A stretch of DNA of 64,000 bases from the IMG/VR virus record IMGVR_UViG_3300034062_004313, positions 91,875-155,874 of that record; one strand, 5' to 3'. The translations under genes were made by a program, and so were the position numbers. Below the pieces are notes generated by a model. That model was not told the DNA's origin, searched no databases, and saw only the letters and a list, made by a program, of their open reading frames with translations. Shown here in pieces: positions 1 to 64,000 of the stretch. The DNA is from a virus. How positions within the stretch are numbered: the stretch's first letter is position 1; every line of letters begins with the position of its first letter.

Positions 1-2626
1 CTATGAAACTGCTGGATGGGTTAATGTAGAAAAGAAAGCTTACGGTATTCAAAGAAATTTTGATTTACGTTATTCAAAGCTGAATCCATCCGATTATATT
101 GTTGGGCCATCTCACTATGATTATTACTTAGCTGCTGGACTTGATGTTGCTATTGGAGAAACTTCTCCTATACAACAATTCTATCCATTAGTAGATAATA
201 TTGTAGACTTACTAAGAGGAGAATATGTTAAGAGAGATAATAGTATGTTAATTGAAGTGATAGACCCATATTCTCAAAATGAACTATTTGAAAAGAAAGA
301 GAAAGAATTTGAAGGAGTGATGATGAGTTATTTAGAAAAACAGATACAACTCAATCTTCAAAAATCAGGACTTGCTCCATCTCAAGACCAAAACTTAAAT
401 CAACAATACGAACAGAGTTATCAAGATGCTATGAGACAACTTACAGAAGTTGAAATGGCATCTAAAAAATATAGAACCACAGGACAAAAGTGGGCTGAAA
501 AGGTTTTAAAGGTACATGACCAAAGATATAATTTACACGAATTAGAACCAGATGGTTTTGAAAGCTCTCTAATATCAGATAGATGTTTTTATCATATTGA
601 CTTATTAGAAGATGATTTTAAATTAGAACTTATAAATGTTAAGTGGTGTGATTATCACAAGGGACCAAATGTTAAATATGTTTCAGAAGGAGACTACTTT
701 CTTTGGTTTGAATTTATGAGCAGTGGCCAAATTATAGATAAGTTTGGTACAAGAATGGAAGAAAAGGATATAGATAAGCTAAAAGAAGTTTATTTAAAAA
801 CCTCAAATCTTGTTGTACCCGATGGTCAAAGAGCTATACAAGGTGCTTATTATGACCATAGTAAACCTTGGAGTGAAGCTACAGATTTGAATCCTAATAT
901 GAACAATGCTTTATTAGGTAAAGAACTTGCTTACTCCTACATGCGTTCTCCAAACTTTGACCACAATGAAGATGTGGATATACTAAATCCTGTTTGGGGA
1001 AGAAGAGTGACAGGTAAGCCACAAATGTTTAGAGTGATGAGACTCTATTGGAAGAGTATGAGAAAGATTGGTTGGCTTACTAAAATAGATAGGTCAGGAG
1101 TTATGTCATATAATGATTGGGTAGATGAACATTTTGTAGTGACAGAAGAACCTAAATATGACCACACTTTAATAAAAGAAAAGAAGAAGGATAATTTATT
1201 ATATGGAGAACATATTGATTGGACATGGGTTCCTCAATGGAGACATGTGATTAAAATTTCTCCAAATCAAAAGCATACATTCTGGATGAATTGGAATGAA
1301 ACATTTGAAACCATATATATTGATGGAGCACCTGTTAAGTTTCAATTTAAAGGAGATAAAAGTCCATATGGATGTTTACCACCTGTTGAAGGTGCTGAAT
1401 TTAGCTGGATGAATACTGGACCAGTTTCTTTAGTAGATAGACTTAAACCAAAGCAAATACTTTATAATATTTGCATGAATAAAGTACCTAAAAAGATATT
1501 GGAAGATTTTGGATTAAAACTCGGTGTACATAATTCTCTTGTTACAAATGGTTCTACATCTGTTCAATCTGAAGTTGACCCACTTATGGAATTTGAAGAA
1601 AGACTTAGAGAATCTCCAATATTTAATTATAGTACAGATATGGATACATTGAGAGCTATAGGACAACCTCCTAGACCTGAATTGTATAACATGTCCACTG
1701 TACAAGATGCTCAAGCATATTTACAATTGGCAACATTTGTTAAAGAGAGTGCTGGTGAAGATGTTGGTATAACAAGACAACGTACAGCTAAGATGCAAGC
1801 TTCTGAAACTGCTACAGGAATACAACAAGCAATAAATTATTCTGAAACTCAAACAGAGAAATATTTTGAGAATTACAGTAATTTAATGACAAGAGTGAGA
1901 CAGCGTATGTTAGATGCTGCTCAATTTTATAGCACATTTGTTCCTTCTTCAAGAGATATATATCTTAATGAATATGAAGAGAATGTATTTCTTGAAATGG
2001 ATGGGATGCAAAATCTGCTTCCACAATATTTAATAAAGGTGACTTCCAGACCAAATGTTAAGGAAGCCTTGAAACAAATTAAACAATTCCTATTCGAAGA
2101 AAATACTCTTCCTATAAAACCTTCTGATAAGATACAAGCTTTCTTTAATAATAGTCAGGCAAGAATAATAGAACTTTTCAAAGAAGGTGAAGCAGAACAA
2201 GTTCTTAGAGAAGATAAACAAAGAGAATTTGAACAATCTATGCAACAAGAAAAACTTGCTCAACAAGAAAGATTAGAACAAGATAAGAGAGAAAGAGAAG
2301 ATAATAATAAAGAACTTGATAGAGAGAGCAATGAATATATTGCTTCTATAAGAGCATTGGGTGGAGTTCAAACTGATGCTAATGTAGACGGTACATTAGA
2401 TGCTGCTCAAAATATGCAAATATTAATGAAGCAAAAAGAGATGCAAAATAAAGCAATGCAACTTATAGATGAAAGACAATCCAAACGTCAAGAAGCTATA
2501 GAGACTAATCTACTTGAAAGAGAGAAGATTGCTGGTAAACTTGAAGAGACAAGAATGAAAACTGAAGCTCAGAAGTTTGTTGCAAAAGAAAACAAACAAA
2601 AGCATGAAGTAAAGAAAAGGAAATAG
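1..2626 (+). CDS. Portal protein (crAss-like), 5'-truncated
   Basis: Frame is open from nt 2 (YETAGW...FYPLVDNIVDLLRGEYVKR), so the real start is outside the window. ETATG motif, coiled-coil C-terminus, two genes upstream of the major capsid gene as in Crassvirales. Confidence 0.85.
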   Translation, partial: YETAGWVNVEKKAYGIQRNFDLRYSKLNPSDYIVGPSHYDYYLAAGLDVAIGETSPIQQFYPLVDNIVDLLRGEYVKRDNSMLIEVIDPYSQNELFEKKEKEFEGVMMSYLEKQIQLNLQKSGLAPSQDQNLNQQYEQSYQDAMRQLTEVEMASKKYRTTGQKWAEKVLKVHDQRYNLHELEPDGFESSLISDRCFYHIDLLEDDFKLELINVKWCDYHKGPNVKYVSEGDYFLWFEFMSSGQIIDKFGTRMEEKDIDKLKEVYLKTSNLVVPDGQRAIQGAYYDHSKPWSEATDLNPNMNNALLGKELAYSYMRSPNFDHNEDVDILNPVWGRRVTGKPQMFRVMRLYWKSMRKIGWLTKIDRSGVMSYNDWVDEHFVVTEEPKYDHTLIKEKKKDNLLYGEHIDWTWVPQWRHVIKISPNQKHTFWMNWNETFETIYIDGAPVKFQFKGDKSPYGCLPPVEGAEFSWMNTGPVSLVDRLKPKQILYNICMNKVPKKILEDFGLKLGVHNSLVTNGSTSVQSEVDPLMEFEERLRESPIFNYSTDMDTLRAIGQPPRPELYNMSTVQDAQAYLQLATFVKESAGEDVGITRQRTAKMQASETATGIQQAINYSETQTEKYFENYSNLMTRVRQRMLDAAQFYSTFVPSSRDIYLNEYEENVFLEMDGMQNLLPQYLIKVTSRPNVKEALKQIKQFLFEENTLPIKPSDKIQAFFNNSQARIIELFKEGEAEQVLREDKQREFEQSMQQEKLAQQERLEQDKREREDNNKELDRESNEYIASIRALGGVQTDANVDGTLDAAQNMQILMKQKEMQNKAMQLIDERQSKRQEAIETNLLEREKIAGKLEETRMKTEAQKFVAKENKQKHEVKKRK

Positions 2627-2653
2627 TTATATTATCAAATTGAAATTTAACAA

Positions 2654-2685
2654 TTTGGAAAAATAATTTAAAAAGTGTATTATAT
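2654..2685 (+). promoter_or_regulatory. Putative promoter, TTTG-N20-TATTATAT
   Basis: Same spacing as the Bacteroidota -33/-7 promoter, with a variant -7 box. Confidence 0.45.
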
Positions 2686-2707
2686 ATTATAAAACAAAAC
2701 CAATATT

Positions 2708-3853
2708 ATGCAAACAGAAAAAGCTGCATATGATGATTTCTTCGGATTGAATGATATTCCTACCGAAGATGTGATTATTCAGAAAGACAATAATTTTAGC
2801 ACTACAGGAAATGGAGATTTTGATATTCTAAATCCATTAGAAAAAAAAGAAGAAGTTATTGTAGAAAAGAAAGAACAGAATCAAGAAGAAGTTGATATTC
2901 TTGAAAGTGATAAAAAAGAAGAAAAAGAACAAGAAGATATTACAAATATTGTAAACTTCTTTCAAGAAAGGGTTAAGAAGGGAATATTTTCGAATCTTGT
3001 TGATGAAGAAGGAAATGATGTAACGCTATCTAAAGTTGAAGATATTGATAGTTTCTTAGAAGCAAACTTTAATTACAGAGTAGAAAAGGAAAAAGAAACT
3101 CTTGAAACAACTTGGTACGAAACAAAAAGTCCAGCATGGAAAGCAGTTGCTCAATATGCTGATTACGTTCAAGACCCAACACAACTTATTCCATTCCTTC
3201 AAGGTGTTAATAACATAATGAACATTTCTGAAGTGGATGAAACCACAATAGAAGGAGCAGAAAGCATTGTAAGATTTAAAATGCAAGCTTCTGGAGATGA
3301 TGAAGAAACTATAGAAGAACAGATTAAGATTCTTAAAGATTCAGATAAAATTGTTGATATAGCAAAAAGATATAAACCTGCATTAGTTCAGAGTGAAACT
3401 CAAAGACTCTCACAAATGCAAGAAAAAGCTAAAAAGGACCAAGACCAATATATTGAATCCGTTAGAGCCTATGAAAAGTTAGCTATAGAAAATATTGAAA
3501 AGCCTTTATTTGGAGAGAAATTAAATCAAGAAGAGAAAGCAATTATATATGATATGATTGCTATCCCAAATCAAGAACTAGGTGGATACGCTATATTTTC
3601 AGCAATAGATGATTTGTATGAAAAGCAAGACATGGAAACCCTTAGAGAAATAGCTCTTCTAATAGCAAATAAACAAAAATTCTACACTTATGCTTCAAAA
3701 GCTGCAACAGTTAAAACAGCAGCAGATTTGCAAAGAAAGCTTAGAGTACAATTAGAAAGTGATAAAAAAAGTTCATCGAAAGATGACCCTGAAATAACAA
3801 ATGTAAAAGCCCCTACATATAAACAACAAGGCAAGCCGAGATTCGGATTTTAA
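2708..3853 (+). CDS. Acidic scaffold-like capsid assembly protein
   Basis: Very E/D-rich and helical; lies between portal and major capsid genes. Confidence 0.6.
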   Translation: MQTEKAAYDDFFGLNDIPTEDVIIQKDNNFSTTGNGDFDILNPLEKKEEVIVEKKEQNQEEVDILESDKKEEKEQEDITNIVNFFQERVKKGIFSNLVDEEGNDVTLSKVEDIDSFLEANFNYRVEKEKETLETTWYETKSPAWKAVAQYADYVQDPTQLIPFLQGVNNIMNISEVDETTIEGAESIVRFKMQASGDDEETIEEQIKILKDSDKIVDIAKRYKPALVQSETQRLSQMQEKAKKDQDQYIESVRAYEKLAIENIEKPLFGEKLNQEEKAIIYDMIAIPNQELGGYAIFSAIDDLYEKQDMETLREIALLIANKQKFYTYASKAATVKTAADLQRKLRVQLESDKKSSSKDDPEITNVKAPTYKQQGKPRFGF

Positions 3854-3866
3854 AAATTGAAATAAA

Positions 3867-5570
3867 ATGATAAACAACAAAGTAGGACTTGGGAGTTTAG
3901 GTCATCCCGGTATTTTTATCGGTCAGACACGAGTGAAGGGTTTGACAAATCACCTAGATATCCCTTATGTAACAGCACTCGAAGGTGCTCAAACCGACAA
4001 ATTAGACTTTGGTGTGCTTGATTTGTGGGCACTTAAACAAAGAACTGATTCCCCACTTCTATCTTTAGCAGTGGAAAACGCTCAGATTATCTATACTGAT
4101 GCGGATTATTACACATTCGAACTTCCAAGTGCAGCAGAAGGAGTTACAAGACTTATTTCTGGTGGATTGGATAGAGACAAATTTGGTATGGATGGAGAAG
4201 AAATTCCATTCATTGTATCAAGGAGAGATTTATCTCCGGGTGCTATGTTCAAATTTGACTTAACTTCTCCTGTAATGTTCAAAGTGGTAAATAGAATTCC
4301 TGAACAAGTAGGTGAACATTATAGAGTGTGGGCAAGTCTTGTTACAAATGCTCAAGTTCCATATGTAACTAAAGCGGAATTTATTCCTCAAAGGCAAATT
4401 ATAAAACTTGCTGATACAAGAGGATTGGATTTCTCTGCTCATGAATCAACTTGGGGTGTATCAGGTGTTCCTTCATTAATGAAGTTTAAGAACTACTTGA
4501 CAAATGTAAAACTTCAACAAGCTTATAGAGTTACTGAAGGTGCTGTAGAAATGTTAAATCACGAAACAAGATTTGACTCTGCACAACTTAAAGGAATGGA
4601 GAACATGCTTTTGAAATTCTACTCTGTAAGAGGTATTGCTGATAACAAAGTGATTAATATGAATACTGCTGCTCCTCAAGATAGAGAGCGTTATATGCAG
4701 CAAATTCAAGATTCAAGAGTTAAAGGATTGGGTCATAGTGCTATGGTTTCTTTCTTAGATAACGTAGCTATTAATCTTATGCTTCAACAAAATAACAATC
4801 TTGGTATATGGGGTCCAGCAGCTAATAGTTTAGTAGATGGATATGACAGTACAAGATTGGCTCCGGGTGTATGGTTCCAATTAGACCAAGCTGGTTACAA
4901 AACTACTTATGACATTGGTACTTTTGACTTAAATGTTCTTGGAGATGCTATTAAGGACTACGAATTTGGAAAGGTTGAAATGAGAGAATCTGTTTCTACT
5001 AATGTATATGTAATTAGAACTGGTAGAGGTGGACAAGAGATTATATTTGATGCTTTCTTAAAAGCTGGATTCGATATTCCTGCTCAAGTTCAAAATACTG
5101 ACCACGGATTCCTAAGAGGTGATGCAAATAATCTTGTACATAGAGCAGCAAGAATAGTAGAGTTCCAATTGAAAACTATTGGTATACTAAGAGTAGAATG
5201 GGAACCCGGTTTTGACCCTGTAACAGCAGATGAAATTGTAAACCCAATCTTAGCAAGTGGTTACAGACTTTCTTCTTACACTATGTTGATTGAAGATTAT
5301 AACACTTCAGGTGATAATATTGCAATCATTAGAAAGAAAAGCAATAGTAAAATCTCTATGAGAGTTACTAATGGTACTGCTTGTCACCCTATATTCAGTG
5401 GTTCTACAAGTATAGCTGGACAAAATGTTATGTATCATAATGCTGATGATGATTTGAATGGTTACAAAGTTAAGTTTAGTGGTACTGCTGACACTATGAT
5501 AGTGAAAGACCCTACAAAACTTTTGAAGTTAGTTCCGAACAACCCTAAATTAGGTCGCGCAAATTTATGA
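3867..5570 (+). CDS. Major capsid protein
   Basis: 567 aa, crAss synteny, TGRGG motif and C-terminal VKDPTK motif typical of crAss-like capsid proteins. Confidence 0.85.
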   Translation: MINNKVGLGSLGHPGIFIGQTRVKGLTNHLDIPYVTALEGAQTDKLDFGVLDLWALKQRTDSPLLSLAVENAQIIYTDADYYTFELPSAAEGVTRLISGGLDRDKFGMDGEEIPFIVSRRDLSPGAMFKFDLTSPVMFKVVNRIPEQVGEHYRVWASLVTNAQVPYVTKAEFIPQRQIIKLADTRGLDFSAHESTWGVSGVPSLMKFKNYLTNVKLQQAYRVTEGAVEMLNHETRFDSAQLKGMENMLLKFYSVRGIADNKVINMNTAAPQDRERYMQQIQDSRVKGLGHSAMVSFLDNVAINLMLQQNNNLGIWGPAANSLVDGYDSTRLAPGVWFQLDQAGYKTTYDIGTFDLNVLGDAIKDYEFGKVEMRESVSTNVYVIRTGRGGQEIIFDAFLKAGFDIPAQVQNTDHGFLRGDANNLVHRAARIVEFQLKTIGILRVEWEPGFDPVTADEIVNPILASGYRLSSYTMLIEDYNTSGDNIAIIRKKSNSKISMRVTNGTACHPIFSGSTSIAGQNVMYHNADDDLNGYKVKFSGTADTMIVKDPTKLLKLVPNNPKLGRANL

Positions 5571-5643
5571 TTTCTTTAATTCGGATTCTTTGGTACTTTA
5601 AAAGAATTCAATAAAATACAAAGGAGAGCCGTAACTCTCCAAT

Positions 5644-5696
5644 GGTCTCAAAGAAGAACCTCCTCGTGGTGAGACTGGATAATCAACTAATTCTTC
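5644..5696 (+). ncRNA. Minimal HDV-like (theta-like) self-cleaving ribozyme
   Basis: P1 ggtctc(a)/(t)gagact with a G1.U wobble; P2 gaagaa/ttcttc; P3-L3 (a)cc-tcctcgt-gg(t); GG for P1.1; J4/2 actaa containing the catalytic C. Confidence 0.8.
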
Positions 5697-5716
5697 AATA
5701 ATATAAAACCAAATAT

Positions 5717-6709
5717 ATGAACGTAAGATTTCAAATCAAATCAACTTCTCCAAAAGCGGAGAAAGAAGGAAAGGAGATATTAAATTTCTCTGGTGAAGCT
5801 CAAAATTACAGAAGAAAAGCAACGAGAGTTTCGGAAGCTGTAGGTTATAAACCTGATGGTTCACCAAAAATTAAATTCAAAACAGGACTTGACCCTGAAA
5901 GAGTTAAATTCTATTGGTGGTTTAAAGAAGAAGAAAGAGAAGAAGTTAAGAAGCAATTGGAAGAATCTCTACCTGACATAGAAATGAGATTTCATGGAAA
6001 GGAAGTTATTCATGATGAAAATAAGTCGTTTTGGAAAGACCAAAAAGAATTTTATCAAATTGCTCTAACATTAGATACTGCAAATTTGTTCTTTGATACT
6101 AAAAATCCAGACCATGCAGTTTTATATTTTAGCATAATTGGTGGTGCATTTATTGACACTATTGCTCCTACAAAGGATTTAGCAATTGAAAAAAGGATTC
6201 CTCACTATATAGTTCTTGAAAAAGATGCAACTGATGAAGAATTCGTAGATGTTAATGAAAAACTAAAAGCTTCCGCTAACTTGTATAAGCTTATGGAAGA
6301 AGGAAGTGAAGATGCTTTATTTATATTGTGTTGGACTGCTCTTTATAATACGAAAGGATTTGGTAGCATTTTAAAAAGTATGCCAAAGAGTGATAAAGCC
6401 ACTTATCTGAACATGTTTATCGAAGGTGAACTTGTAGATAAGAAAAAGAAAACATGTGCTAAGATATTTAATCAATATGTTGATAGATGGTCAAGTCCTC
6501 AATTAAGAGAAAAGTTGTATGCAGAAGCTTATATTAAAGCTGGAGAACAATATGCTCTTGTTGTTACAAATGATAAAAAGTATGAAACTACATGGGGTAC
6601 ATCTTTAGGAAATACTATTGATGAAGCCGTAGAAAAAATAACACAGAAAAAGTTCGCAAAAGACTTAGACCAACTTATGACAGAAGTTGAGAAAAAATGG
6701 GTAGCATGA
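5717..6709 (+). CDS. Conserved crAss-like protein downstream of the capsid gene
   Basis: 330 aa ORF; synteny only. Confidence 0.55.
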   Translation: MNVRFQIKSTSPKAEKEGKEILNFSGEAQNYRRKATRVSEAVGYKPDGSPKIKFKTGLDPERVKFYWWFKEEEREEVKKQLEESLPDIEMRFHGKEVIHDENKSFWKDQKEFYQIALTLDTANLFFDTKNPDHAVLYFSIIGGAFIDTIAPTKDLAIEKRIPHYIVLEKDATDEEFVDVNEKLKASANLYKLMEEGSEDALFILCWTALYNTKGFGSILKSMPKSDKATYLNMFIEGELVDKKKKTCAKIFNQYVDRWSSPQLREKLYAEAYIKAGEQYALVVTNDKKYETTWGTSLGNTIDEAVEKITQKKFAKDLDQLMTEVEKKWVA

Positions 6710-7359
6710 CAATAGCAGATTTCTCTTTAAAGATAGACCTAAGATTAAATAAAGGAGCTTCAAATGATTATGATGCTATATGGTCTGATGTAAAAGAAGA
6801 AGCTGCAAATAAAGGAGTGACGGATTTTGTAAGAAGACAAGTAAAAGGTAAGAATCAAACACAGGAAGGTGACGAAGAAACAACAGCTAAAGTGGATGAT
6901 TTACAAGTGTTACTTAAACCCGAAGTTCTTAAAGTTACTAAAAAGAATGGATTCTTTGAAACAGAAAAACTCCCACAGGATTATTTATATTATAAACGTC
7001 TCACTCCAAATGTTAAAAAAGGGGAATGTGATTCCTTAGATATAAAATCATATTTTTCAGAAGAAGCAAATGTAGATGATTTAAGACATGTTCCATCTTT
7101 TGATTTTGAAGAAACATTTCACACTTTAGCAGGTAACAAATTTAAGATATATTTTGATGACTTTGACGTTTTAAAAGCGTCTTTAATTTATTATAGAAAG
7201 CCTAAAAAGCTAAACTTCAAAAAACTTAATGACATATTAGAATTTAAAGATGATATATGTGAAATGATAGTGGATGAAACAGTAAAGATAATAGCTTCCG
7301 ATATTGAAAGCATAAATCAAAAGAATTTAGCTCAAGAACGAGTACAAATACAAGAATAA
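6706..7359 (+). CDS. Ring / head-tail connector protein
   Basis: ATGA overlap with the upstream stop suggests a start at 6706; LRLNK..SNDYD N-terminus and YYRKP motif of crAss ring proteins. Confidence 0.65.
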   Translation: MTIADFSLKIDLRLNKGASNDYDAIWSDVKEEAANKGVTDFVRRQVKGKNQTQEGDEETTAKVDDLQVLLKPEVLKVTKKNGFFETEKLPQDYLYYKRLTPNVKKGECDSLDIKSYFSEEANVDDLRHVPSFDFEETFHTLAGNKFKIYFDDFDVLKASLIYYRKPKKLNFKKLNDILEFKDDICEMIVDETVKIIASDIESINQKNLAQERVQIQE

Positions 7360-7387
7360 ATTAGTTAACAAGTAAACAAACAAACAA

Positions 7388-9583
7388 ATGGAAAATTTTT
7401 CATTCCACGTTCCCTTCTACGTTGTAAACGGAGGAATTGCTACAAGCGGTCATTCTGCTGATTTAACTCCCGGTAAAGTGGGACTATTTGATAGGCAAAC
7501 ATTTAGTGTTGCTACATCAAGTGGTAATGGTAAGGAGTTTTTTCTTGCTCAAGGTAGAATTGGTGGACTTGATTGGTATGGTAACAAAGTAAAAGAGAGT
7601 CACAAATCTCCATTCTTCATGGGTAAGGATGTAGTAGATATGTATAAAGTGACCCCTAAGAGAATCCAAAATGAAGAGTGGGTTCTTGGATATAATGGTG
7701 CTGCTTCTTCTAAAGGATTGGTTTATGAAAAAGATAAACCTGTAAGATTCAAGTTTGAATTTAATGGAGAACCTGCTTATAGATTCTTTGGAGGTCCTAA
7801 AACTTATGTAGTTTCACACACACCTGATAAAGATTGTTCGACTCTTTGTGATGGAGGTTGTGATGATTTAACATCTGACCCTAAAGCAGAAACTATGAAA
7901 TTGATTGATAAAATCAATAATCATACAGAACTTAGTAAATTTGGAGTTACAGCAAAACTTAAAGCAAGTGATTATATTGCTGCTACTGCTAACATGGAAA
8001 AGTTCAGATTGAACGTATGTGATGCTGGTGATAGTGTAGCTCTTCAACAAGTACAATCTCAATATCCTGCACTTAATGTAGTAAGAGTTGCAAGAACAGG
8101 AAATACATCAACTTATGAAGTGTGTGTAGTTTCTACTGAAGGAGATGATACTCCTGCTGCATTCACTCAAAGTGCTTCTGTAAGCATGGCAGTATGTGGA
8201 AGTTGTAGTTCATTAACAGGTTCAGTTGATGCTCCTGCTCAAGATTGGTATCTTATTGAAAGACCATTAGCTGGTACTGAAAGTTTGATAGATGATAATG
8301 CTAAACTTGCATATGCTCAAACTGTAGCTGCTACTTATTTTGGTAAGAGTTTTAATTCAACTAATGATATTAATGCTACTACTGAAACTATTACTAAAAC
8401 CGCACATGGGTTTTCTATAGGTCAAGCTGTTGTATTTTCAGGAACTGCTCCTACAGGATTAACTAATGGTATTACATACTATATAATTACTGCTGGATTT
8501 ACTGTTAATGCATTTAGAGTAGCTTTAACAAGAGAGGGGTCTGCTGTAAATTTAACTGCTGCTGTTGGTACAGGTGTTGTAACTCCTGCTCCTGTACAAT
8601 TCTTAGCTAATACTGGTGCAACTGCTCTTATTAAAGTACCTGTTCCTTATGGTACAACTGTTACTGCATTGCTTTCTGACGTAGTTACATTCTCTCATAC
8701 TCAAGAAGCTATGTGTGAATTTACTGCTCCAAGTTCAATTGCTTGGGTTGCTGCTGGTACTGGTATAAGGTCTACAAGAACTATGAAAATTAGTGGTATA
8801 GTAAGACCCGATTGTAATGCAAATGGAGATAGAATTGCTGATATTACAGATATAGTTTCTGGTGTTAAAGGTGTATATGGCACTCCTATAAAAATTGCTG
8901 GTACAGCTTGTGCTGATGATTATACTGTTACTCAATATAGTGATGACTGCTTGGAAGAAGGATGCCTTACATCTAATGTAACATTCACTTATGCTGAACT
9001 TCCTGCTTTTGAAGGTAGAAGTTGGGAACTTGTTCCTGCAAGTAATGTTGCTGGAGAAGGAGCTAAATACGGTATAGTTGTTACTGCTGGATATTTGGAT
9101 ATTCAATTTGGTAACTGTAGCTTTGACCCAACTGATTACTATGAAGTAATGCCTGTTAAAATGGAAATTAGTTTGCTTACAGAAGATGGTACTGCTTGTG
9201 ATTTTAGCACATTACCAACTATCACTCAAACTAGGTATGGTCAAATTTCAAGAGCTTCCGGTGAATATGTTATTAGAGAAGCAACTTCTAAACTTGATGC
9301 TTATCAAAAAGATACTGACCAATTCAGCCTTAATCCAAGGATGAGAGAAGCTTTCGACATGAACATTTTACAACAAGTTGAAAGAAGTGCATTCTACAAT
9401 CTGTATTATGTTACTTACTACGCTTCATATGGTAAAACAAATAGAAAGGGTGAACAAGAGAAATTTACAACAATCTTTGCTGTAAAAGAAACTGACCCAA
9501 TTGCTGCTACTTTAGAATCTCAAATTTTGAGCGTTCTTACAGCTAAATCTGCTGATAAAGTAACATTAAGAGTAATTGATTAA
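7388..9583 (+). CDS. Auxiliary capsid / structural protein with inserted beta-domain
   Basis: Synteny, T/A/G/C-rich composition, followed by a strong terminator. Confidence 0.6.
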   Translation: MENFSFHVPFYVVNGGIATSGHSADLTPGKVGLFDRQTFSVATSSGNGKEFFLAQGRIGGLDWYGNKVKESHKSPFFMGKDVVDMYKVTPKRIQNEEWVLGYNGAASSKGLVYEKDKPVRFKFEFNGEPAYRFFGGPKTYVVSHTPDKDCSTLCDGGCDDLTSDPKAETMKLIDKINNHTELSKFGVTAKLKASDYIAATANMEKFRLNVCDAGDSVALQQVQSQYPALNVVRVARTGNTSTYEVCVVSTEGDDTPAAFTQSASVSMAVCGSCSSLTGSVDAPAQDWYLIERPLAGTESLIDDNAKLAYAQTVAATYFGKSFNSTNDINATTETITKTAHGFSIGQAVVFSGTAPTGLTNGITYYIITAGFTVNAFRVALTREGSAVNLTAAVGTGVVTPAPVQFLANTGATALIKVPVPYGTTVTALLSDVVTFSHTQEAMCEFTAPSSIAWVAAGTGIRSTRTMKISGIVRPDCNANGDRIADITDIVSGVKGVYGTPIKIAGTACADDYTVTQYSDDCLEEGCLTSNVTFTYAELPAFEGRSWELVPASNVAGEGAKYGIVVTAGYLDIQFGNCSFDPTDYYEVMPVKMEISLLTEDGTACDFSTLPTITQTRYGQISRASGEYVIREATSKLDAYQKDTDQFSLNPRMREAFDMNILQQVERSAFYNLYYVTYYASYGKTNRKGEQEKFTTIFAVKETDPIAATLESQILSVLTAKSADKVTLRVID

Positions 9584-9600
9584 TAACCCTTAATAATAAT

Positions 9601-9638
9601 AAAAGGTGGTAGGCAGTAAAAGTCTGCCACCTTTTTTC
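9601..9638 (+). terminator. Intrinsic terminator
   Basis: aaaaggtggtaggc-agtaaaa-gtctgccacc followed by tttttt. Confidence 0.85.
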
Positions 9639-9680
9639 ATAATAACTTTTTTAGTATAAATAAATAGAATATATTATACT

Positions 9681-10205
9681 GTGAATCCAGAATATGTTAT
9701 AGAAATTACAAAAGACTTTAATCCTAAGATTATAGAGATTAAGGATTTTTCTATTTATCCAAGTGAACCTGAAAATCTTTTATTGGAAATTTTATCACCA
9801 ACTAAGAACAAATGGGTAACTTATAATATAGTAAAGAATAAAGGTTTTATAGCAAATTCTGTAAATCTTAAACTTAGTTCTACATTACAAAATCTTCCTG
9901 ATGGTGTATATGAGATAAAGATTTCTCAAAAGCCAAATTTTGCTACTCATAATCTATTTTATTACTTTCATACTAAAACTCTTGAAAGTACTTATTATAA
10001 GAATCTTAATGAATTATATTCAGAAAGGTGTGAAATAACAAAAAGAGAATTTGAAGAGAATAGATATAAACTCCTTATGATAGATATGGATATTGCAGCT
10101 ATAAAATATATGACTGAAATAAATCATGATAAGGATAAGGCTAAAGAAATTTATGAAAAAGTAAAAGAAGATTTGAAAAGTTATGAAAAATCCTGTGGAT
10201 GTTAA
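9681..10205 (+). CDS. Hypothetical structural protein (GTG start)
   Basis: LPDGVYEIK motif and C-terminal CGC. Confidence 0.5.
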   Translation: MNPEYVIEITKDFNPKIIEIKDFSIYPSEPENLLLEILSPTKNKWVTYNIVKNKGFIANSVNLKLSSTLQNLPDGVYEIKISQKPNFATHNLFYYFHTKTLESTYYKNLNELYSERCEITKREFEENRYKLLMIDMDIAAIKYMTEINHDKDKAKEIYEKVKEDLKSYEKSCGC

Positions 10206-10353
10206 ATCAAAATATGCTGAATGGTTCTATCTAAATGCCTTAGAAAATTTATATTTTGTTAAGACAGGAATAGATAAGAAGGATTTAACAAAAAGAATTG
10301 ATGATTTTTTAAAATTTAAGCTTAATAAATATAATGATTCCTGTACAACTTGA
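10183..10353 (+). CDS. Small hypothetical protein, 56 aa (MKNPVDVKSKYAEWFY...), absent from the ORF track
   Basis: Fills the gap and overlaps both neighbouring genes. Confidence 0.55.
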   Translation: MKNPVDVKSKYAEWFYLNALENLYFVKTGIDKKDLTKRIDDFLKFKLNKYNDSCTT

Positions 10354-11593
10354 AGATAATCCAAACTGCATACACACTCCTGCATCATGTGTAGAGTGGA
10401 CATATGGTTCTATTCCTTACTTAGGAATATGCAATGGAGATATGTTACCTAAAATAATTTGGGAGATTGTAAATAAATTACAAGAAATTGCTGGAGCAGA
10501 TTTATCTTCATTCGATATAGATACACTTTTAGATATTTGTAACCAAAAAGCTCCATTAGAAAAGAATCTAACGTCTATATTAGAATTACTAAAAAATAAT
10601 CAAGTTTGTTTAAAGAATTATATAGATACTTTAAATGAAACTCTTCAAGAATTATCGCAAGCTCAATCTATTAATGTAAATTTAAAATGTTTAGCTGATT
10701 TTGATAACTTTGGTAACCAATTAAGTGTAACAAGAGAAACTTTAGACCAATTAGTAATTGATAAACTTTGTAATCATGAAACAAGGATTACAACAGTGGA
10801 AGGAAAGGTTACTTCTTTACAGAGTCAGATTAATGATATATCAGTTAATCCTATTGTTTCAGAACCTGAATTTGCTACATGTGTAGATGCTACTGTAAAA
10901 CCTACATCTGGACAAGTTGTATCTATTGCTACAGAAGTTTGTGACATAAGAACAAAACTTGGTCCAAATACAACAACTTCTAATCTAACTACTGGAAGTT
11001 TTGGAAATAAAGGAAGTTATTGGAATACTTCATTGTTAAATGCTGCATTTGGAGCAACTTCTGGATGGATACCATCTCCTTTGAATGAAGTGGAGTATCA
11101 AAGAAACATGTATATAATTCTTGCTAACTTTCAAACAAGGATTAATGAAATAGAAACAAATTGTTGTGCTCCTACATGTGATAAGATTATGATTGGATTT
11201 AGTGTAGTGGTAGAAGATGCTGAAACTGGAGATTATGTAGTTAGGTTTAGACCTTCTGATGGAACAAGTCTATTTGGTTTTGTAAGCACAGGTTCTCAAA
11301 TAACATTTACAGGTACTCTTTTAATTGGTGGTATTACGGCTACGGCAGGACCATTCCCTATAGATATAAATGAAACAGATTGGGATGATAATGTTTATAA
11401 TCTTTCTTCTTTCGATTTAAGTAAACCTATAACTGTTAATCTTACACCTATTATGATTAAGAATGGTTTAACATGTCAAAAATGTATTTCTCAAGTAATT
11501 AGTTTAAATATGGGTTGTGCAGTATGTGAATTAACAGCAAGTGGTGATAAAGGTGATGCTGGAACAATAACAATAACTTATCAATACGAATAA
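10334..11593 (+). CDS. Cys-rich virion fibre or hub protein
   Basis: CxxTxxxCVxW N-terminus, coiled coils, many Cys. Confidence 0.5.
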   Translation: MIPVQLEDNPNCIHTPASCVEWTYGSIPYLGICNGDMLPKIIWEIVNKLQEIAGADLSSFDIDTLLDICNQKAPLEKNLTSILELLKNNQVCLKNYIDTLNETLQELSQAQSINVNLKCLADFDNFGNQLSVTRETLDQLVIDKLCNHETRITTVEGKVTSLQSQINDISVNPIVSEPEFATCVDATVKPTSGQVVSIATEVCDIRTKLGPNTTTSNLTTGSFGNKGSYWNTSLLNAAFGATSGWIPSPLNEVEYQRNMYIILANFQTRINEIETNCCAPTCDKIMIGFSVVVEDAETGDYVVRFRPSDGTSLFGFVSTGSQITFTGTLLIGGITATAGPFPIDINETDWDDNVYNLSSFDLSKPITVNLTPIMIKNGLTCQKCISQVISLNMGCAVCELTASGDKGDAGTITITYQYE

Positions 11594-11594
11594 T

Positions 11595-12095
11595 ATGCCA
11601 ATAGCAACAATAACACTTAATGCAGGTGAAACATTTTGGGTTCCAAAAACAGCAACATTACTTTCTGTAGATGCTACAGATGGACTTGTTTTACAAGGAA
11701 GTGATTGCATTAGCACTACTGTTCCTGCAAGGATATGTATGACTTTCACATGGATAACTGATGAAGATGATAATACTGAACATCCTTGGGATAATGGTAC
11801 TTTACTGAAAAGTATTAATAATGGAACTACTACATATCTATTTACTGCTGCAACATCTGCTAAGTCTGGAACATTAGGAAGTCTACAAACAGCATTCCCA
11901 TATCAATCTTTAATAGAGTTTGTAGATTATGATGAACAAGCTCACGAAACTAAAAGAATTGGACATGTATTAAAAGTGAGTGTTCCAGCATCTTTCATAG
12001 AATTGTATTTAGAATTTACAGTTCCTCATACAAGTAGTACAACAACATCATTATTTGCAAAAGGAGTTATAGTAGATTGTGAACCAATCGTTTAA
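11595..12095 (+). CDS. Hypothetical structural protein
   Basis: Beta/Thr-rich, tightly coupled to neighbours. Confidence 0.5.
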   Translation: MPIATITLNAGETFWVPKTATLLSVDATDGLVLQGSDCISTTVPARICMTFTWITDEDDNTEHPWDNGTLLKSINNGTTTYLFTAATSAKSGTLGSLQTAFPYQSLIEFVDYDEQAHETKRIGHVLKVSVPASFIELYLEFTVPHTSSTTTSLFAKGVIVDCEPIV

Positions 12096-12113
12096 AAATT
12101 AAAATAAAAAATT

Positions 12114-13259
12114 ATGGCTTGTAGTCCTTATAATCCTTGTCACACACCAACTTGTGACACATGTAATACAGTAAATCCTTGTTATGACAATTGTGGTTGT
12201 TTAAATCCAACTACATTTGATTGTATAACAAATTTCAAAAAAGCATATAACAATATCCCTTTAGAAATAAATGCTACAGGGCAAGATATGCTTGATAATC
12301 TTGATGAAACAGTAGCTGAAATAGAAAGTAATCTATATAAAGTAAAGGTGGATGATAGTGATACTTGTCCTGATACACTCTTAGATAAGATTACAGCAGG
12401 TAGCAATATTACAGTATCTGTAGCAGGAAGTGGATGTAATAGAAAACTTACTATAACAGCAGGGAATGGTATAACAACTGCTCCTGATATATATGCTAAA
12501 GTTTCATCTAATGACACTACATCTGATTATCTTGGTAATAAATTTGTAGATGGTACATATGTTAAGAAATCTGTAAATAGTCCCGGTGGAAATGAAACAA
12601 TTGATTTTGACATTACAATAGCTGATTTAATCTCTACTGATAGTGGAAACCAATTAGGACAAGGAGTAGATGGTAAATTAAAAACTTTGTTCTCTGCACC
12701 TGATGGTTCTGAAACTAAAATTAACCCTGTTGCAAATTCTGGAATTACCCTAACTGGTACAGGTACTAATGGTGACCCTTATCTTATAGGAACTAATGGA
12801 GCATTATTTGCTGTTCAACCATATACAGATGGTGTATGGAGAACATTAACCTTTAACAATGGTAGCAATGCTAATGTGACACTTAATTCTCAATCTGTTA
12901 AATATCGTATGAGATACGATGGTTCTGTAGAGTTTAAAGGAAGCTTAAATTATAGTGTAACATTCAATGTAGCAAGTACTAATAAGATAGCTATAACAGC
13001 AGCTAACATCACTACAGGAGGCTCAACAAACCTTCCTTCAACAGCCTTTGATAGGGTTGCTAATCTAAGACATTATATGACGTTCAGTAGCCCTAATACA
13101 ATAAGTGCTACACCAAAATTAACAGGTTATAATGTAAACATATTAGCTGCTGCTTTAAATAGTCCAGCACCAATTCAAATAGAATTTATGAATGACACTG
13201 CTGAAACTAAAAATATAGTAGTAACAATGGATGGAGCAATATATCATCCTAATATTTAA
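12114..13259 (+). CDS. Fibre-like virion protein
   Basis: Cys-rich N-terminus, repeated KVxxxDTxxDxLxxK units, G/T/N-rich. Confidence 0.55.
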   Translation: MACSPYNPCHTPTCDTCNTVNPCYDNCGCLNPTTFDCITNFKKAYNNIPLEINATGQDMLDNLDETVAEIESNLYKVKVDDSDTCPDTLLDKITAGSNITVSVAGSGCNRKLTITAGNGITTAPDIYAKVSSNDTTSDYLGNKFVDGTYVKKSVNSPGGNETIDFDITIADLISTDSGNQLGQGVDGKLKTLFSAPDGSETKINPVANSGITLTGTGTNGDPYLIGTNGALFAVQPYTDGVWRTLTFNNGSNANVTLNSQSVKYRMRYDGSVEFKGSLNYSVTFNVASTNKIAITAANITTGGSTNLPSTAFDRVANLRHYMTFSSPNTISATPKLTGYNVNILAAALNSPAPIQIEFMNDTAETKNIVVTMDGAIYHPNI

Positions 13260-13309
13260 GAATTTAGAAAGAACGTAGCTTTTTTTGGTTTTTGCTGCAT
13301 ATGTTTTTC

Positions 13310-13338
13310 GGAGCCGTTCTCGGCTCTTTTTTCTTTTT
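13310..13338 (+). terminator. Intrinsic terminator ending the capsid module
   Basis: gagccg-ttct-cggctc followed by tttttt. Confidence 0.85.
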
Positions 13339-13367
13339 ATTAACATTTTAAATTGTAATTTTGTATT

Positions 13368-13622
13368 ATGATAATAACAGATAACATATTCTATTTAGAT
13401 AATGGAGTAGAAAGACAAATAAATGTATTTAACGAAAGTGACCCACACTATAGATGTTTTGAATCAGATGGACAGAAACAAATAATCTTTGGAAGAAGTT
13501 CATTTGTAAAAACTGAAAATGGAGAAGTAGATTTCTTCTCTTTAAGCAAAGAAGAAAAAGATAAATTCTGTAATAACACTAATTTTATAAAAACTTATAA
13601 AAAATATGATATACATAGGTAA
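13368..13622 (+). CDS. Hypothetical protein
   Basis: 84 aa ORF just after a TAatTTTG box. Confidence 0.55.
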   Translation: MIITDNIFYLDNGVERQINVFNESDPHYRCFESDGQKQIIFGRSSFVKTENGEVDFFSLSKEEKDKFCNNTNFIKTYKKYDIHR

Positions 13623-13669
13623 AGAATTAAGATGTTGGAAACACGTTAACAATGAATTAACACAACATA

Positions 13670-13701
13670 TTTGATTATATAAAATTATTACACTATATTA
13701 C
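13670..13701 (+). promoter_or_regulatory. Putative promoter of tRNA operon 1
   Basis: TTTG-N20-TATATTAC. Confidence 0.5.
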
Positions 13702-13710
13702 AATATAATT

Positions 13711-13791
13711 ATGAAATACGTAGTAACACATACAACATGTCCACAGTGGTTTACACCGACAATATCGGGAGGGGCTTTGTATGTATACTAA
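13711..13791 (+). CDS. Attenuator leader peptide 1, MKYVVTHTTCPQWFTPTISGGALYVY
   Basis: 12-codon run containing only T/H/C/P/Q/W/F, matching the downstream tRNAs; overlaps the antiterminator strand. Confidence 0.9.
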   Translation: MKYVVTHTTCPQWFTPTISGGALYVY

Positions 13792-13813
13792 GAAATAGCT
13801 GTGTAGTAACATC

Positions 13814-13845
13814 AACCCTCTGAGAAATCGGAGGGTTTTTTATTT
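13814..13845 (+). terminator. Attenuator terminator 1
   Basis: aaccctctga-gaaa-tcggagggtt followed by tttt, directly before tRNA-Pro. Confidence 0.9.
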
Positions 13846-13939
13846 CTAGTTGTGGACGAGAGGTTTATGTCATTAGTCTTGGAAACTAATATCTGCACAC
13901 AGATGGTGTGGGTCAAGGGTTCGACTCCCTTCAACTAGA
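13846..13939 (+). tRNA. tRNA-Pro(UGG) with long variable arm
   Basis: Acceptor ctagttg/caactag; anticodon arm ttagt-ctTGGaa-actaa; T arm aaggg-ttcgact-ccctt. Confidence 0.85.
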
Positions 13940-13949
13940 CTTTTAATTT

Positions 13950-14022
13950 GCCTTACGAAGCTTTTATGGATGAAGTGTACTCTTGTAAAGTACGGAACTG
14001 GACTCGATTTCCAGCTAAGGCT
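13950..14022 (+). tRNA. tRNA-Thr(UGU)
   Basis: gtact-ctTGTaa-agtac; acceptor gcctta/taaggc. Confidence 0.85.
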
Positions 14023-14028
14023 CAAATT

Positions 14029-14101
14029 GGAGAAGAAGCTAACTTGGTAGAAGCGTTAGACTGAAAATCTAAAGGAGTTGGTCCGAAACCAACCTTCTCC
14101 G
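14029..14101 (+). tRNA. tRNA-Phe(GAA)
   Basis: ggagaag/cttctcc; ttaga-ctGAAaa-tctaa. Confidence 0.9.
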
Positions 14102-14103
14102 CT

Positions 14104-14178
14104 AAATACTTAATGAAACAATAAAGGAACAAAGGGGTCCGGGTAGAAATACGTTAGCGCCCATTGATTTAAGTATTT
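14104..14178 (+). ncRNA. Unidentified structured element inside the tRNA operon
   Basis: 10-bp closing stem aaatacttaa/ttaagtattt; inner caat/attg and gggt/gccc. Confidence 0.4.
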
Positions 14179-14183
14179 TTTAT

Positions 14184-14255
14184 TCCTATGTGGTGTAATG
14201 TAACATCCACGCCTTTGAAGCGTTGAGATTGGTGGTTCAAGTCCATCTATAGGAA
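14184..14255 (+). tRNA. tRNA-Gln(UUG)
   Basis: tcctatg/tatagga; acgc-ctTTGaa-gcgt. Confidence 0.85.
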
Positions 14256-14257
14256 CT

Positions 14258-14332
14258 GTCTAAGTGTTCTGACTGGATTCAGATGAATGACTGTGAATTA
14301 TTCAAAAAGGGTTCGAATCCCACTTAGACCCA
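14258..14332 (+). tRNA. tRNA-His(GUG)
   Basis: gtctaag/cttagac plus CCA; gaatga-ctGTGaa-ttattc; short T stem. Confidence 0.8.
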
Positions 14333-14336
14333 ATAT

Positions 14337-14409
14337 ATAGGTACTCATGGCTGGCGTGATAAACAATCTCCAAAATTGTGATTTGTTGAATCGTTCTCAA
14401 CTACCTATG
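14337..14409 (+). tRNA. tRNA-Trp(CCA)
   Basis: ataggta/tacctat, G73; acaat-ctCCAaa-attgt; divergent T loop. Confidence 0.8.
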
Positions 14410-14465
14410 CTTTATAGGTCTATATACCTATATTTATAGATTATAGGTTTTAAAGGCTATAATTT

Positions 14466-14541
14466 GTCCAGATACCTAATATTGATTTTGGGATAGGTCT
14501 GCAACACCTATTAAATATCGGTTTGATTCCGATTCTGGACT
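14466..14541 (+). tRNA. tRNA-Cys(GCA)
   Basis: gtccaga/tctggac, U73; taggt-ctGCAac-accta. Confidence 0.85.
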
Positions 14542-14555
14542 CTATTAAAAATAAA

Positions 14556-14587
14556 TTTTTTTATTTGAAAAAGATTTCGTATATTTG
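14556..14587 (+). promoter_or_regulatory. Bacteroidota-type promoter of tRNA operon 2
   Basis: -7 box TAtaTTTG at 14580-14587. Confidence 0.7.
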
Positions 14588-14612
14588 CTGTATAAATAAT
14601 AAACATTCAACA

Positions 14613-14693
14613 ATGCAACTTATAAATATGATAGTGGATAACGGTATTGGAGCAAACGAGAAGTTTGGCTTCAGGTATTCTATTGTCGTATAA
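14613..14693 (+). CDS. Attenuator leader peptide 2, MQLINMIVDNGIGANEKFGFRYSIVV
   Basis: 14-codon run containing only I/N/M/V/D/G/A/E/K, matching the downstream tRNAs. Confidence 0.9.
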   Translation: MQLINMIVDNGIGANEKFGFRYSIVV

Positions 14694-14714
14694 TTACTTA
14701 CTAACCCGATAAAG

Positions 14715-14745
14715 AATCCTGAGGCCCATCGCTTCGGGATTTTTT
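14715..14745 (+). terminator. Attenuator terminator 2
   Basis: aatcctgaggc-ccatc-gcttcgggatt followed by tttt, before tRNA-Lys. Confidence 0.9.
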
Positions 14746-14749
14746 GTTT

Positions 14750-14824
14750 AATCTCGTAGCAAAATGTGGCTTTGCTTCAGCCTTTTAAGCTGACTAAAAA
14801 TGGGTTCGACTCCCATCGGGATTA
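14750..14824 (+). tRNA. tRNA-Lys(UUU)
   Basis: tcagc-ctTTTaa-gctga; atggg-ttcgact-cccat. Confidence 0.9.
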
Positions 14825-14830
14825 CTAAAT

Positions 14831-14903
14831 GGCTCTTTAGCTCAGTGGTAGAGCTTCGTTTTTACATGACGAGAAAGCACTTGTCCGATTCAAGTAAGAG
14901 CTA
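14831..14903 (+). tRNA. tRNA-Val(UAC)
   Basis: ggctctt/aagagct; tcgtt-ttTACat-gacga. Confidence 0.85.
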
Positions 14904-14904
14904 C

Positions 14905-15234
14905 ATGAAATATATATTAGGAATACTGTTCTTATTAATTATAGGAACAGCAACAAAAACAGGAATTGCAAGTTATTATCATAACAAGTTTCAAGGAAGG
15001 AAAACTGCTAGTGGTGAATTATATGATAAACATAAATTAACAGCAGCTTCTAATCAATATAAACTTGGTGATAGTGTAAGAGTAACAAATACTAAGAATG
15101 GTAAAAGTGTAAATGTTACAGTAAATGACCGTATGGCTAATAATGGAAGACTAATTGATTTAAGTAGAAGTGCTGCTGATAGTCTTGGTTTTATTAAGGA
15201 TGGTTTAGTTGTAGTTAAAGTTAGTATATTATAA
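14905..15234 (+). CDS. rlpA: RlpA-like DPBB lytic transglycosylase with N-terminal signal/TM segment
   Basis: GIASYY...GRKTASGE.YD...LTAA...VRVTN..NGKSV.V.VNDR...IDLSRSAA motif set; start moved downstream of tRNA-Val. Confidence 0.85.
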   Translation: MKYILGILFLLIIGTATKTGIASYYHNKFQGRKTASGELYDKHKLTAASNQYKLGDSVRVTNTKNGKSVNVTVNDRMANNGRLIDLSRSAADSLGFIKDGLVVVKVSIL

Positions 15235-15239
15235 ATATC

Positions 15240-15313
15240 TGTTTTGTAGCTCAGTGGCCTAGAGCGTGAAGCTGTTAACTTCAGGGTCGTGGGTTCGAAT
15301 CCCATCAGGACAG
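15240..15313 (+). tRNA. tRNA-Asn(GUU)
   Basis: tgaag-ctGTTaa-cttca; G73. Confidence 0.92.
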
Positions 15314-15318
15314 CATAT

Positions 15319-15403
15319 TGTGGGATGGTGTAATTGGTAACACGCAAGGCTCATAACCTTGAGACAGAAAATGCTAGCAAGGGTTCGAATCCCTTTCCCG
15401 CAA
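15319..15403 (+). tRNA. tRNA-Met(CAU), initiator-like body, extended variable loop
   Basis: tgtggga/tcccgca; caagg-ctCATaa-ccttg. Confidence 0.85.
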
Positions 15404-15408
15404 CACAA

Positions 15409-15481
15409 GCAGTATAGGCAGATTGGCTTATGCACCTCACTTCCAATGAGGACATGGTGGGTTCGATTCCTACATGCTGCA
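15409..15481 (+). tRNA. tRNA-Gly(UCC)
   Basis: gcagtat/atgctgc; cctca-ctTCCaa-tgagg. Confidence 0.9.
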
Positions 15482-15528
15482 CAAAAATTATATTATGAAA
15501 AATTCTTTAAAAGAAGGTGAAGAGATAT

Positions 15529-15601
15529 ACTCTCATCTTCTAGTTGGTCAGGATAACACACTTTCAATGTGTTGACACGGGTTCAAGCCCCGTTGGGAGT
15601 G
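15529..15601 (+). tRNA. tRNA-Glu(UUC)
   Basis: actctca/tgggagt; acaca-ctTTCaa-tgtgt. Confidence 0.9.
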
Positions 15602-15611
15602 CTTTAAAAAT

Positions 15612-15685
15612 GGTAGATGGGTCTGCTGGATGAAGATGTCGGTCTGTCGAACCGAAGATGATGGGTTTGAATCCCATATCTACCG
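15612..15685 (+). tRNA. tRNA-Asp(GUC)
   Basis: ggtagat/atctacc, G73; tcggt-ctGTCga-accga. Confidence 0.9.
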
Positions 15686-15690
15686 CATTA

Positions 15691-15765
15691 GGACTTGTAG
15701 CCAAGTTGGTAAAGGCCCTTGACTCATAATCAAGAGATGCAATGGTTCGAGACCATTCAAGTCCA
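15691..15765 (+). tRNA. tRNA(CAU), probably Ile2 (lysidine); elongator Met possible
   Basis: ggacttg/caagtcc; cttga-ctCATaa-tcaag; leader 2 contains two ATA codons. Confidence 0.8.
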
Positions 15766-15770
15766 CATAT

Positions 15771-15842
15771 AGGAATATAGTAGAAGGGTTATCACAATTG
15801 ACTGATACTCAATTAATATAGGTTCGAATCCTATTGTTCCTA
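15771..15842 (+). tRNA. tRNA-Ile(GAU)
   Basis: aggaata/tgttcct; attga-ctGATac-tcaat. Confidence 0.88.
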
Positions 15843-15847
15843 CATTT

Positions 15848-15920
15848 GGGGATAAAGCTCTAGCGGATGAGCATCTGCCTTGCACGTAGAAGGTTACGAT
15901 TTCGAGTGTCGTTATCTCCA
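15848..15920 (+). tRNA. tRNA-Ala(UGC)
   Basis: G3.U70 identity pair; tctgc-ctTGCac-gtaga. Confidence 0.9.
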
Positions 15921-15942
15921 CATAGGGGTTCGGAAAATAATT

Positions 15943-15980
15943 AGCTACATCTCTTTATTAATAAGGGTTGTAGCTTTTTT
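15943..15980 (+). terminator. Terminator ending tRNA operon 2
   Basis: agctaca...tgtagct followed by a U tract. Confidence 0.7.
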
Positions 15981-16056
15981 ATTGTCTCAAATATTGTAAT
16001 AATTTGCGACATAATTTATTTTTTGTCAGGTTATAACCTTTCTTTATCTTTGTTTT

Positions 16057-16224
16057 ATGAATTGGCATATACTACCTGTAAATGATATAGAATATCATGA
16101 AGAATCTACCACTTGTAAGTGTGAACCACAAGTAGAATTTATAGAAGGAGATATGCTAATTATACAAAACTCTTTTGATGGTAGAGAAGGAGTTGAATGG
16201 GTAAATGAAATTTTAAATAAATAA
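16057..16224 (+). CDS. Small acidic protein, 55 aa (MNWHILPVNDIEYHEESTTCKCEP...DGRE), absent from the ORF track
   Basis: Has its own promoter TTTG-N19-TAtcTTTG; His/Cys pattern suggests metal binding. Confidence 0.7.
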   Translation: MNWHILPVNDIEYHEESTTCKCEPQVEFIEGDMLIIQNSFDGREGVEWVNEILNK

Positions 16225-16256
16225 TTTGGAAAATTCAAAATAATTTCGTATATTTG
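16225..16256 (+). promoter_or_regulatory. Consensus Bacteroidota promoter of tRNA operon 3
   Basis: TTTG-N20-TAtaTTTG. Confidence 0.85.
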
Positions 16257-16260
16257 CTTT

Positions 16261-16329
16261 ATGAAAACATTATCACTATATAGTTCCTCAAGTTATCTCT
16301 TATTAAGAGACAGGGATTGTATTGTGTAA
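16261..16329 (+). CDS. Attenuator leader peptide 3, MKTLSLYSSSSYLLLRDRDCIV
   Basis: 12-codon run containing only L/S/Y, matching the downstream tRNAs. Confidence 0.9.
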   Translation: MKTLSLYSSSSYLLLRDRDCIV

Positions 16330-16357
16330 ATAGCTATAAGCTTTTAGCTCCCCTAAC

Positions 16358-16389
16358 AATCCCTTGTCTTTCCAGATGAGGGATTTTTT
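16358..16389 (+). terminator. Attenuator terminator 3
   Basis: aatcccttgtct-ttcc-agatgagggatt followed by tttt. Confidence 0.9.
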
Positions 16390-16392
16390 ATT

Positions 16393-16465
16393 GGCTCTAT
16401 GACGTAATCGGCAACCGTCTTGGCTTTAGACCCCAAGTTTTCCAGTTCGAATCTGGATAGAGCTA
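16393..16465 (+). tRNA. tRNA-Leu(UAG)-like, lacking the long variable arm
   Basis: ggctcta/tagagct; ttggc-ttTAGac-cccaa; tccag-ttcgaat-ctgga. Confidence 0.7.
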
Positions 16466-16520
16466 CAAATTAGCAGCCCTCTATGGATAATTCTATTGAC
16501 GAATAGAATATGGGCAAAAT

Positions 16521-16603
16521 ATTCCTGTGGTGAAATGGTGAGACACGGCAGACTTAAAATCTGCTACGGAGAAACGTTGCTGGTTCGAATCCAGTCAGGA
16601 ATA
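16521..16603 (+). tRNA. tRNA-Leu(UAA)
   Basis: gcaga-ctTAAaa-tctgc; long variable arm. Confidence 0.92.
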
Positions 16604-16606
16604 CTT

Positions 16607-16691
16607 AGCAGAATGTCAGAGTGGTTTATTGTGATAGTCTTGAAAACTATTGGGTGTAAAAGCTCCTTGGGTTCGAATCCCAATTTTGCTG
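16607..16691 (+). tRNA. tRNA-Ser(UGA)
   Basis: atagt-ctTGAaa-actat; G73; long variable arm. Confidence 0.92.
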
Positions 16692-16695
16692 CAAT

Positions 16696-16784
16696 AGAAG
16701 ATTGTGTGAGTGGCTTAAACAACCAGTTTGCTAAACTGGCGAGGGATTAAAACACCTCCATTGGTTCAAATCCAATATCTTCTG
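16696..16784 (+). tRNA. tRNA-Ser(GCU)
   Basis: ccagt-ttGCTaa-actgg; G73; long variable arm. Confidence 0.92.
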
Positions 16785-16789
16785 CATAT

Positions 16790-16882
16790 TGTGTTGTAAC
16801 GGCAGTAGACTGTAAATCTACTCTGCATAACAAATTGTCGTACTGGTCTCGCAGTAAGAAGGTTCGAATCCTTTCAACACAA
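16790..16882 (+). tRNA. tRNA-Tyr(GUA), D-armless with oversized variable region
   Basis: tgtgttg/caacaca; gtaga-ctGTAaa-tctac; gaagg-ttcgaat-ccttt. Confidence 0.75.
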
Positions 16883-16908
16883 CATTAACTTATTATTAAC
16901 TATAGACA

Positions 16909-17082
16909 TTTGACTATATAAAGTAAATAGTCTATTTTTGTATTGTACAAATTCCCAACCGTCATAGGAGATTTGTATTTAATTAACAATAACTATATAT
17001 TCGATTGATGTAACTTTGTTCTTAGGAACGCAACTTGACGGTTGGGACCCCTTGTACTTAATTGTATGAGGGGATTTTTTTT
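16909..17082 (+). promoter_or_regulatory. Promoter plus structured leader or small RNA ending in a terminator
   Basis: TTTG-N20-TAttTTTG; perfect 12-bp inverted repeat tcccaaccgtca/tgacggttggga; terminator ccccttgtac/gtatgagggg plus U tract. Confidence 0.65.
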
Positions 17083-17084
17083 GC

Positions 17085-17415
17085 AGACATCCGAGGTTTT
17101 TCTTTCCTTCTTTTACGTCCTCCACAAAAATAAAAGAGTGTCATTAAGATAGTATAGTATATTACACTTGGTATATTATATGATAGGATGTAGAAAAATC
17201 AGCAATGTCTAAGGTGACAACTGGACCTGAACGAAATTATCAGCAAAAACTACATTCCTCCGTGAAAAATAAAATCATCTTATAGCTGATAATTATTTGT
17301 AGATGATTGGCAGGACATGGGAATCTTAGGTTGACAATATGTTTATAGGAGTATGTGTTAACTATAAATACATTATCCCAACAGGGGAAGACCTTGTTCA
17401 GGATAGACCCCCTTA
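17085..17415. ncRNA. Candidate structured non-coding RNA
   Basis: No credible ORF; several long-range helices. Confidence 0.4.
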
Positions 17416-17442
17416 TGTAAATTAACAATAAAATGTAAAACT

Positions 17443-17748
17443 ATGAAAAACCACAAAATGACATCATATCAATTCATGATGTTAATGCAAGAATTACCAA
17501 ATCCAATGTATTATGCTAGAAATGGAGCTAATGTAGGATTTAGAGTAAAAGTAGGATATTTAAAGAAGTCCATTGATAATACTCCTACAATATTAATAAA
17601 TCCTAATTCTCAACCTATGAAGATGGCAGAAGTTGAACAGGTAGAATTTGAATTAGTTCCGAACAATACTATTTGGTATTGGCAACCTGTAGAACCAATT
17701 ACTATAATAACATTAGATAAGAAAGAGTACATTAAAAATTGGGAATAA
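17443..17748 (+). CDS. Hypothetical protein
   Basis: ORF on the coding strand. Confidence 0.6.
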   Translation: MKNHKMTSYQFMMLMQELPNPMYYARNGANVGFRVKVGYLKKSIDNTPTILINPNSQPMKMAEVEQVEFELVPNNTIWYWQPVEPITIITLDKKEYIKNWE

Positions 17749-18056
17749 TGAATATAATAAAATGGTATAAAAGAGTATTTAGAATTCTTACTATAGAAGA
17801 ATGTAAAGAATTAGGATTAGTACATTCTCATAATATATATGGTGATAGTATTAATCATTTAAATTGTAGAAGTATTTGGAAAGATGAAAAGGATAGAACA
17901 TATAGGTGTGAAAGTTTAATACCTACTATAGGAGTACTAGATTTATGGATTTTAAAAATGAAAAATCAAGATAAAGTACAACCAATAACTCAAGAAGAAT
18001 ATAATAAAATAAGAGATGAAGAATTTGAAAGGCTCAAGACTTTATATTCGCCTTAA
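17739..18056 (+). CDS. Hypothetical protein
   Basis: ORF overlapping the upstream stop; start may be 17748. Confidence 0.6.
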   Translation: MGIMNIIKWYKRVFRILTIEECKELGLVHSHNIYGDSINHLNCRSIWKDEKDRTYRCESLIPTIGVLDLWILKMKNQDKVQPITQEEYNKIRDEEFERLKTLYSP

Positions 18057-18093
18057 CAAATAATAGTGTAATTTTGGCTTCTAAATAAAAATC

Positions 18094-18414
18094 ATGAAAG
18101 TATTAACAGAAGGACATTATTATGAACTAGAACATTTTGAAAAAGATGAATCGGGTAGTTCAGAAAGTTTACAATTTATCGAAAAGGTTCCAAAAGGTGA
18201 AGGGAAAGTACAAGATTTAGTAACAGTAAATAATGGAACTACAAATGAAGAAGTTCTTAAAGTTCTAATAAATAGAATGAACTATTTACAAGCAAAATTT
18301 CCATGTAGAGAAAATGCTATTGTAATTACAAAACTTGAAGAAAGTCTAATGTGGTTAGAAAAAAGAACTGTTGATAGAATAGCTAGAAATGTAGAAGGTA
18401 AACAATTAAAATAA
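18094..18414 (+). CDS. tad1: Tad1/Acb2-family anti-defence nucleotide-sponge protein
   Basis: G...E.VL.VLI.RM..LQ..FPCRENA..ITKLEESLMWL.KRT.DRI.RNV.G matches the Tad1 helical-hairpin pattern. Confidence 0.75.
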   Translation: MKVLTEGHYYELEHFEKDESGSSESLQFIEKVPKGEGKVQDLVTVNNGTTNEEVLKVLINRMNYLQAKFPCRENAIVITKLEESLMWLEKRTVDRIARNVEGKQLK

Positions 18415-18422
18415 AATAAACT

Positions 18423-18638
18423 ATGAAAAAACAATTATTTACGTATGCTGTATTATTCCATCAGCATGAAGAGAAAGAGGGAAAATTGGAATACAAAGAA
18501 ACACTTATTCTTGTAGAACCAAAAGTGATTTTAGCAAAGAATAGTAATGAAGTAGCATTCAAAGCTACAAGAGACGTACCAGAACAATATGCAGGATTTT
18601 CAGAAAATGTAGAAATTATAGTACGCCCTTTTAAATAG
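18423..18638 (+). CDS. Small phage protein ending in VRPFK
   Basis: 71 aa ORF. Confidence 0.7.
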   Translation: MKKQLFTYAVLFHQHEEKEGKLEYKETLILVEPKVILAKNSNEVAFKATRDVPEQYAGFSENVEIIVRPFK

Positions 18639-18648
18639 CTCCCCCTTA

Positions 18649-18828
18649 ATGTGGGATAGTGGGAGCAAAGGAGTATGGGAACAATTAGTAGACCCACCTA
18701 AATATAAAAGTACTTTCCAAAATTATATGGGTACAACTACAAATTTAGTAGGACAAGCAATAAACACTTTGACAACAGGAACATCAATATCATATAACAT
18801 GGCAGATGCAATGTCATTCACAAATTAA
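18649..18828 (+). CDS. 59 aa T/S/N-rich ORF, or frameshift extension of the upstream gene
   Basis: The +1 frame is open across the upstream stop. Confidence 0.45.
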   Translation: MWDSGSKGVWEQLVDPPKYKSTFQNYMGTTTNLVGQAINTLTTGTSISYNMADAMSFTN

Positions 18829-18837
18829 AATCAAATT

Positions 18838-19002
18838 ATGAAAACACTAACAAATCTATTTACAAGCAACCCATCTTACATGAAATGGGGTAATGAAAGA
18901 ATTGCAAAAAGAACAGGGCTGAAACCAAAAACAGTAGAGAAATTCAAAAAGAATCCCTTGTATAAGATAATGAAAACCCAATATCTTAACGAGATTAATT
19001 AG
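18838..19002 (+). CDS. Small basic HTH-like protein, 54 aa, absent from the ORF track
   Basis: GNERIAKRTGLKPKTVEKF resembles a helix-turn-helix. Confidence 0.6.
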   Translation: MKTLTNLFTSNPSYMKWGNERIAKRTGLKPKTVEKFKKNPLYKIMKTQYLNEIN

Positions 19003-19012
19003 GAAATGTCGC

Positions 19013-19048
19013 AAAAAAGGCGTATATTGTTATGATATGCGCTTTTTT
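19013..19048 (+). terminator. Terminator overlapping a putative promoter
   Basis: gcgtatat/atatgcgc stem flanked by A6 and T6. Confidence 0.65.
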
Positions 19049-19052
19049 ATTT

Positions 19053-19124
19053 GGCTCCTTAGTTAAATGGATATAACCGCAGAATTCTAATCTGCATTTG
19101 GGAGTTCGATTCTCTCAGGGGCTA
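19053..19124 (+). tRNA. tRNA-Arg(UCU)
   Basis: ggctcct/aggggct; gcaga-atTCTaa-tctgc. Confidence 0.9.
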
Positions 19125-19144
19125 CGAAATCTTAAAAATAAATT

Positions 19145-20461
19145 ATGATTATAACACAAACAATGCAAAAGTTTATTGACAATCCGAAGATGTTAGAGAG
19201 TGGATATTGCTCAAAAGCAAAATTAGCTCAAAGACTTGGAACAACAATAGACGATATTACAGAATCAAGGTTTAAAGTGAAACAAATGATGTCTTCATTA
19301 GACCATGCTCAAGAGTTCTTTAAAGAATTAAAATCAGAAATTGTTAATGAACATACTACAAGAGTAGATAATGAAAAGGGTACTATAACATCGGATGTAG
19401 AAACTACATTTGAACCCAAGAATGATATTGAATTAGCTGAATTACATAAGATTGATTTAACAAAATACAAAATAAGTACATATTGGTCTAAACTAAAGAG
19501 CAATGGTAAATTCACTTCATCTGTATTAGCTACATTAAGAAATATTGATAAGGATATTCCTAAACAAAAAGAATCATTAATAGAAGAAATAGATGAATAT
19601 TTTGGTAGTAAAAAAGCTATTGAAAATTATAGATTCTTCACAAGAGAAATTGATAAGGATAGAAAAACTGCTAAAAATACAGATGGTCAACTATTAGAAA
19701 TATCCATTCCTGATTTACACATTGGTAAAATGTCTCATAGAGAAGAAACAGGGGAAGATTATGATTTAAAAATTGCATCTGCAAGATATAAGAATGCTAT
19801 AACTCAACTATTAAAAACAGCCAATTTAGATAATGTATCTGATATATTACTACCCATTGGTAATGACTTGTTCAATGTAGATAATCAGTTCTCAACTACT
19901 ACAGGTGGTACACCACAGGATTGTGATAGTAGGTTCCACAAGATGGTAGGAGCAGCAAAAGAACTCCTTATAAATACAATAACAGGGTTAAGTGCATTTG
20001 CAAGAGTACATGTTCTTATAGTACCAGGCAATCATGATGAAGTTACAACATTTATGTTAGGTGAAATATTAGAAGCATGGTTTCATAATGATAGTAACAT
20101 AACTGTAAATAATACAGCAAAACTTAGAAAATACTTCCAATTTGGAAAGAATTCTTTCCTTTATACTCATGGAGACAAAGAAAAACATGGGGATTTAGGA
20201 TTGATATTTGCTACAGAAGAACCTAGACTTTGGGCTGATACTAAATACAGATTTGTAAAACTTGGTCATCTTCACAAGCAAAAGAAAATAGAATATATAA
20301 CAACAGACACACTTCAAGGGTTCCAAATAGAAATACTTCCATCACTAAGTTCTGCTGATAAGTGGCATTATGGAAAAGGTTTCTTAGGAGCAAAGCAAGC
20401 AAAAGCCTATCTCTATGATAAAGAACTTGGGGAAATTGCACAGTATACACACACTGTTTAA
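19145..20461 (+). CDS. Calcineurin-like metallophosphoesterase with N-terminal HTH-like segment
   Basis: DLH, GND, GNHD, HGD and GHLH motifs in canonical order. Confidence 0.88.
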   Translation: MIITQTMQKFIDNPKMLESGYCSKAKLAQRLGTTIDDITESRFKVKQMMSSLDHAQEFFKELKSEIVNEHTTRVDNEKGTITSDVETTFEPKNDIELAELHKIDLTKYKISTYWSKLKSNGKFTSSVLATLRNIDKDIPKQKESLIEEIDEYFGSKKAIENYRFFTREIDKDRKTAKNTDGQLLEISIPDLHIGKMSHREETGEDYDLKIASARYKNAITQLLKTANLDNVSDILLPIGNDLFNVDNQFSTTTGGTPQDCDSRFHKMVGAAKELLINTITGLSAFARVHVLIVPGNHDEVTTFMLGEILEAWFHNDSNITVNNTAKLRKYFQFGKNSFLYTHGDKEKHGDLGLIFATEEPRLWADTKYRFVKLGHLHKQKKIEYITTDTLQGFQIEILPSLSSADKWHYGKGFLGAKQAKAYLYDKELGEIAQYTHTV

Positions 20462-20462
20462 T

Positions 20463-20488
20463 AAAGAGTCCCGTAAAGGGACTTTTTA
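20463..20488 (+). terminator. Intrinsic terminator
   Basis: aaagagtccc-gtaaa-gggacttttt. Confidence 0.8.
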
Positions 20489-20531
20489 ATTTAAAAGATT
20501 ATTTGTAACTTATAAAATTTTTTAGTATATT

Positions 20532-21068
20532 ATGGTGAGAACTGGTATAATATCAAGTCCAAAAGGACCACGTTTTGTTAAGACAGAATACATGTATCAA
20601 ATATTCTCTGATGACCTTTATAACACATTTATAAAAGATTATCCAGAATATAAGAACATTAGTAAAGATGAATTTAAGAGAATATGGATAAATATATTAG
20701 CTCCAGAAATAAGAAAGGAATCTATAAAAAATCCATTGGGTTTAAAGCTTCCATTTTATAATGGAGAATTAAAACTTCAATGGCTTCCATATAGAATGAA
20801 AGCTCCTGAGAGAAAGCATAAAAAGGAAACAGGTGAAGATATTCCTATAATATACTTAAATACTCAAAACAAGATAGGAAAGGTAAAATGGGAAAGAAGA
20901 AATGCTGTAAGATATAATAGGTGGTTACAATTCTACGCATTTGAACCACATAGAGAAATGGAAAAAATGGCTAAAAAAAGAATAGATGAATCAAATGACA
21001 TAAGAGTTTCCAGAGTGACATTAGGAGGAGCAAAATATGGTCTTGCACCTTTAAATAAGAAAATATGA
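20532..21068 (+). CDS. Basic protein, possibly crAss IHF/HU-like
   Basis: Position before the tail ring genes; KLPFYNGEL motif. Confidence 0.45.
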   Translation: MVRTGIISSPKGPRFVKTEYMYQIFSDDLYNTFIKDYPEYKNISKDEFKRIWINILAPEIRKESIKNPLGLKLPFYNGELKLQWLPYRMKAPERKHKKETGEDIPIIYLNTQNKIGKVKWERRNAVRYNRWLQFYAFEPHREMEKMAKKRIDESNDIRVSRVTLGGAKYGLAPLNKKI

Positions 21069-21739
21069 TTACTAAAAGACAAGCTATATTACAACTTCGA
21101 AAGAAGATACAAGAACAACATGCAGATACAGGGTACACTAATCAGTTCCTGTATCTTTCTATTTTAGAACAAGCCAAATGGATTGTAAAGAGAGAGATAC
21201 GTTCTGGAAGAGTATATAAAAATATGGACTTATTTAAACCTTTAAAATGTAAGAGAGTTGTAGAAAGTTCTATTATAGAGAATAGTTGCCCAATAAAAAT
21301 ACCATGTAACATTTGGAGAACAGATAAAAAACTTCCCGATACTTGGCAAGATGATTATGGACCAGTTATTAAATATGCAATGTCTGTAGATGACAGCACA
21401 AGATGGCATCTTATATCTAAGGAAGAATGGATTAATAAACAGTCTTCTCCATATTTCAAACTTGACAAGACTAAGTACATGATATATTCTGATGGATACC
21501 TTTGGTTTCCAAGAGAAAATCCAAAAAGGATAAATATATATGGATATTGGATAGATGACCCCTTATTATATTCAGAATGTGGAGATAAACCACAATGTAT
21601 TAAATATCTGGACACTCCCTTATATATACCAGATTGGACGGAGGCAGAGATAATAAATAAAGCATTTGAGATACTTATAAAGGGTACAAAACAAATTCCT
21701 TTAGATGAAGACATAAATAAATCAGAAAATCGTAAATAA
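21065..21739 (+). CDS. Tail ring protein
   Basis: crAss synteny; CPIK..C...RT.KKLP motif. Confidence 0.6.
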   Translation: MITKRQAILQLRKKIQEQHADTGYTNQFLYLSILEQAKWIVKREIRSGRVYKNMDLFKPLKCKRVVESSIIENSCPIKIPCNIWRTDKKLPDTWQDDYGPVIKYAMSVDDSTRWHLISKEEWINKQSSPYFKLDKTKYMIYSDGYLWFPRENPKRINIYGYWIDDPLLYSECGDKPQCIKYLDTPLYIPDWTEAEIINKAFEILIKGTKQIPLDEDINKSENRK

Positions 21740-22587
21740 TGAACAATAAAATTATAGATTATATACCATATTCTGAATTGATGTCTCTTGTAAAACAAGA
21801 GATTAAATCATATGATAGTCAAGGATATATAAATGATGGAGACCTTATTCCAACGGTGATGTATTGCAATGAAAAGCTTGGAATACATATACATGAAGTT
21901 AAACAGGCTATAATTGAAATAAAGAACAATAAAGGAGATTTACCTAAAGATTTCCATAAAGTGTTTTACATGGCTGCTTTATCTATGACTAATACTACAG
22001 TAACAAATTGGACAAATCCTTGGGACAATAGTAAAGACAGAACAGTAACCTATGATGCAGATTTTAAAAGAGGATGTATAGGATGTGAAGATAATGTTAC
22101 AGTGATATATAAGAAATCAGGAGTTGACATAACACAATCTTATTATAATTGGCAAGATTTAAAATTAAGCAATGGTCAATATGCTTATATAGGATGTCCA
22201 AATATTAATAGTAAGTCGAAGAATCAAGTGGATATTGATATAGAGAATGGAGAGATTACAACAGGATTTAGAACTGGAGAAATATATATGATGTATGTAG
22301 CAAATATGCTAAGTGAAGAAGGTGAGATACTTATCCCTTTCCATCCACTTATAACTCCTTGGTATGTATGGAGTTGTGTAGACCAAGTTATTAAATCCAT
22401 GATATTTGATACAGATGAAGATTTGAATAAGTTAAAAATGCAAAGAGAATTAGCACAGGATGAAAAGGATAAATCATGGATAACATCTTATAATTTTGCA
22501 AATACAAAAGAGTTTATGGCTTGGCAACAAGACCAAAAGAAGCAACAACTTTCTTGGTGGAAGAGATGGTTTAGAATTATTCAATAA
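21739..22587 (+). CDS. Tail tubular / ring protein
   Basis: Directly before the muzzle gene; LPKDF and GEILIP motifs. Confidence 0.6.
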   Translation: MNNKIIDYIPYSELMSLVKQEIKSYDSQGYINDGDLIPTVMYCNEKLGIHIHEVKQAIIEIKNNKGDLPKDFHKVFYMAALSMTNTTVTNWTNPWDNSKDRTVTYDADFKRGCIGCEDNVTVIYKKSGVDITQSYYNWQDLKLSNGQYAYIGCPNINSKSKNQVDIDIENGEITTGFRTGEIYMMYVANMLSEEGEILIPFHPLITPWYVWSCVDQVIKSMIFDTDEDLNKLKMQRELAQDEKDKSWITSYNFANTKEFMAWQQDQKKQQLSWWKRWFRIIQ

Positions 22588-25500
22588 TGGAGTTACAAAA
22601 TTTACGAAATCAAGATGTAAAGGTTACATCAAGTGCTAAGATGATAAAAGACTTGAACGAAAGTTATTTCGGACAAGATGTTTATTATCAAGCAAGAAAT
22701 ATGTGTACCATATCTCATGATGGTAATAGAGGAACTATTCAAACTGAACCTGCAAACAAGTTCTTATTTGAAGCTCCATATAAAATTATAAATATAACAC
22801 CCTTACCAGAAGAGAATCAATATCTTGTATTTAGTACTGATAATACAAATTCAGAGATAGGGATATATAATGGTGTTTATTCAAAGATTACAGATAATAA
22901 ATGTCTTAATTTTAACTATAATTTTCCTATAAAAGCTGTTGTAAAAAAGGATTTTAATAAGGATGTTGTTATTACCTTTACAGATAAATATAATCCTGTA
23001 AGAAGAGCTACATTAAAAGAGTTAAAAACATTAACAAGTTGTGATGATATTCTTCTTTGGAAGAAAATTACAATTCCAAGTATAAATATAGATAAGGGTA
23101 ATTTCGGAAACCTTCCAAATGGAGCTTATTCTGTACTATTAAATTATACTATAGATAAAAAAAAATATAGTGATTATTATCTTTGTAAGGATAAAATTCA
23201 TTTATTTAATAAAGTTGATAATAGTAGTTCTTTAGAAATTGAAATAGGTAACCTTGATAAAGAATTTATAGAATATGAACTTATATTAATATCAAATCCA
23301 AATGGTGTAAAAACTGCTTATAGACAAGGATATTACAGTACAAATCAAAATAAAATTATAATATCTGATTTAGGTGTAGAACAAATACAACTTTCTGATT
23401 TAGTTATAAAGAATAGAACTTGGCAAAAAGCAGGTATAATAAGTTCGAATAGTAACTATCTTATATTAGCAGATTTAGTGCAAAGGAAGGAATTGAATTA
23501 TCAATTAAAAGCTATGAATATCAAAGCTGAATATGTTGTAACTCAAGTTCCATACGATTATTATAAAAATGAAGGAAAGGATTTTGGATATTATAGAGAT
23601 GAAAGGTATTCATTTGATATAGAAGGATTATATAATACTGGAGAAACAACAGCTTCATATCATATAGCTGGCCCAAAACCCAAACCTTGGGACATATCTC
23701 AAGCATCTGGTTCTGATGTATTTGAATATGAAGATTCATTTAAAGAATGTGATAAACCTGATGTAGTATATAACTATCAAGTGTATAATACAGCAGGTGA
23801 TATGATACCTGTTCAAGAAGAGTTTAAGTGTAATAGAAGAGTTATAGGATATGGAGATATGGGTTTTTGGCAATCTACAGAACGTCTTAATGAAAATAAA
23901 GAACTTTTCGGAGAAGATGCTGGTAAAAATCAAAGACATTTTATGTTTCCAAATGAAGAGAAGGTTCCAAGATTCTCAATTATAAATGGTAGAACATATA
24001 TTAATATATTGGGTATTAGATTTAAAAATATCCCTTCTTTTGAAGACTCTGATATAATAGGATATAGAATATTAAGAAGAGATAGAGAAGGAAACAGAAG
24101 CGTTATAGCAAGAGGAATGCTTCATAACACAAGAAGTTATTTTGATAATCAAAATCAACAAGAAGTTTATTATTCTAACTACCCTTTCAATGACCTATCT
24201 CCTGACACATATCATTCAGAGACTCAAACAGTATTCAAGAATAAAAGAGAGTCTAAATTTAAAGCACCTACTAAATATTATAAAGACAAGTTCAACTTCT
24301 ACACTCCACACGCTTATTTCTTTGAGAAATATCGTATGGGACCAGAATTTAGAATTGAGAGTGAAGAATATGGACAAGTTAATGGTAAGTTTGAAAAAGT
24401 ATATAATCATCCGAGAGCAATATTATTAAATCAAACAGCATTCTGGATAGCTTCCGCTGTAGGATTTATAGAGAGTACATTAGTATTATTAGGAAGTAGT
24501 AATTTAGAGACAAGTAATAATGCAAACTTAGGAATAGGTGGTGGAATACAAGCAGATGCTAAGACAATATATAATATAAAAACATTTGATGACTTATTAA
24601 GAGTAGACCCTATAGCATTAGGTATTGAAATTGCTTCACAAATAACAAACCCTATAGGGCAAGCTAAGTTAATTCCTATAATTAGAAATATACTAACCTT
24701 ATTAGCAAGTGCTGCTATAAAGCTTCCATATTCATTATTAAAAGGGATTGAAACTGCTGATATATTAATAGAGAGTATAGAAAAGTTTAGTAGACCAATA
24801 GATTATGCATATCAATATAATAGTTCTGTTTTATATAATCAACAAGCAAAGATACAAGATGGTAATAAAAGAAGATATGCTATAGATACACCGTTCTATT
24901 TATCTTCTGCTCTTCATACTGTAAATGACAAGATATATAATAATGCATTCAGAGAGAATAGTGTATTCATAGAATTTAATAAAGAACTTAAAGACCCATC
25001 TAAAAAAGATGATAGTAGAAATACAATAAGTGGTTTTAATCTTTGTGATAAGGATATTAAATCATTTCAAGCTCAAAGTTCTTCATATTATACAACTTCT
25101 AGGATATTTAATCCAAATCAATATGGACAAATTGGTTCAGCATTACCCATCTTAATTTCTGAAGTTATTTCTAATTATGAAGAAACTCCTGTATTATTTG
25201 GTGGAGATTGTGTTATAGCTCGTTTTCAAATCCAGAAGAGACATAAGTTCTTTTCTCAAGATTTAGCAGCTAATACCTTTCCAGATAAAACAGAGTATGA
25301 TTATAGACTTTATAGGAATATAGCATATCCAAGATTTTGGATAGACACTACTAAATTTAGCTTTGCTGGTATATTAACAAGAAATATTGTAAATGAATCT
25401 ACATTTACAAGAACTACTACATCAAAGTATAATCTTGATTGTAGAGACACAGGAGGAAATCCATATGTTGTAGATAATGCTTATTTCTACACTTCTGCAA

Positions 25501-27110
25501 ATGGAGTAATGGATTTCTTTTGTGAAGTGGATTATAACATATCATTCAGAGAAGATACTCAATATCCTCATTATTCAGAAGATAATACAAATATATCATT
25601 AATATTCAGAGCAGATAACTTAAAATATCCAGAAGAATTTAAACTCAATAGAGCCTTTAAAGATTTATATAGTAAAGAATATTTCAATCAACAATTAAGA
25701 CTTGATTTTTCAGAAGATGCCTCTTTCCCTGTAAATCAAGAAAATAGTGTAATATATTCACTCCCTTCTTTTAACTTGCAAAGTATAGATAATTGGAGAT
25801 ACTTTCTTCCAAATAACTTCTTTTCATTCAGAGAAAGTGATTTTGGTATATTAACAGGAATACATAAACTTGACCAAGATAGGCTCATATTCTTAATGTC
25901 CAGAAGTTCTCCATATATTTCTATGGGAAGAGACTTCTTAGAATTAGAACAGAGTGGTAGAAAGATTACAATAGGAGATGGTGGACTTTTTGCTCAAGAC
26001 CCAAGAGAAATTATGCCCACTGATAATAACTATGGTTCTACAAAATCTCCATATGCATTCTCAAATACCCATATGGGTAGATATTATGTATCAGCAGACC
26101 AAGGAAGAATATTCTCATTCACAGAAGGTATAGATGATATAACAAGACAAGGACTTGACCAATGGACTAATTTTTACATGCCATTCCAATTAAAGGTGTG
26201 GTTTCCAAATTATACACTTGGAGAAAATCCTTTAATATCATATGGATATTACACAATATTTGATAGTTCTTTAGGAATTGTATATGTTACAAAAAGAGAT
26301 TTTGTTCCAAAACATGAATATAAAGATAAAATAACATGCGTAGATAACAAGTTTTATTTTGATGGATTGGAAATAGATTTACACTCAATATATTTTAAAG
26401 ACATATCATGGACTCTATCATACTCACCCGAAGAAAAAGGATTTGTTTCCTATCATGATTGGCATCCTGATTATGTAGTGCAAACTGATAATCACTTCTT
26501 AACAGTGAAAGATAATACAGTGTGGGAACATAATAATAGAACTGATTTATTTTGTAACTATTACGATAAAGATTATCCATATGAAATAGAACCTATATTC
26601 AAATCTAATGAAACAGAGATTATTAATTCAATAGAATATAAAGGAGAACATTATAAATATAAACCTAATCAGATTGATAAATTTCATGTTCTAAATGAAA
26701 ACTTTGATACACTTATTGTAAGCAATTCTGAACAGATATCCCCGATGTTATATTTGAAACTACAGAACTCATTGAAGGATAGAGTATTATATCAAGACGG
26801 TGTAAGAAAAGGAGAAGGTTATGAAATTCTATTTACTAAAGAACAGCAGGAATATAGAATAAATCAATTTTGGGACTCTGTAAAAGACAGAGGAGAATTT
26901 ACAAATGCAGAATATCACTTGTGGCATAATGATGAAAGTGGGTATAAAAAGGTGATAAATCCTGTAGCTGTGGATTTGAATAAACCCATTATACAAAGAA
27001 AGAAATTCAGACATGATTGGGTGAAATTCTTCTTTGCAAAATCTGTTGTAGGGGCTGTAAAGCATATAACAAAACTGTTCAAAATTAAAAAAACAATTTC
27101 CATACGATGA
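22587..27110 (+). CDS. Tail stabilisation / muzzle protein
   Basis: 1507 aa; FTDKYNPVR, GYYRDERYSF, FGGD and WTLSY..FVSYHDWHPD motifs. Confidence 0.8.
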   Translation: MELQNLRNQDVKVTSSAKMIKDLNESYFGQDVYYQARNMCTISHDGNRGTIQTEPANKFLFEAPYKIINITPLPEENQYLVFSTDNTNSEIGIYNGVYSKITDNKCLNFNYNFPIKAVVKKDFNKDVVITFTDKYNPVRRATLKELKTLTSCDDILLWKKITIPSINIDKGNFGNLPNGAYSVLLNYTIDKKKYSDYYLCKDKIHLFNKVDNSSSLEIEIGNLDKEFIEYELILISNPNGVKTAYRQGYYSTNQNKIIISDLGVEQIQLSDLVIKNRTWQKAGIISSNSNYLILADLVQRKELNYQLKAMNIKAEYVVTQVPYDYYKNEGKDFGYYRDERYSFDIEGLYNTGETTASYHIAGPKPKPWDISQASGSDVFEYEDSFKECDKPDVVYNYQVYNTAGDMIPVQEEFKCNRRVIGYGDMGFWQSTERLNENKELFGEDAGKNQRHFMFPNEEKVPRFSIINGRTYINILGIRFKNIPSFEDSDIIGYRILRRDREGNRSVIARGMLHNTRSYFDNQNQQEVYYSNYPFNDLSPDTYHSETQTVFKNKRESKFKAPTKYYKDKFNFYTPHAYFFEKYRMGPEFRIESEEYGQVNGKFEKVYNHPRAILLNQTAFWIASAVGFIESTLVLLGSSNLETSNNANLGIGGGIQADAKTIYNIKTFDDLLRVDPIALGIEIASQITNPIGQAKLIPIIRNILTLLASAAIKLPYSLLKGIETADILIESIEKFSRPIDYAYQYNSSVLYNQQAKIQDGNKRRYAIDTPFYLSSALHTVNDKIYNNAFRENSVFIEFNKELKDPSKKDDSRNTISGFNLCDKDIKSFQAQSSSYYTTSRIFNPNQYGQIGSALPILISEVISNYEETPVLFGGDCVIARFQIQKRHKFFSQDLAANTFPDKTEYDYRLYRNIAYPRFWIDTTKFSFAGILTRNIVNESTFTRTTTSKYNLDCRDTGGNPYVVDNAYFYTSANGVMDFFCEVDYNISFREDTQYPHYSEDNTNISLIFRADNLKYPEEFKLNRAFKDLYSKEYFNQQLRLDFSEDASFPVNQENSVIYSLPSFNLQSIDNWRYFLPNNFFSFRESDFGILTGIHKLDQDRLIFLMSRSSPYISMGRDFLELEQSGRKITIGDGGLFAQDPREIMPTDNNYGSTKSPYAFSNTHMGRYYVSADQGRIFSFTEGIDDITRQGLDQWTNFYMPFQLKVWFPNYTLGENPLISYGYYTIFDSSLGIVYVTKRDFVPKHEYKDKITCVDNKFYFDGLEIDLHSIYFKDISWTLSYSPEEKGFVSYHDWHPDYVVQTDNHFLTVKDNTVWEHNNRTDLFCNYYDKDYPYEIEPIFKSNETEIINSIEYKGEHYKYKPNQIDKFHVLNENFDTLIVSNSEQISPMLYLKLQNSLKDRVLYQDGVRKGEGYEILFTKEQQEYRINQFWDSVKDRGEFTNAEYHLWHNDESGYKKVINPVAVDLNKPIIQRKKFRHDWVKFFFAKSVVGAVKHITKLFKIKKTISIR

Positions 27111-28282
27111 AATACGGACAATCTAAATGGTGCTACAAATGTGGCGGTGCTAAAATGAATATCGGAGGAGAATCTAAAGACCAGCCTATAAATAATACTT
27201 CTACAACTCCTGATAAATTTTTATCAGCAATACGAAATAGAGAAGGTATATATGGTACAAAAGAAGGAGGTTCTTTTCTTAGAACATGGATGGATACAGA
27301 TGATGGTAAACAGATATTTAAACAAATGGGTGTAACTCCTGTATATGGTCCTGCTAATAGTATATTAGGTTGGGGAAAAGGTGATTTCTTTTTAACAAAT
27401 CCAGATGATAACTCAAGAGCAAATGTAAATAAAGCGGATTTGGATATGATAAATAATCCAAAAGAGTTAAAAAAATATCTTTTAATGAGAGGTTTTAAAC
27501 CTGTTAATTCAGAAGGAGAACTTTCTATATTTAAAAAAGGAGGAGGATTTGGTTCTGTAAAACAATATAGAAATCTTGACCAACTTCCATTCTTTCAAGG
27601 GGGAGGACAATTACCTATAATGCAAAAGGCTGGGTATAGTCCATATTACACAGGACAACAATATAATGATATACCTTTACCACAAGAGGAAGTAGATAAA
27701 CAAAGAAGAGCTTTAGAAATGAAATCAGATTGGGAAACATTCAATCCTAATATGGTTTATGAAAATAGAAATGGTTTAGGAAATGTACAAAGTCCTCAAG
27801 CAGACTCTGATTATCAAGTTCAACAATCTTTTGATAAATCCACTCAAAATTTATTAGGCAAGGGCAGAAGATTTGATGATAATGCAAATTTAAAAAATCG
27901 TAGATTTAATGCTATGGGAATTGGAAACATGATTAATTATGGAATAGCAGGTTTTGCTGGAATGGCAGATAGAAATATGCAACAACAATATGTTAGCAGA
28001 ATGCAAAATAATCCTTTAAGTGGAATACTTCCTTTCAATGACATGCGTTCTGATAATGTAGAATATGGGTATAACACAATGCAAAAAGGTGGAATTGCAA
28101 ATGCTGTTTATATAGGAGAAAATCCATTTTTAGATTTATTTAAAAACGGAGGAATGATAAAAAGGAAAGATGGAAGCTATTCTAAAAGAGGTCTTTGGGA
28201 TAATATTCGTGCTAACAAAGGAAGTGGTAAAAAACCTACTAAAGAAATGATAGAACAAGAAAGAAAAATTAAAAACAAATAA
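27107..28282 (+). CDS. Putative internal virion (cargo) protein
   Basis: Repeated xQxGG-type motifs; SKRGLWDNIRANKGSGKKPT module. Confidence 0.55.
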   Translation: MKYGQSKWCYKCGGAKMNIGGESKDQPINNTSTTPDKFLSAIRNREGIYGTKEGGSFLRTWMDTDDGKQIFKQMGVTPVYGPANSILGWGKGDFFLTNPDDNSRANVNKADLDMINNPKELKKYLLMRGFKPVNSEGELSIFKKGGGFGSVKQYRNLDQLPFFQGGGQLPIMQKAGYSPYYTGQQYNDIPLPQEEVDKQRRALEMKSDWETFNPNMVYENRNGLGNVQSPQADSDYQVQQSFDKSTQNLLGKGRRFDDNANLKNRRFNAMGIGNMINYGIAGFAGMADRNMQQQYVSRMQNNPLSGILPFNDMRSDNVEYGYNTMQKGGIANAVYIGENPFLDLFKNGGMIKRKDGSYSKRGLWDNIRANKGSGKKPTKEMIEQERKIKNK

Positions 28283-28283
28283 T

Positions 28284-28544
28284 ATGTATTTTTATCAACA
28301 AGGTGGAATGGTTCCCGAAGAAGCCATGATGGAACAAGAAGAACAAGGTAATCCAGAAGAACAGATTGCAATGCAAATAATGGAAGCTTTCCAACAATTA
28401 AGTCCAGAAATGCAAATGCAACTTATGGAAGCAATGGCTCAAATGGTACAACAAGGGCAACAACAAGAAGCCCCAATGCAACAAGAAAGTATTCCTATGC
28501 AAAAATATGGTGGAAAGAAAAAAGGTGGTAATCCCTATAAGTAA
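28284..28544 (+). CDS. Q/E/M-rich small virion protein
   Basis: Low complexity, bounded by QQGG and KYGG motifs. Confidence 0.55.
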   Translation: MYFYQQGGMVPEEAMMEQEEQGNPEEQIAMQIMEAFQQLSPEMQMQLMEAMAQMVQQGQQQEAPMQQESIPMQKYGGKKKGGNPYK

Positions 28545-28549
28545 TTAAT

Positions 28550-31500
28550 ATGGCAAGAAGAAACTCTGGAACAAGATTTATATTTGGTATAGATACTAAA
28601 CCTATGAAGTTTAAAGGATTCAAATCATCTGGAAATCCTTTCAGAGGAGCTATACTTATGCAAGAAGGTGGTATTAAATCTGATACTATATCTTGTTCTA
28701 ATTGTGGATGGAGTTGGAAAAAGTCCGAAGGTGGTAATGATGCTACTACATGTCATAAATGTGGTAATGTTAATTCTATGCAAGATGGTGGAAGTAAAAA
28801 ACCTTCTTTAGAAGAAGTTTGGAAACTTTCTCAAAATGCTACACCTATTATTCCTAAACCTGCCCCTGCTAAACCTTTCAAACAAGTTAAAATAGGTCCA
28901 ACTACTCAGGATAAAACAGATGCTTTAAGATTGCAAATGGAAGAAGAAGAAAAACAAAGAAGTATCCAAGCTGCTATAGAATCTGCAAGAAATAATAAAA
29001 TTGGTACTGCTCCTATTAGAACTTCTTACGAACAAGCTCAAATTGATAAACAAGTAAAAGCTGCACAAGAAAAAGCACTTGATGGTAATTTTAATTATAA
29101 AAAAGGAGATGATGGATTTTATGTACCAAATTACGGAAGTACAGGTGCTAAATTTGCAGCAGTTTCTGAAAAAGCTTCAGACAGATTATTAGAACCTGCT
29201 TTTTATGCTGGTAATATTGCAGGAGCACCTTCTTTATTAAGACACACTCCACAATTTCTTAATTTAATGGGACGAGAATTAGGAAGAGTAGGAAATAAAA
29301 TTGGTAGAGTTATTGATAATGTTAATTTACCTTCTATAAATACCTTACAAGTAGATGTAGGTAGAACTTTATTAAATAATAAGTCTTGGAAAGATAAAAT
29401 GTTAAAAGGTATAGATGAAGGAAATCAATGGTCAAAAGAATGGTTTTCACATCCTATAACTAAAGAAAGATATAATAATTTTTTATATAGAGGAAATCCT
29501 TATTTAACAGAAAAAGCAGCTTTAGAAAATTCTAACATTGGAGACGTATTTGGTAATATAGATGTTTCTAAACATGATTATATAAAAGGTATTAATTTAG
29601 ATAAATCTTTTGCTGCTAAAAATCATGCTACTGTAGCAAGAAATAATTATGATAAATTATTAGAAGAAGGTAAATTAACAAAAGGTGTAACAGAATTACT
29701 TGACCCAAGTAGAAATACTTTGGGTAGATATAGTTATTCACCAAATGATGCTAAACTTGATATACTTCATCCAAGTTTTTTAACTAAAGGTTTTAAACCT
29801 AAAGAGACAACAATACATGAAAATATACATATGTTAACAAGAGGTGATAAGGCTATGTTACCAGAATCTAAAAAATTATTAAAATCTCCTTTTAAACACG
29901 TTGATGATAAATACGATAAATATTTAACGGAACCTACAGAAATACATGCAAGAATAGGAGAAATAAGAAGTAATTTTAATTTAACTCCAGATGCAGTAAT
30001 TTATGACGAATTAGTAGATGATATAATAAAACAAGGATTAAAAGGTAAAACTTCTGTAGATAAACAATTTTTTAAGCTTATAAAAGATAAAGAAGCATTT
30101 AAAAATGTTTTACAAAATGTTCCTGTAACAACTGGGGTAATATTAGGAGCAGGAGCATTACAACAAAAACAAAAAGGTGGACCTATAGTAGACCCAATGG
30201 GACAATATAATCATCCCGGAAAGGAAACTATTATTCCAACACAAGATGGTAGAATAACAATGAAAAATATTCCATATCCTATAATAGGAATTGATGAAAC
30301 TGGACAAACTCAATTTATGCGCCCGAATGGAGAATATCAATTCAGAGGAAAGAGAGTTCATGAAATTCCTTTAATGCAACAAGGTGGGTCAATAGTTGAC
30401 TTCCTAGTATCTCAAGGAAAAGACCACAGAATGTCAGCAAGAAAAAAGATTGCTGAAGATATAGGAATTCAAAACTATTCTGGTACTGCTGAACAAAACT
30501 TAAAAATGCTTTTAGCACTTAGAGGAAATCAAAATACACAATCCACAAATAAAAATACAAAAGTAGTAAATCTGAATATTCCTGAATATTTTGGAGGAGC
30601 ACCTAAGACAACAGTAATTAATCCTAAAGGTAAAGGAGTACTATTAAATGTTCCACAAAATCTTATTTATAATGAACCTAAAAAAGAAACAGTAAAAGAG
30701 AAAAAAATAGTACAATTTCCAAAACAAAGATTTATACAATCACCGTCTTCAAATATTATTGCTGATTCTCCTGAATCAAGGAAAATGAATATTATGAAAC
30801 AGGATAGTAAAGATTTAGGAATAAATGATTTTGCAAAAAAGTATAAACAATTAATTAAAGCATCAGAACCAGGATTACTTAATTTAGGAGTAAATTATAT
30901 AGCAAGGCAGTATCAAAAAATGTTTGGTGATGATGAAAAAGCTATTTCGAGAATAGAACAACCTAAAAATAATATAAAAATAGATACTACTAATAATCAA
31001 AATAACATTAAAAATGTAATTCCTTTTATTCCACCAATTATTACAGGAGACACTCTTTGGGATTCAAAAGAAAGAGGTACTTATCATATTCCAGAAGTAA
31101 TTGATTTAAATAGAGTAAAGTTAGGAGCAAGAAATAGAGGAGAAAATACTCCTGTAGAATCAGATGGATTTATATTTGGTGCTTTTGGAAGACCGGGTTC
31201 GGATGAATCTAAAGGATATACTAAAGTAAGAAATTTAGATAATGATGTATTTGATGATAAAGTATACATAGGGATAGATGATAATGGTGACTTTAAATTA
31301 GATTATGGTAAAAATATTAGAGGTAAAAAACTTAAAGGATATCAAGTAAACCTAGATACGGTTAAGTCTTTTGCATGGGAAGGAAATAATGTTAAACAAC
31401 AAAGAGACAATGGTAATGCAGGTTCTAATGTACCTATATATACTAGACCTGATGGAACAGAAGGAACAGTTAATTTATTAATGCCTAGGAATAATAAAAA

Positions 31501-32617
31501 TAGAGAAGATGTTTTTAGTACTATTTCTGGAGGTAGAGTTGTTGTTAGTACACCAGATTTGAAAAGACAATTTATGTTATCAGGTTCTGTTAGAACTATT
31601 AGTGAACAATTAGAAAAGTTTAAAAAAGATAACAATGTAGACCATGTACTTTTAACACATGTTGATAATGGTTCTTATTCAAGAGGGTATAGAAATAGTA
31701 GCGGACTTATAAGTAACTATGGATGGAGTGAACATGATGCTCGTAATAATACAGGTGGAGCAGGATTTTATTTAAAAGGAAAGGGATATCAAAAAGGAGG
31801 ATTAATTAATCCTTATAAAATGAAACAAGGTGGACTTTCTATGCAAGATGCTTATAAGTTCTTATTTGATGATGAAGAAGAAACTACAGATGTAGAAAAT
31901 ATAACAGCACCTTCAGATAAAGAACTTGAAGAGCAATACGCATTAGGGGAAAAAAATGCGGCAAAGAAATATGGAAGACAATTAAGAGCCATGAAGAATA
32001 ATCAAGCTGCTATGCAATTGATTAATGATAATGGAGAACTTAGTTTTGATAATTATATTTCTCCAAAACAAGGTTCAAATCCATATAAATCACAATCTTC
32101 ATCTACAAGCAATTTAAAAGGAACAACATTAGAAAGAGCAAAACAAGCTGTAGATTATTTACAAACACAACATGGATTACCAAAACACGTAGCAGCAGGT
32201 ATAGCTGGAAATGCTGTTCAAGAATCAAGCTTTAGCGACTCTGTAATATCAGGAAATAGAAAAGGTGATAATGGACAATCATTCGGATTATTTCAGTGGT
32301 ATAAAGATAGAAATAAAGGATTCTTTAATTGGGCTAAACAAAACAATAAAAATCCTTATGATTATAAAACTCAATTAGACTATGGTGTAATTGAAGCAAA
32401 GCAAAGAGGTGATTTACAACATGTTTTAAATACAACAAATGCTGCTCAAGCTGCAAATGTTTGGAGAGATAGATTTGAAAAACCTGCTGTAAAGGATGGA
32501 AACAGAGCTTACTTTGCAAATGAATTAATGAAGTATAAAGTTGGTGGTGAATATGATGTAGACACACAGACACTATTAGAATTGAGAAGACAAGGATATA
32601 AATATAAAATCATTTAA
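28550..32617 (+). CDS. Multidomain cargo protein with C-terminal phage tail lysozyme
   Basis: CxxC-CxxC ribbon, HENIH zincin-like motif, GIQNYSGTAEQN module, AAGIAGN..QES...GLFQW...QLDY lysozyme motif. Confidence 0.7.
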   Translation: MARRNSGTRFIFGIDTKPMKFKGFKSSGNPFRGAILMQEGGIKSDTISCSNCGWSWKKSEGGNDATTCHKCGNVNSMQDGGSKKPSLEEVWKLSQNATPIIPKPAPAKPFKQVKIGPTTQDKTDALRLQMEEEEKQRSIQAAIESARNNKIGTAPIRTSYEQAQIDKQVKAAQEKALDGNFNYKKGDDGFYVPNYGSTGAKFAAVSEKASDRLLEPAFYAGNIAGAPSLLRHTPQFLNLMGRELGRVGNKIGRVIDNVNLPSINTLQVDVGRTLLNNKSWKDKMLKGIDEGNQWSKEWFSHPITKERYNNFLYRGNPYLTEKAALENSNIGDVFGNIDVSKHDYIKGINLDKSFAAKNHATVARNNYDKLLEEGKLTKGVTELLDPSRNTLGRYSYSPNDAKLDILHPSFLTKGFKPKETTIHENIHMLTRGDKAMLPESKKLLKSPFKHVDDKYDKYLTEPTEIHARIGEIRSNFNLTPDAVIYDELVDDIIKQGLKGKTSVDKQFFKLIKDKEAFKNVLQNVPVTTGVILGAGALQQKQKGGPIVDPMGQYNHPGKETIIPTQDGRITMKNIPYPIIGIDETGQTQFMRPNGEYQFRGKRVHEIPLMQQGGSIVDFLVSQGKDHRMSARKKIAEDIGIQNYSGTAEQNLKMLLALRGNQNTQSTNKNTKVVNLNIPEYFGGAPKTTVINPKGKGVLLNVPQNLIYNEPKKETVKEKKIVQFPKQRFIQSPSSNIIADSPESRKMNIMKQDSKDLGINDFAKKYKQLIKASEPGLLNLGVNYIARQYQKMFGDDEKAISRIEQPKNNIKIDTTNNQNNIKNVIPFIPPIITGDTLWDSKERGTYHIPEVIDLNRVKLGARNRGENTPVESDGFIFGAFGRPGSDESKGYTKVRNLDNDVFDDKVYIGIDDNGDFKLDYGKNIRGKKLKGYQVNLDTVKSFAWEGNNVKQQRDNGNAGSNVPIYTRPDGTEGTVNLLMPRNNKNREDVFSTISGGRVVVSTPDLKRQFMLSGSVRTISEQLEKFKKDNNVDHVLLTHVDNGSYSRGYRNSSGLISNYGWSEHDARNNTGGAGFYLKGKGYQKGGLINPYKMKQGGLSMQDAYKFLFDDEEETTDVENITAPSDKELEEQYALGEKNAAKKYGRQLRAMKNNQAAMQLINDNGELSFDNYISPKQGSNPYKSQSSSTSNLKGTTLERAKQAVDYLQTQHGLPKHVAAGIAGNAVQESSFSDSVISGNRKGDNGQSFGLFQWYKDRNKGFFNWAKQNNKNPYDYKTQLDYGVIEAKQRGDLQHVLNTTNAAQAANVWRDRFEKPAVKDGNRAYFANELMKYKVGGEYDVDTQTLLELRRQGYKYKII

Positions 32618-32618
32618 A

Positions 32619-34406
32619 ATGACAAGAATACAAATAGAAGGAATGAACTCTGTATATGAAGAACCAAAGATTTCTTCTACTATAAAAGAAAATCCCTACG
32701 CTGCAAATACGGAATTAGAAGGAAAGGGTAAAGGAAGAAAAGGTGAAGTTGTACTTCGTCCTGATGGTGTTGCTTTACATGATGTTGTAGGTAAGAGACA
32801 CTATGCAGGTGGAGTAGAAACATGGCTTCCTGAAGGTTCTTTCGTATTCTCTGATTTTAAAGATTTGGCTTTCACTCAAAGAGACCATAAACTCTTCGAA
32901 CTTAAAGAAGGTGGAACATATAGAAAAGGTGATAATACACCTGCTGAAGTGTTACGTAGAAATATAGATGTAAAACACTATAACAAAATGTCTAACACCT
33001 TAGAAGAAAAACATAAAGATGGTATATCAAAAAATACAGCAGCATTAATGCTTGAAAAGTATCAAGAAAAACTTGGGCAAATAGCTTTACTTCAAGAGAG
33101 TAAGAAAGGATTTCCAGAAGGAGAACCTGCATTCTCACAAGGTACAGCACCTGTATATGAAGGAGATTTAAAAGAAGATATTATGGAACAGAAACAATAT
33201 ATGAGAAGTGGTGGACAAGTTCTTCCTAAATATCAAGGTGGAGCAACTGTTCCTACATGGGGATATCAAAAACCAACTTCAAATGAAAAAAGATTAGAAG
33301 GTATTAATGGAAATTATATACAAGGATTTCATGGAGAGAAAGTATGGGTTCCTTTTAATAAAACATCTGTTCCACAACAAACTCAAACAAGTTCAAATCA
33401 AACTACAGTTAATACTCAAAGACCATTAAGTGGAGCAGCTCAAGATGAAGTAACAGGATTTGGAAGTAATCCACAATCTCCTACTAACCCTTATAAAGTT
33501 GAAACTCCTTCTTGGTGGCCGAAAGAGTCTTCTTCAAATTGTCCACCTAATCATTATTGGAATAGTGTAACAGGAAAATGCACACCAAATTCTGTAAAAA
33601 AAGAAGAACAAATAATTCCTTCAAAAGTGGAAGAAGGAATAAGTTCCCCTATAGAAATGCCTTGGCAATTCACACCTTGGCAGAAATATTCTATGGGACT
33701 TGGATTTAAGAACTATGCAGGAATAAATAGACTTATGCCTATGCGTAGTCAAATAAATTCTCCCTTAGTAGAACTTGAACGTATGGTAGAACCAAGTTAT
33801 CTTGGAGAACTTGCAGCAGGATTTAGAGGAAATCAAGTAATGAATCCATATTTAGCAGGAGTTAATAATGCTCAAATGTATGGACAAATGTTAAATGCTG
33901 ATAGACAATCAAATGCTCAAAATATAAATCAAAATGTTCAAATAGGTAATCAACAAAACCTTATAAATAATCAAATTCAAAGACAAGATTTACAAACAAA
34001 TATAGGAGCAGACCAACAATATTATAATCAAGTACAACAATCTAAAGGAAACTTTGATAACATGCGTTCAACTGTAAGAGAACAAAATAGAGCAGAACTT
34101 ATGGGTAATGTTCAAGGAAATGAACAATTAGCTATGGCTATGGCAAGACTCGGTAAAGATAGACCATTCGATTACAATTTCAAAACAGGTCAAATATACC
34201 ATACTGGAAGAGGAGATATAATGAGCGCAAATACCCAAACTGGACAAGATACAGTTGAAGTGATAGCAGAATCATTAATTAAAAAAGGAATGGCTATAGA
34301 TAAAGCATATCAAACTGCAATAGGAATTGCTAAAATAAAAAGCTTTAATTCTATTATTCCTCAATTTAAGCAAAAAACGGGTGGCTATAATCCCTATAGA
34401 AAATAA
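32619..34406 (+). CDS. Putative cargo protein
   Basis: ELE..GEV...GKRHYAGGV...VFSD N-terminus; Q/N-rich. Confidence 0.55.
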   Translation: MTRIQIEGMNSVYEEPKISSTIKENPYAANTELEGKGKGRKGEVVLRPDGVALHDVVGKRHYAGGVETWLPEGSFVFSDFKDLAFTQRDHKLFELKEGGTYRKGDNTPAEVLRRNIDVKHYNKMSNTLEEKHKDGISKNTAALMLEKYQEKLGQIALLQESKKGFPEGEPAFSQGTAPVYEGDLKEDIMEQKQYMRSGGQVLPKYQGGATVPTWGYQKPTSNEKRLEGINGNYIQGFHGEKVWVPFNKTSVPQQTQTSSNQTTVNTQRPLSGAAQDEVTGFGSNPQSPTNPYKVETPSWWPKESSSNCPPNHYWNSVTGKCTPNSVKKEEQIIPSKVEEGISSPIEMPWQFTPWQKYSMGLGFKNYAGINRLMPMRSQINSPLVELERMVEPSYLGELAAGFRGNQVMNPYLAGVNNAQMYGQMLNADRQSNAQNINQNVQIGNQQNLINNQIQRQDLQTNIGADQQYYNQVQQSKGNFDNMRSTVREQNRAELMGNVQGNEQLAMAMARLGKDRPFDYNFKTGQIYHTGRGDIMSANTQTGQDTVEVIAESLIKKGMAIDKAYQTAIGIAKIKSFNSIIPQFKQKTGGYNPYRK

Positions 34407-34455
34407 TTTTAAAAATTATTACAAAAACAATTAACATTAAATTAAATTTGCAAGA

Positions 34456-37245
34456 ATGACTGCATCATATTTACAGAATAACGACTATACAGCAATACAA
34501 ATGAGGAGACCATATGTTCTCCAAAATAATGATGTTGCTCAAACTGTAGCAACAATGAAGGGTGCTTGGGATGATGGTGCAAGAAGAGTAAAAGCTCAAT
34601 ATGAAAATGTTGCAGGATTACAATTAATAACAGATGAAAATAAAAAGGTGACATCTGAATTTTTAAAGTCTTCAAGAGAGCAATTAAAAAAATTATCAAC
34701 TCAAGATTTAGGAGATAGAAGTGTTCAAAATAATGGTATATCTATGATAAATCAATTTTTTGACCCTAATAATGGAAACTATCAAAATGTATTACAAGAA
34801 TCAAATGTAGTAGGAATTTTAAATTCAGAAGATAGTAAAGCGGAGTCTTTTAGAACAAAGGATAATGGAATTGGATATAATATAAAATCTCATGAAAATA
34901 TAAAATATCAAAAGTCAATATTATCAAAATTAAATAATAGTACAGCTTGGAAATCCGTAGCAAATGAGCTACAGTCTTATGTCCCTTATACGGATATTTC
35001 AAAAGAAATGATTCAAATAAAAAAAGCTGTAACAGAAAGAATAAAACAAGAATCATCTTTAGAAGGAGGAGATTGGTATATAAAAACTATAACAAGAGAA
35101 GGTATACCAGAACATGTCTTAAAAAATGCAATAGAAGAAATGGGTTCTCCAGCTTTAAAAGCTCAATTAAGAGAAGAAGGAAGAAATACATTCTATAAAA
35201 AATTACTTTCTGACCATAATTCAGTTGATAATTATTATAGTCAATTAGGTAACTCTTTTTTTGACCAACAAGTTTCTGATATATCTGTTCAAAAAGCATT
35301 AGCTGAAAGAGAATTAGCACTACTAGATAAAACAGACCCCAATTATAAAAATGCTTCCGATTACTACAATCAAACAATAAGTACAATAGACCAAACTAAA
35401 ACAAATGTAGAACTGCAAAGAGAAAAATATTTATCTACTCTTTCTGGACTTGGAAATATACAGAATGTATCATTATCCTTACAAAAATTGGACTTATTAA
35501 ATGAACAAATGGGTATAAATTCATTAGCTAAAAACTTAGCATATGAAAATATAACACAGAATGAATTAAGTTCCAATCCTGCTAAGATAGCATTTGAAAA
35601 CATGCAACAAGCAAGAATGAGACTTCAATTTGATATGACAAAGTTTGATGAAGAAAAAGAACAATTTAGAATGAAGTATGAGCAAGAAGAAAGAAAAATA
35701 GCTGCTGAAAATGAAACAGGTACTTCTGAAATGGGTTCTATATTTGGAGGAGGTGTTTATAACCAACCTGTTGCTTCTACTATGACTCCTAATGACTTGG
35801 AAAAAATAGGAAAGGAAGCAATAGATGGAGCATTCTCAAATCTTAATAATGATGCAGAATTAACAGCATCTTTCTTAACTTCTGTATTAGGAGATAATGG
35901 TTCATTCTATTCAATACTTCAAAATAATGTAAAGAATCAAGTTCCAATAAAAGAGTTATCTGGAGTTGAAGCAATGGGAATAACAGATAAACTGTCTGAA
36001 TTTGTAAAACATTATGTAGCAGACCAAGATTTAAAATTTGGAGTTTTAAATATTCCAAAAGGAACTGATAAAGAAAGAATAAAGGTGTTATTATCAAACT
36101 TTACACCTTCTCAAATAAATCAATTTCTACCACAAGTATTAGGAGCAAATAGAAATTATGTAACAAAGGCTGTAAAATCTTTTGCTGGAGAAGCAGCATC
36201 TGTAGAATTTCGTTCTATATTAGATGATGCTGATATGAAAAGAGAAAACTTTAATACTACACTTCTTCCAGAATTAAAAAGAAATCTTGGAGCATATGGA
36301 AAATATATAGATGGATATTCAGAAAAGGATATAAGAAATGCTTGGGAAAAAATGCCTGAAAGTGAAAAGGTTGTATATGAAAAATCAGAAGTTTCTTCTA
36401 GCGGTACTGGTAATTTTTGGAATAGAGAAGAATCAAATGTTAAAAGTATTCAAATAACAAAAGAAGAATATGAAAAAAATAAAGATAATGTTAAATTTGG
36501 AATAGGTTCAACTATACTATATTCAGCAAGAGTTATAAATTTTAATAATTTTAAAGATGTTGTATCACCTATAATAAATAGAACCATTGGAGAAAAGGTA
36601 GTAAATAATTATGGAAAGCAACAAACAATAACATATACTGGAAAGCAAATAACCAATAATCAACATACTAGAGACTTTGAAGAGTTAAAAACTCAATTGA
36701 AAATAGCAGGAGATGAAAATGGAGATATAAGAGAAATATTAGAAAAAGTTGGTTCAATGGATATGTATAGAGGTTTTAATATTAAGAGTACAAATGTAAA
36801 TAGTAAAACTGCTACAATAGATATAATTATTGAAGATAAACAAGAAAATTTAAAACCAAATGAAAAAGCTAAATTAAAAAATATACCAATAGCATCAGCT
36901 TCACTATCCCCTAAATGGAATACATCAGGAAGTAGTTTAGATACTAAAAAGACATACGGTTCAATATTAGCAGGTTCTACATCAATTTCTAAAACTATAA
37001 ATAATAAAGACTTTGCTTATATTAAAGTGATGAATAATGCTACAACAGCAGATATACAACCTTTAATTACTACTAATATACCTTTCATAAAAATAGCTGA
37101 CCAAGTAGTGCAGGTAAAGGATTTATTAGAAAATGTAGCTACTAAGTATGGATTTTCATCATTTTCAGATATGTTAATAAAAGACCCTACTAAAGCACAA
37201 AGAGAAATAAGTGTAATAATGAATTACTACGAAAACAAAAATTAA
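34456..37245 (+). CDS. Large virion cargo protein
   Basis: 929 aa, helical, precedes the giant genes. Confidence 0.55.
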   Translation: MTASYLQNNDYTAIQMRRPYVLQNNDVAQTVATMKGAWDDGARRVKAQYENVAGLQLITDENKKVTSEFLKSSREQLKKLSTQDLGDRSVQNNGISMINQFFDPNNGNYQNVLQESNVVGILNSEDSKAESFRTKDNGIGYNIKSHENIKYQKSILSKLNNSTAWKSVANELQSYVPYTDISKEMIQIKKAVTERIKQESSLEGGDWYIKTITREGIPEHVLKNAIEEMGSPALKAQLREEGRNTFYKKLLSDHNSVDNYYSQLGNSFFDQQVSDISVQKALAERELALLDKTDPNYKNASDYYNQTISTIDQTKTNVELQREKYLSTLSGLGNIQNVSLSLQKLDLLNEQMGINSLAKNLAYENITQNELSSNPAKIAFENMQQARMRLQFDMTKFDEEKEQFRMKYEQEERKIAAENETGTSEMGSIFGGGVYNQPVASTMTPNDLEKIGKEAIDGAFSNLNNDAELTASFLTSVLGDNGSFYSILQNNVKNQVPIKELSGVEAMGITDKLSEFVKHYVADQDLKFGVLNIPKGTDKERIKVLLSNFTPSQINQFLPQVLGANRNYVTKAVKSFAGEAASVEFRSILDDADMKRENFNTTLLPELKRNLGAYGKYIDGYSEKDIRNAWEKMPESEKVVYEKSEVSSSGTGNFWNREESNVKSIQITKEEYEKNKDNVKFGIGSTILYSARVINFNNFKDVVSPIINRTIGEKVVNNYGKQQTITYTGKQITNNQHTRDFEELKTQLKIAGDENGDIREILEKVGSMDMYRGFNIKSTNVNSKTATIDIIIEDKQENLKPNEKAKLKNIPIASASLSPKWNTSGSSLDTKKTYGSILAGSTSISKTINNKDFAYIKVMNNATTADIQPLITTNIPFIKIADQVVQVKDLLENVATKYGFSSFSDMLIKDPTKAQREISVIMNYYENKN

Positions 37246-40200
37246 TGCCAGATTTAATTAATCCTATATTTATACAGAATGAATTACCAAATCTTTCTTC
37301 AGGAGAACTTCCTTCTCTTGGAGAACTTTTTGTTCCTGAATTTAAATCAAATCAAACACCAGATAATTCAGCTTTTATAAAATCATTAAAGGATGATTTT
37401 TTATTTGACCCAAATTATAAAAAACCAGATAGTCTTGTTTTTGATTCTTTCTATGAGAAAGATGCATTAAGATATAAACAAAATGAAAGACTTTGGAAAG
37501 AAGTGGGATGGAATAAATACTTCCCTCAAGAAATTAATGATGCTATATATGATAATTTAGAAACAAAATGGGAATCTGTTTCTAATGTATTCCCTAAACT
37601 TTGGTATAATAGTAAATTTGCTTTTAAGAACTATTTTCAAAGCTATGCCGATGAAGTAGAAGCTTTAGCAACACTAAATAGTAATGCTTTAGCAGACCCT
37701 GAAAGATTTAAAGAAAATTTTGAAAAGAATAAATACTTAGAAGAACTATACCCAAACTATCAGAGCGATGTACCAACTAATGCATTTAATATTTTTAGAG
37801 GGGAATGGTGGGAAGAGATGACTCCTTCTGTTGGTTTTACATTAGGTACTATGGCAGCAGCAATAGGAGAGAGTGCTGCATTAGCTGCTATTACTGCTGA
37901 AGTAGGAGGAATAGGTGCTATTGCAAAAGCTCCGCATACATTAAGAAAAACATATAAGGCAATATCTAATTACTTCTCTTATAAAAAAGCTTGGAATGCT
38001 TTAAAAGCTATAAAAGGAGCAGATGCTGTTGGTAAAGCTAAGAATATAGGAAGTGCTGCTATCCATACATGGAGGCTTGCAAATACAGGGTTATCAGAAG
38101 CTATGATGGAAGGTGGTAACAATAAATACGACTTTTTAGAAACTTACGTTAATGATTTTGTTACAAAGAATGGGTATATGCCATCAGATGAACAAATGAA
38201 AGAAGCGACTAAAACTGCTAACTCAATTGCAAAATCTACAATTGCTTTTCAAGCTCCATTCTTAATATTATCAAATGCTGTTATGCTTAAAAACATATTA
38301 GGTCCAGCAACATTTGAAAAATTATTCGAAAAAAATATGATTAATCAAGGAATTCGTGCTGCTCAAAAAGCAATGGGATTTCCTGTAAGAGAATTAACAT
38401 TAGGTGTAGAAAAAGGATTAGCAAAGGTATTCGAACCAGCAAAGGAAAATCTTTTTAAAAGAATGATAAGAAGAGCTAGCGGCTCACTTTTAGAAGGATT
38501 TGAAGAATCATATCAAGGGCTTGTAAATACTGCTACAACAGATTATTATACAAATAAGTTCTTAAACTCTGGAGAAGAATCTATTCTATCATCAGTTGGA
38601 CAAGGTATTGATTATGCATTCTCAAATGAAGGTTTAAAAGAATTCATGGCAGGATTTGTAACAGGTGGAATATTTCAACATATTAAAACACCATTAGGAT
38701 ATGTTGTCCCAAAACCTAAACCAACAGAAAAAGAAGTTGAAAAAATTAAGATAAAAGAAGATGGAACCGAAGAAAAAATAAAAGAGAAAGTTTCTGATTA
38801 TGATTTTAAATGGTATCATAAATATCTTGGTTTTCACATGGATAAAATCAGTGATGAAAAGAAAAAGGAACAGCTACAAAAAATAGCTAAATCACTAAAT
38901 TTAGTAGGACTTGATAAAATATTTAACCAAGAAGGAATTTTAAACTATTTAAAATCAAAAGATACATCTTTCGGCATAGCGGCCTTTCTTGAAAAAGGTG
39001 ACATATTTAATGCTGAAAACTTACAAAATCTTGAATTAAATAGATATTTGTTTAGCGGATTAGCTACAGGAAAACTTGATTTACAAGTTGACAAAATAAA
39101 ACAATTATCAGAAGGAGATTTTGAAGGAGTAAAACAAATACTTGAACTTAATGATGCTGATTTTACTACAGAAGAAGATAAGTCAAATTTCATGGCTAAC
39201 TTAAAAACATTTGGTAATCTTATAGAATCCAAATCTAAAGAGATGGAAGCTATATATGAAGAACAAATGTCTTTCTATAATAAAGAAATGTATGATGCTC
39301 AAACATTATACAAAAAAGCTGTAAATGATTATAATATAGGAATTACAGCTTTAAAAGCAAAGTATGGAGAAAATTTAGATGCTGGACTAAAAGAAGTGGA
39401 AACTAATATAATGCTTGAACTTCAAGACTTATATGAACAAGCTAAAGAGATTGATGAACAAATTAAAAATCTAAGATTTGATAGAGGGTTTGATGAATTA
39501 TCAGATAAAGAAAAAATACAAGATAGTAAATTAAGATATGAACTATCACAAGTTTCTAATAAAACAAAAGAAGTATTAGATAGAAAAGAAGGGATTGATA
39601 AAGAAATAACAAATATTAATAACTTATCAAGTGAAGTTTTAAGTAGAAAAATCAATTACTTAGCGTATAATGATGTATTTCAACAGAGTGTACTTGCTCA
39701 GATTGGAATGGGAGATGCTGCTAAGAAAGCAAGAAGAATAATTTCTAAATTGAATAGTATTGATAATTCAATAAACTATTTAATATTAGAAGAGTTGTTC
39801 ACAATACCAACAAGAGAAGGTATTATAAAAGCAATTGATAAAAAGATAAAGGAAGTAGAAAAGAGAATAGAATTAAATGAAAGAATTACTAATGATGAAG
39901 AGCCTTTATTTATTTCTTTAGAAGAACAAATAGTATGGTTAAAGTCTCAAAAAGAAACTCTTGAAAAATTAAAAGAAGAATTAGAAAAACAATTTTCTAA
40001 AGAAGTAGTAAAAGATATTGATAAAACGGTAGACTTAATAGCTGATTATTTATTTGCTGCATCTGACCCTAGAAAATTATATAGAGGAAAGGGTAATAGA
40101 ATAAATAAAGAAGTGTTAAAAGAATATGTAAAAGCGCAACTTCAAAATCAAGAAAATTTAAATTTGTTAAATACATTAGCAAATTATAATAATTTTGAAA

Positions 40201-42746
40201 CAAGAGTGGATTATTTAAGTCAAAGTCTTGCTGATTTTCTTGGCGATATTGCTGATAAAGTGGAAATGGAAATGGATAAAAAGAGTGTAGATGCAAGTGA
40301 AGTTCAAACACCTGTAGTTCTTCCACCAGAAGACAAAAAAGACCCACCAGAAAAGAAACCACCTATAAAAACAGAAGAAGATAAAGATAAAAAGATTGAA
40401 GAATTAAGAAAAGAGTTAGCTCAGGTTCTTTCTGATATTAAACAAAACGAAATAGTAAATCAAATAAATGAAATAGTAAATAGTATAGAAAGTGATGAAT
40501 CTTTATCAGAAGAAGAAAAGGATGATAATATAAGTGATTTAGAATCAAAACTTCAGGAAGCATTAAAACAAATAGATGATTCAGTACAAAATTTAGATAT
40601 AACACAACTTACTAATTTATATACAGAATATAATGATTTATTTTCTGGAACAGAACAATATAAAGAAGAGCTTGAAAAAGCTGCTGCTATATTAAAACAA
40701 ATAGAAGAGTTAACAAAAGCTCCTGTAGGAGATACATTAGGATTTGATTCACTTGGAAGTATAGGTAATCAAGGTTTTCTAATAATGGAAAAAGAATTAC
40801 TAACAAATGGTAAATTCACTATAAATAATGTTTCAAAAGCTACACCTGAACAAAGAACAAAAATATCCGAAAATATAAAATTATTCCAAGATAAATATCC
40901 AGATAAACCTTTGCAGATAACAGAAGATACTGAAACTATATCTATTCAAGTAAAGAAGATAGAACCAGAAATTACAGATGAAATAGAGAAACTTGTAATT
41001 ACAGATGAAAATTATAATAATTGGAGCAATGTAAGAGATAAATCTGATTATGATGCTTTTGTAGACCAAGTTCGTTCTACATTAAAAATGTTTGAGCAAA
41101 TTCCTGACCCATCTTTAATAACAGAACAATCTGTAAGAGAAATGTTATCAGGGATTAAAGCTTTTAATAACATTGAAATATTAGATAAAGTAGTACCATT
41201 AATTGTAAAAAAATATTATAAAGAACCAGAAAAAGAAATTTCTCCAGAAATACAAGCTGCTGTAAAAGAAGCTTTTGATATAGCTAAAGTTGCCCAAGAA
41301 GAAGGAATAACATATGAAGAAGAATTAAAGAAAAGAGAAATATTTCAGAATGATAATAAGATTGATGAGATAGTAGATGACGCTAAAATGACAGGAAGAG
41401 TAGCTTTACCATCTGCAAAACCAAAAGAAATAAAGAACTCTAAAAGGTTAGATACAGATAAACCTTATCAGAGAGCAATGTTTTATTTTAAACAAAAACT
41501 TTCTGATGGAGAATATGGTAGAGATTACTTTAAACTTGTTTTATATACAGAAAAGGGACAATTAAAAGGAAAGGTTGTTAATAAAAAGGGTGATATATTA
41601 ACCTTTAATGAAAATGGAGAAATTGATGGTTCTGGTGTAGAGTTGATATTTATGTTTGATACTATTTCATATAATGAAAAGAGTTTAAACTTACCAAGAG
41701 CAGTTGCAGCAGGAGCCAAAATAGACCCATTAAAATTAGCAGGACAAGGGTTTACGTTACATCCTTCTTATACAGGATTATCAAATGTAGACCAAAGACT
41801 TATTTCATTTGTTGAAAACTCTACCACTCCAGTTTTAGCAAGTATAGAAATGATAACTCAAGGACAACTTCCAAGACCGGGAGTTGATAATGACCCTATG
41901 AGCACTACTGCTAAAGATGGAAAAAGGGTTACATTATTAGAATTAGAAAAAGATGGTTTATTTGAAGGTGTTATTGAAATTCCAAAACAAAATACGTCTA
42001 TAAGAAATACATTTATTAAATCTGGTAGACCAAATGTAAGATTAAAAAGAGATAAGAACTCTGATAAAGGAACTGAAAGAGTAGAAGTGAAAGCTACTAA
42101 ATTAAAGGATTTAAATGGTTTTGAACAAGTTAAAGATGCTAAAAAGATAATAAAGGATATTCTATCCAAAGCTTTAAAGGGTACTCTTCCATTAGAATAT
42201 AAAGAGTTTCTTTTAATGATAATTAATAGAAGAAAGTACACTATAATTCCTTTAGCCAATACATTATTATTAGTAGATGGTAAAAAGTTTTCAGAATATT
42301 ATAAAGATGTGGCAACTGCTCAGGATATTCTAACTGCTGAAGAAATAGAAGAAGCTCTTTATAACTTAACTTCTATAGATGAACTATTAGAATCAGATTT
42401 AAATATTGATAGCTTAATAGAAGATGAAACATTTGATTGGGAAAATCATGCATCAAACTTTCCTAAAGAAGTGGCTTCACTCATAGAAAATTATCCTATC
42501 TTTGTAAAGAGTAATTTAACAACTTCTGTAACATCTGTTAAAATAGGAGATAAAATAGAAGGTGTGAATAGAGTGAATAAAAGAATAATAATAACTATGG
42601 ACAAATCTTTTTCAGAATTAAATAATGAATTTATAAAACAAGAACCTGTATCTAAACCAGATATATCAGGTTCAGAATGGAATGATATAAATCTGACAAG
42701 TGAAGAAGAAAATAATATAATAGACAACTTAAATATTGAATGTTAA
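37245..42746 (+). CDS. Giant virion protein with hydrophobic G/A-rich segments (putative ejection channel)
   Basis: 1833 aa; TM-like segments and EGFEE..Q motif. Confidence 0.6.
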   Translation: MPDLINPIFIQNELPNLSSGELPSLGELFVPEFKSNQTPDNSAFIKSLKDDFLFDPNYKKPDSLVFDSFYEKDALRYKQNERLWKEVGWNKYFPQEINDAIYDNLETKWESVSNVFPKLWYNSKFAFKNYFQSYADEVEALATLNSNALADPERFKENFEKNKYLEELYPNYQSDVPTNAFNIFRGEWWEEMTPSVGFTLGTMAAAIGESAALAAITAEVGGIGAIAKAPHTLRKTYKAISNYFSYKKAWNALKAIKGADAVGKAKNIGSAAIHTWRLANTGLSEAMMEGGNNKYDFLETYVNDFVTKNGYMPSDEQMKEATKTANSIAKSTIAFQAPFLILSNAVMLKNILGPATFEKLFEKNMINQGIRAAQKAMGFPVRELTLGVEKGLAKVFEPAKENLFKRMIRRASGSLLEGFEESYQGLVNTATTDYYTNKFLNSGEESILSSVGQGIDYAFSNEGLKEFMAGFVTGGIFQHIKTPLGYVVPKPKPTEKEVEKIKIKEDGTEEKIKEKVSDYDFKWYHKYLGFHMDKISDEKKKEQLQKIAKSLNLVGLDKIFNQEGILNYLKSKDTSFGIAAFLEKGDIFNAENLQNLELNRYLFSGLATGKLDLQVDKIKQLSEGDFEGVKQILELNDADFTTEEDKSNFMANLKTFGNLIESKSKEMEAIYEEQMSFYNKEMYDAQTLYKKAVNDYNIGITALKAKYGENLDAGLKEVETNIMLELQDLYEQAKEIDEQIKNLRFDRGFDELSDKEKIQDSKLRYELSQVSNKTKEVLDRKEGIDKEITNINNLSSEVLSRKINYLAYNDVFQQSVLAQIGMGDAAKKARRIISKLNSIDNSINYLILEELFTIPTREGIIKAIDKKIKEVEKRIELNERITNDEEPLFISLEEQIVWLKSQKETLEKLKEELEKQFSKEVVKDIDKTVDLIADYLFAASDPRKLYRGKGNRINKEVLKEYVKAQLQNQENLNLLNTLANYNNFETRVDYLSQSLADFLGDIADKVEMEMDKKSVDASEVQTPVVLPPEDKKDPPEKKPPIKTEEDKDKKIEELRKELAQVLSDIKQNEIVNQINEIVNSIESDESLSEEEKDDNISDLESKLQEALKQIDDSVQNLDITQLTNLYTEYNDLFSGTEQYKEELEKAAAILKQIEELTKAPVGDTLGFDSLGSIGNQGFLIMEKELLTNGKFTINNVSKATPEQRTKISENIKLFQDKYPDKPLQITEDTETISIQVKKIEPEITDEIEKLVITDENYNNWSNVRDKSDYDAFVDQVRSTLKMFEQIPDPSLITEQSVREMLSGIKAFNNIEILDKVVPLIVKKYYKEPEKEISPEIQAAVKEAFDIAKVAQEEGITYEEELKKREIFQNDNKIDEIVDDAKMTGRVALPSAKPKEIKNSKRLDTDKPYQRAMFYFKQKLSDGEYGRDYFKLVLYTEKGQLKGKVVNKKGDILTFNENGEIDGSGVELIFMFDTISYNEKSLNLPRAVAAGAKIDPLKLAGQGFTLHPSYTGLSNVDQRLISFVENSTTPVLASIEMITQGQLPRPGVDNDPMSTTAKDGKRVTLLELEKDGLFEGVIEIPKQNTSIRNTFIKSGRPNVRLKRDKNSDKGTERVEVKATKLKDLNGFEQVKDAKKIIKDILSKALKGTLPLEYKEFLLMIINRRKYTIIPLANTLLLVDGKKFSEYYKDVATAQDILTAEEIEEALYNLTSIDELLESDLNIDSLIEDETFDWENHASNFPKEVASLIENYPIFVKSNLTTSVTSVKIGDKIEGVNRVNKRIIITMDKSFSELNNEFIKQEPVSKPDISGSEWNDINLTSEEENNIIDNLNIEC

Positions 42747-45700
42747 TGATTTGTTTAAATGAACAACATATAAAAGCAGCTATAGGTGCTACAAAGAATA
42801 TAATAAAAGAGAATACAGGGATATCATTCCCTGAATTAGCTAAGAAATTATATAATAGATTCTACCAACCTCTTATTGAAAAAAATGATAGGGAAAAGGT
42901 AGAAAACTTTTCTATTGAAATAGTAAAATACATAGCTAAAGAAATGCATTCTAGAATTGATGAATTTGAACAAGAGAATCAATTAATAGATGCATATTCT
43001 AAAGTTCAAGATGCTTTGAATGAAGAACAAAAACAAGTTCTTAAAGAGCAAGTTGTTAATAAAATAAAACTTAATCCACAAGATATGCTTAATCTACAAC
43101 GAGATGAAGCTATTAGAGAACTTGTTGGATTAAATAGAAGAAAAGAAATTAAAAGACCTATTATAAAAGACACAAGTGTAAAAATTCAGAATGCACTATT
43201 AAAAATAAAGAATCTATTTCCTCAATCTGTAAACCTTTATACATTCTATGCAAAAGCAATAGAATCTACAATCAAAGGTATTCCTGATAAAGAAACGGGT
43301 ACACTAATAAAACTATCAGGCCAACAGTCTGTAGATAGAGGAGAATATTTTGATATTGAGCCTTTATTTAGAGCTTCACAAATTGCAACAGGTCATCAAC
43401 CAAAAGATTATACAGAGCCATATAATTTAACAGAATCAACCGAATATGGTAATATTGTTGATAACACCATAAGATTCTTTATTAAAAATAAAGATAAATC
43501 ATATGCACAATTAAAAAAACAATTACAGAATGACCCGGATTTTAGGCTTTCATTCTCTCAATATATGACTTTACAAAGGTCAAATAGTCCAGAAGTTAGA
43601 GAAAGAAAAATATTTGAAGACTATCTTGATTCTTTTTTAGATGACATGATATATGTAATAAATCAAATTGAAGAAACATATAAAGATTATTACTTAACCG
43701 ATTTAACTGAGCTTGGCAGTGATTCAAAAAACTTTAGAATATATGATATTTCTTTAAATGCAATTGGTGCTCTTGACTTAGTAGCAATAAAAGAAGATGG
43801 GTCATATAGAGTTATAGATATAAAAACTGCCTATGATAAAATTTCCTTAAAAAAGAAGGAAGATTATAATACACAGATTTCTATATATAATTTAATATTA
43901 TCAAATATTGAAGGACTCACTCCTGAGAATAAATCCGATATCTTCTATATCCAAAAAGATATATATGTAACCGATAGGTCAGATACAGATAAATTTGGCA
44001 AATTTGTCAAGAGCGTATTAAAATCTACAGAAGTTGTTTCTTTAGATAGTAAAACAAAAGAAGAAGTATTAGAAAAGATAGTTAAGTATAAAGAAGAATT
44101 TTATAAATCTTATAACCCAAAGACTGACTTAAAATTTATTGAAGAAGATAATTTGGATGAAAAGAAAGCAAAATCAAAAAAGTCAAATCTTTCTGTTACA
44201 AGTAGAATAAGATATAAAAACAATTTCCGTAAATTTGAAGAAGAAAAGAATAAAAAACCACTCCTATCTAAAATAGTTAAAAATGAAAAAATGTCAACTA
44301 CAACGTCCTTAAAAGAAGGAGTTAAGTGGTTGAAAAATACTTTTCCAGAAATATCAGAACAAGGAGTACATGTTGTAAAAACTTTACTATCTGATACAGG
44401 AGGTCAATTCTTTTTAGATGCTATATATTTAGCAGAAAAATCAAATGAAGGAGTAGCTTATCATGAAGGATGGCATAGATTTACACAATTATATTTAAAA
44501 AAGGATGAAAAAGTAACACTTTATAATAAGACAAAAGAACGAGCTATTGATTTTATTAGTAGAGAAGGAGTAAAATTGAATACTTCCACTGCTACATTTA
44601 TGGAAATAGAAGAATTCTTAGCAGATGAATTTACAAAATATGCTAACAATCCTTCCGAATATAAATTTGATAAGTTAGGAGAAGAACCTAAATCAATATT
44701 CCAAAAAATATGGGAGTTTGTACTTTCTCTTTTTAACTTTAAAAAGAATAATGGGGAAAACAGTTATCAAAAATTATTTAATAACCTTTATTTTGGAACT
44801 TTCTATAGAGGAAATTTTAGTATGAATAATGCTATGTTCTCTTCATTAAGAAGTGTGTTAAAAGATAATACAGGAAATACATTAATAGATAATACAACAT
44901 TTATAAGATTTAGAAATTACTTAGATAATGCTATTCAGAATCATGCTATGGATAATAGCTATTTAATTAATGATAGATTGATTAAAAGTGTAACATCATT
45001 TAAAGATATTATAAGTCTTATACAAGAGAGCTTAGTTAATTTAAAAGATTCTTATTTACAAATGGAAGAAGATGGTGTAATAACACCATTCCAAAAAACG
45101 CAACTTGAAAATTTACAAAAGATATTAGAACCTAAAAATATAAATAAATTTGTTGCAAGCTATTTAAAATTTACAGGATTTAAATCTATAAAAAACTTTT
45201 ATGAAAAAAATATAAATCTTGTAAATAAAGAAAAAGAAGAGAGTGAAAATTCAAATATTGAAAAAGAAGAGAGTGAAGGGACAGATATACCTAATTCAAG
45301 ATTAGAAGAAGGTCCAGAAATAGAATTTGATAGAAGTGGGGAAACAGATGCATTTGCTTTAGCAAGAGCAGAATTAAAAGATTGGTTTAATTCTGTATCA
45401 AAATTAAATGTGGATAAACAAGGAGTTTATATTATACCTGAAATAGATGGTGTAAAGAAAGCATATGATGAATTTTACGAAGTTGATGATTTTGGATTTG
45501 TTAAAACCTTAGAAGGAAAGAAAGCGTTTTATAAAACCTTAGAGATTTTATCAGGTTCTCCTTCTATATCAATATTAAAACAAAAACTAACAAATCCTGA
45601 TAATTATTATCTGTTTCCAGAACTTCAAATAATAAAAGATAGACTTTTAGGTGCTAAATATGATGTAGATGGAACTATTTATGAAGTGGAAGGACTTATC

Positions 45701-48700
45701 CCTAAGATGGAACGTCTTTCTGAAGCAATGAATGCTGGTACTATTTCTGATGAAGAAGCTGCTGAACATTCTAGCCTTTTAAGTTTTATGATGCATTTCT
45801 TGCAAATAATGGGAATGTCAAAAGTAGAACTTCTCACATTAAAGGTGGATTTCTCAAAAGCTAATGAAGGAGAATGGGATGAGCAAGGAGGAAAGAAAAC
45901 ATTTAATCCATCTTCTTTAATTGAAAATACAGACATTTCTATATCAAATCTAATAAATCAATTAGCTTCTGAATTTCAAACAAATGCAAAAATTGATGAT
46001 GATAAAACTATATCTATATATGAAGCCTTACAAAAACTTAAATCTGATGGTAACTTACAATCTGTAAATTTAACCACTGCTGCTAAATCTTTATCTTCAT
46101 ATAAATTCTTTAAGAATGAATTGGGTGATTATTTCTTTAATCCTTTTTATAAACTGGAAAATTTTGAATATTTCTATACTAAAGAAAGCTTTTCATTAAG
46201 TCAAAAAGCAAAACTTCAAGATTTTTATTCTTCATTCGGAGTTTCATTAGAAAATGCTTTATTGAACAATCCTGCTTATAGATATAAAATTTTACAAAAT
46301 TATAAATCTTTAATAGGTATAAGAAATGAATTAGCAAATACTTCTTTAAATGTATTTAAGTCTAATTTATATTGGAAAGAAAAAGAATTAACTAATCCAA
46401 GTGATAATAAAGAAGCTTTACAAACAATAATCAATAAGATGTTTTCTAAAAATCCTATTGATAGACTAATGTATTTAGGACAAGAGTATAAAGAAAAGAA
46501 AGGAGATAGGTCAAAAATATTTGCTAAGAATTTACCAACTCTTATTGAGTTAGCATCTCTGAAAAGAGAAATGAAAGATAATTATAGTTCTGGTTCTGTT
46601 TTAACAAAATCAGGTTCTCAATTTAGTTATTATCAACCAAATCAACAATTAATAATTGCAGATTTTATAAATAGTGATGAAATACAATCCTTTAAAGATT
46701 TTGATAAATATGAAGCATTGTATCATTTGAATCCAATTAGAAATAGGCAACTATTGTATGAACCTTGGATAAGAATGATTTTTGACGATAAGGGTAATAA
46801 AATACCCAGTATGAAGCTCAAAATATCTGTTCTTACTCAACAAACAATAAATAGTGAGATAGGAGAAAAGATAGAAAAAACTACAGGTGAGTTAAGTATA
46901 GGTAGTAAGATTTTATTTGACTTTATGGTTGTTTCTGATACAGGATATTCAGAAATTAAAAGAATGGAAACATCCGATAGTTCTTGGAGACAATCTGTAT
47001 TTAATGAAAATACAGGAAAAGATGTACCTATTTTAAAAAATATAGAAAGTTTTAAAGATGGTCAATTCTTAACAATTATACATCACTATATTACTAGTGC
47101 AGCATTCATGTATAGATTTCATAAATCAAAAGAAGGTACAGGATATTTAGAAAAACCTATAAATAATCTTGGTGTATTTGAAGAAATGCTCGGAAAAGAT
47201 ATTACAGATGAAATAAAATCATTTGTAAATTCAAAACCTTTAGATTATGATTTGAATAATATGCTTGGTGAATTATTAATGTTAAATGAAGAATTTATTG
47301 AAGAAATAGAAAAGAAAGTAGTATCATATTTTGAAGACATAACATTTGGTAACCAATTTGGAATTGATAGCTTAGGTGAAGATAGTTTTTCAAAATTCTT
47401 TAAAGATAATATATCAGAAGAAGATTTTTCTAAAGTGAGTAAATTAATAAAATATAGTCAAGTATATAATGGTAAATTTCCATTTAAAACTTTAAAAACT
47501 CCGGGAAATATATCTGAATTATTTTCTGATAAGAAGTTTAAAGAAAAGATTACACAATTTGTAGCAACAGATTTTCTAAATTCTATGGCTGATTCTGCTA
47601 TGTTTTTTGGAGATTATACTTATTGGAAAGATGCTATAAAGAGAAGAAAAGTGATAGGTAATAATGGTTCTATTCATACTGTAACAGGAGAATTGTTAAA
47701 TGCTGTAAATGCTCAATTAAACTTTAAAAGTATAAAGAAAACATATAGAGATTTCTATAAAATGGAACCATCTACTAAACCAAATTCAGTAGTTAGAAAA
47801 ACAGTTTTAATAGATGAAGTAGTTTCTTTAGATTATGAAAATAAAGTTATAAAACCACTTGAAGAATTATATAAGCAGTTAGGAATAAAAAGTGACCCAA
47901 GAGTTGATAAAGTAGCAACTATAAAAGCATGGGGTAAAGCTGAATTAGGGGATGCAGCAGCATATATTTCTCTTGATTTATATAGATTTATGAGACAAAG
48001 AGAAAGACTTTGGAGTGAACAAGATGAAGCTGAATATAACAGACAAAATTTAATTCTTGACTGGCATCTTTTTAAAAATCCTACTGCTCAATACGATGAA
48101 GATGGAAACTTTATAGAAGAAGATTTTACAGAAGATGAATTCCGTGAAATATTTGGAAAACCATATTCTTCATTTAATGTTGCAAAATTTGCAATGACTG
48201 GTCCTATCTTATCACAAGATATAGATAGTCATCTTATGCCTGTTTTTGATAAAATGGGATTAAAGGTTTTAATTCCAGAAACAGATTATGAACAAAGAAA
48301 GACTTTATTTGATTATATGTATACAAATGATGCAGATTATTTAGTATATGAAAGTGGTTCAAAAGGATTTATTGCTGCAAAATCAGAAGCATGGGGAGAA
48401 AATGGATTAGATATTAATGCTAAATATGTAGACCACGCAGGTTCATTCTTTAAGAATCAACAAAACACAACTTCTATAAAGAAAGAATCAGTATTAGCAA
48501 ACCAATTAAGGGGAATATTTTATTCTCCTATGCTTCTTCATGCAAATTTAAGACCTGTTTTAGAACAACAATATAAAAGATTTATAAATTCTCTTACAGA
48601 AATAATAGATATAAAATCTGGTAAGACTTTAGCATCAATAGGATTAAATAGAGATGGAAATTTTATAGAAATAAATGGTAAAGTTGCAGGTAAAAAAATA

Positions 48701-51700
48701 TTTGTAGAAAAAATAAGAGAAAAGGTCATTGATTTATATCCTAGTCAAGTAGAAATATTAGATACATTAGATGTAGATAAAGATGGTAATTTTATAAACT
48801 TCTTAGAATCCTTACATAATTATAAAGATATATACAATATTATATCTGGTTTAATGGATGATTCATTTAGAAAAATAAAACTAAATGGTTCTAAATTCTA
48901 TCAAACTATAGAATTGGGAACAAGTTTACAATTTAATAATTCAAAGCGTAATACAGATAAATCCTTAAAATTAAATTGGCATAAATTAGATTATACACCA
49001 AGCGGTAAAAAAATAGTAGGTACTTTAGAATGTGAATGTAAAATATCTTTCAGTAAAGCTTTCGAACCATTATTAAATCTTCCAGATAGAGATGGTATTC
49101 CAATAAAAGTAGCAAGACGTACATTTAAAGAGCAGTTGGATTTATTAAATGCTCTTAGAAGTGATGAAATATGGTATGAACAATATAAAGAATCTTTTGT
49201 AATGGTTGGTGTACGTATCCCTCTTCAAGATTTAAATTTTGTTTCACACTTAACTGTAAGAGAATTCTTATCACCCGTAGAAGGAGATGTGATAATATTA
49301 CCTACTGAATTTTATAAACAAGTGGGTGCTGATAATGATATTGATACTGTAACAGCAACTTATAAGTTTTTAGATGAAGCTACTGGATTACCTATAGCTA
49401 AGGTGAATGAATCTTACAAAGACATACAAGATAAACTTTTAAAAATTGAAGATGACATATCATCTATAGCTCCAACAAAAACAGTAGAAGTGACATCTAA
49501 AATAGATATGGAATATCTACTTAGAAACTATCTTGAGATTTATGAAAATAACGGTAAGACAGAAGAAGATTTTATAAAAGATTTAACACTGCATGAAGCA
49601 GGTGGTGTAAATGGGCAATATGATAAAAAATCATTCTTTTATAAAATAAAACGAATGAATCTTGGCAGTATTGGAAAACAAACTTATGAGCAACATGTAT
49701 ACGAAGACTTTTTAGAAGATGTTGATAATTTAGTTCAACAAACAGAATTTACAGAAACTTATGAAGAAGATGTAGATGAATCAAGTGAATATAAAAGACT
49801 TAAAAAAGAAAGGAGAGATTTAAAAAAGAAGCAGAGAAATTACATAAAAGGATTAACAAATGAAGTTGTTGACTCTATCATTACTGTACTTAGAACACCA
49901 GAAGCATTCTTATATTTTACTGAAACTGATGACATGAGTAAAGTGGAAAATATGTCTAAAAAAATTATAGAGTTAAAAACAGAAAAAAACATAAAAGATA
50001 TAGATGCTACATTTAATGCACCAATGTCTGCTTTAAAAAGCATAGGAGCAAAAAATAATTATGTTAATCACAATAATAATTTTGGTGTAAGAACTCAATT
50101 AGGTTCATGGGTTAAATTTGCAAGACTTTTAGTAACTTTAAAAACAATAAATGCTGGAGTAAATAAAAAATACAAATCCGCATCTGATGCAAAAACCTTA
50201 CTTGGTGATAAGTTTTTATATGATAGAACTATTAGAAATCCATTATCAAAAGAAAATGATAAATCATTCTACTCTTTTGAAATGTATGATGAAAAAGGAG
50301 AAAGAATAAATAAGAATGTATCTATTATAGTATCAACATTATTAGATTTATTTAAAAATCCAGATACATATCCATCTTTGAATGTAACTTGGAATAATAT
50401 AAAACAAGCAATATTCCTTTCTTCTTTAAGAATTCCTATGGAAGATATAATGTTATATCTGAATAATCCTATTACAGAAGAGTTAGAAATTACAAAGAAT
50501 AAGCTTGGAGAATCATTCCAAATGAGACATTCTATTGTAGAAACAGGTAAAAATCTTTTTGATAGTGAAATTTTCGATAAAAATGAAAGTTCTTTCTTTA
50601 CCTACGCTGACAATGTAAAAGGAGCAGGTATGAATAGGTTCACTACTGGACAATTTCAAAGAGCTGAAGAAAAACTAACACAATTAGAAATAACAGAAGG
50701 TTCACTCAAGTTTACAATTGATGAAATTAATGAATTTACAAGAATATATAATAGATATAAAAGAGAAGAATCTAAAAAGGGTAATCCTATTGATTTAAAA
50801 TCCTTCTTAAAAAATAATCCTTCATATAAAAAATTAGCTAAAAACATATTTTTATATCACATTACTCTTATAGAAGATGGTAATAACTTTTATAAAAGTG
50901 TTGTAAAATATTTAGATAGAGATTCTGTAAAATATAATAATGAAGGTAAAATATATGATATTAAAGCAAGAGAAAAAATAATAACAAAACAAGGAATGCT
51001 AAATGATAGTTTCTTAGAAGATATTAGAAACGACTCAGTTTTTTCTTTCTTATATCATGATGAAACTGTATTAAATGGATTAAGTGTTTTAAAACAAGAA
51101 ATTCTTCAAAATCCAACTATAAAGCAAAAGTATAATGAACTTTTAGCAAAATTAATATCAGAAGTTAATTTGGACTCTGAAGGAATGAAAAAGTTTTCTC
51201 AAGTATATTATACTGATTTTCTTGAAATGATTTATAAGAATTTCTTTGTACTTGAACTAAATCAAAAAGATATTAATGGAGTTGAAAAGTTAAATAAAAA
51301 CTTCTTATTTGATTTCTTTAAATCAGATATATTTGTAGATTTTCCAAAATTAAAAAAGGAGTTTTCTTTAAGTAATGCAGAAGAAATAATGAAACAGATG
51401 GAAATGGAAGAAGAAGATTCTTTATTTTCCTTTGAAAAGCTTCCCAATCAACTTCCTCAATTTTTATCTAAATATCCAGAGTTTAGAGAATTGGAAATAT
51501 TTAAAATCCTTGGTCCAAGAACATTGAGTTCTCACTTGAATCAAGAAAGAATGAATCAGTTTAGAGATAATAATAATGAAGAACTTGATGAAACTGGAGA
51601 ACCCTTAGAAAGAAGTGATGAAGAATATGAAGAAAGGAAATATGTAAAAAAATTACCAGACCCTAATTTATCTGAATTGATAAATACAATGAAAAAATCT

Positions 51701-52351
51701 TACATATTTGCAAACTTCTCAAAAGATGCTCAAAAGAGAGAAGTGGAAGAACTTGTTGTTAGAAATCAATTTGAAGATTTATTAAACTTTGACATTTCTA
51801 AATTTGAATTTTTAAATATAGAGAGTAACAGAATTAATCATTATATGAATGGTGAAAATATAAAGGAAATTCAAGAATTTATGAATGTTATAGCATTTTA
51901 TTCTTTTATGATTGCTCCACATATTGATAAATCAAGGGGTAATTTTTCTTCAATTATTCCCATATCTATTACTAAAAGAATTATAGAAAATGCTATAAAC
52001 AATTTTAATAAATATAATAAAACATGGACTACATCTAATTATACTATATTTTTTGAGCAGTTTGAAGAAATGTTTAGAGAAATGAATTCTGAATTTAAAC
52101 TTCAAACAAAAGATAAAGGAGAATATTATTTTCATGGAGATGCAGGAAAACTTTATGGAATTCTAAATAAGTTTTCAGTGAATGACCCATTTTATCAAAC
52201 AAGGTTAGCTATGTTAAATCCTTCAAAAGAAGGAGTTAATACATTTTTAATTAAACTTAAAGATAGAAAACCTTATATAGAAAAAGAAAACCCTGAAATA
52301 ACTTTAAATATTAAAGCATCTGGATTACCAAGTTCGGATATAATTTGTTAA
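42740..52351 (+). CDS. Virion-packaged DNA-dependent RNA polymerase polyprotein
   Basis: GVRIPLQ and GADNDID (DxDxD, 49331-49345) as in phi14:2 gp66-type enzymes; N-terminal PD-(D/E)xK and HEGWH zincin motifs. Confidence 0.85.
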   Translation: MLMICLNEQHIKAAIGATKNIIKENTGISFPELAKKLYNRFYQPLIEKNDREKVENFSIEIVKYIAKEMHSRIDEFEQENQLIDAYSKVQDALNEEQKQVLKEQVVNKIKLNPQDMLNLQRDEAIRELVGLNRRKEIKRPIIKDTSVKIQNALLKIKNLFPQSVNLYTFYAKAIESTIKGIPDKETGTLIKLSGQQSVDRGEYFDIEPLFRASQIATGHQPKDYTEPYNLTESTEYGNIVDNTIRFFIKNKDKSYAQLKKQLQNDPDFRLSFSQYMTLQRSNSPEVRERKIFEDYLDSFLDDMIYVINQIEETYKDYYLTDLTELGSDSKNFRIYDISLNAIGALDLVAIKEDGSYRVIDIKTAYDKISLKKKEDYNTQISIYNLILSNIEGLTPENKSDIFYIQKDIYVTDRSDTDKFGKFVKSVLKSTEVVSLDSKTKEEVLEKIVKYKEEFYKSYNPKTDLKFIEEDNLDEKKAKSKKSNLSVTSRIRYKNNFRKFEEEKNKKPLLSKIVKNEKMSTTTSLKEGVKWLKNTFPEISEQGVHVVKTLLSDTGGQFFLDAIYLAEKSNEGVAYHEGWHRFTQLYLKKDEKVTLYNKTKERAIDFISREGVKLNTSTATFMEIEEFLADEFTKYANNPSEYKFDKLGEEPKSIFQKIWEFVLSLFNFKKNNGENSYQKLFNNLYFGTFYRGNFSMNNAMFSSLRSVLKDNTGNTLIDNTTFIRFRNYLDNAIQNHAMDNSYLINDRLIKSVTSFKDIISLIQESLVNLKDSYLQMEEDGVITPFQKTQLENLQKILEPKNINKFVASYLKFTGFKSIKNFYEKNINLVNKEKEESENSNIEKEESEGTDIPNSRLEEGPEIEFDRSGETDAFALARAELKDWFNSVSKLNVDKQGVYIIPEIDGVKKAYDEFYEVDDFGFVKTLEGKKAFYKTLEILSGSPSISILKQKLTNPDNYYLFPELQIIKDRLLGAKYDVDGTIYEVEGLIPKMERLSEAMNAGTISDEEAAEHSSLLSFMMHFLQIMGMSKVELLTLKVDFSKANEGEWDEQGGKKTFNPSSLIENTDISISNLINQLASEFQTNAKIDDDKTISIYEALQKLKSDGNLQSVNLTTAAKSLSSYKFFKNELGDYFFNPFYKLENFEYFYTKESFSLSQKAKLQDFYSSFGVSLENALLNNPAYRYKILQNYKSLIGIRNELANTSLNVFKSNLYWKEKELTNPSDNKEALQTIINKMFSKNPIDRLMYLGQEYKEKKGDRSKIFAKNLPTLIELASLKREMKDNYSSGSVLTKSGSQFSYYQPNQQLIIADFINSDEIQSFKDFDKYEALYHLNPIRNRQLLYEPWIRMIFDDKGNKIPSMKLKISVLTQQTINSEIGEKIEKTTGELSIGSKILFDFMVVSDTGYSEIKRMETSDSSWRQSVFNENTGKDVPILKNIESFKDGQFLTIIHHYITSAAFMYRFHKSKEGTGYLEKPINNLGVFEEMLGKDITDEIKSFVNSKPLDYDLNNMLGELLMLNEEFIEEIEKKVVSYFEDITFGNQFGIDSLGEDSFSKFFKDNISEEDFSKVSKLIKYSQVYNGKFPFKTLKTPGNISELFSDKKFKEKITQFVATDFLNSMADSAMFFGDYTYWKDAIKRRKVIGNNGSIHTVTGELLNAVNAQLNFKSIKKTYRDFYKMEPSTKPNSVVRKTVLIDEVVSLDYENKVIKPLEELYKQLGIKSDPRVDKVATIKAWGKAELGDAAAYISLDLYRFMRQRERLWSEQDEAEYNRQNLILDWHLFKNPTAQYDEDGNFIEEDFTEDEFREIFGKPYSSFNVAKFAMTGPILSQDIDSHLMPVFDKMGLKVLIPETDYEQRKTLFDYMYTNDADYLVYESGSKGFIAAKSEAWGENGLDINAKYVDHAGSFFKNQQNTTSIKKESVLANQLRGIFYSPMLLHANLRPVLEQQYKRFINSLTEIIDIKSGKTLASIGLNRDGNFIEINGKVAGKKIFVEKIREKVIDLYPSQVEILDTLDVDKDGNFINFLESLHNYKDIYNIISGLMDDSFRKIKLNGSKFYQTIELGTSLQFNNSKRNTDKSLKLNWHKLDYTPSGKKIVGTLECECKISFSKAFEPLLNLPDRDGIPIKVARRTFKEQLDLLNALRSDEIWYEQYKESFVMVGVRIPLQDLNFVSHLTVREFLSPVEGDVIILPTEFYKQVGADNDIDTVTATYKFLDEATGLPIAKVNESYKDIQDKLLKIEDDISSIAPTKTVEVTSKIDMEYLLRNYLEIYENNGKTEEDFIKDLTLHEAGGVNGQYDKKSFFYKIKRMNLGSIGKQTYEQHVYEDFLEDVDNLVQQTEFTETYEEDVDESSEYKRLKKERRDLKKKQRNYIKGLTNEVVDSIITVLRTPEAFLYFTETDDMSKVENMSKKIIELKTEKNIKDIDATFNAPMSALKSIGAKNNYVNHNNNFGVRTQLGSWVKFARLLVTLKTINAGVNKKYKSASDAKTLLGDKFLYDRTIRNPLSKENDKSFYSFEMYDEKGERINKNVSIIVSTLLDLFKNPDTYPSLNVTWNNIKQAIFLSSLRIPMEDIMLYLNNPITEELEITKNKLGESFQMRHSIVETGKNLFDSEIFDKNESSFFTYADNVKGAGMNRFTTGQFQRAEEKLTQLEITEGSLKFTIDEINEFTRIYNRYKREESKKGNPIDLKSFLKNNPSYKKLAKNIFLYHITLIEDGNNFYKSVVKYLDRDSVKYNNEGKIYDIKAREKIITKQGMLNDSFLEDIRNDSVFSFLYHDETVLNGLSVLKQEILQNPTIKQKYNELLAKLISEVNLDSEGMKKFSQVYYTDFLEMIYKNFFVLELNQKDINGVEKLNKNFLFDFFKSDIFVDFPKLKKEFSLSNAEEIMKQMEMEEEDSLFSFEKLPNQLPQFLSKYPEFRELEIFKILGPRTLSSHLNQERMNQFRDNNNEELDETGEPLERSDEEYEERKYVKKLPDPNLSELINTMKKSYIFANFSKDAQKREVEELVVRNQFEDLLNFDISKFEFLNIESNRINHYMNGENIKEIQEFMNVIAFYSFMIAPHIDKSRGNFSSIIPISITKRIIENAINNFNKYNKTWTTSNYTIFFEQFEEMFREMNSEFKLQTKDKGEYYFHGDAGKLYGILNKFSVNDPFYQTRLAMLNPSKEGVNTFLIKLKDRKPYIEKENPEITLNIKASGLPSSDIIC

Positions 52352-52360
52352 TTTTACAAA

Positions 52361-55300
52361 ATGGAATGTAGTTTAAATAAATCTCTTATAAAAGATACAA
52401 TAACAGACACTATTAATATTAGTGTAGTAAATTCAGGATTTTTTTCTGATGATTATGTAATGCTTGATAATAAAGGAGAAAAATTAGTATCTAAAATAAA
52501 TAAAGCTTACAAAACAGATGTATTAAAATTAGAAGATGGAAAACTTTCTATGGTAATACCCGATAAATTAATTTCTCAATACGCTTTTAGTAATCCAGAT
52601 GGGAAAGATATGGTATTTGAAGAAATTAAAAATTCATATTTATCATACTATTCTGATGGAAGTTTAAATTTAATAAGCGATGATAAATTTATAAATCATC
52701 CTTTATTAGAAGGTCCTTCTATAGAAGTTTTAATAAAGTTTGCAAAGAAGATAAATCCTAATTTTAAAGTGGCTGTAGTGGAAAATCTACCAGCAAAAGC
52801 ACTTTCTCTTATAAGAGATAACATAATTATAATTCAAGAAAGACATTTTTTTGATGAATTTCCACAAGAAATATCTCACTTCTTTGTAGAATTATTAGAT
52901 GAAAATTCAGAAATATATAAAGAACTTATTGAAAAAATAAGTGATTTTTCAATATATGGAGAAATCAGAGAAAAATATAAAAATAATCCAGCATATCAAA
53001 TAGATGGTAAACTCAATATAAAAAAGATAAAGAAAGAAGCTGCTGCAACTTTGATTGGAGAATATATAAAACAATCTCAAACAAATAATGTAAAAAATAA
53101 ATTTGGAAAAGACTCTGAAAAAATTACAACATGGTTTGATAAATTAATGAAATTTCTAAGAAGAGTTTTCACTTCTATTATTAGACCTATTTATCAAGAA
53201 CCTATTAGTAACATATTTGAAAAGTCTGCTCAACAGATATTAGAAGGAGATATAAGTAATTTAGATTTAGCAAAACCAATATCTATATATGATAGTTATT
53301 TTTATTCTTTAGCTGAAGCAGCAATGCCTGAAACTACAGAAGCAAGTGCATTTGCAAAAGCACTGAGTAAGTTTTCAAATGGAATGAAAAGAAAACTTAC
53401 AAAAGCATTCTTAGTATTTGCAGAAGATAAAAAGTTAGAAGGATTACTAAAAGAGTTAGCTGACCCTATGTATCCTAGTTATAATAGACTATTTGATGCT
53501 ATTAATTTATTAAAAGATGTAGATAGAACATTTGGATTTTTTGAGAATGAAGAGAATATAAATGTAAATATTATAGCAGAAGCAACACAAAAACTTGCAG
53601 AAGCATTTGCTATATTAGAAGCTGTTCCTAAAGCACTAACATCTGTTCTTGAAAATTTAAGAACTTCAATTAAAAAAGGAGGTTTAAATGAAAACGAATT
53701 AGTTAGTAATCTCACAGAACTTCAACACTACATGAAATTTATTGATACCTTTAAAAAGGTGGAGAGTGAATTTATAAGTCTTTTGAATGCAGTGAAAGAA
53801 AATGAAGAGTTAAATGAAGACATATATAATGATATGGTTCGTATTATGGGAACAACATCTACTCAATTTAATAGAGTAAATCTTGAAATTATAAATATAA
53901 TAAGGACACATCTATATGAAACGACTAAACTCTGGACCTTAACTTTATTTGAAAATTATAGAAAGAGTGTAACAGATAGATTGGAATTAGCCACTTTAGA
54001 TTCATCAAAAATAAAACTTCTAACTATGTTAGAAGAAACGTTTAGCTCAAATGACCATATAGAAGCTGCTTTATCAGGAAATTTAGATAAATTATATGCT
54101 AAAAGTGAGTTAGTAAAACTTGGAAAAGTAAAAGATAGATTTTCAAAAATAAAAGATATATCTAATATAGATTATTTTATATTTTTATTAGCTGCCCCTT
54201 CTTTAATGTCTGACCCTTTCTTAACTACAGCAGTTTCTTACTTTGTAAATCAACACTATAAAGAAGGTATACAAGCTGCTCAAGAAAGTAGAGTTTTTGC
54301 TACAGATGCTTTAGAATTAATGGAAAAAGCTGGAACAGATTATTATGGAACACAAGCTCAAATAATAGAAACTCAAAATACATTTGTACAAAATAAAGAT
54401 GAAGCATTTGAAAAAGCTACATTAATAGATGAAACATTAAGATATAATCTAAATTTTGATTATCAAACTCTCTTAAAACAAAGAGAAGATATAGGTAAAA
54501 ATTTAGGGTTTAAAAGATTTGAAATTAAAAATTTGAATCTAAATATAAAAGAAGGGAAAATAGAACTCCAATCAAGATTAGATGAAACTTTAAAAGAAGT
54601 AGAAAAATTAGAAAAAGAATATAAAGAAATTCAAAAAAAGATTAAAGATTTTAATTTTACTTATTATATACAACCATTTACAGATGATTACTATAAAATA
54701 ATAAATAGTCTAAATAATGAAAAAGATGGAGAACTATTAAAAAAAGCAAAACAATTAAAGTATTCAATTCTTCAATTGCAGTCTCAATTCTTATCACATT
54801 TAATATCTCAAAACCTTGAAAAAAATGATTATAAAGAAATTGAACTTGTTAATAAAATGTCTCAATTAGTAGAAATAGAACAAAGTCTTCCTCCATTTGA
54901 TAAAGTAAAATATGAAGAATTTTCTAAACTATTTATTGAAGATGAAATTAATACAGGAAGAGCTATAGCTGCACATAAAAACTCTTGGATAAATAACTCT
55001 ATCAGAGAAGCAAAAAAGAGTGGAGATACAACATCTATAGAAGATTTAAAAGAAAAATTTGAATATGATTGGGAAGAACTATTTATGGTTTATGACCTAA
55101 CTCCTAAATTTTGGGAACAAAACTCAAAAAATTGGGAAAATCTTCAAGAGTATATAAATAATAAAATAAATGAACCAAAACTTTTAAATAAGCAACTTGC
55201 TGCAATAAATACATTAAGAAATAAACTCTTAAAAGGAGTTAGAGGACCAAATGGAGAAGTATTTATACAAGCTTTAGAAAAAGTAAGGTCTCCTATTTCA

Positions 55301-58300
55301 GATAATCCTCTTTATGAAGATTTATATGAATTAGAAATTAGACAAGATTTATTAAGGAAAAAAATAAATGCTGTTAGCTCTGTTCCAAGAAACTTAACTT
55401 CAACACCAAATGGAAGAAAGTTATATGATACATTTTTAATTGGATATGAAATTGGTTATATACTTGAAGAAATAGAATTAAATAAATTGTCAGATGGTTT
55501 AATTTCTGAAATGTTAGGAGAATATTTTAATATGTCAGATAGCTTATTAAACTATATAAAAACAGAGGGAGTAAAAGGGAAAGATTCTTATAAAAATATA
55601 GTTAAAAAATTGTTTGAATCTGTAAAAAAAGAATATTCTCAATATGAAGAAACTCTAATAAATACAATTAATGTACAAGGTGATAATTTAAAATCTTTCA
55701 CAGAGTTAATGTTTGCTATAGTAGGGGGAGCAAATATTAGAGGAGTAGCATCAGAAGAATCATTAAATGAAGTGAATAGTATATTTAATAATATAGCTGA
55801 ATTTTCTACAAAAACAGTATCTCAAAATTATTTATACTTTATACAAAATGGAGTGGTAGATATATTAAAAGATTTGTTAGACCCAAAAATAAAAGTAAAT
55901 GGGGTGGATGACTCTTTAAGAAATCAAATAAGAGGAATAATTAATGAAATAGAATCTAAAGGGGTTTTTGACATTCAATTTATTAGAGAAAATGTTTGGG
56001 TAGAACCTATTTTTAATGCTATATATAATTATTTAATATATAGAGAAGAGACGGGTAATCCATATGTTACATTTTCATCAGAGTTTTTTATGAACTCTCA
56101 TAAAAAGATTAAGTCTAAAACTGCAAGAGGAAGCTGGATAGAACATTACGAACCTTTATCATTTCATAAAAAAATAGAACCTTTAGATAAAGAAAACTCA
56201 TCTCTATATCAATATAGACCAGTTAAATTTTTAAGAAAAAGTAAAGTGTCAGATGAATATATAACTGAAAAAATAAAAGAAATTGACCCAAGGGTTATAT
56301 CAGGACAGAAAAAAGCAACCGTTGATATTAACAATAATTGGTTACCTCGTTCTGTTAAAAAAGTTACAGTAAAAGATGATAAAGACAATGATACAATTAT
56401 AGATAATGTCTATTGGAATAATAAATATGAAGATATAAAGAATAATAATAAACCCCTTTTTGATTTAATTAATTATATCAAATTGCAATATTTACAAAAA
56501 CAGATTGATTTTTTACCAGAAGGACAAAGACCTGATTTAATTCTTCCTTCAAGAATGTTTGACCAATTTGAAAGAAAAAAAACTCTTATTGAAAATACTA
56601 AAGAAATCAAAGGAAATATTCAGGCATTTTTCTCTTTGAGAAAAGCAGATGAAACAAGTTCTAACATTAAAATAAATTTTGATGAAGAGTTAGGTATTCT
56701 AACACAAAATAATTATGATATATATACAGGAGCTATTATAGCAGAGAGTCAGGTAAAATTAAAATCTATGAGAAATATTCCTATTCATAGAGTTTCAAAA
56801 GATATTATTGCATCTATAATGTTTTTTATAGATGATATACATGAATATAAAGCTAAACAAATTGCATACCCAGTTTTTAAATCTTTTTCAGATGTTTTTG
56901 CTCAAACAAATACATTAAATTCTAATATGAATAAAAAAAGGTCTGAAGTAATGAATCTATATATGAAAACTCGTATTTTAGATGAAGTACCGGAAGGTTT
57001 TGCAAATAATCCAGCTTTAGCAAGAGTATTATCTTTTTTAAGAAAACTATCTGTAAATAAGTTGTTATTAGACCCTTTAGGAGCAATGGTAAACTTAGCA
57101 AATGGAGAACTTCAAATATTTATAGAAAATACTATTAGTAAAAAAGCATGGGCTAATTTTGTAAAAGCAAGCGTAGAAGCTACTAAATGGCAATATGCAT
57201 ATGATAAAGATGCTTTATTATTTAGTCAACATAAATTATCCATAGAATCTCAACTAATTGATGTATTAGGAATGATACCACAAGGTATAGATTTATCAGA
57301 AAGAATGTCTAAATTAGGTGTAGTTTCTGATTTAAAAGCTATAGCTATGCAACCAAGAGAACAAACTGAAATATTTATGGGTATTCAACTTGGGTTATCA
57401 ATAGTTGAAAATTATGATATTCAATATAATGGTAAAAAATTAAAAATAAAAGAACTTTATGAATTAGATAAATATGGAAATATTAAATTAAAAGATGAAT
57501 ATTTATCATTAAAAGATGATTGGGATATTATAGATGGTAAGAATATACAACAAATTAGGAATACTTTAATTAACACATATTCATTATTACAAGGTAACTT
57601 TTATGATTTTAATCAAAGTTATATTTCTAATACAGCTATAGGTAAATCAGCAGAGCTTCTTAAAAGATGGTTTATGACAGGATATATAAGAAGATTTCAA
57701 GGTGAAGTTTTAGACCCTTTTTTAGGTTCGGAAAGAGAAGGTTACCATTGGACAATGTTAAAGTTTTTATATGATATGGGGACATCATTAAAAAATGATG
57801 GTGCTTCTGGAGCAAAGGAGCATTTCAATCTTGTAATGACTAAAAAACAGAAGAATAATCTTAGAAAATCTGTTGCTGAATTAACATATATATTTTTAAT
57901 ATCAATGTTTTTAATACATATATTAAAATATGACAGTGATGATGAAGATAAAAATAAGAAATTAAAAAAAATGAGTTATTGGGAAAAAGTAGCAATTCTC
58001 ATAGCTATAAGAGCAAAGAGTGAAGCAGGTACATTTATACCTCTTCCTTTCTTTGGACTTGGTTTACAAGAAACATTTAGGGCATTTTTAGACCCATTTG
58101 GAGTTATTAAAGGAACTGTTTTAAATATTTCAGGAAGTGCAAAAATAATATTAGATGAAATTATGTATGCTATGGGATTTGATATTCCAGAAAAAAATAT
58201 GAGATATCAAAGAGATATGACAAATCCAGTTTTTCCTTCACTATCTTTAAAAGATAAAAATGATAGAAAAATATGGGTGTTAATTTTAAATACACTTGGT

Positions 58301-58372
58301 TATACAGGATACACCTTTGACCCTGAAACATATATTAAAACAATTGATTCACTTACAAATAGAATAAAATAA
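52361..58372 (+). CDS. Giant virion protein
   Basis: 2003 aa; degenerate zincin-like QEISHF motif; follows the RNA polymerase as in Crassvirales. Confidence 0.65.
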   Translation: MECSLNKSLIKDTITDTINISVVNSGFFSDDYVMLDNKGEKLVSKINKAYKTDVLKLEDGKLSMVIPDKLISQYAFSNPDGKDMVFEEIKNSYLSYYSDGSLNLISDDKFINHPLLEGPSIEVLIKFAKKINPNFKVAVVENLPAKALSLIRDNIIIIQERHFFDEFPQEISHFFVELLDENSEIYKELIEKISDFSIYGEIREKYKNNPAYQIDGKLNIKKIKKEAAATLIGEYIKQSQTNNVKNKFGKDSEKITTWFDKLMKFLRRVFTSIIRPIYQEPISNIFEKSAQQILEGDISNLDLAKPISIYDSYFYSLAEAAMPETTEASAFAKALSKFSNGMKRKLTKAFLVFAEDKKLEGLLKELADPMYPSYNRLFDAINLLKDVDRTFGFFENEENINVNIIAEATQKLAEAFAILEAVPKALTSVLENLRTSIKKGGLNENELVSNLTELQHYMKFIDTFKKVESEFISLLNAVKENEELNEDIYNDMVRIMGTTSTQFNRVNLEIINIIRTHLYETTKLWTLTLFENYRKSVTDRLELATLDSSKIKLLTMLEETFSSNDHIEAALSGNLDKLYAKSELVKLGKVKDRFSKIKDISNIDYFIFLLAAPSLMSDPFLTTAVSYFVNQHYKEGIQAAQESRVFATDALELMEKAGTDYYGTQAQIIETQNTFVQNKDEAFEKATLIDETLRYNLNFDYQTLLKQREDIGKNLGFKRFEIKNLNLNIKEGKIELQSRLDETLKEVEKLEKEYKEIQKKIKDFNFTYYIQPFTDDYYKIINSLNNEKDGELLKKAKQLKYSILQLQSQFLSHLISQNLEKNDYKEIELVNKMSQLVEIEQSLPPFDKVKYEEFSKLFIEDEINTGRAIAAHKNSWINNSIREAKKSGDTTSIEDLKEKFEYDWEELFMVYDLTPKFWEQNSKNWENLQEYINNKINEPKLLNKQLAAINTLRNKLLKGVRGPNGEVFIQALEKVRSPISDNPLYEDLYELEIRQDLLRKKINAVSSVPRNLTSTPNGRKLYDTFLIGYEIGYILEEIELNKLSDGLISEMLGEYFNMSDSLLNYIKTEGVKGKDSYKNIVKKLFESVKKEYSQYEETLINTINVQGDNLKSFTELMFAIVGGANIRGVASEESLNEVNSIFNNIAEFSTKTVSQNYLYFIQNGVVDILKDLLDPKIKVNGVDDSLRNQIRGIINEIESKGVFDIQFIRENVWVEPIFNAIYNYLIYREETGNPYVTFSSEFFMNSHKKIKSKTARGSWIEHYEPLSFHKKIEPLDKENSSLYQYRPVKFLRKSKVSDEYITEKIKEIDPRVISGQKKATVDINNNWLPRSVKKVTVKDDKDNDTIIDNVYWNNKYEDIKNNNKPLFDLINYIKLQYLQKQIDFLPEGQRPDLILPSRMFDQFERKKTLIENTKEIKGNIQAFFSLRKADETSSNIKINFDEELGILTQNNYDIYTGAIIAESQVKLKSMRNIPIHRVSKDIIASIMFFIDDIHEYKAKQIAYPVFKSFSDVFAQTNTLNSNMNKKRSEVMNLYMKTRILDEVPEGFANNPALARVLSFLRKLSVNKLLLDPLGAMVNLANGELQIFIENTISKKAWANFVKASVEATKWQYAYDKDALLFSQHKLSIESQLIDVLGMIPQGIDLSERMSKLGVVSDLKAIAMQPREQTEIFMGIQLGLSIVENYDIQYNGKKLKIKELYELDKYGNIKLKDEYLSLKDDWDIIDGKNIQQIRNTLINTYSLLQGNFYDFNQSYISNTAIGKSAELLKRWFMTGYIRRFQGEVLDPFLGSEREGYHWTMLKFLYDMGTSLKNDGASGAKEHFNLVMTKKQKNNLRKSVAELTYIFLISMFLIHILKYDSDDEDKNKKLKKMSYWEKVAILIAIRAKSEAGTFIPLPFFGLGLQETFRAFLDPFGVIKGTVLNISGSAKIILDEIMYAMGFDIPEKNMRYQRDMTNPVFPSLSLKDKNDRKIWVLILNTLGYTGYTFDPETYIKTIDSLTNRIK

Positions 58373-58373
58373 G

Positions 58374-58568
58374 ATGATAATATCCTTACCAAATGGAAAA
58401 TTTCTTCACAAATCATTAGAAGAAATGCTATCTATAAAAGATGAAGAAATAGATATGTGGTATCAGAACATGATAGCAGATAATATGGGAGATGATAGCC
58501 TTAATCCATTTACATCTTTTAGAGATGTAGAACTTATGGAATTTGATATTCCAGATATAGAAGAATAG
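58374..58568 (+). CDS. Small acidic protein
   Basis: LPNGK N-terminus and NPF motif. Confidence 0.6.
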   Translation: MIISLPNGKFLHKSLEEMLSIKDEEIDMWYQNMIADNMGDDSLNPFTSFRDVELMEFDIPDIEE

Positions 58569-58629
58569 CTATATTATTAACTACTTAAAATTAACTTGCT
58601 AAATGTAGCAAAATAAATTATATTAGGTT

Positions 58630-60501
58630 ATGACATGTTGTGATATACCCGCAAAATTACACTCTTTCCCCCAAACATGGAGAGAAGAACTTTCTGCATT
58701 ATTATGTGAAATAGTAAATGAAAGACAAAATATTGATTGTGAAACAGTTAAAGATTGTGAAACAGTTACAGCTCTAACAGCTTTTTCATTAAATGAAGAT
58801 GTACTTTCTATTTCTTATAGAGATGAAAAAAATATTGTAACTACTCGTCAACAGAGCATTTCTTCTATTTTTAATAATATATTAACATTTAATAGTGGAT
58901 TAGAAAAAAATAGTAATGTTGTACAATTAGGTGGAAACCCACTTCTAAAAAATACAATATTAAATCTATCAGGATATATATTAGATGTAGATGGAGAAAA
59001 TATTAGATTCTCTGATTATCCCTCTTCAAGAACTCCCGATACAGCAAATGGAACTTATTTGTTTACTAACACAAGTGGTAAATTAATGACTGGTTCATTA
59101 GCTTCATTAATACCTAGTACTTTTTCAGCACCATTAACATTTGATAATGGTTTAACAAGAACTACTAATAATATAAGATTGGGTGGAAATCTTGTAACTC
59201 CTACAGTTATTGATGCTGTTAATGATGCTGCTCTTGTAACAAATGATTTATGGGTTAAAAATAATACAGCTTTTGGAGATTTAAGAAATACTACTAATGT
59301 AGTAAGATTTTTAAATGTTCATAATGCATTACCGGGAAAACAAGATATACACCCTTTTTATGTAGATAAGGTATTTACTGAGACTTCTCCTACAACAGAT
59401 AGTTATGGAGCAGTAATTATACATTCAGCAAGAGGTGCTGGAAACTTAAATTTTACTAATGTATATAATAGTGCTTTAGATGTTAGATTTTCCTATTCTT
59501 CAAATACATCGAATATTATAGGTAATGTAAATGGTGTTATTTCAGGATTAACTTTTGGAACTAGTGAAACATTAACTGGTGGAGATATAGATTCTTTTAC
59601 AGGATTTAGAGCTTCAGCCCCAAGACAATCAACTCTTTCTAATCCATCTAATAAAACATATGGTGGAGAAATAGACACTTTATATGGACTTTATGTAGAA
59701 GATTTAAGAAATGGTAGCGAAGTAGACCCATCTGTAGTAATAAATAATACTTGGGGAGTTTATCAAGAAGGTGTTAATGATTTTAATAGGTTCTATGGTG
59801 TTACTGGATTTGGGCCATTTGGCCTTGGTGATTTATCTGCGCAAGTAAATATATCAAGAACAGCAAAGCATAATTATAAATCACAATCTTTAAACTCTTA
59901 TCTTCTACTTAATCAAAATAGAGGAGTTCAACCAATAGTAGATAATATATCAACTCCTACACATAGTACTATAGATTTATCTTTCACAGGAAATGAAACT
60001 TTTGACGCTAGTTCTTTTGTATCAGCAATAGATGCTAAAGTTACTTATAGTTCTAATACATCTAATGTTACAGGTAAAGTATCAAGCATAACAACAGATA
60101 GTATATTTTATTCAGGTGTTGTTAGTAATGGAGGTGGAAGTTTTGATAAATTAATAGGAGTAAGAGTTACAAAACCTTTACAATTACAACCTACTTTAGC
60201 TCTTGCTGCAAAAAATTACACAGGTACAATAGCAGATACGTATGGTATATTAATTGAACAGCAATATGGTGGATTAGCTGTTGGTGCTGCACAAACAAGA
60301 ACTTGGGGTGTATATCAAGAAGGTGCTAACGATGTAAACTACTTTGCAGGTAAAACAAGAATTACTGAATTAAATATAGGAAATACAGGAGCATCTGTAC
60401 CAAATGCCGTTACAGCATCTGTAGCAACAGCATCTACAAATAAAATAGCAATAAATATAAATGGTACTACTTATTACCTTTTAGCAACAACAGTAGCTTA
60501 A
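58630..60501 (+). CDS. Tail fibre / spike-like protein
   Basis: Cys-rich N-terminus, internal repeats, ININGTTYYL C-terminus. Confidence 0.65.
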   Translation: MTCCDIPAKLHSFPQTWREELSALLCEIVNERQNIDCETVKDCETVTALTAFSLNEDVLSISYRDEKNIVTTRQQSISSIFNNILTFNSGLEKNSNVVQLGGNPLLKNTILNLSGYILDVDGENIRFSDYPSSRTPDTANGTYLFTNTSGKLMTGSLASLIPSTFSAPLTFDNGLTRTTNNIRLGGNLVTPTVIDAVNDAALVTNDLWVKNNTAFGDLRNTTNVVRFLNVHNALPGKQDIHPFYVDKVFTETSPTTDSYGAVIIHSARGAGNLNFTNVYNSALDVRFSYSSNTSNIIGNVNGVISGLTFGTSETLTGGDIDSFTGFRASAPRQSTLSNPSNKTYGGEIDTLYGLYVEDLRNGSEVDPSVVINNTWGVYQEGVNDFNRFYGVTGFGPFGLGDLSAQVNISRTAKHNYKSQSLNSYLLLNQNRGVQPIVDNISTPTHSTIDLSFTGNETFDASSFVSAIDAKVTYSSNTSNVTGKVSSITTDSIFYSGVVSNGGGSFDKLIGVRVTKPLQLQPTLALAAKNYTGTIADTYGILIEQQYGGLAVGAAQTRTWGVYQEGANDVNYFAGKTRITELNIGNTGASVPNAVTASVATASTNKIAININGTTYYLLATTVA

Positions 60502-60517
60502 ATTATAAAATAATAGA

Positions 60518-60877
60518 ATGGAAGATATACTTATAAAAATTGGAAGTTACGTATTAACAGGATTAATACCATTGGGGTTATGGATGTGGAAAGAATCTGC
60601 AAAAAAAGCAAAGGGAGAATCTGATATTCATAGTGCTTTAGAAGCATTGAAGTTATTAATTCATACTAATAAAACTTATTTTGATGAAAAAATACTTAGA
60701 TTAGAAAGAGATTTAAGGGAACAAAAAGAAGAAAAGAAAGAACTTGAAAACAGAATTTATATAAAAATACAATCTGTTGAAGGATTAGTTACTAAGTCTC
60801 ATGAACATATAAATGAAATTAAAGTATTAGTAACAAAAATTGCTACTATACAAGGAATGGAAAATCAAGACAAATGA
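60518..60877 (+). CDS. Single-TM coiled-coil protein (holin-associated)
   Basis: N-terminal TM segment followed by a coiled coil. Confidence 0.5.
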   Translation: MEDILIKIGSYVLTGLIPLGLWMWKESAKKAKGESDIHSALEALKLLIHTNKTYFDEKILRLERDLREQKEEKKELENRIYIKIQSVEGLVTKSHEHINEIKVLVTKIATIQGMENQDK

Positions 60878-61170
60878 TAATTAAACAATTTTTCTTAAAA
60901 TTACTAAAATCTAATTCAGGTGTGAGCAGTAGAAGATTTATTGGTCTTTTAATGCTACCTACATATATATTAGGTGTAGTTGTTGGGATATTCTCAAAAG
61001 AATTTAACTTTTATATAACAGCTATGATAGCTGCTGCTATACCATTATTAATGGCATATTTTCTTTTATCATGGGAACATATAAAAGAATTAGCATCAAG
61101 CTCTTTTATAATAAAGGGACCACCTGCTCAAAACGAAACAATAGTAGAAGAAACAATACTACCAGAATAA
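60874..61170 (+). CDS. Putative holin
   Basis: SSRRF motif followed by two TM segments. Confidence 0.55.
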   Translation: MIIKQFFLKLLKSNSGVSSRRFIGLLMLPTYILGVVVGIFSKEFNFYITAMIAAAIPLLMAYFLLSWEHIKELASSSFIIKGPPAQNETIVEETILPE

Positions 61171-61844
61171 TGAAACAATATATATCACATATAATATTAA
61201 TAGGGTTGTTTTTAATAACCTTATTCTTTTTAAATAAATGTTCACAAAGTAAATATACTGAACTTGAAGATAAATATAAGCTTACACAAGTTGAGAATCA
61301 AACATTTGAAAGTCTTGTAAATAAAAAAAACGATACTATTAAAACTCAAAATGTTATTATACTAAAAACTGAAAAGTCTTTAAAAAACTACACTGACACA
61401 ATCTTCAATCTTAAAAAAAAACAAGAAAGAAAGATTAAAGAAGTGATAGCTTATTATAATAATAAAACTGATACAAGAGTAGATAGCTTCTTTGTATTTG
61501 AAGTGGATAGTATTCCTTACCCAGTTGTTATCACAGATGATTATGTAAGAGATTCTATGATAACAGTTCCACGTACTTATAAAGTGGATTCTACTTATTT
61601 TAAATTTGATGCTACAGTAACTAAAAAAGGAATGTTAATTAATTCATTAAGTTTACCAGATACAACATATGGAAGATTTGTAGAATTAAAGAATGGAAAA
61701 ATACAATACCAAGTATTCAATAAAAATCCGTATATTAGTATTGAAAATAGCAATTCAATAATATATCAACCCAAAAAGAAAAGGCTCAAATGGTTAATAC
61801 CATTAGGAGTAGGAATAGTAACAGGAATACTTATAACAAAATGA
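61170..61844 (+). CDS. Putative spanin
   Basis: TAATG-coupled start; hydrophobic signal ending in NKC, coiled coil, C-terminal TM segment. Confidence 0.55.
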   Translation: MKQYISHIILIGLFLITLFFLNKCSQSKYTELEDKYKLTQVENQTFESLVNKKNDTIKTQNVIILKTEKSLKNYTDTIFNLKKKQERKIKEVIAYYNNKTDTRVDSFFVFEVDSIPYPVVITDDYVRDSMITVPRTYKVDSTYFKFDATVTKKGMLINSLSLPDTTYGRFVELKNGKIQYQVFNKNPYISIENSNSIIYQPKKKRLKWLIPLGVGIVTGILITK

Positions 61845-62191
61845 TAATAAATCTTCCTATATATGAATGTAAAGTTCACTATATAGTAGTGGAAAAAAAT
61901 GAAGATATAGATAAAAAACAAAGATTTATTTATAAAAAACATAAAATAAATAAATCTGTACCTAAAGAAGAAGATGGTGGGAGTGTAGGGTTAATGATTC
62001 CTTGTTTTACAGATTATTATATGATAATTAGTAAAGAAGAAAAGAATAAAATTAATGTTATATTACATGAGCTAAGTCATTGCATAGACTTCATAACACA
62101 AGATAGAGGTATCGAAGATACAGAAGAAAAAGCTTATTTAACTGCTTATATAGGAGATAAAATATTAAAACATGAATTTAGCATATTATAA
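61841..62191 (+). CDS. Small zincin-like protein
   Basis: HELSH...EEKAY; ATGA-coupled start. Confidence 0.6.
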   Translation: MIINLPIYECKVHYIVVEKNEDIDKKQRFIYKKHKINKSVPKEEDGGSVGLMIPCFTDYYMIISKEEKNKINVILHELSHCIDFITQDRGIEDTEEKAYLTAYIGDKILKHEFSIL

Positions 62192-62265
62192 TCAAGATAT
62201 ATAAAAGTAGGAAGAGTTTGGAAAATTGCAACGCCAAATATTAAAGTTGCAGGAATTTGGAAATA

Positions 62266-62736
62266 ATGAAAACATTTGAAGCACCCGTAATCTTAACAAC
62301 AATACCGAATGAAATTATATCAGGTATTGAGTTAAAAATAATTGCAAATCTTGCAACAGTTATAATAAATTACAATACAAAACAAATTAGTCTTAACTGG
62401 TGTTGTAGTTATTACACGCTTGATAACCAACCATTTGCTATTGCTCCTTCTTATTATAAGGAACAAAATACACTTGAAAATATGTATATTTCAGAAGATG
62501 GTTCTATAATAATCTATAGTGAAAATGAACTCATAGAAACCTTTGGATTAAAAGATAGTGAAGGTAATCAAATATATGATAAAAATGGAAAACCATTACT
62601 GACAAGAGATGATTTAATGGATAGTTGGAGTTTTTACATGAAAAAGAGTACACAACCAATACCTTTAAAAGCATTATTTGAAGCAGTAGGTAATAGAGCA
62701 GCTATTGAAAATAGATTAAATAATGAGCACATTTAA
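62266..62736 (+). CDS. Hypothetical protein, possibly a fibre chaperone
   Basis: ORF adjacent to fibre genes. Confidence 0.5.
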   Translation: MKTFEAPVILTTIPNEIISGIELKIIANLATVIINYNTKQISLNWCCSYYTLDNQPFAIAPSYYKEQNTLENMYISEDGSIIIYSENELIETFGLKDSEGNQIYDKNGKPLLTRDDLMDSWSFYMKKSTQPIPLKALFEAVGNRAAIENRLNNEHI

Positions 62737-64000
62737 CGATAATATAGATATATTAGTTTCCGATTTGAATAAAAACAAACTCGGACAGGGGTTTAATCCT
62801 GCAACATTATTAGCAAGAGCACAAAGAGATGAAGATATAATATTTGAAATATTAGAAAAATTAAAAGATTTTAATAATAATGTTATTAATTTAACAACAT
62901 TAGGAACATCAGGACCATCTACATTAATTGGTTCTACTCTTAATATTCCACAATATAGCAGTGGTAGTAGTTATATCACTTCTATATTAGATACATCAAG
63001 CATAGATTTAGATGTTACAGCAGGAGTTTTAACAGCCAATTTTATAAATGCAGCAGGTTATATAACGTCTTCTTCGTTAAGTCCTTATTTAACAAGTGCT
63101 ATTGCTGCTACTACATATGAACCAATTATTGGTGCTGGAACTACAGGTCAATATTGGAGAGGAGATAAAACTTGGCAGACCTTTCCAACTGTTGGTACTT
63201 GGGGAGCATTAAACTATCCAACATGGGTAAGCGGTACACCATTTGTTAAGATGACTGCTGCTGGTACTTTTTCATTAGATACCAACACTTATCTAACTGC
63301 TAATCAAAATATAACATTATCAGGTGATATAACAGGTTCAGGTACAACTGCTATTACTACAACAATAGCCAATGGAGCCGTTGATATAGCAATGTTATCT
63401 GCAACAGGCACACCATCAAGTACTACATTTTTAAGAGGAGATAATACATGGGCAACCCCTGCTGGTGGAGGTGGTGGCACTCCAGCAGGTTCGACTGGAC
63501 AGGTTCAATTTAATAATGCTGGTTCGTTTGGAGCATCATCTAATTTATTTTGGGATAATACCAATAACAGGCTAACAGTAGGAACAGGAAATAGTGTGTC
63601 GGCTAATTTGGCTATCGAAAGCACAACGGCAGATGCTTTCATGGTTACGAGGTCAACATTAGCATCTGGGCAAGCCGGTATTTTTGTATTTAACGACCAA
63701 ACAACGGCCACTGCTGGTGCTTCATTCAATCTTTATGGCAATGCGTGGTCATCTGCTTTTGCGCGAAATCAGGCAGCATTTGGAAGCAGGCAAGGTTTAC
63801 TTTTCTTTTCAAATAATGCGTTATTAACTGGTGGAACTTCGCCGATTGATTTTTATCCCGGTGGCGGTTTAGAATCGCAGCGTTTTGTAAGAATGAAAAA
63901 CTTTGGCATGTCTATGAATAGCGCAGGCACGACAGCCGACCCTGTGGCAAGCGCAATACTTGACATGAATAGCACCACAAAAGGTTTTCTTCCACCTCGT
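62723..64000 (+). CDS. Tail fibre protein, 3'-truncated (absent from the ORF track)
   Basis: Frame open to the window end; RGDxTW repeats, GQVQFNNAGSFG and SAILDMNSTTKGFLPPR motifs. Confidence 0.85.
   Translation, partial: MSTFNDNIDILVSDLNKNKLGQGFNPATLLARAQRDEDIIFEILEKLKDFNNNVINLTTLGTSGPSTLIGSTLNIPQYSSGSSYITSILDTSSIDLDVTAGVLTANFINAAGYITSSSLSPYLTSAIAATTYEPIIGAGTTGQYWRGDKTWQTFPTVGTWGALNYPTWVSGTPFVKMTAAGTFSLDTNTYLTANQNITLSGDITGSGTTAITTTIANGAVDIAMLSATGTPSSTTFLRGDNTWATPAGGGGGTPAGSTGQVQFNNAGSFGASSNLFWDNTNNRLTVGTGNSVSANLAIESTTADAFMVTRSTLASGQAGIFVFNDQTTATAGASFNLYGNAWSSAFARNQAAFGSRQGLLFFSNNALLTGGTSPIDFYPGGGLESQRFVRMKNFGMSMNSAGTTADPVASAILDMNSTTKGFLPPR

Follow-up and report, generated by a model that had tools for sequence, protein, structure and literature searches.

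Codon content of short leader ORFs matches the phage tRNA arrays they precede, suggesting leader-peptide attenuation of tRNA genes

The three tRNA arrays of a crAss-like phage are likely transcribed as separate units, each controlled by ribosome-mediated (leader-peptide) attenuation: slow decoding of any codon listed in a short leader would open the array, and the new tRNAs would close it. Translation of the leaders, the coupling of transcription to translation, the direction of the switch in vivo and its natural trigger are inferred in this proposal, and there are no expression data. The anatomy of the units, the statistics of the codon match, the alternative pairings and the co-variation across genomes are shown. 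The window, the 64,000-nucleotide stretch of phage DNA analysed here, contains three tRNA arrays, each with a small ORF and an intrinsic terminator upstream. The ORFs preceding arrays 1, 2 and 3 are 26, 26 and 22 codons long and contain unbroken control runs of 12, 14 and 12 codons, each with an amino-acid set identical to that of the downstream tRNAs (7, 9 and 3 amino acids). A copy of the terminator 3′ arm, termed region 2, lies 3′ of each run as a possible antiterminator, and the terminator hairpins end 7–8 nt upstream of the first tRNA. An earlier note, made from sequence alone, had claimed a threefold order of ORF (22–26 codons), terminator and tRNA array, which held in full on ORF, tRNA and terminator analysis. 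Its 12–14 codon runs with these amino-acid sets also held, as did a segment complementary to the terminator 5′ arm shortly after each run, which begins 1–2 codons past the run in all three window leaders. Its claim of a promoter upstream of each leader held in part, as a strict Bacteroidota −7 box (TAnnTTTG) is found upstream of leaders 2 and 3 and only near-consensus matches precede leader 1.

Array 1 (13846..14542, + strand, as are all features given here) encodes tRNAs for Pro (13846-13940), Thr (13950-14023), Phe (14029-14102), Gln (14184-14256), His (14258-14331), Trp (14333-14410) and Cys (14466-14542). The candidate promoter of its leader (13657..13699) has sigma-70-like hexamers and CATATTTG, a near match to the Bacteroidota −7 box that does not meet the strict motif, and is the weakest of the three. 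Leader ORF 1 (13711..13791; MKYVVTHTTCPQWFTPTISGGALYVY) carries the control run T H T T C P Q W F T P T (THTTCPQWFTPT; 13726..13761), in which all 12 of the 12 codons are readable by array 1 anticodons. Region 2 of this attenuator (GGGAGGGG; 13767..13774) is a predicted antiterminator that pairs with the terminator 5′ arm at −11.0 kcal/mol, more weakly than in leaders 2 and 3. Terminator 1 (13814..13845; −16.5 kcal/mol) has arms at 13814-23 and 13828-37, followed by a T tract.

Array 2 (14750..15921) consists of Lys and Val tRNAs, a DPBB/RlpA-like ORF (14905-15234), and tRNAs for Asn, Met(CAT), Gly, Glu, Asp, Met(CAT), Ile and Ala. A Bacteroidota-type −7 box (TATATTTG; 14580..14587) precedes leader ORF 2 (14613..14693; MQLINMIVDNGIGANEKFGFRYSIVV), the control run of which is I N M I V D N G I G A N E K (INMIVDNGIGANEK; 14622..14663). 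Its region 2 (GGCTTCAGGTATTCTA; 14667..14682) is the antiterminator partner at −17.5 kcal/mol and ranks first against all 19 terminator arms of the crAss-like leaders described below, and terminator 2 (14714..14749; −16.2 kcal/mol) has arms at 14714-25 and 14731-42 followed by a T tract. Array 3 (16393..16882) encodes Leu(TAG), Leu(TAA), Ser(TGA), Ser(GCT) and a non-canonical Tyr(GTA) tRNA (16790-16882); these are exactly the class II tRNAs (Leu, Ser, Tyr). The same box TATATTTG (16249..16256) ends 4 nt upstream of the ATG of leader ORF 3 (16261..16329; MKTLSLYSSSSYLLLRDRDCIV), and the mRNA is therefore predicted to be leaderless or nearly so. Control run 3, L S L Y S S S S Y L L L (LSLYSSSSYLLL; 16270..16305), includes TTA, CTA, TCA, AGT and TAT, which give every one of the five array anticodons one codon to read. 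The antiterminator partner, region 2 (GAGACAGGGATTGTA; 16307..16321), pairs at −18.7 kcal/mol and also ranks first, and terminator 3 (16358..16392; −15.4 kcal/mol) has arms at 16358-69 and 16374-85 followed by a T tract. The box TTTCGTATATTTG is common to leaders 2 and 3 and to the K leader of the relative L114. No Shine-Dalgarno sequence is present in the leaders, and several appear leaderless.

The quality of the tRNA calls is uneven. In array 1 the Thr, His and Trp tRNAs were called by ARAGORN at relaxed thresholds only, with cloverleaf folds obtained, and the Tyr tRNA of array 3 was missed by ARAGORN; in a search restricted to its own stretch it scored 34.6 bits against the Rfam tRNA model (gathering score 29). 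Four of the window tRNAs are non-canonical and possibly non-functional. The tRNA set of the phage genome is near-complete, with all 20 amino acids represented, including an Arg tRNA at 19053.

Chance is excluded as the origin of the match between leader codons and tRNAs. The set-1 run is the longest of its type in the six frames of the whole 155,874-bp genome, and the probabilities that all codons fall within the set are 1e-8, 2.7e-4 and 2.9e-9 for runs 1, 2 and 3, respectively. When the control regions of 19 crAss-like leaders were set by geometry alone and not by codon content, 218 of 226 codons matched the amino-acid set of their own array (Fisher odds ratio 461). The share of matches was 2.9% when other arrays in the same genome were taken instead, and 38% in the ORF tails. 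Standard wobble allows 205 of 242 run codons to be read by an anticodon of the array, and four-way wobble at U34 adds a further 31 (236/242).

The structural sample comprised 19 leaders from seven crAss-like genomes, namely the window and six relatives. The earlier note had proposed that leader codons should follow tRNA gain or loss in related phages, and this check succeeded in the six crAss-like genomes as well as in two cultured Cellulophaga phages. In the six relatives the tRNA partition differs from that of the window and the leader codons track it, with codons for Cys, Arg(ACG), Arg(UCU), Asp/Asn, Trp/Thr/Phe and Leu/Ser/Tyr moving together with their own tRNAs. In L114, Asp and Asn are relocated into the Pro array and the leader is NNWHNTFNNFTPDQQD; the Lys array of the same genome holds both Arg tRNAs and its leader contains AGA and CGC. 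In L116, Cys and Arg(UCU) are relocated into the Lys array, the leader of which is IVDNMICGNGRAKE. L115 has Pro-Gln-His-Arg fused with Leu-Ser-Tyr (leader LRPLQHSHSLPSYL) and, in an array of 14 tRNAs, a 22-codon run in which all 13 amino acids are represented. The order of residues is shuffled between relatives and the amino-acid set is retained, which indicates selection on codon content and not on the peptide. There are exceptions: Arg(ACG) of L086 is in array 1, yet its CGT codon is in leader 3; the run of leader 3 in L083 is interrupted by an Ala codon; and an L115 leader has Asn codons at codons 3-5.

The same design with another partition is present in two unrelated cultured phages, the Cellulophaga phages phi17:2 and phi38:1. 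In one example, QRLHLQELEQP lies upstream of tRNAs for Pro, Glu, Gln, His, Leu, Leu and Arg(ACG). As exceptions, leaders of both phages carry stray Thr and Asn codons. The design is absent from the cultured crAss001-like phage that was examined.

Every one of the 19 crAss-like leaders has an intrinsic terminator with a T tract that ends 5–13 nt upstream of the first tRNA, with energies between −14 and −20 kcal/mol. A translatable ORF of 22–31 codons with start and stop is found in all 19 and in 6/6 Cellulophaga-phage leaders (ATG, or GTG in leader B of phi17:2). In all 25 leaders the run is in frame between start and stop and its distance to region 2 is fixed, and in the 19 crAss-like leaders region 2 always starts at ORF codon 16–26. 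Duplexes between region 2 and the cognate terminator arm average −14.5 kcal/mol, compared with −8.7 kcal/mol for non-cognate pairs. The cognate duplexes have a mean z of −3.3 against shuffled sequence, and in 10 of the 19 leaders region 2 and terminator arm are each other's top-ranked partners. Region 2 co-varies with its terminator arm between genomes. In footprint-masked folding of nascent transcripts in silico, the terminator 5′ arm is sequestered when the A site is on run codons and released in most of the 19 leaders when it is beyond the run end, with no clear release in L086 L and L115 K. In equilibrium folding, 11 of the 19 leaders lose the terminator when the ribosome stalls on the run. 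Antiterminators of the Pro-type leaders (those of the window, WIN, and of L083, L086 and L114) are weak (−7 to −12 kcal/mol), and there the terminator always wins at equilibrium; therefore, the switch in these leaders would have to be kinetic. The reading of the earlier note, attenuation of the trp/his/thr type, is thus supported, since its sequence-level predictions (leader, codon run, terminator/antiterminator and geometry) are all met, translation of the leaders being inferred.

We propose that host RNA polymerase would initiate at the Bacteroidota-type promoter and transcribe the 22–26 codon ORF. Fast reading of the 12–14 control codons would carry the ribosome onto region 2, the terminator hairpin 7–8 nt before the first tRNA would form and transcription would stop. 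A ribosome waiting for charged tRNA at any control codon would leave region 2 free to pair with the terminator 5′ arm, and polymerase would read through into the array. The control codons are those decoded by the tRNAs of the array itself, so its products would release the waiting ribosome and the array would be closed once more. The net logic would be an OR gate over 3–13 amino acids with negative feedback, that is, a demand-driven tRNA supply. Possible natural triggers, all inferred, are a loss of tRNA caused by host defence or by host shut-off, and a high codon demand in late infection. Additional tRNA is no cure for amino-acid starvation, and a benefit to the phage presupposes tRNA limitation, which is itself inferred. 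The inducible counter-defence or starvation response suggested in the earlier note likewise remains an inference, as the trigger, whether anticodon nucleases, another tRNA shortage or starvation, has not been shown.

The alternative that stands closest to this proposal retains the same hardware but takes amino-acid starvation or general translation stress as the natural signal in place of tRNA shortage, with expression of the arrays a by-product of starvation or a timing device in infection. Leader-peptide attenuators such as the trp, his and ilv leaders sense uncharged tRNA of any cause, and sequence cannot separate low tRNA from low charging. However, extra tRNA is useless to a cell without the amino acid, and the codons of each leader correspond exactly to the tRNAs of the array it precedes, even at the level of Arg, Leu and Ser isoacceptor families and through many rearrangements, which is sensible only if the product relieves the stall. 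We therefore regard this alternative as unlikely. There is still less support for the view that the small ORFs encode functional micropeptides, or serve only to stabilise or process the pre-tRNA transcript, with constitutive, leaky terminators and no codon sensing. Such ORFs are annotated as hypothetical proteins in the Cellulophaga phage records and leaky terminators 5′ of genes are common, but a functional peptide would not be expected to have its residues shuffled with the set kept, its set shifting with every change in tRNA content, and a region 2 that co-varies with the terminator arm.

Sensing by RNA only, in which the run would pair directly with tRNA anticodons in the manner of a T-box and without translation, is similarly very improbable. 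The runs are codons of the downstream tRNAs, and T-box leaders also choose between terminator and antiterminator, but the in-frame position of the run and its fixed distance to region 2 in 25 of 25 leaders argue against it. No specifier loop or T-box sequence is present in the leaders, and no T-box or other Rfam cis-regulatory family matched positions 13000-19500 on either strand at E ≤ 1. A chance resemblance in low-complexity, AT-rich intergenic DNA can draw on the AT-rich genome and on the fact that the set-2 amino acids make up 56% of the proteome, but it is all but ruled out by the rarity of the runs, the own-array statistics and the recurrence of the pattern, with other tRNA partitions, in eight additional genomes.

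Leader-peptide attenuation as proposed here resembles the ilvGMEDA (Ile, Leu, Val), thr (Thr, Ile), trpL, hisL, pheL and leuL leaders, which likewise combine regulatory codons clustered in a short translated leader with a Rho-independent terminator and a mutually exclusive antiterminator, the choice being decided by ribosome position. With leaders of the ilvGMEDA and thr type the operon opens whichever of several codon types the ribosome stalls on, as would be the case here; these enterobacterial multivalent leaders have at most three amino-acid inputs. In contrast to the ilv, thr, trp and his leaders, the phage leaders have 3–13 amino-acid inputs, their codons are an inventory of the products of their own operon down to isoacceptor families, and they are phage-borne with region 2 inside the ORF. 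Known attenuators of this kind regulate amino-acid biosynthesis or synthetase genes; here the downstream genes encode tRNAs, not biosynthetic enzymes, and the system therefore counts as a new variant. The attenuator of the E. coli pheST operon (pheM leader) controls a synthetase via a single amino acid. It is similar in being a leader-peptide attenuator on a gene of the translation apparatus, where a component that restores decoding is made in larger amounts when charged tRNA runs short, but it differs in that the product is a protein, no tRNA genes lie downstream and it is not of phage origin. T-box riboswitches also sense tRNA status, choose between terminator and antiterminator and control translation-related genes, but they are untranslated and bind uncharged tRNA directly via one specifier codon. 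The tRNA sets of T4, T5 and mycobacteriophages compensate for codon usage or for host defences that cleave tRNA, and are not known to be under demand-sensing control; here the set is also near-complete, but each bank has its own sensor. Bacterial tRNA genes are textbook cases of growth-rate and stringent control at the promoter, and to our knowledge leader-peptide attenuation of tRNA genes with feedback from their own products has not been described. The earlier note knew of no multi-input attenuator on phage tRNA arrays, and a search of the literature likewise found no description of one, nor of leader-peptide attenuation on tRNA genes.

A bolder reading, towards which we are inclined to be slightly sceptical, is that Bacteroidota phages of several unrelated lineages (crAss-like, podovirus phi38:1 and phi17:2) run a closed-loop tRNA supply as an inducible counter-defence. 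If any single tRNA species were lost, as might happen through the action of a host anticodon nuclease or when the phage induces host tRNA decay, the bank that replaces it would turn on, and replacement would turn the bank off. This would be the first known attenuator on tRNA genes and the most multivalent known, with up to 13 amino acids. The Cellulophaga phages with the design have a tractable host and published infection transcriptomes, which makes the design directly testable. If the proposal is correct, the input capacity of attenuators would be far above that known, with 13 amino acids in one leader, and one reason for the grouping of phage tRNA genes would be apparent. Phages would gauge decoding speed codon by codon and replenish only those tRNAs in short supply, providing a clear hypothesis for how they may survive host defences that deplete tRNA.

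The virus is assigned to the crAss-like phages because its relatives carry the Pfam families CrAss_Ring and Crass_capsid. Between positions 13,670 and 16,882 the + strand contains three identically designed units, each composed of a short ORF, a G+C-rich hairpin with a T tract and, 7–8 nt further on, a tRNA array. Leader ORF 1 (MKYVVTHTTCPQWFTPTISGGALYVY, 13711–13791, + strand) precedes array 1 (Pro, Thr, Phe, Gln, His, Trp and Cys), leader ORF 2 (MQLINMIVDNGIGANEKFGFRYSIVV, 14613–14693, + strand) precedes array 2 (Lys, Val, Asn, Met(CAT), Gly, Glu, Asp, Met(CAT), Ile and Ala), and leader ORF 3 (MKTLSLYSSSSYLLLRDRDCIV, 16261–16329, + strand) precedes array 3 (Leu, Leu, Ser, Ser and Tyr; 16393–16882). 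All three arrays are on the + strand. Each leader contains an unbroken codon run (THTTCPQWFTPT, INMIVDNGIGANEK and LSLYSSSSYLLL, respectively) that covers every amino acid of its downstream array and no other, and the leader 3 codons TTA, CTA, TCA, AGT and TAT correspond one to each of the five array 3 anticodons. With the phage's own proteome frequencies, the probabilities of 12, 14 and 12 consecutive codons falling within the array sets are 1e-8, 2.7e-4 and 2.9e-9. In all six frames of the whole 155,874-bp genome, of which the window is the last 64 kb, run 1 is the longest set-1 run and run 3 the second longest set-3 run.

The Thr, His and Trp tRNAs of array 1 were detected by ARAGORN at relaxed settings only, and all three fold as cloverleaves. 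The tRNA-Tyr (16790–16882) has a D region of 5 nt and a variable insertion of 33 nt, and scored 34.6 bits with the Rfam tRNA model when this stretch was searched alone. Other tRNAs are also unusual, including a tRNA-Pro (13846–13940) with an extra arm of ∼21 nt, a CAT tRNA of 86 nt (15319–15404), and tRNA-Thr (13950–14023) and tRNA-Trp (14333–14410) with non-canonical T loops (CTCGATT and ATCGTTC); comparable oddities occur in relatives, for example in the Tyr tRNA of L086. In all seven crAss-like genomes compared, one array comprises precisely the bacterial class II tRNAs, which have a long variable arm (Leu, Ser and Tyr), the block being fused to Pro-Gln-His-Arg in L115. Array 2 is interrupted between Val and Asn by a 109-aa ORF (14905–15234) whose product has a hydrophobic N terminus and a DPBB_1 (RlpA-like lytic transglycosylase) domain, and the arrays of relatives have different inserts, including homing-endonuclease ORFs of the HNH and NUMOD types. 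The 81-nt spacer between tRNA-Phe and tRNA-Gln (14103–14183) contains a long-range stem (AAATACTTAA...TTAAGTATTT) and no recognisable tRNA. On the 3′ side of array 3 (16954–17073), the two arms of an 11-nt inverted repeat (16954–16964 and 17036–17046) flank ∼70 nt, with a strong terminator next to it (17048–17073); this element resembles an unknown small structured RNA and has no Rfam match.

Arginine, the twentieth amino acid, is represented outside the three arrays by a solitary tRNA(UCU) (19053–19125) with its own hairpin and T tract (19020–19052). A nine-codon mini-ORF, MSQKRRILL, which contains AGG CGT, overlaps this hairpin/T-tract unit (within 19006–19125), and mini-frames occupy the corresponding position in L083 (GTG-AGA-AGG...) and L086 (GTG-AGA-AAA...). 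The mini-ORF and hairpin might constitute a fourth, minimal attenuator for Arg.

Two closer relatives, reached through homologues of the exonuclease encoded at 19145–20461, share all three units: L083, an NCBI contig of 156 kb, and L086, from Logan. Four more distant IMG/VR relatives (L113–L116), in which tRNAs were searched over the whole record, partition their tRNAs differently, and their leaders track them. Array 1 of L083 has gained Arg(ACG) and its leader has gained CGT. In L114, Asp and Asn have shifted to the Pro array, the leader of which is NNWHNTFNNFTPDQQD, and the Lys-array leader (VIIAGRGAERIVK) lacks D and N and contains CGC and AGA, the Lys array having Arg(ACG) and Arg(UCU). 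L115 has Pro-Gln-His-Arg fused with Leu-Ser-Ser-Tyr behind the leader LRPLQHSHSLPSYL, while its second array consists of 14 tRNAs for 13 amino acids, all 13 of which are included in the leader run KRNWFNIIFTMFATRDCGKVGV. Cys and Arg(UCU) have shifted to the Lys array in L116 (leader IVDNMICGNGRAKE), and in the Pro-array leader (FQHTRFWFTQPT) Cys is gone and CGT is present for Arg(ACG). There are exceptions: leader 3 of L086 has a CGT codon although Arg(ACG) is in array 1, the run in leader 3 of L083 is broken by an Ala codon, and one leader of L115 has three Asn codons at positions 3–5.

To avoid circularity, the control region was also defined by geometry alone, starting at codon 5 and stopping three codons short of region 2, the segment 3′ of the run that pairs with the 5′ arm of the terminator. 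Across the 19 leaders of the seven crAss-like genomes, 218 of 226 control codons belong to the set of the leader's own array; for the genome's remaining arrays the match is 2.9%, and for the ORF tails it is 38%. The presence of an amino acid in an array and in its control region are associated with an odds ratio of 461. Its P value overstates independence because the genomes are related; the leader and tRNA rearrangements listed are nonetheless separate events. Array anticodons can read 205 of 242 run codons by standard wobble and a further 31 by U34 four-way wobble, with six unreadable. Hence, the earlier note's claim that leader composition matches each operon's tRNA set held, and so did co-variation of leader codons with tRNA gain and loss in relatives, with the exceptions in L086, L083 and L115.

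Other searches were less productive. The neighbouring protein (12114–13259), used as an IMG/VR anchor, yielded no relatives, and none of 80 exonuclease-anchored IMG/VR loci fetched had tRNA arrays adjoining the gene; the whole-record tRNA search located the arrays elsewhere on the same contigs. The contigs of six further exonuclease homologues (P0002, P0003, P0004, P0008, P0014 and P0022) were too short or without arrays. The conserved-core pattern of leader 2 gave chance matches only in IMG/VR, none in GTDB genomes and one 1.1-kb contig in JGI metagenomes. One relative, L109, the exonuclease of which is 89% identical, has near that gene a member of the Acb2_Tad1_hairpin family (anti-CBASS/Thoeris sponge family; 393–596).

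The same design, with yet another tRNA partition, is present in two cultured Cellulophaga baltica phages of other taxa, phi17:2 (Lightbulbvirus, KC821609.1) and phi38:1 (Pervagoviridae, KC821614.1). In phi17:2, MKIQRLHLQELEQPIISGGTGV, the run of which has CGT, TTA and CTA, precedes Pro, Glu, Gln, His, Leu(TAG), Leu(TAA) and Arg(ACG); a leader with a GTG start and the run TKTGITVIDKTKGARA, which has AGA, precedes Ala, Lys, Ile, Gly, Met, Asp, Thr, Val, Arg(UCU) and Met; and NYCTYNNSNWSFSY precedes Tyr, Ser, Ser, Asn, Trp and Phe. The phi38:1 leaders are LLHQEPLEQLRLP (Pro, Glu, Gln, His, Leu and Arg(ACG)), YNNFSWYSNCSFSSYN (Tyr, Ser, Ser, Asn, Trp, Phe and Cys) and KTIMNIATDIRTKGVK (Ala-like, Lys, Ile, Gly, Met, Asp, Thr, Val and Arg(UCU)). 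All six possess a terminator, with a region 2 immediately 3′ of the run; the predicted terminators of phi38:1 lie at about 35390–35410, 36910–36925 and 38115–38140 of KC821614.1. At least one leader is annotated in the database as a hypothetical protein, gp077 of phi17:2; in phi38:1 the annotated gp066 and gp070 run across leader frames, and one leader lies beneath a gene called on the opposite strand, gp067. None of the 24 tRNAs of Bacteroides phage PhiCrAssBcn22 has a terminator directly upstream, and Flavobacterium phage immuto 2-6A has no matching-run leader before tRNA-Cys or tRNA-Ser. The design is therefore not universal, and the scan does not match everywhere.

A promoter had been claimed before each leader, and this held in part: a strict Bacteroidota −7 box (TAnnTTTG) lies at most 78 nt upstream of 10 of the 19 leaders, the background being 0.1 per 78 nt. 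At 16249–16263, in L083, L086, L114 and L115 and at two phi38:1 leaders, exactly 4 nt separate a box of the form TAnnTTT(G/A) from the leader ATG, a spacing common to many leaders from different phage lineages. It suggests, from sequence alone, that the leader mRNAs are leaderless or nearly so and made by host polymerase. The authors of PMC5335546, who published an RNA-seq time series of phi38:1 infection of C. baltica, state that this phage lacks its own RNA polymerase, which fits control by intrinsic termination.

All 19 leaders have terminators (−14 to −20 kcal/mol) that end 5–13 nt before the first tRNA. Region 2, also found in all 19, starts at ORF codon 16–26 directly 3′ of the run, resembles the 3′ arm of the terminator and pairs with the 5′ arm, with a mean duplex energy of −14.5 kcal/mol for cognate versus −8.7 kcal/mol for non-cognate combinations. 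Ten of the 19 region 2/arm pairs rank first in both directions, and the mean z is −3.3 versus shuffled upstream sequence. The stems differ between genomes; the pairing is therefore kept by co-variation. In free RNA, a hairpin of the run and ORF tail sequesters region 2 and the terminator forms, as in the classical four-segment topology. Nascent transcripts ending before the 3′ arm were also folded in silico with the nucleotides under the ribosome masked. Whichever run codon occupies the A site, the 5′ arm is sequestered by upstream sequence, and with the A site past the run end it is released in most of the 19 leaders, with no clear release in the Leu leader of L086 and the Lys leader of L115. 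In full-length equilibrium folds, 11 of the 19 leaders lose the terminator when the ribosome stalls on the run. The switch in Pro-type leaders would have to be kinetic because their antiterminator is weaker than the terminator.

Several other readings were considered. The same hardware might respond to amino-acid starvation instead of tRNA shortage. This seems unlikely since each leader matches its own products exactly, to isoacceptor families, and extra tRNA cannot cure a lack of amino acid; the exact match argues that the relevant signal is tRNA rather than amino-acid supply. Less plausible still is that the small ORFs encode a functional micropeptide, which we rejected as residue order is shuffled between relatives while the amino-acid set is kept. 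T-box-like RNA sensing without translation is also hard to sustain; neither the T-box nor any other cis-regulatory Rfam family gave a hit in 13000–19500 at E ≤ 1, on which ground it was rejected, and each run lies in frame inside an ORF with its own start and stop codons. Chance resemblance is virtually ruled out by the run probabilities, the genome-wide rarity of such runs and the match of geometry-defined codons.

Ribosome-mediated attenuation is a textbook class of mechanism. The full-text literature searched, which excluded most subscription journals and thus provides absence of evidence only, contained no report of tRNA genes, phage or cellular, under leader-peptide attenuation; within that scope, the earlier note's statement that it knew of no multi-input attenuators described on phage tRNA arrays held. 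By the same measure, four features are probably new: tRNA genes as the target, a leader that inventories its own operon, the number of inputs and the occurrence in a phage.

We propose that the tRNA arrays are most likely controlled by ribosome-mediated attenuation with product feedback, although leader translation and the direction of the switch in vivo are inferred. The attenuation reading, made in the earlier note, is supported by the anatomy, alternative pairing, masked folds and co-variation, while its trigger, counter-defence or starvation, remains inference only. The tRNAs might be depleted by host anticodon nucleases, by host shut-off or by the demand of late genes. Slow decoding at any listed codon would open the array, and the newly made tRNAs would restore decoding and so close it again.

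Follow-up and report, generated by a model that had tools for sequence, protein, structure and literature searches.

A putative ribosome-mediated attenuator ahead of a seven-gene phage tRNA operon

Clustered tRNA genes are found in phages such as T4 and T5, in vibriophages, in mycobacteriophages and in crAss-like phages, and the virus studied here likewise carries them. Such arrays are thought to offset a mismatch in codon usage, the loss of host tRNAs during infection, or the action of host anticodon nucleases. To our knowledge, the regulation of phage tRNA genes is largely unknown, and these genes are usually seen as constitutive passengers. The locus described here raises the question of what a short ORF, composed in large part of codons that the tRNAs behind it can read and followed by a hairpin, is doing directly ahead of a tRNA operon. 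We analyzed a window of 64,000 nt, the 3′-terminal 64 kb of an IMG/VR virus record that spans 155.9 kb and whose source is freshwater lake metagenomes. The tRNA gene array of the window lies on the + strand from 13846 to ~16880, and the element under study is the 135 nt ahead of its first tRNA block. The features of this first unit, including the predicted promoter upstream of it, are as follows.

13670-13701, + strand: predicted promoter of unit 1, with the −33 TTTG at 13670-13673, a 20-nt spacer and a −7-like box TATATTAC at 13694-13701
13711-13791, + strand: leader ORF 1, 26 codons (MKYVVTHTTCPQWFTPTISGGALYVY), ATG at 13711, stop TAA at 13789-13791
13726-13761, + strand: sensor run THTTCPQWFTPT, codons 6-17, only P, T, F, Q, H, W and C, with all seven present
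13721-13790, + strand: protector (1:2) hairpin of the minimum-free-energy fold, its 5′ strand (13721-13735) within codons 4-9
13765-13825, + strand: antiterminator (2:3), in which UCGGGAGGG and the next bases (13765-13788) pair with 13801-13825, including the 5′ arm of the terminator
13814-13845, + strand: intrinsic terminator (3:4), a 10-bp stem (13814-13823 / 13828-13837) capped by GAAA, its U-tract starting at 13838
13846-14542, + strand: regulated tRNA block 1, comprising the seven genes below
13846-13940, + strand: tRNA-Pro(UGG), ARAGORN default
13950-14023, + strand: tRNA-Thr(UGU), ARAGORN 85% thresholds
14029-14102, + strand: tRNA-Phe(GAA), ARAGORN default
14184-14256, + strand: tRNA-Gln(UUG), ARAGORN default
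14258-14331, + strand: tRNA-His(GUG), ARAGORN 85% thresholds
14333-14410, + strand: tRNA-Trp(CCA), ARAGORN 75%
14466-14542, + strand: tRNA-Cys(GCA), ARAGORN default

The original prediction, made from the sequence alone, had placed tRNAs for Pro, Thr, Phe, Gln, His, Trp and Cys downstream of the leader, and ARAGORN recovered all of them. They are divergent; only three of the seven reached the Rfam gathering score. The tRNA-Pro(UGG) gene at 13846-13940 is 95 nt long compared with 73–77 nt for its orthologues in five relatives, and a ~20-nt insertion in its variable region contains a possible CACAC/GUGUG stem that would make a class-II-like long arm. Between tRNA-Phe and tRNA-Gln, a junction of only 4–6 nt in the relatives, there is an 81-nt insert (14103-14183), in which an AU-rich outer stem of 10 bp leads into a U-run; a search of this insert against Rfam gave no match, and its role could be that of a terminator within the block, of a processing signal or of a small RNA. 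The spacer from tRNA-Trp to tRNA-Cys (14411-14465) is 55 nt.

Leader ORF 1 ends 54 nt before tRNA-Pro. The codons of the run at 13726-13761 are those first read there (aca cat aca aca tgt cca cag tgg ttt aca ccg aca), and every one of the 12 can be read by one of the seven downstream anticodons through Watson-Crick pairing or the standard G:U / U:G wobble. The Thr codons are all ACA, as had been claimed, but five of them were found in the sequence rather than four. The run includes the rare residues W, C and H. In a six-frame translation of the whole 155.9-kb genome (311,744 residues), no stretch drawn from {P,T,F,Q,H,W,C} exceeds the 12 residues of THTTCPQWFTPT, and the runner-up has 9. Runs of at least 12 such residues are expected 0.0074 times genome-wide, and from this value the chance of finding one in the 150 nt upstream of block 1 is ~4e-6. 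The sensor run is the kind of regulatory-codon cluster that defines a leader-peptide attenuator, and 13711-13791 is a short ORF with a start codon lying between the promoter, for which the transcription start is predicted, and the genes to be regulated. A second ORF, of 28 aa, overlaps leader ORF 1 at 13737-13823.

A conserved promoter of Bacteroidota type is predicted directly upstream of leader ORF 1. The −33/−7 pattern of Bacteroidota, as in Bacteroides promoters, is TTTG ... TAnnTTTG, and in an alignment of seven unit 1 leaders from the window and its relatives (see below) the TTTG and TA..TT columns are invariant and 20 nt apart. Perfect TAnnTTTG boxes are found in relatives L002 (TATATTTG), L005 and L009 (both TACCTTTG) and in unit 3 of the window; the strict form TTTG-N18-22-TAnnTTTG occurs only 11 times on the + strand of the window's genome. 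The distance from box to ATG is 4–10 nt, and the mRNA is probably leaderless or near-leaderless, with a predicted 5′ UTR of ~2–6 nt. In this genome, real genes of 205 and 55 codons also show the box, 4 nt and then their ATG. A Shine-Dalgarno sequence is missing from all three leaders of the array, as is usual for Bacteroidota, and with such a short 5′ UTR translation would therefore be leaderless or Bacteroidota-style. Stretches of ~40 nt before the leaders (13669-13708, 14545-14586 and 16219-16256) match many lake contigs with 4–6 mismatches, which fits a promoter consensus shared by this phage group.

The minimum-free-energy fold of the unit 1 leader consists of the protector and the terminator (−37.9 kcal/mol, z = −2.83). 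In the protector, 13721-13725 and 13728-13735 pair with 13777-13784 and 13786-13790, as originally proposed, and inner pairs connect 13739-13742 with 13772-13775 and 13756-13759 with 13765-13768. If the folded RNA starts at 13762 and stops short of segment 4, the antiterminator that had been foreseen forms between 13765-13788 and 13801-13825, at −15.8 kcal/mol, equal to the −15.8 kcal/mol of the terminator. The 5′ arm of the terminator gains −10.2 kcal/mol by pairing upstream, compared with −3.4 ± 2.3 kcal/mol in dinucleotide shuffles (n = 200), none of which was as good. The terminator also has the expected form, a GAAA loop on a stem of 10 bp, and UUUUUUAUUU (U6) comes next; its energy is −15.2 to −15.8 kcal/mol, and the U-tract ends 2–3 nt ahead of the start of tRNA-Pro at 13846. 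The stop codon at 13789-13791 falls within the 5′ strand of the antiterminator. Unit 1 thus combines an intrinsic terminator, a mutually exclusive antiterminator, and a protector with a suitably placed stop, which are the RNA parts of an attenuator.

The proposed bistability of this fold, with segments masked by a ribosome, held only in part. The antiterminator wins in co-transcriptional order, before segment 4 is made, but in equilibrium folds of the full-length leader the terminator stays, whichever segment is masked. The switch would therefore rest on co-transcriptional order and kinetics. In classical attenuators, too, the antiterminator wins only in co-transcriptional order. With a ribosome placed at codon 16, the energy of the antiterminator drops to −10.4 kcal/mol. 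This modeling suggests that the most effective stalls are at about codons 6–13, because a ribosome at codons 16–17 starts masking the antiterminator.

The same arrangement is repeated twice within the array, where it precedes the other two tRNA blocks.

14613-14748, + strand: sister unit 2, with leader ORF at 14613-14693 (MQLINMIVDNGIGANEKFGFRYSIVV, run INMIVDNGIGANEK) and terminator at 14708-14748
16225-16385, + strand: sister unit 3, with promoter TTTG-N20-TATATTTG at 16225-16256, leader ORF at 16261-16329 and terminator at 16358-16385

Block 2 (14750-15921) holds Lys, Val, an RlpA-like gene, Asn, Met, Gly, Glu, Asp, a second CAU tRNA, Ile and Ala. Block 3, which follows the leader MKTLSLYSSSSYLLLRDRDCIV with its run LSLYSSSSYLLL, holds Leu(UAG), Leu(UAA), Ser(UGA), Ser(GCU) and a Tyr(GUA)-like gene. 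The unit 2 run matches its own block at 14/14 positions and the unit 3 run at 12/12, and neither matches the other blocks at any position. The numbers of amino acids represented are 7, 9 and 3 in units 1, 2 and 3, together 19, which is all but Arg. Units 2 and 3 also fold as protector plus terminator, with z = −5.4 and −3.8, respectively. Their antiterminators reach ~−25 kcal/mol vs −22.6 kcal/mol for the terminator in unit 2 and ~−22 vs −14.8 kcal/mol in unit 3, and in these two units the antiterminator displaces the terminator in equilibrium folds at some positions of a ribosome footprint masking the sensor. In all three units the stop codon lies within the 5′ strand of the antiterminator, and the terminator U-tract is 2–8 nt from the first tRNA.

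Several genes of the array, and one beyond it, have features of their own. A solitary tRNA-Arg(UCU) at 19053 lies directly 3′ of a strong terminator, and the 5′ arm of this terminator is overlapped by a 9-codon ORF, MSQKRRILL (19006-19035, with AGG and CGT codons). We considered this ORF as a fourth mini-leader, but it is not conserved as an ORF in L002 or L010 and is probably not a fourth sensor. The RlpA-like gene (14905-15234, Pfam DPBB) sits inside block 2, a position that every relative shares, and the N-terminus of its product has a hydrophobic segment, possibly signal or lipoprotein-like. The gene starts with an ATG right at the 3′ end of tRNA-Val, and tRNA processing would therefore free a leaderless mRNA, as in tRNA punctuation; the gene would also be under attenuator 2. 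The Tyr(GUA) gene (16786-16885) was called by neither ARAGORN nor Rfam. It aligns with the clean tRNA-Tyr of the relatives in the anticodon and T arms, but ~10–12 nt are missing around the D arm and the variable region is longer. Either the tRNA has a reduced D arm or the gene is decaying; leader 3 retains two TAT codons. At the position of the second CAU tRNA of block 2 (15691-15766), L009 has a tRNA-Ile(UAU) (6997-7070). Its resemblance to the CAU genes of L002 and L005 suggests that the second CAU tRNA is a lysidine-type tRNA-Ile2; leader 2 has ATA, ATT and ATG codons. The first CAU tRNA (15319-15404) is 86 nt long with a ~12-nt insertion in the variable region, a long form common to L007 and L008 and absent in L002 and L009.

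DNA contigs of four lake metagenomes were identical to 13600-16450 wherever they covered it, and thus there were no population variants to analyze there. GenBank phages gave no match to 13300-16900 by megablast or to a neighboring 381-aa protein by tblastn, and the same protein found no relative in IMG/VR. Pfam recognized nothing in the flanking proteins beyond DPBB on the RlpA-like gene. The search for the crAss ring-protein family in the window's own genome was blank and is itself uninformative, so that we do not claim a crAss-like affiliation. The bacterial RlpA homologues nearest to that of the window are from Chitinophagaceae and other Bacteroidota, which suggests Bacteroidota as the host phylum. 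Using the RlpA-like gene of block 2, we located relatives in other metagenomes (53–90% identity), on contigs L002, L005 and L007-L012, giving nine loci and 18 leader/tRNA-block pairs.

These contigs have the same tRNA blocks, each with a leader ORF 53–65 nt upstream, and the position of leader ORF 1 itself, at this distance from the first tRNA, is kept in seven loci. A hairpin with a U-tract ends all 18 leader/block pairs. The composition of the leaders was scored over a fixed, untuned core, codons 5-16, and for complete blocks the core scores 10–12 out of 12 on its own set compared with 0–2 out of 12 on the others. The order of residues varies among relatives while the set is kept (THTTCPQWFTPT, THTTFFPQWFQT, THTPCTQWFTPT, TRTHTQQFWFPT), and such reordering within the set is as predicted if selection acts on composition and not on peptide sequence. 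The match has exceptions: L011 keeps two Phe codons, with no tRNA-Phe fitting its block, and has an Asn codon in its run, and L010 has an Ile in the run.

The strongest, and in our view decisive, evidence came from two relatives, L005 and L009, in which tRNAs are placed differently: tRNA-Cys(GCA) and Arg(UCU) are in the Lys block, and Arg(ACG) is in the Pro block. In their Pro-block leader, Cys is gone from the core and Arg appears as CGT; in the leader of their Lys block, Cys (TGT) is gained, and so is Arg, as AGA. Because these changes match the moved tRNAs, the leader keeps step with the tRNAs of its block, down to codon and anticodon. Such tracking would be difficult to account for if the ORF were not decoded as a sensor.

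The RNA structures are conserved as well. In the relatives, 90% of the cells of the terminator stem are paired, two pairs are changed on both sides, and none of 500 shuffles was as good; the stem covaries between CCCUCUG/CGGAGGG and CCCAGGA/UCCUGGG, and the antiterminator strand shifts alongside it, from UCGGGAGGG to CUGGGCU. A column-wise test of antiterminator covariation in the 7-sequence alignment was not significant (57% paired, 135/500 shuffles as good), because the register of the pairing varies from clade to clade. We used a fold-and-shuffle test on each sequence instead, in which the pairing gain of the antiterminator was above shuffles in 15 of the 16 leaders tested (p ≤ 0.015).

A degenerate DNA pattern for leader 1 gave 28 matches in IMG/VR, of which one was a true leader with tRNAs (L032, the same contig as L009). 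We rejected the other 27 as chance, since no tRNA block lies directly behind them; one has a lone tRNA-Glu ~770 nt downstream. In L002, a relative of 135 kb, a 225-aa ORF lies between tRNA-Pro and tRNA-Thr and an HNH endonuclease gene between tRNA-Lys and tRNA-Val (inserts at 3666-4343 and 5410-5928 of this contig), showing that mobile insertions land within blocks of this kind, which the attenuators would control.

Taken together, the layout, the shuffles, the sister units, the 18 conserved pairs and the leader-to-tRNA covariation uphold the interpretation of this element as an attenuator sensor for the seven tRNAs. It is probably a transcription attenuator of the ribosome-mediated (leader-peptide) kind, with a phage operon of seven tRNA genes under its control. 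We infer that transcription would begin a few nt before the ATG at 13711 and that a ribosome would translate the 26-codon leader. If 13726-13761 is decoded fast, the ribosome would reach the stop at 13789-13791 and cover segment 2, allowing segments 3 and 4 to pair, and RNA polymerase would stop at the U-tract just 5′ of tRNA-Pro, so that no tRNA is made. If no ribosome is loaded, the protector (1:2) would form and transcription would terminate too. If decoding is slow at any of the seven codon families, the ribosome would stall on segment 1 and free segment 2 (13765-13788), which could pair with segment 3 (13801-13825) before segment 4 is made, and the block would be transcribed. The products of the block being the very tRNAs that relieve the stall, this would be a direct negative feedback, providing supply on demand. 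The sister units would act likewise for nine and three further amino acids.

What such a sensor reports can be argued further. The three leaders may form a regulon sensing tRNA depletion, each checking the host decoders for one third of the code, turning on the matching block when these are short and off once decoding is restored; the shortage might arise from host shut-off, from a host anticodon-nuclease defense, or from a poorly matched host tRNA pool. The sensor itself is unable to tell a shortage of tRNA from a shortage of amino acid. With the same attenuator hardware, the signal could instead be amino-acid supply, tRNA charging or general translation status and not host tRNA abundance, which we consider unlikely; classical trp/his attenuators respond to the levels of charged tRNA, a stalled ribosome is blind to whether a tRNA is missing or uncharged, and the folds of the units fit a charging signal equally. 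The phage would then couple transcription of its tRNAs to the aminoacylation state of the cell, an improbable arrangement to the extent that amino-acid supply is the signal, as extra tRNA cannot relieve amino-acid starvation and the feedback would be futile. Moreover, CGT accompanies ACG and AGA accompanies UCU in the relatives, and as both are Arg codons, this suggests that the tRNA species is tracked and not the amino acid.

It is very unlikely that the leader RNA senses tRNAs directly, without a ribosome, whether in the manner of a T-box, as a decoy, or by titrating a tRNA-binding factor. The leader triplets are indeed complementary to the downstream anticodons, and T-box leaders likewise switch between terminator and antiterminator. 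Against this, with a T-box covariance model and other Rfam families at 13600-19300 (E ≤ 1), only tRNAs were matched and none of these families matched the leader, the triplets share their frame with an ATG and a stop that are both conserved and a fixed distance apart from the block, and twelve consecutive specifiers would be without precedent, with no T-loop or discriminator-binding bulge evident. That the small ORFs are functional micropeptides or chance ORFs and the hairpins ordinary terminators or processing signals is likewise very unlikely, for although AT-rich phage DNA often contains short ORFs and hairpins and a 28-aa ORF does overlap leader ORF 1 (13737-13823), the composition of the run (0.0074 expected), three independent units each matching its own block and no other, the shuffling of residue order with set membership kept, the codon-level covariation with relocated tRNAs, and antiterminator complementarity far beyond shuffles all speak otherwise.

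The predicted attenuator has clear counterparts among known systems. Leader-peptide attenuators are known for amino-acid and synthetase genes. Those of the amino-acid operons (trpL, hisL, pheL, leuL, thrL) have the same short leader ORF with a run of regulatory codons, the same mutually exclusive protector, antiterminator and terminator with the terminator immediately before the regulated genes, and the same placement of the stop, by which an unstalled ribosome blocks the antiterminator. They control biosynthetic enzymes, whereas the phage element would control tRNAs and hence feed back on the supply of decoders. Their leaders carry a homopolymeric run, whereas the phage sensors mix 7 (9 and 3 in the sister units) amino acids, mostly once or twice each; the enterobacterial ilvGMEDA (Ile/Leu/Val) and thr (Thr/Ile) leaders are likewise multivalent. 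The present element differs further in being phage-encoded, with a Bacteroidota-type promoter, a probably leaderless mRNA, and three units that partition 19 amino acids. In E. coli pheST, the attenuator with the pheM leader controls Phe-tRNA synthetase through the speed at which cognate codons are decoded. It likewise acts on a component of the translation machinery by leader decoding speed, but it is cellular, reads a single amino-acid signal and regulates a protein gene, with no tRNA genes behind it. T-box riboswitches also report the state of tRNA through a terminator/antiterminator switch and control translation-related genes; they bind uncharged tRNA directly by one specifier codon with no ribosome, unlike the phage element with its in-frame ORF. 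In a full-text search of the literature, we found no description of attenuators before phage or cellular tRNA genes, and no published phage tRNA array gated by cognate-codon leader peptides.

If the attenuator works as proposed, the phage would gauge the decoding capacity of the infected cell and top it up only where needed, with a direct feedback between tRNA function and tRNA synthesis of a kind that is not known to have been described for any tRNA gene. If the three leaders do form a regulon that senses tRNA depletion, these would be the first tRNA genes controlled by their own decoding activity, and the phage would have a built-in counter-measure to tRNA-targeting immunity. For organisms beyond the reach of culture, the leaders would predict the isoacceptor by which each codon is read, and the units, being short (~140 nt) and modular, could serve as synthetic sensors of tRNA availability. 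The finding would bear on why phages carry tRNAs, be it codon mismatch, the decay of host tRNAs or escape from anticodon nucleases, and on why these tRNAs sort into fixed blocks.

Follow-up and report, generated by a model that had tools for sequence, protein, structure and literature searches.

A likely leader-peptide attenuator in front of a ten-tRNA operon in a phage genome

Control of tRNA genes in bacteria and phages is usually placed at their promoters and in processing. The locus described here, a short open reading frame and a terminator-like hairpin directly in front of ten phage tRNA genes, raises the question of whether such genes can also be placed behind a translated switch, and of what that switch would sense. 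Our answer is that the locus is probably a ribosome-mediated (leader-peptide) transcription attenuator gating the ten-tRNA operon. The sequence elements, their statistics, their conservation and their covariation are shown in what follows; regulated read-through is inferred, and there are no transcript, 3′-end or ribosome data.

The tRNA banks and the codons of the leader

The window, by which we mean the whole stretch of 64,000 nucleotides that was analysed, is the final 64 kb of a 155,874-bp IMG/VR virus record rated complete by CheckV. It carries giant ORFs of the crAss-like-phage type, and a CrAss_Ring_2 Pfam match was found in one relative. The phage's tRNA genes are all confined to positions 13846-19125, where three banks and a lone tRNA-Arg(tct) jointly cover 20/20 amino acids. 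Bank 1 encodes tRNAs for Pro, Thr, Phe, Gln, His, Trp and Cys; Thr and His were called by ARAGORN solely at a relaxed threshold (His having an Rfam score of 27.5 bits), and Trp needed a lower threshold still. Bank 2 runs in the order Lys(ttt), Val(tac), Asn(gtt), Met(cat), Gly(tcc), Glu(ttc), Asp(gtc), Met(cat), Ile(gat), Ala(tgc), with 10/10 tRNAs called by ARAGORN and 10/10 above the Rfam tRNA threshold. Bank 3 holds Leu, Leu, Ser, Ser and Tyr, the last of these taken from Rfam (34.6 bits).

The codons that precede bank 2 repeat its amino acid content. Codons 4-17 of the leader read Ile(ATA), Asn, Met, Ile(ATA), Val, Asp, Asn, Gly, Ile(ATT), Gly, Ala, Asn, Glu and Lys, and the set they form (Ile, Asn, Met, Val, Asp, Gly, Ala, Glu, Lys) is the amino acid set of the ten bank 2 tRNAs. 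As a null for this match we took the phage's own DNA, comprising 311,666 fourteen-codon windows in six frames over the whole 155.9-kb genome. Only 19 of the 311,666 are confined to the nine-residue set, and just one of the 311,666 also covers all nine residues, namely 14622-14663. An i.i.d. expectation from proteome frequencies comes to 1.2e-5 per fourteen-codon window, or ~2e-3 over the ~200 such windows upstream of bank 2. A chance origin of the codon match is excluded by the six-frame whole-genome count. Measured as the longest permitted run, the leader scores 14 against its own bank, and 1 and 2 against the other two banks.

An earlier sequence-only reading of the locus had placed control codons at 14622-14663 and stated that they cover exactly I, N, M, V, D, G, A, E and K, a claim that held, coordinates included. 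Its observation that both ATA and ATT occur also held, as did the match of the latter to a GAU tRNA, Ile(gat) being present in bank 2; ATA makes up 52% of the phage's Ile codons. That reading had further assigned ATA to a CAU tRNA of the Ile2 type, which remains undecided for the candidate at 15691-15766: inspection by eye of the acceptor and anticodon stems of both CAU tRNAs gave nothing decisive. Its remark that every amino acid of the bank has purine-starting codons is true here and fails in relatives that carry Cys in bank 2.

Several features of the banks deserve a record in their own right. Bank 2 contains nine of the ten amino acids with exclusively purine-starting codons and no others (hypergeometric ~6e-5, post hoc), a rule that breaks down in the relatives of the Leptolyngbya phage type (Lbo-type), where Cys joins the bank, and bank 3 is exactly the long-variable-arm class of tRNAs. 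The CAU-anticodon tRNA at 15319-15404 is 86 nt long with an 18-nt extra arm, which is unusual for Met or Ile2; a long form recurs in Lbo-JY46, L099 and L100 (84-90 nt), but the tRNA is 73-74 nt in L102 and L105. Aberrant tRNAs include Pro at 13846-13940 (95 nt, the anticodon arm being followed by an insert) and Tyr at 16790-16882 (a D-arm region of just ~5 nt and a 33-nt insert), to which can be added the aberrant or relaxed-threshold Thr (13950-14023), His (14258-14331) and Trp (14333-14410). Each of these five nonetheless has a codon in its own leader.

Table 1. Coordinates of the features discussed. Positions are those of the window unless a contig is named; the roles of the features in regulation are inferred.
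Feature	Position	Strand	Remarks
-7 box, TATATTTG	14580-14587	+	promoter-like, Bacteroidota TAnnTTTG type; consensus match only
Leader ORF (attenuator 2)	14613-14693	+	ATG 14613; 26 codons and TAA (14691-14693)
Control run	14622-14663	+	14 codons, exactly the nine amino acids of bank 2; sole such window in six-frame genome count
Region 1, protector arm	14626-14638	+	within control codons; MFE folds
Region 2	14667-14691	+	14667-14688 pair with terminator 5′ arm, 14679-14691 with region 1; ends at stop codon
Region 3, terminator 5′ arm	14708-14725	+
Region 4, terminator 3′ arm	14731-14748	+	includes U tract (T run from 14738)
Operon, putatively gated	14750-15921	+	tRNA Lys, Val, RlpA-like ORF, then Asn, Met (long arm), Gly, Glu, Asp, Met/Ile2?, Ile, Ala
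Hairpin and T run closing operon	15943-15981	+	by eye; 7-bp stem, long loop; not listed by terminator scan
Sister attenuator 1	13711-13843	+	ORF 13711-13791; terminator 13814-13837; before Pro-Thr-Phe-Gln-His-Trp-Cys bank
Sister attenuator 3	16249-16391	+	-7 box 16249-16256; ORF 16261-16329; terminator 16358-16385; before Leu-Leu-Ser-Ser-Tyr bank
Leader annotations and missed tRNAs of phi17:2/phi38:1	L025 3762-3881, 4098-4170, 5698-5781; L111 1701-1808, ~1868-1945

Alternative helices of the leader and their homologues

Compared with dinucleotide shuffles, the full-length leader RNA folds 5.4 standard deviations lower, into a protector hairpin (14626-14638/14679-14691) and an 18-bp terminator hairpin (14708-14748) that runs into the U tract. 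The latter is worth about -22 kcal/mol and ends 1-2 nt before tRNA-Lys, which starts at 14750. When the nascent RNA is truncated at the terminator loop, 14667-14688 instead pairs with the entire terminator 5′ arm to give an antiterminator fold. This helix (14667-14688/14708-14725) reaches -21.5 kcal/mol by RNAduplex (z -6.6), a value matched by 0/500 dinucleotide shuffles (shuffle energy -8.3 +/- 2.0) and about equal to that of the terminator, and the two helices are mutually exclusive. The leader thus has, at the level of sequence anatomy only, the layout of a classical four-region attenuator. Both the antiterminator pairing and the protector helix had been proposed in the sequence-only reading; the former held exactly as written (RNAduplex), and the latter is part of the MFE fold. 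Its attenuator interpretation overall is supported by the sequence-level features together with the comparative evidence.

The upstream arm of the antiterminator stops 3 nt short of the leader stop codon, so that a terminating ribosome would cover the arm and one stalled far upstream would not. Promoter aside, the locus fulfils every sequence-level criterion for an attenuator of the leader-peptide type, the geometric one in that region 1 lies inside the control codons and region 2 near the stop, with the caveat that the last two control codons fall within the footprint. These codons (14658-14663) are 4 nt from region 2, and a ribosome stalled on them would mask part of it. In equilibrium folds with a 29-nt ribosome mask, the antiterminator is favoured solely for an A-site near 14640-14649; for an A-site at 14622-14631, an inner hairpin allows the terminator to win on energy. 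It is possible that the 14 control codons are unequal in effect, and the outcome in the cell would be kinetic, so the equilibrium masks are only a sign.

A putative promoter was assigned by consensus. TAnnTTTG is the -7 promoter consensus of Bacteroides and other Bacteroidota, and the TATATTTG box of this type sits in a 17-nt block that is repeated at 16242-16258 before leader 3 and has no other copy in the genome at <=1 mismatch. Among homologues, L101 and L105 have the box and L099 lacks it. Its role as a promoter is no more than possible, resting on the consensus match without start-site evidence. No TAnnTTTG box was found on the + strand between 14588 and 15840, a span that includes terminator to ninth tRNA, and bank 2 is therefore apparently reachable only through read-through of the terminator.

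Searches of public phage genomes and viral contigs yielded no close relative. Using the 438-aa neighbour protein as bait gave 21 loci, 0 of them with a tRNA array; in viral contigs, the RlpA-like protein encoded between the tRNA genes gave no confirmed match, a scan for the shared promoter block gave 70 chance matches and no tRNA arrays, and a scan for the tRNA-Lys 3′ end pattern gave nothing. A scan of viral contigs for the Asp-Met junction pattern recovered one unrelated array (L097), which we used as a negative control. Metagenomic contigs with relatives of the RlpA-like protein at 62-90% identity carry the same tRNA array.

Three of these contigs (L101, L099 and L105) have the same leader with its reading frame kept. 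Across the four homologues, counting this phage, the A-rich 16 nt upstream of the ATG are nearly invariant, with one substitution, in L101. The composition of the control run is retained while its order is altered: the Gly-Ile-Gly of this phage is replaced by Ile-Gly-Gly in both L101 and L105, and in L099 a 3-nt deletion is accompanied by a downstream shift of the Ile, with the frame retained. The nine residues are covered in 4/4 leaders.

The helices are conserved with the codons. In all three contigs the antiterminator is the fold adopted by the nascent RNA (-18 to -22 kcal/mol, 0/300 shuffles as good) and the terminator is present in the full RNA, and each region 3 base has a partner in both region 2 and region 4. 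Two adjacent region 3 changes in L099 are matched in region 2 and in region 4, and an extra C in region 3 of L105 is answered by an extra G in each of the same two regions. RNAalifold finds 3/15 terminator pairs altered on both sides. Antiterminator counts from MAFFT and RNAalifold understate conservation, with L099 misaligned by one base, and per-sequence partner tables were used instead. The distance from the antiterminator arm to the stop codon is 3-12 nt in the homologues, and the arm lies just before the stop in these three contigs and in four other related leaders. The exceptions are two Lbo-type bank-2 leaders (33-34 nt), and the antiterminators of Lbo-type bank-2 leaders are weak (8-40/300 shuffles as good).

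Other elements were noted in the region. The bank 2 operon encodes an RlpA-like (DPBB_1, PF03330) exported protein at 14905-15234, in an ORF that begins directly after tRNA-Val and stops 5 nt short of tRNA-Asn; its position within the array is constant in all relatives, including the Leptolyngbya phage Lbo-JY46. As the gene lies inside the tRNA operon, it would be expected to be expressed solely upon attenuator read-through. Bank 1 also has two hairpins between its tRNAs (14104-14183 and 14413-14467) that neither ARAGORN nor Rfam takes for tRNAs; the first is closed by a 10-bp stem and has a T run behind it. After bank 3, a long-range helix (16953-16965/17035-17047) encloses smaller hairpins and is followed by a strong terminator (17048-17073); 16953-17080 might conceivably be a small RNA, and it has no credible Rfam match. 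At the lone tRNA-Arg(tct) (19007-19052), a hairpin with a U tract is overlapped by a 9-codon mini-ORF with two Arg codons. This fourth, miniature attenuator before tRNA-Arg (19007) was rejected as unsupported: in L105, where 60 nt were inspected, the mini-ORF lacks an ATG, although that contig retains the hairpin together with a TATATT box.

Leader content follows tRNA content between banks

Sister leaders precede the other two banks of this phage. The run of leader 1 (13726-13761, 12 codons) is the sole genome window confined to the seven residues of bank 1, and that of leader 3 (16270-16305) is one of two genome windows covering Leu, Ser and Tyr only, both runs being even less probable by chance than that of leader 2. 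Own-bank runs are 12, 14 and 12 codons long in this phage against wrong-bank runs of 1-3, and the leader-by-bank run-length matrices are strongly diagonal in five phages. The antiterminator of sister attenuator 1 is weak (53/500 shuffles as good).

Rearranged arrays show that the codons of a leader change with the tRNAs of its bank, down to the Arg isoacceptors. In this phage tRNA-Cys lies in bank 1, and leader 1 contains Cys. A second lineage with a homologous array, made up of the cultured Leptolyngbya phage Lbo-JY46 and contigs L102 and L103, has tRNA-Cys and tRNA-Arg(tct) in bank 2 instead, and the bank-2 leader of Lbo-JY46 and L102 is longer, with 3-6 Cys codons and 1-3 AGA codons. Conversely, Cys is gone from the Lbo-type bank-1 leader and CGT has appeared there, and bank 1 has acquired tRNA-Arg(acg). 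Arg codons in the leader cores agree with the Arg isoacceptor of the bank in every case, CGT in 3/3 and AGA in 4/4. The bank-1 leader of Lbo-JY46 also has Trp, and ARAGORN found an unannotated tRNA-Trp just beyond the annotated array, as this residue had led us to predict.

The same arrangement extends to cultured Cellulophaga phages. Leader 1 of phi17:2 encodes the residues of its bank and no others (Pro, Glu, Gln, His, Leu and Arg, the last as CGT), and leader 2 contains 9/10 residues of its own bank, using AGA and including Lys. A tRNA-Lys is absent from the public record of this phage and was found by ARAGORN, as the Lys of leader 2 predicted. In phi38:1 the same layout stands before an unannotated tRNA-Ala, then Lys, Ile, Gly, Met, Asp, Thr, Val and Arg(tct); the Ala anticodon was assigned by eye, and there is no ARAGORN call there. 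No such leaders were seen in the unrelated phage tRNA array L097, so the method does not find them everywhere.

With regard to the public records, the leaders of phi17:2 and phi38:1 are listed as hypothetical proteins (gp077, gp066) whose annotated starts are upstream and non-ATG, and unannotated tRNAs are Lys(ttt) and Ser(tga), overlapping gp078, in phi17:2 and Ala before Lys in phi38:1. In one relative, L110 (5314-6330), leader 1, bank 1 and the RlpA-like gene are retained, and ARAGORN detects neither bank 2 nor bank 3. HNH/homing-endonuclease genes are inserted within the arrays of L105 (5410-5928) and Lbo-JY46 (L024 3562-4389).

Proposed mechanism, rival explanations and known systems

Leader translation, the transcription start site, regulated read-through and the natural trigger are all inferred, and the following is a model. 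Transcription would start near 14590, and the 26-codon leader would be translated while the RNA is being synthesised. With ample aminoacyl-tRNAs for codons 4-17, the ribosome would reach the stop at 14691 and cover region 2, region 3 would pair with region 4, and RNA polymerase would terminate on the U tract just before tRNA-Lys. Were any of the nine decoders scarce, the ribosome would stall within 14622-14663 and cover region 1, leaving region 2 free to capture region 3 as it emerges; the terminator would be blocked, and the ten tRNAs and the RlpA-like gene would be transcribed. Without a ribosome on the leader, regions 1 and 2 would pair and the terminator would form. Because the tRNA product would relieve the stalling signal, the device would be a negative-feedback supply controller (homeostat), one per bank.

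As for the trigger, a mismatch between phage codons and the host pool is as possible as tRNA-cleaving defence nucleases. Cleavage by such nucleases had been put forward in the sequence-only reading; it is compatible with the data, and no evidence was found for it. Amino-acid starvation would likewise trip the switch. Some points count against a tidy model. GGT needs four-way wobble by the UCC tRNA, and GTG, GAG and AAG are also readable by host C34 tRNAs, so the sensor may not report phage tRNAs alone. Transcription-translation coupling in the presumed Bacteroidota host is an assumption.

A bolder reading, which we nevertheless favour, is that this is a closed-loop phage tRNA supply that resolves single isoacceptors. 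Each bank would be preceded by a translated checklist of the codons that its tRNAs serve and be transcribed only on slow decoding (host-pool mismatch, host shut-off or tRNA-cleaving defence), and the checklist would be rewritten when tRNA genes move, in a system that spans unrelated phage families including cultured Cellulophaga and Leptolyngbya phages.

The rival that survives best, though we think it unlikely, holds that the leader is translated and relevant but does not act through an intrinsic-terminator switch. It could act through Rho loading when the leader is not translated or through a protection or processing of the tRNA precursor that depends on translation, or the terminator could be a fixed, partial one that sets dosage, with the ORF merely keeping the RNA unfolded. 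In its favour, equilibrium folds with a masked ribosome give no clear answer at several control codons, antiterminators are weak in some related leaders, and the terminator hairpin doubles as the 5′ leader of tRNA-Lys, which RNase P must remove. Against it, the helix between regions 2 and 3 is as strong as the terminator and far beyond shuffles, and is kept together with the 3:4 helix by compensatory change; moreover, the position of the upstream arm, ending just before the stop in L101, L099, L105 and four related leaders, is explained only by a switch.

A T-box-like device, in which anticodons would pair with the displayed codons without a ribosome and stabilise the antiterminator, is very unlikely. 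Cognate codons do adjoin a terminator/antiterminator pair, as in T-box leaders. However, the triplets belong to a reading frame opened by an ATG and closed by a stop codon, and this frame survives a 3-nt indel and codon permutations. An Rfam scan of 13000-19500 with E up to 1 returned only tRNA and chance-level matches and no T-box, and we know of no precedent for nine successive specifiers without a specifier loop or T-box sequence.

Equally improbable is a functional micro-protein, or a chance ORF with an ordinary terminator, that matches the tRNA set by coincidence or composition bias: AT-rich DNA does favour Ile, Asn and Lys codons, small ORFs are plentiful in the region and two related leaders are annotated as hypothetical proteins, but the six-frame genome test already includes composition and yields one window, the three leaders here and leaders in four other phage lineages match their own banks, and it is composition and not peptide sequence that is conserved, with tails differing wherever the terminator arm differs.

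If the attenuator model is right, a leader that checks how each codon is decoded and then lets the corresponding tRNAs be made would represent a new logic of tRNA expression, and would account for the division of phage tRNA arrays into fixed banks. It would also offer a handle on the role of phage tRNAs, in codon supply or in escape from tRNA-targeting defence; phage tRNA arrays have been discussed as counter-defence (PMC11555353). On the practical side, leaders predict the tRNA content of banks, and two tRNA genes missing from public records were correctly predicted, while the leaders themselves are now annotated as hypothetical proteins or left unannotated. The presence of the design in cultured phage-host pairs makes it testable at the bench, and an infection time-course RNA-seq of phi38:1 in two hosts has been published (PMC5335546).

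We found no description of leader-peptide control of tRNA genes in the full-text literature searched, and the phi38:1 transcriptome paper (PMC5335546) does not mention such leader attenuation. The novelty appears to lie in a known switch applied to tRNA genes, with a checklist of many amino acids, in phages. New here are the homologues with three-way compensatory changes, the covariation upon relocation down to Arg isoacceptors, and the occurrence of the design in three cultured phages.

Known systems share parts of this design. Like the tRNA clusters of T4 and T5, these are phage-encoded tRNA arrays processed from long precursors; clusters of that type are, to our knowledge, not known to be gated by a leader peptide. 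As in T-box leaders, tRNA status would be reported by a terminator/antiterminator choice upstream of translation-related genes; T-boxes, however, bind uncharged tRNA directly and without an ORF, whereas the phage triplets lie in an ATG-to-stop frame. A further system is the uORFC-8-2 motif before cysS, a leader-peptide attenuator of a synthetase gene (PMC8632094). The pheM leader before pheST in E. coli is another attenuator of this kind. In these cases too, a gene of the translation apparatus is switched on by stalling at a cognate codon, with feedback on charged tRNA, but they control a protein and sense one amino acid, whereas the product of the phage leader would be tRNA and a whole set would be sensed. 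Among biosynthetic operons, thrL senses Thr and Ile, and the ilvGMEDA and ilvBN leaders sense Ile, Leu and Val. The phage locus resembles these thr and ilv attenuators in having a short leader, translated in our model, with codons for more than one amino acid, alternative 1:2, 2:3 and 3:4 helices, an intrinsic terminator before the first gene, and read-through as the predicted outcome of stalling. It differs from them in that the genes under putative control are tRNA genes and not biosynthetic enzymes, in that nine amino acids are sampled 1-3x each where thr and ilv leaders have long runs of one to three kinds, and in that the leaders are phage-borne, come in sets with one per bank, and track isoacceptors (CGT vs AGA).

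Follow-up and report, generated by a model that had tools for sequence, protein, structure and literature searches.

What phage tRNAs are for has been debated for decades; codon compensation, the turnover of host tRNAs and evasion of tRNA-cleaving defences have all been put forward (PMC10264068, PMC12409363). The expression of phage tRNA genes has hardly been addressed so far. The window analyzed here is a stretch of 64 kb (64,000 nucleotides), the final part of an IMG/VR virus record of 155,874 bp that is rated complete; all positions refer to this window unless stated otherwise. Its GC content is 29.8%, and DNA of this virus is present in lake and freshwater metagenomes; no RNA run was among the datasets listed as containing it. 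The original prediction took 16225–16389 for an attenuator (attenuator 3) that senses the supply of Leu, Ser and Tyr tRNAs. This reading is supported by the anatomy of the element, fold modelling, two sister units and the covariation between leader codons and tRNA genes across phages. With a probability of roughly 80%, the stretch is a ribosome-mediated (leader-peptide) transcription attenuator gating the operon of tRNA-Leu (UAG), tRNA-Leu (UAA), tRNA-Ser (UGA), tRNA-Ser (GCU) and tRNA-Tyr (GUA). As judged from sequence, synthesis of these tRNAs by the phage is probably confined to times when they are in short supply for ribosomes.

Predicted promoter, leader ORF and switch helices of attenuator 3

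The stretch begins with the elements TTTG and TAnnTTTG, separated by 20 nt (Table 1), which we take to be the −33/−7 layout of Bacteroidota sigma-A promoters. The identical 20-nt spacing was found at 8 of the 20 leaders examined in other phages, and most leaders begin 4–7 nt downstream of the TAnnTTTG box. Since the −7 box of attenuator 3 ends so close to the ATG, transcription probably begins on the start codon or directly beside it, and the leader mRNA is probably leaderless, without a Shine-Dalgarno sequence. An exact 16-mer spans the −7 boxes of attenuators 2 and 3 (14574–14589 and 16243–16258). It is shared by 70 IMG/VR contigs, many of which have it 3–25 nt before the start of a long ORF, and none of the 70 has tRNAs near by; this distribution fits a generic strong promoter. 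The gene upstream of the promoter (16057–16224) has 55 codons and is a mobile small gene. Among the contigs carrying its homologues, only L095, a Logan contig of 3.8 kb, has the tRNA array; the 55-residue ORF next to that array is 89% identical to the one in the window.

The leader ORF contains the predicted run of Leu, Ser and Tyr codons, which was found at codons 4–15 (tta tca cta tat agt tcc tca agt tat ctc tta tta). Assigned to the anticodon boxes of the downstream genes, the run samples UAA three times, UAG twice, UGA three times, GCU twice and GUA twice, with the caveat that its TCC and CTC codons require four-way wobble by U34.

Three helices can form around the end of this ORF, and the two named in the original prediction, the protector with its inner hairpin and the antiterminator, were recovered at their predicted places. 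The protector belongs to the minimum-energy fold of the whole leader (z −4.3). The antiterminator reached a z of −4.6, and 0 of 200 shuffles were as good. The intrinsic terminator was also called by an independent terminator scan and, together with its T tract, ends 3 nt before the first tRNA gene. Because the antiterminator overlaps the 3' strand of the protector and the 5' arm of the terminator, the helices are mutually exclusive.

Table 1. Positions of attenuator 3, its tRNA bank and the sister attenuators in the window, and composition of the tRNA banks in Cellulophaga and Maribacter phages.
Feature	Position	Strand	Details
−33 promoter element TTTG	16225–16228	+	20 nt upstream of −7 box
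−7 promoter element TAnnTTTG	16249–16256	+	ends 4 nt before ATG at 16261
Leader ORF, 22 codons	16261–16329	+	ORF call; start and stop codons present
Sensor run, codons 4–15	16270–16305	+	12 consecutive codons, only Leu/Ser/Tyr
Protector (1:2)	16270–16288 with 16311–16329	+	−16.3 kcal/mol; inner hairpin 16296–16310
Antiterminator (2:3)	16306–16320 with 16356–16371	+	−22.2 kcal/mol; 15 bp, one bulge
Intrinsic terminator (3:4)	16358–16369 with 16374–16385, T tract to 16389	+	−14.6 kcal/mol
tRNA-Leu (UAG)	16393–16466	+	74 nt, short variable arm; ARAGORN
tRNA-Leu (UAA)	16521–16604	+	ARAGORN
tRNA-Ser (UGA)	16607–16692	+	ARAGORN
tRNA-Ser (GCU)	16696–16785	+	ARAGORN
tRNA-Tyr (GUA), atypical	16790–16882	+	Infernal 34.6 bits, cut-off 29
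Sister attenuator 1	13711–13845	+	26-codon ORF 13711–13791, terminator 13814–13837
Sister attenuator 2	14613–14748	+	26-codon ORF 14613–14693, terminator near 14716–14745
Bank A (Cellulophaga/Maribacter type)			Pro, Glu, Gln, His, Leu, Arg-ACG
Bank B (Cellulophaga/Maribacter type)			Ala, Lys, Ile, Gly, Met, Asp, Thr, Val, Arg-UCU
Bank C (Cellulophaga type)			Tyr, Ser, Asn, Trp, Phe, Cys

The influence of a translating ribosome was modelled by removing the covered RNA up to 13 nt past the first base of the A site and computing the probability of the terminator stem. In silico, the terminator of attenuator 3 had a probability of 0.94 without a ribosome. This value was predicted to fall to 0.05 or less with the A site at codons 3–12 and to be at least 0.94 from codon 13 to the stop codon. 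With the 13-nt leading edge, the last three Leu codons of the run are too near region 2 to antiterminate. Attenuator 2 and the L095 homologue switched like attenuator 3 in this model, except that in L095 the antiterminator was favoured without a ribosome (terminator probability 0.09). For attenuator 1 and several homologues (J1, C1 and C2), the terminator was predicted at every ribosome position at equilibrium, and their alternative helix appeared only in a co-transcriptional proxy, in which the RNA is folded before the 3' arm of the terminator exists. In this proxy, the 5' arm of the terminator was held in the alternative helix until the edge of the ribosome cleared the sensor run, and was free thereafter, in all ten units. 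Nine of the ten attenuators have a terminator of −12.9 to −15.3 kcal/mol located 44–56 nt past the stop codon, ranges that exclude the tenth unit (C2), which needed the second T run.

The tRNA cluster and the match between leaders and banks

According to Infernal, the whole genome carries 20 tRNA genes in a single cluster (window positions 13846–19124). Three leader/terminator units are present in the window, each ahead of its own tRNA bank, and the amino-acid sets of the three banks are disjoint (7 + 9 + 3 = 19). The tRNA-Arg (UCU) gene is solitary, at 19053, outside the three banks.

In bank 3, the tRNA-Tyr (GUA) gene was missed by ARAGORN. Its D arm is cut to about 5 nt and its variable insert measures 33 nt. 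The gene is kept in L095 (2524–2620), where the acceptor stem has undergone a compensatory change. The bacterial class II tRNAs are those for Leu, Ser and Tyr. The claim that bank 3 is exactly this class II set is correct with regard to the amino acids; by tRNA structure it fails, given the 74-nt tRNA-Leu (UAG) with its short variable arm.

Short tRNA-Leu (UAG) genes of 73–76 nt, which lack the long variable arm and are unusual for a bacterial-type tRNA-Leu, were also seen in L095 (2175–2250), L094 (5530–5603), L114 (5476–5551) and L129 (5972–6044). By its anticodon, the short tRNA is a putative Leu acceptor. One metagenome contig (run X8) joins position 16466 to 16517 and skips the 50-nt spacer between the two Leu genes; this junction represents natural variation in length.

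Sister attenuators 1 and 2 were compared with attenuator 3 (Table 1). Attenuator 1 precedes the Pro, Thr, Phe, Gln, His, Trp and Cys tRNAs, and its leader has a run of 12 codons for exactly Thr, His, Cys, Pro, Gln, Trp and Phe, i.e., all seven and no others. In this bank, the Thr and Trp tRNAs were called only by relaxed ARAGORN, and the His tRNA, with 27.5 bits, was just below the Rfam cut-off. Attenuator 2 precedes the Lys, Val, Asn, Met, Gly, Glu, Asp, Met, Ile and Ala tRNAs, and its run of 14 codons contains all nine amino acids of the bank and no others. The 503 other ATG ORFs of 15–60 codons in the window served as controls. Against runs of 12, 14 and 12 codons in attenuators 1–3, the longest corresponding runs in the controls were 6, 10 and 7 codons; none of the 503 control ORFs has a Leu/Ser/Tyr run longer than 7, and the fixed-position probability of the run of attenuator 3 is about 2e-7. 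Tested against the banks of the other leaders, runs were short: the window leaders gave 12–14 codons for their own bank and 1–3 for other banks. The same applied to every leader in the four genomes with three banks each, with own-bank runs of 7–16 codons and other-bank runs of 1–5.

The design recurs in other arrays. The close relative L095 carries the attenuator 3 unit, in which the promoter and all helix strands are invariant; the three substitutions in its run all remain within Leu/Ser/Tyr and lie at unpaired positions. The 'Leptolyngbya' phage Lbo-JY46 (PP438436.1) has a tRNA array syntenic with that of the window and three leaders. Its bank of Leu, Leu and Ser tRNAs has a leader with a Tyr/Ser/Leu run; this leader has Tyr and AGT codons, yet no Tyr or Ser-GCU gene lies behind it. 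Its bank of Pro, Thr, Phe, Gln, His, Arg-ACG and Trp tRNAs is matched by a run of 11 codons for these seven amino acids and no others. This version of the run includes Arg and no Cys, whereas attenuator 1 of the window includes Cys and no Arg; in Lbo-JY46, the Cys tRNA and several Cys codons are both in the third unit.

Several side observations concern the cluster and its relatives. In Lbo-JY46 (L094; 116582–125312, reverse complement), Bacteroidota-type promoters (TTTG, 20 nt, TAnnTTTG) stand before the leaders, and its cyanobacterial (Leptolyngbya) host assignment may be worth a second look. Within tRNA bank 2 of the window, immediately before the tRNA-Asn gene, lies a 109-residue gene (14905–15234) with a DPBB_1 (RlpA-like lytic transglycosylase) domain (E 1.9e-17); it shares 56% identity with a gene at the same place in Lbo-JY46. 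A tRNA-sized insert of 80 nt without a tRNA call (14105–14183) separates the Phe and Gln genes, which are adjacent in Lbo-JY46, and may be a decayed tRNA. Long variable-region inserts are present in tRNA-Pro (13846–13940, 95 nt) and in one CAU tRNA (15319–15404, 86 nt). The leader of bank 2 has two ATA codons, and one of the two CAU tRNAs may be Ile2 (lysidine). Downstream of bank 3, at 16926–17095, a TAnnTTTG-like box precedes roughly 150 nt that contain a long-range stem and, at 17048–17073, a strong terminator (fold z −4.1). This region, which has no Rfam match and is missing from L095, may represent a small RNA or else a 3' structure of the operon. Ahead of the lone tRNA-Arg (UCU) gene, at 18838–19052, a 54-codon ORF that begins with Met-Lys-Thr like the leaders and has two AGA codons is followed by a terminator-like hairpin; a clear sensor run was not seen in this ORF. 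Apart from tRNAs, no match to the T-box (RF00230) or any other Rfam family was obtained for 13300–19300 at E values up to 1.

A DNA search of the GenBank phage collection found no close relatives of the window, and the relatives obtained through a 438-residue neighbour protein (32–37% identical) have no tRNA array. With the DPBB gene as marker, eight IMG/VR loci were obtained, all without tRNA arrays. Exact-pattern scans of viral and metagenome contigs (antiterminator plus terminator; Tyr anticodon arm) gave no matches. The metagenome contigs that matched the locus were identical fragments or host tRNA look-alikes, with no usable leader variation.

A different partition into banks was found in the Cellulophaga phages phi17:2, phi4:1, phi38:1 and Calle_1 and in the Maribacter phage Panino (Table 1). 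Each of their leaders spells the set of its own bank; Panino has the bank A and bank B units only. Cellulophaga phage phi10:1 and Tenacibaculum phage Gundel_1 have one unit each, of the bank C type. Leu, Thr, Asn and Glu belong to different banks in the window lineage and in the Cellulophaga phages, and the leaders follow. Isoacceptors are followed as well: Arg codons are CGN in the leaders of Arg-ACG banks and AGA in those of Arg-UCU banks, and for 49 of 59 Leu, Ser and Arg run codons the same bank contains a tRNA that serves their codon box. In Panino, two AGA codons have no Arg-UCU gene to match, and among the tRNA calls overall several are weak. In phi17:2, the second attenuator (L114 5735–5935, annotated gp077) repeats the 40-nt promoter of the first unit and has no ATG; thus, its sensor frame must start at GTG, TTG or ATA.

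An independent occurrence was found in Caulobacter phage phiCbK. There, a 45-codon ORF contains a 35-residue run drawn from the seven amino acids that the next 13 tRNAs carry (fixed-position probability 4e-14), and a 32-codon ORF has a matching run for the next bank. Both leaders are followed by a terminator that was annotated by the depositors. Thus, the design is not confined to phages of Bacteroidota. Altogether, the match between leader and bank holds in banks of at least eight phages besides those of the window. A crude screen of a small panel found no such leaders in Mycobacterium phage Bxz1, in the crAss-like Kehishuvirus 'tikkala' or in Flavobacterium phage immuto, which has few tRNAs. 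Vibrio phage 1.244.A was outside the effective screen, as ARAGORN missed its annotated Arg, Met and Gly tRNA genes.

The wider comparison bears on how banks are composed. It had been proposed that banks may be grouped by tRNA structure (class II) or by the nuclease that targets the tRNAs, with conservation in related phages as a check. In the Cellulophaga phages, Leu is placed apart from Ser and Tyr; the Maribacter and Tenacibaculum phages and phiCbK, in whose bank Leu and Ser stand alongside Pro, Thr, Lys, His and Ala, also depart from the Leu/Ser/Tyr set. This set was found only in the lineage of the window, L095 and Lbo-JY46. Given the split of class II in other phages and the short arm of tRNA-Leu (UAG), grouping by tRNA structure is not supported.

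Proposed mechanism and alternative explanations

The following sequence of events is proposed. Transcription would begin at or next to the ATG of the 22-codon ORF, and a ribosome would load immediately. If Leu, Ser and Tyr codons are decoded fast, the ribosome would reach the end of the ORF and cover region 2 (16306–16320), upon which the terminator (16358–16385) would form and RNA polymerase would halt short of the first tRNA gene. A shortage of any one of the five aminoacyl-tRNA species would instead make the ribosome stall within the run. The stall would melt the protector and leave region 2 free to pair with the 5' arm of the terminator; with the antiterminator formed, the polymerase would read through and the tRNAs would be made. 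Since tRNA output would relieve the stall, each bank would be under negative feedback from its own products. Together, the three units of the window would control all tRNA genes of the phage but Arg-UCU. The promoter, translation of the ORF, ribosome–polymerase coupling, the direction of the response and its physiological trigger are all inferred from sequence; coupling and leaderless initiation in the host enter the scheme as assumptions.

With respect to the trigger, the sensor by itself cannot tell the loss of a tRNA from amino-acid starvation. The attenuator could thus work as proposed with host amino-acid starvation, i.e., uncharged tRNA, as its natural signal instead of a shortage of tRNA. 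The device reads the decoding rate, which depends on charged tRNA, and amino-acid supply is what classical attenuators respond to. However, additional tRNA does not relieve amino-acid starvation, so that feedback on this signal would be futile, and the leaders track isoacceptors, as seen from CGN and AGA codons in the Arg-ACG and Arg-UCU leaders and from the sampling of both Leu and both Ser boxes. Starvation as the natural signal is therefore considered quite unlikely.

The direction of the response might also be the opposite, with stalling promoting termination through ribosome–polymerase uncoupling or Rho and the tRNA genes being shut off in starvation, similar to stringent control. Starved bacteria down-regulate tRNA synthesis, which would agree with such a logic; moreover, the folds are predictions, and the default of L095 is read-through. 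The geometry argues otherwise: a ribosome that has stalled in the run leaves region 2 just ahead of it, and one at the stop codon covers this region, an arrangement that favours antitermination upon stalling and is conserved in 10 of 10 units tested. In addition, the stop codon is located 28 nt before the terminator stem, and a terminating ribosome therefore cannot melt the terminator. An inverted response is judged very unlikely.

A further explanation holds that the ORF encodes a functional small peptide, or that its translation serves to stabilize or process the transcript, the match to the tRNAs being secondary. Such ORFs have been annotated as genes, e.g., gp077 of phi17:2 and gp335 of phiCbK, and trans-acting leader peptides such as peTrpL provide a precedent (PMC7298713). 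What is conserved among the phages, however, is not the peptide sequence but only the membership in the set and the position relative to the switch, and the 3' portion of each ORF is under constraint as part of RNA helices; for peptides of 20–45 residues, no Pfam family or homologue is expected. A role of this kind is highly improbable. That the locus merely combines the ordinary terminator of the upstream 55-codon gene, expected after 16057–16224 in any case, with a chance Leu/Ser/Tyr-rich ORF ahead of constitutive tRNAs is scarcely credible, even though so AT-rich a genome abounds in short ORFs and in TTA, TAT and TCA codons, because no control ORF reached the observed run, the match extends to all three window banks and at least eight other phages, a promoter-like element separates the upstream gene from the ORF, and the antiterminator complementarity lies far outside that of shuffles.

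Ribosome-mediated attenuation in response to tRNA supply thus remains the preferred reading. What the three attenuators might guard against can be proposed only tentatively. They may act as a counter-defence sensor that detects, bank by bank, the loss of host tRNAs to anticodon nucleases or other tRNA-targeting immunity and then releases replacement tRNAs only for the affected set; the partition into banks in each lineage would then reflect the tRNA-targeting systems of its hosts. This extension is possible but doubtful.

Comparison with known attenuators

If the mechanism is true, phages monitor decoding capacity in real time, replenishing only those tRNAs that are lacking, and the competing hypotheses on phage tRNAs become directly testable with simple reporters. 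Cultured systems with the same design, namely Cellulophaga baltica with phi38:1 or phi17:2 and Caulobacter with phiCbK, bring such experiments within reach. The units also represent compact natural parts for tRNA-responsive gene control.

In the full-text literature that is searchable without subscription, no description of attenuators ahead of phage tRNA genes was found, and neither the transcriptome paper on phi38:1 nor the genome paper on phiCbK describes such a regulator. Unannotated units with promoter, matching ORF, terminator and bank are present in phi17:2, phi4:1, phi38:1, Calle_1, phi10:1, Panino, Gundel_1, Lbo-JY46 and phiCbK. They differ from the units of the window in the partition of amino acids and in helix sequences; phiCbK differs further in its GC-rich genome and its longer leaders of 32–45 codons.

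T-box riboswitches likewise report tRNA status through a choice between terminator and antiterminator in a 5' leader. They bind uncharged tRNA directly, by means of a specifier codon and the conserved T-box sequence and without translation, whereas the leader described here has an ORF with start codon, stop codon and 12 sensor codons. Closer in mechanism is the pheST operon of E. coli with its pheM leader, in which a component of the translation apparatus is also controlled by leader-peptide attenuation. There, however, the target is an aminoacyl-tRNA synthetase that serves a single amino acid and is encoded by a cell; here, it is tRNA genes.

The closest likeness is to the trpL, hisL, leuL, pheL, thrL and ilvL leaders of Proteobacteria, which also consist of a short translated leader with a block of regulatory codons. 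As in trpL-type attenuators, overlapping helices 1:2, 2:3 and 3:4 end in an intrinsic terminator. The logic is that of the trp attenuator, where fast decoding leads to termination and stalling to read-through, although here it has been modelled only. As in thrL and ilvL, one leader would sense several amino acids. To our knowledge, all described leader-peptide attenuators control genes for amino-acid biosynthesis or aminoacyl-tRNA synthetases, whereas the genes behind attenuator 3 are five tRNA genes. Compared with the biosynthetic attenuators, tRNAs and not enzymes would be regulated, and the product would act directly on the sensor. Furthermore, the units are viral, their sensors comprise up to 9–11 amino acids and distinguish isoacceptors, and a Bacteroidota-type promoter probably gives rise to a leaderless mRNA without a Shine-Dalgarno sequence. 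Leader-peptide attenuation would thereby be extended to non-coding products, to sensors of such breadth and isoacceptor resolution, and to Bacteroidota, where initiation is independent of Shine-Dalgarno sequences and here apparently leaderless. In summary, the mechanism is that of classical ribosome-mediated attenuation; the regulated product, namely tRNA, is new, and the units differ further in being viral, in how many amino acids and which isoacceptors their sensors resolve, and in their probable leaderless start.

Follow-up and report, generated by a model that had tools for sequence, protein, structure and literature searches.

A conserved family of probable phage tRNA-Tyr genes with apparently rewired cloverleaf connectivity

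A tyrosine-type element at the end of a phage tRNA block

The window analysed here covers the final 64 kb of an IMG/VR virus record that is 155,874 bp long and has a G+C content of ~30%. An ORF at 22587–27110 matches the crassvirus muzzle protein PF25731 with 64 bits, and there is a weak match to a ring protein. On the basis of these two matches, we assign the source virus to the Crassvirales phages. ARAGORN and Rfam place 18–19 tRNAs across positions 13846–19125 of the window, with no tRNA-Tyr among them, and ARAGORN calls no tRNA-Tyr on the entire 155,874-bp genome. The element described here occupies 16790–16882 on the plus strand, which is also the strand of the ORF and the hairpins that flank its block, and its 5ʹ end is 4 nt past tRNA-Ser(GCU). 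It is the final gene of a block that runs Leu(UAG), Leu(UAA), Ser(UGA), Ser(GCU) and candidate Tyr, in which the preceding isoacceptors are of the class II type.

Upstream of this block lies a 22-codon ORF (16261–16329; MKTLSLYSSSSYLLLRDRDCIV) that is rich in Leu, Ser and Tyr and includes a stretch of 12 codons drawn from Leu, Ser and Tyr codons only. A terminator-like hairpin is found between the ORF and the block (16358–16385), and a second one, with a T run, lies downstream of the candidate tRNA-Tyr, at the end of the block (17048–17073). Tyr codons had been noted in an upstream short ORF when this DNA was first described, and they are indeed present in this one, with the terminator-like hairpin following. 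If the ORF is an attenuation-type leader, then the leader would count the fifth gene of the block as a tRNA-Tyr.

Every tRNA block in the window has a terminator-like hairpin upstream, and two of the blocks are also preceded by a short ORF (16261–16385; 13711–13837; 14686–14748). The short ORF ahead of the first tRNA block reads MKYVVTHTTCPQWFTPTISGGALYVY, and the hairpin at 14686–14748 gives a weak Thr_leader-like match. Judged by sequence, the tRNA operons look like systems of leader-peptide attenuation, which would be unusual. Within the array, tRNA-Pro(UGG) (13846–13940) is 95 nt long with a 9-bp extra arm, tRNA-Met(CAU) (15319–15404) is 86 nt long with a variable loop of 16 nt, and the tRNA with the Leu anticodon UAG (16393–16466) is 74 nt long, a class I length. 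A weak tRNA-like gene at 14258–14330 on the plus strand, missed by ARAGORN, has the loop CUGUGAA, corresponding to His(GUG), and scores 27.5 bits with the Rfam tRNA model RF00005, for which the cut-off is 29. The phage may have more tRNAs that are not called by standard tools; Thr and Trp are still absent.

The candidate tRNA-Tyr shows several hallmarks of tRNA: an acceptor stem of 7 bp plus a discriminator, an anticodon stem of 5 bp whose 7-nt loop includes U33, and a T stem of 5 bp that closes a GTTCRA-type loop. The acceptor stem, TGTGTTG/CAACACA (16790–16796 with 16875–16881), forms seven of seven pairs, and both sides have changed at all seven across the 110 homologues described below. 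The discriminator, A73 (16882), is an A in at least 90% of the homologues, and no CCA is encoded. The anticodon stem, GTAGA/TCTAC (16805–16809 and 16817–16821; 5 bp), closes the loop CTGTAAA (CUGUAAA), with the Tyr anticodon GTA (GUA) at 16812–16814. The T arm, GAAGG-TTCGAAT-CCTTT (16858–16874), combines a 5-bp stem that includes one G-U pair with the canonical loop UUCGAAU. GUA, A73 and a base-paired long variable arm, the hallmarks of class II tRNA-Tyr, are likewise present. G1-C72 is not: the first pair of the window copy is U1-A72, and in the family of 110 sequences it is GC in 80, CG in 18, UA in 10 and AU in 2. Also missing is the D hairpin between positions 9 and 26, a region that holds 8 nt in all.

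These 8 nt (TAACGGCA; RNA UAACGGCA; 16797–16804) link the acceptor stem to the anticodon stem. They begin with U8 and A9 (16797–16798), which are invariant in 110 sequences, including those fetched with the 5ʹ half unconstrained. The following ACGGC (16799–16803) is one strand of what we call helix 2, and a single nucleotide, 16804, equivalent to position 26, lies between it and the anticodon stem. On the other side, 36 nt (16822–16857) separate the anticodon stem from the T stem. Here CUGC (16823–16826), the 5ʹ side of the variable-arm stem, pairs with GCAG (16851–16854), its 3ʹ side, to give helix 4. From the top of helix 4, a linker (16827–16836) leads back to the base of helix 2; it contains an invariant AAAU, which is found also in members fetched by patterns that left the AAAU unconstrained. 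The second strand of helix 2, GUCGU (16837–16841), comes next, so that helix 4 crosses helix 2. It is followed by the equivalent of a D loop, A-C-U-G-G-UCUC (16842–16850), of which A, U, G and G are kept family-wide; the insert reads TACTGGT at 16841–16847. Three unpaired nucleotides, UAA (16855–16857), of which UA-R is conserved, precede the T stem. Nucleotides 16804 and 16822 are possible non-Watson-Crick partners: columns 15 and 33 of a 44-sequence alignment (A1) partly co-vary, with G opposite U or C, U opposite A, and A opposite C or U. Direct reading of the sequence thus confirms what the preliminary description had said of the general layout, namely a short (8 nt) link between the acceptor and anticodon stems, a variable region of ~35 nt, perfect acceptor and anticodon stems, and an intact T stem, the last with one G-U pair.

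How do standard tRNA models treat such an element? In a search of 301 nt with lax filters, RF00005 aligns to it end to end with 34.6 bits (gathering threshold 29; E = 8e-6); 5 nt replace the 15 expected D-arm positions, and the variable region carries an insertion of 33 nt. The match is missing from the whole-window scan at the gathering threshold and from an E-value scan of 3.3 kb. ARAGORN misses the element in its standard, intron, pseudogene-threshold and metazoan-mitochondrial settings. A call that ARAGORN makes at the locus in mitochondrial mode is 50 nt long, on the opposite strand and spurious.

Homologues and tyrosine tRNA identity

Homologues were collected with sequence patterns. The first pattern, used on IMG/VR, required a Tyr anticodon loop, a gap of 28–56 nt and a T loop, and nothing else; this yielded 16 loci that share the unusual layout. 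The second required only the insert and the T arm, leaving the 5ʹ half and the anticodon free, and it returned 77 viral contigs from IMG/VR and at least 120 metagenome contigs. In a search of 185,579 prokaryote species, each represented by one genome, this second pattern gave five matches, three of them real members of the family, on MAG contigs with tRNA arrays, and two of them chance matches in coding DNA. Removal of duplicates left 110 distinct sequences from IMG/VR and metagenome contigs, which make up alignment A2. Some columns that appear invariant were set by the search patterns; each half of the molecule was cross-checked only with matches fetched via the other half.

A family covariance model built from 44 sequences separates the family from other tRNAs. 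Members score 58–104 bits, whereas ordinary tRNAs, including ~60 canonical tRNA-Tyr genes, score below ~34 bits, as do the canonical tRNA-Tyr copies that lie beside family members. The window element scores 97 bits with the model built from its homologues and the ordinary tRNAs of the window no more than 26 bits; hence, the element is not a chance match. A pattern that joined TAACNNCA to the anticodon loop found mostly canonical tRNA-Tyr genes with a D loop ending in ...GGTAACCCCAG, which are sub-threshold with the family model and were set aside. A collection pattern that fixed the anticodon stem of the window copy gave no matches, and a blastn search of GenBank phages with the 93-nt element yielded marginal matches only. 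Among the relatives of the window phage that were found through a neighbouring protein (L002–L022; 32–37% identity), there was no match to the family model, and these provide no synteny information.

One contig, L331, has two rearranged copies (3670–3765 and 4019–4114). The copy at L285:879–974 has diverged, with an altered anticodon loop (CAUGAA), and the copy at L312:542–632 is truncated at its 5ʹ end; these two are possibly pseudogenes or further variants. Taken as a whole, the family is a widespread structural variant of tRNA-Tyr that has apparently not been described before.

Every one of the 110 aligned homologues has the anticodon GUA, even though the second search pattern left the anticodon free. 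No canonical tRNA-Tyr is called in the fetched DNA of 71 of 76 loci that carry the element, many of which have 20–25 called tRNAs. Several properties of the sequences speak for a working tRNA-Tyr: the position in a tRNA array, the fixed GUA, U33 and A37/A38, A73, the canonical T loop, acceptor and T domains that are intact and would suit RNase P and the CCA-adding enzyme, and the lack of any other tRNA-Tyr in the genome. We consider it probable that these elements are working phage tRNA-Tyr(GUA) genes that form a conserved family with rewired cloverleaf connectivity. What the sequences show directly is the family, its five helices with their crossing order, the fixed anticodon and the genomic setting; from these we infer that the RNAs would be processed, charged and used in translation, and how they would fold in three dimensions.

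The family includes a cultured model phage. In crAss001 (MH675552), the element (4141–4235) lies between tRNA-Lys and tRNA-Phe, in a stretch of 170 nt that has no annotation, and scores 101 bits with the family model. We found no Tyr among the 23 tRNAs listed in the first 9 kb of this genome, for which the published annotation, made with ARAGORN, reports 25 tRNAs for 17 amino acids (PMC6235969). Among the GenBank records of the crAss001 group, ~31 contain the element, with no feature annotated there, and ~20 independently sequenced crAss001-like isolates have an identical copy. Elsewhere in crAss001 (L214; MH675552.1, 96203–96288, minus strand), the TROVE (Ro60-like) gene gp96 is directly followed, on its downstream side, by an unannotated tRNA-like RNA. 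This is probably a YrlA-type Y RNA, and its 22 bits with the family model reflect generic tRNA likeness only.

What might have selected for rewiring of a phage tRNA-Tyr? Retron-Eco7 PtuAB cleaves the variable loop of E. coli tRNA-Tyr. A phage tRNA-Tyr whose variable loop differs is left uncut and neutralises Retron-Eco7, an effect for which the phage variable loop is needed (PMC12673091). Because of this precedent, tRNA-Tyr and its variable region are a plausible battleground. By analogy, we speculate that rewiring was selected as an escape from nucleases aimed at the host tRNA-Tyr.

The same precedent could be read differently. The element might be a tRNA-like decoy or anti-defence RNA that mimics tRNA-Tyr, binds or saturates a host nuclease or another tRNA-Tyr-binding factor, and is unused on the ribosome. 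Consistent with this, neutralisation of Retron-Eco7 PtuAB by a phage tRNA-Tyr requires the variable loop (PMC12673091, PMC11555353), the variable region, in which PtuAB cuts host tRNA-Tyr, is the most remodelled part of the family, and a canonical tRNA-Tyr co-occurs in four contigs. However, most of the arrays are without any other tRNA-Tyr, and the features for decoding and charging are strictly conserved (an anticodon loop of 7 nt that includes U33 and GUA, A73, the 7-bp acceptor stem and the T loop), whereas a pure decoy would need fewer of them. Moreover, the published phage tRNA-Tyr is itself a working tRNA. We therefore regard an exclusive decoy role as unlikely, though it is the alternative that we take most seriously.

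The four contigs in which a canonical class II tRNA-Tyr and a rearranged one adjoin are L187 (3539–3722), L182 (10875–11220), L194 (10464–10809) and L211 (2248–2552). In these contigs, translation need not depend on the rearranged gene, which might have a second role outside translation; the adjoining pairs also fit a back-up or decoy role. The four pairs should help to trace how the rearrangement arose and to see whether the two forms differ in role.

Helix covariation and the layout of the core

In alignment A2, the five helices pair in 98.2% of 2857 cells, compared with 69% after shuffling of columns and 35–50% when partners are slid by 1–3 columns. The covariation score of the five helices is 0.75, against a comparison value of 0.20, and the 44-sequence set agrees. 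Since the covarying columns were N in every search pattern, the covariation signal was not built in by the searches. When the fully complementary column pairs of A1 are ranked by mutual information, those at the top are exactly the ones proposed here.

Helix 2 (columns 10–14 with 49–53) is paired in 550 of 550 cells across the 110 sequences. Its pair 12:51 alternates between GC (86 sequences) and AU (24), and pair 13:50 occurs as six types (GU 62, UG 16, GC 13, CG 9, AU 5 and UA 5). The innermost pair has changed from C-G to A-U in one extra copy, in L331. Helix 4 (columns 34–37 with 66–69) is paired in 99.1% of cells, and three of its four pairs have changes on both sides: 35:68 is UA in 82 sequences and CG in 27, 36:67 is GC in 88 and CG in 19, and 37:66 is CG in 96, GC in 5 and UA in 2. 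Unaided, RNAalifold, which considers nested structures only, recovers the acceptor, anticodon, helix 4 and T helices, and the minimum-energy fold of the single sequence takes the helix 2 pairing. Helices 2 and 4 cross (the chain order is 10 < 34 < 53 < 66) and hence make a pseudoknot, and the covariation suggests that the two form simultaneously. That the five-helix, pseudoknotted family is real seems to us close to certain.

In alignment A1, there is no clear signal for a Levitt pair of the 15:48 type or for extensions of helix 4. Columns 7 and 62 of A1 (window positions 16796 and 16850) have a mutual information of 0.68 and are complementary in 82% of sequences, a weaker signal than that of the proposed pairs. 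Column 7 is the last 5ʹ base of the acceptor stem and column 62 the base directly before the 3ʹ strand of helix 4; the signal may reflect a tertiary contact or phylogenetic noise.

These data bear on most of what the preliminary description had proposed. The closure of the variable region by CTGC/GCAG is a real, covarying helix, and the TACTGGT that had been called D-loop-like is part of an element conserved across the family. Covariation among homologues, which had been put forward as a check, is found in all five helices. Rather than having normal D arms, the 110 distinct homologues share the odd architecture. With so many homologues and five covarying helices, the tRNA-Tyr-type gene is under selection and not in decay, as had been argued. 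The tentative idea that the insert substitutes for the D arm in three dimensions also gains weight, in that covariation points that way. The label “D-armless”, however, does not stand: a covarying helix of 5 bp joins the insert to five of the eight linker nucleotides. This pairing, which the preliminary description had missed, is the equivalent of a D stem built from two distant segments.

How does this layout relate to that of a canonical tRNA? The simplest description is that it is as if canonical positions 10–21 of a class II tRNA-Tyr, i.e. the 5ʹ strand of the D stem and the D loop, had been moved into the variable loop. Only 16804, resembling position 26, intervenes between ACGGC and the anticodon stem, so ACGGC, as the strand that runs towards the anticodon, would be stacked onto the anticodon stem where 22–25 lie in a canonical tRNA. 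With ACGGC in that place, its partner GUCGU, running away from the anticodon, would take the place of canonical 10–13. We propose that A-C-U-G-G-UCUC supplies the counterparts of A14, 15, 16/17, G18, G19 and the 20-region, with the tertiary roles that these would imply. The spacing from the A to the GG in this element is 2 nt, and it is likewise 2 nt in E. coli tRNA-Tyr; A14, 15, 16 and G18-G19 of class II tRNA-Tyr are spaced in this way. We further propose that 16797–16798 are the counterparts of canonical U8 and, more tentatively, A21. The invariant U8 and A9 would run from the acceptor stem to the top of helix 2, the usual site of the U8-A14 pair and the stacked A21.

The adjoining canonical gene in L187 allows a direct comparison. 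One nucleotide separates helix 4 from the anticodon stem and three separate it from the T stem, a layout that corresponds one to one to that of the canonical tRNA-Tyr. The transposed segment in L187 (GUCGU-AUUGGCAC) resembles the canonical 5ʹ D strand and D loop (GCA-UAGUGGCAAU). The stack of the anticodon stem (5), a 26:44-like layer (1) and helix 2 (5) amounts to 11 layers, compared with 10 in a standard tRNA. The extra D-like layer (5 bp plus the possible 26:44-like one) could change the distance from the anticodon to the elbow.

Together, these considerations lead us to propose the following. The acceptor, anticodon and T arms are canonical, and the usual D hairpin is absent. In its stead, ACGGC, 5ʹ of the anticodon stem, would pair with GUCGU inside the ~24-nt loop of a class II variable arm, the A-N-U-G-G after GUCGU would stand in for the D loop, and the crossing of helix 2 with CUGC/GCAG would produce a pseudoknot. 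With U8, A14, G18, G19, an A21-like residue and the T loop all retained, the core would support a normal L shape, which host RNase P, CCA-adding enzyme, TyrRS, EF-Tu and the ribosome could presumably use. The tRNA would then supply Tyr decoding to the phage, whose tRNA arrays are otherwise mostly without tRNA-Tyr.

Could helices 2 and 4 instead be mutually exclusive conformations of a switch, with no simultaneous pseudoknot? The helices cross, folding restricted to nested structures takes one or the other, and covariation alone cannot show simultaneity. However, the loops between the strands are long (10–11 nt and 8–12 nt), such that both helices could form at once, and both are maintained at nearly 100%. 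Without helix 2, the G18/G19-like element would be left unpositioned; without helix 4, there would be no reason for the conserved junction lengths of class II tRNA-Tyr. We consider a switch improbable.

It is less probable still that the element lacks a D arm altogether, like certain tRNAs of animal mitochondria, and that the insert is no more than a large floppy variable loop. Viewed as a nested cloverleaf, the element does lack a D hairpin, but the helix between linker and insert is 100% maintained with compensatory changes, and the insert contains the conserved A-N-U-G-G; covariation already contradicts this explanation. We give equally little credence to the insert being an intervening sequence that is excised from a precursor. 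A discrete, helix-closed segment of ~24 nt might suggest as much, but its excision would leave no D-arm equivalent, and it contains the conserved G18/G19-like motif. In addition, the known tRNA introns of bacteria are group I introns, which are >200 nt long and lie in the anticodon loop, and we know of no splicing system for variable-loop inserts in bacteria. Finally, a decaying pseudogene or an assembly artefact, to which the failure of standard tRNA finders might point, has practically no probability given that compensatory changes preserve all 26 pairs in 110 distinct, independently assembled sequences, and given the identical copies in the crAss001-like isolates.

Relation to known tRNAs and implications

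The order of helices in the cloverleaf is among the most conserved features in biology. To our knowledge, the known exceptions lose arms or alter helix lengths, and never re-order strands. The rearranged tRNA-Tyr shares with canonical class II tRNA-Tyr the GUA anticodon, A73, the 7-bp acceptor stem, the 5-bp anticodon and T stems, the T loop and the placement of the variable stem. It differs in having no D hairpin at 9–26, in a variable loop of ~24 nt rather than 3–4 nt, which holds a D-stem strand and a D-loop motif, and in being pseudoknotted.

In the circularly permuted tRNA genes of Cyanidioschyzon merolae, as in the family described here, the order of segments along the gene differs from the canonical one. 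In C. merolae, the mature tRNA becomes canonical again through processing; nothing implies such a step for the phage family, in which the mature RNA itself would keep the new connectivity. A pseudoknot in a tRNA-shaped molecule has a parallel in the tRNA-like structures of plant viruses such as that of TYMV, where it builds the acceptor arm at the 3ʹ end of the genomic RNA. The pseudoknot proposed here is instead in the core of D stem and variable arm, and it belongs to a free-standing gene inside a tRNA array.

The short connector between acceptor and anticodon stems recalls the D-armless mitochondrial tRNAs, e.g. metazoan mt-tRNA-Ser and nematode mt-tRNAs, which have no D stem and no G18/G19 interactions and are short and flexible (PMC7609411). 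In contrast, the members of the rearranged family are longer than normal tRNAs and have a D-stem equivalent, a GG motif and a fully canonical T arm. tRNA-Sec and allo-tRNAs have 8/4, 9/3 or 9/4 acceptor branches and 6-bp D stems (PMC5389517, PMC7609411). They resemble the phage family in their non-standard helix lengths and long variable arms, are largely metagenomic and are in some cases missed by standard tools; they differ in that their cloverleaves remain nested and their D hairpins ordinary. The tRNA-Tyr of T5/SP15-type phages, which resists Retron-Eco7 PtuAB (PMC12673091, PMC11555353), is likewise phage-encoded with a variable region that differs from that of the host, but these tRNAs are canonical cloverleaves with a variable loop that is 5 nt longer.

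A review of natural non-canonical tRNAs, which covers tRNA-Sec, tRNA-Pyl, allo-tRNAs and armless mitochondrial tRNAs, describes no tRNA whose strands are re-ordered or whose core is pseudoknotted, and neither “phage” nor “pseudoknot” appears in its text (PMC7609411). Yutin et al. pointed out that extremely divergent phage tRNAs may escape detection (PMC7886860). Searches of the full-text literature, with coverage of few subscription journals, for pseudoknotted or rearranged tRNAs, phage tRNA-Tyr and crAss tRNAs found no prior description. On balance, the sequences lead us to favour the view that this is the first natural, translationally active tRNA with a permuted mature connectivity, which would combine a pseudoknotted core with an L shape and would be widespread in crAss-like and other large phages, where tRNA finders have missed it.

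What would such a tRNA mean? If the proposal is true, the L shape tolerates a different path of the backbone so long as core residues are kept. The family would be a natural test of the features that RNase P, TyrRS, EF-Tu and the ribosome read in a tRNA, and a new scaffold for the design of orthogonal tRNAs. Since crAss001 and its host can be cultivated, the idea of a rewired tRNA is directly testable. For the phages themselves, tRNA-Tyr would be systematically absent from current annotations, including that of the cultured model gut phage crAss001, and hence counts of the amino acids covered by phage tRNAs would be too low.
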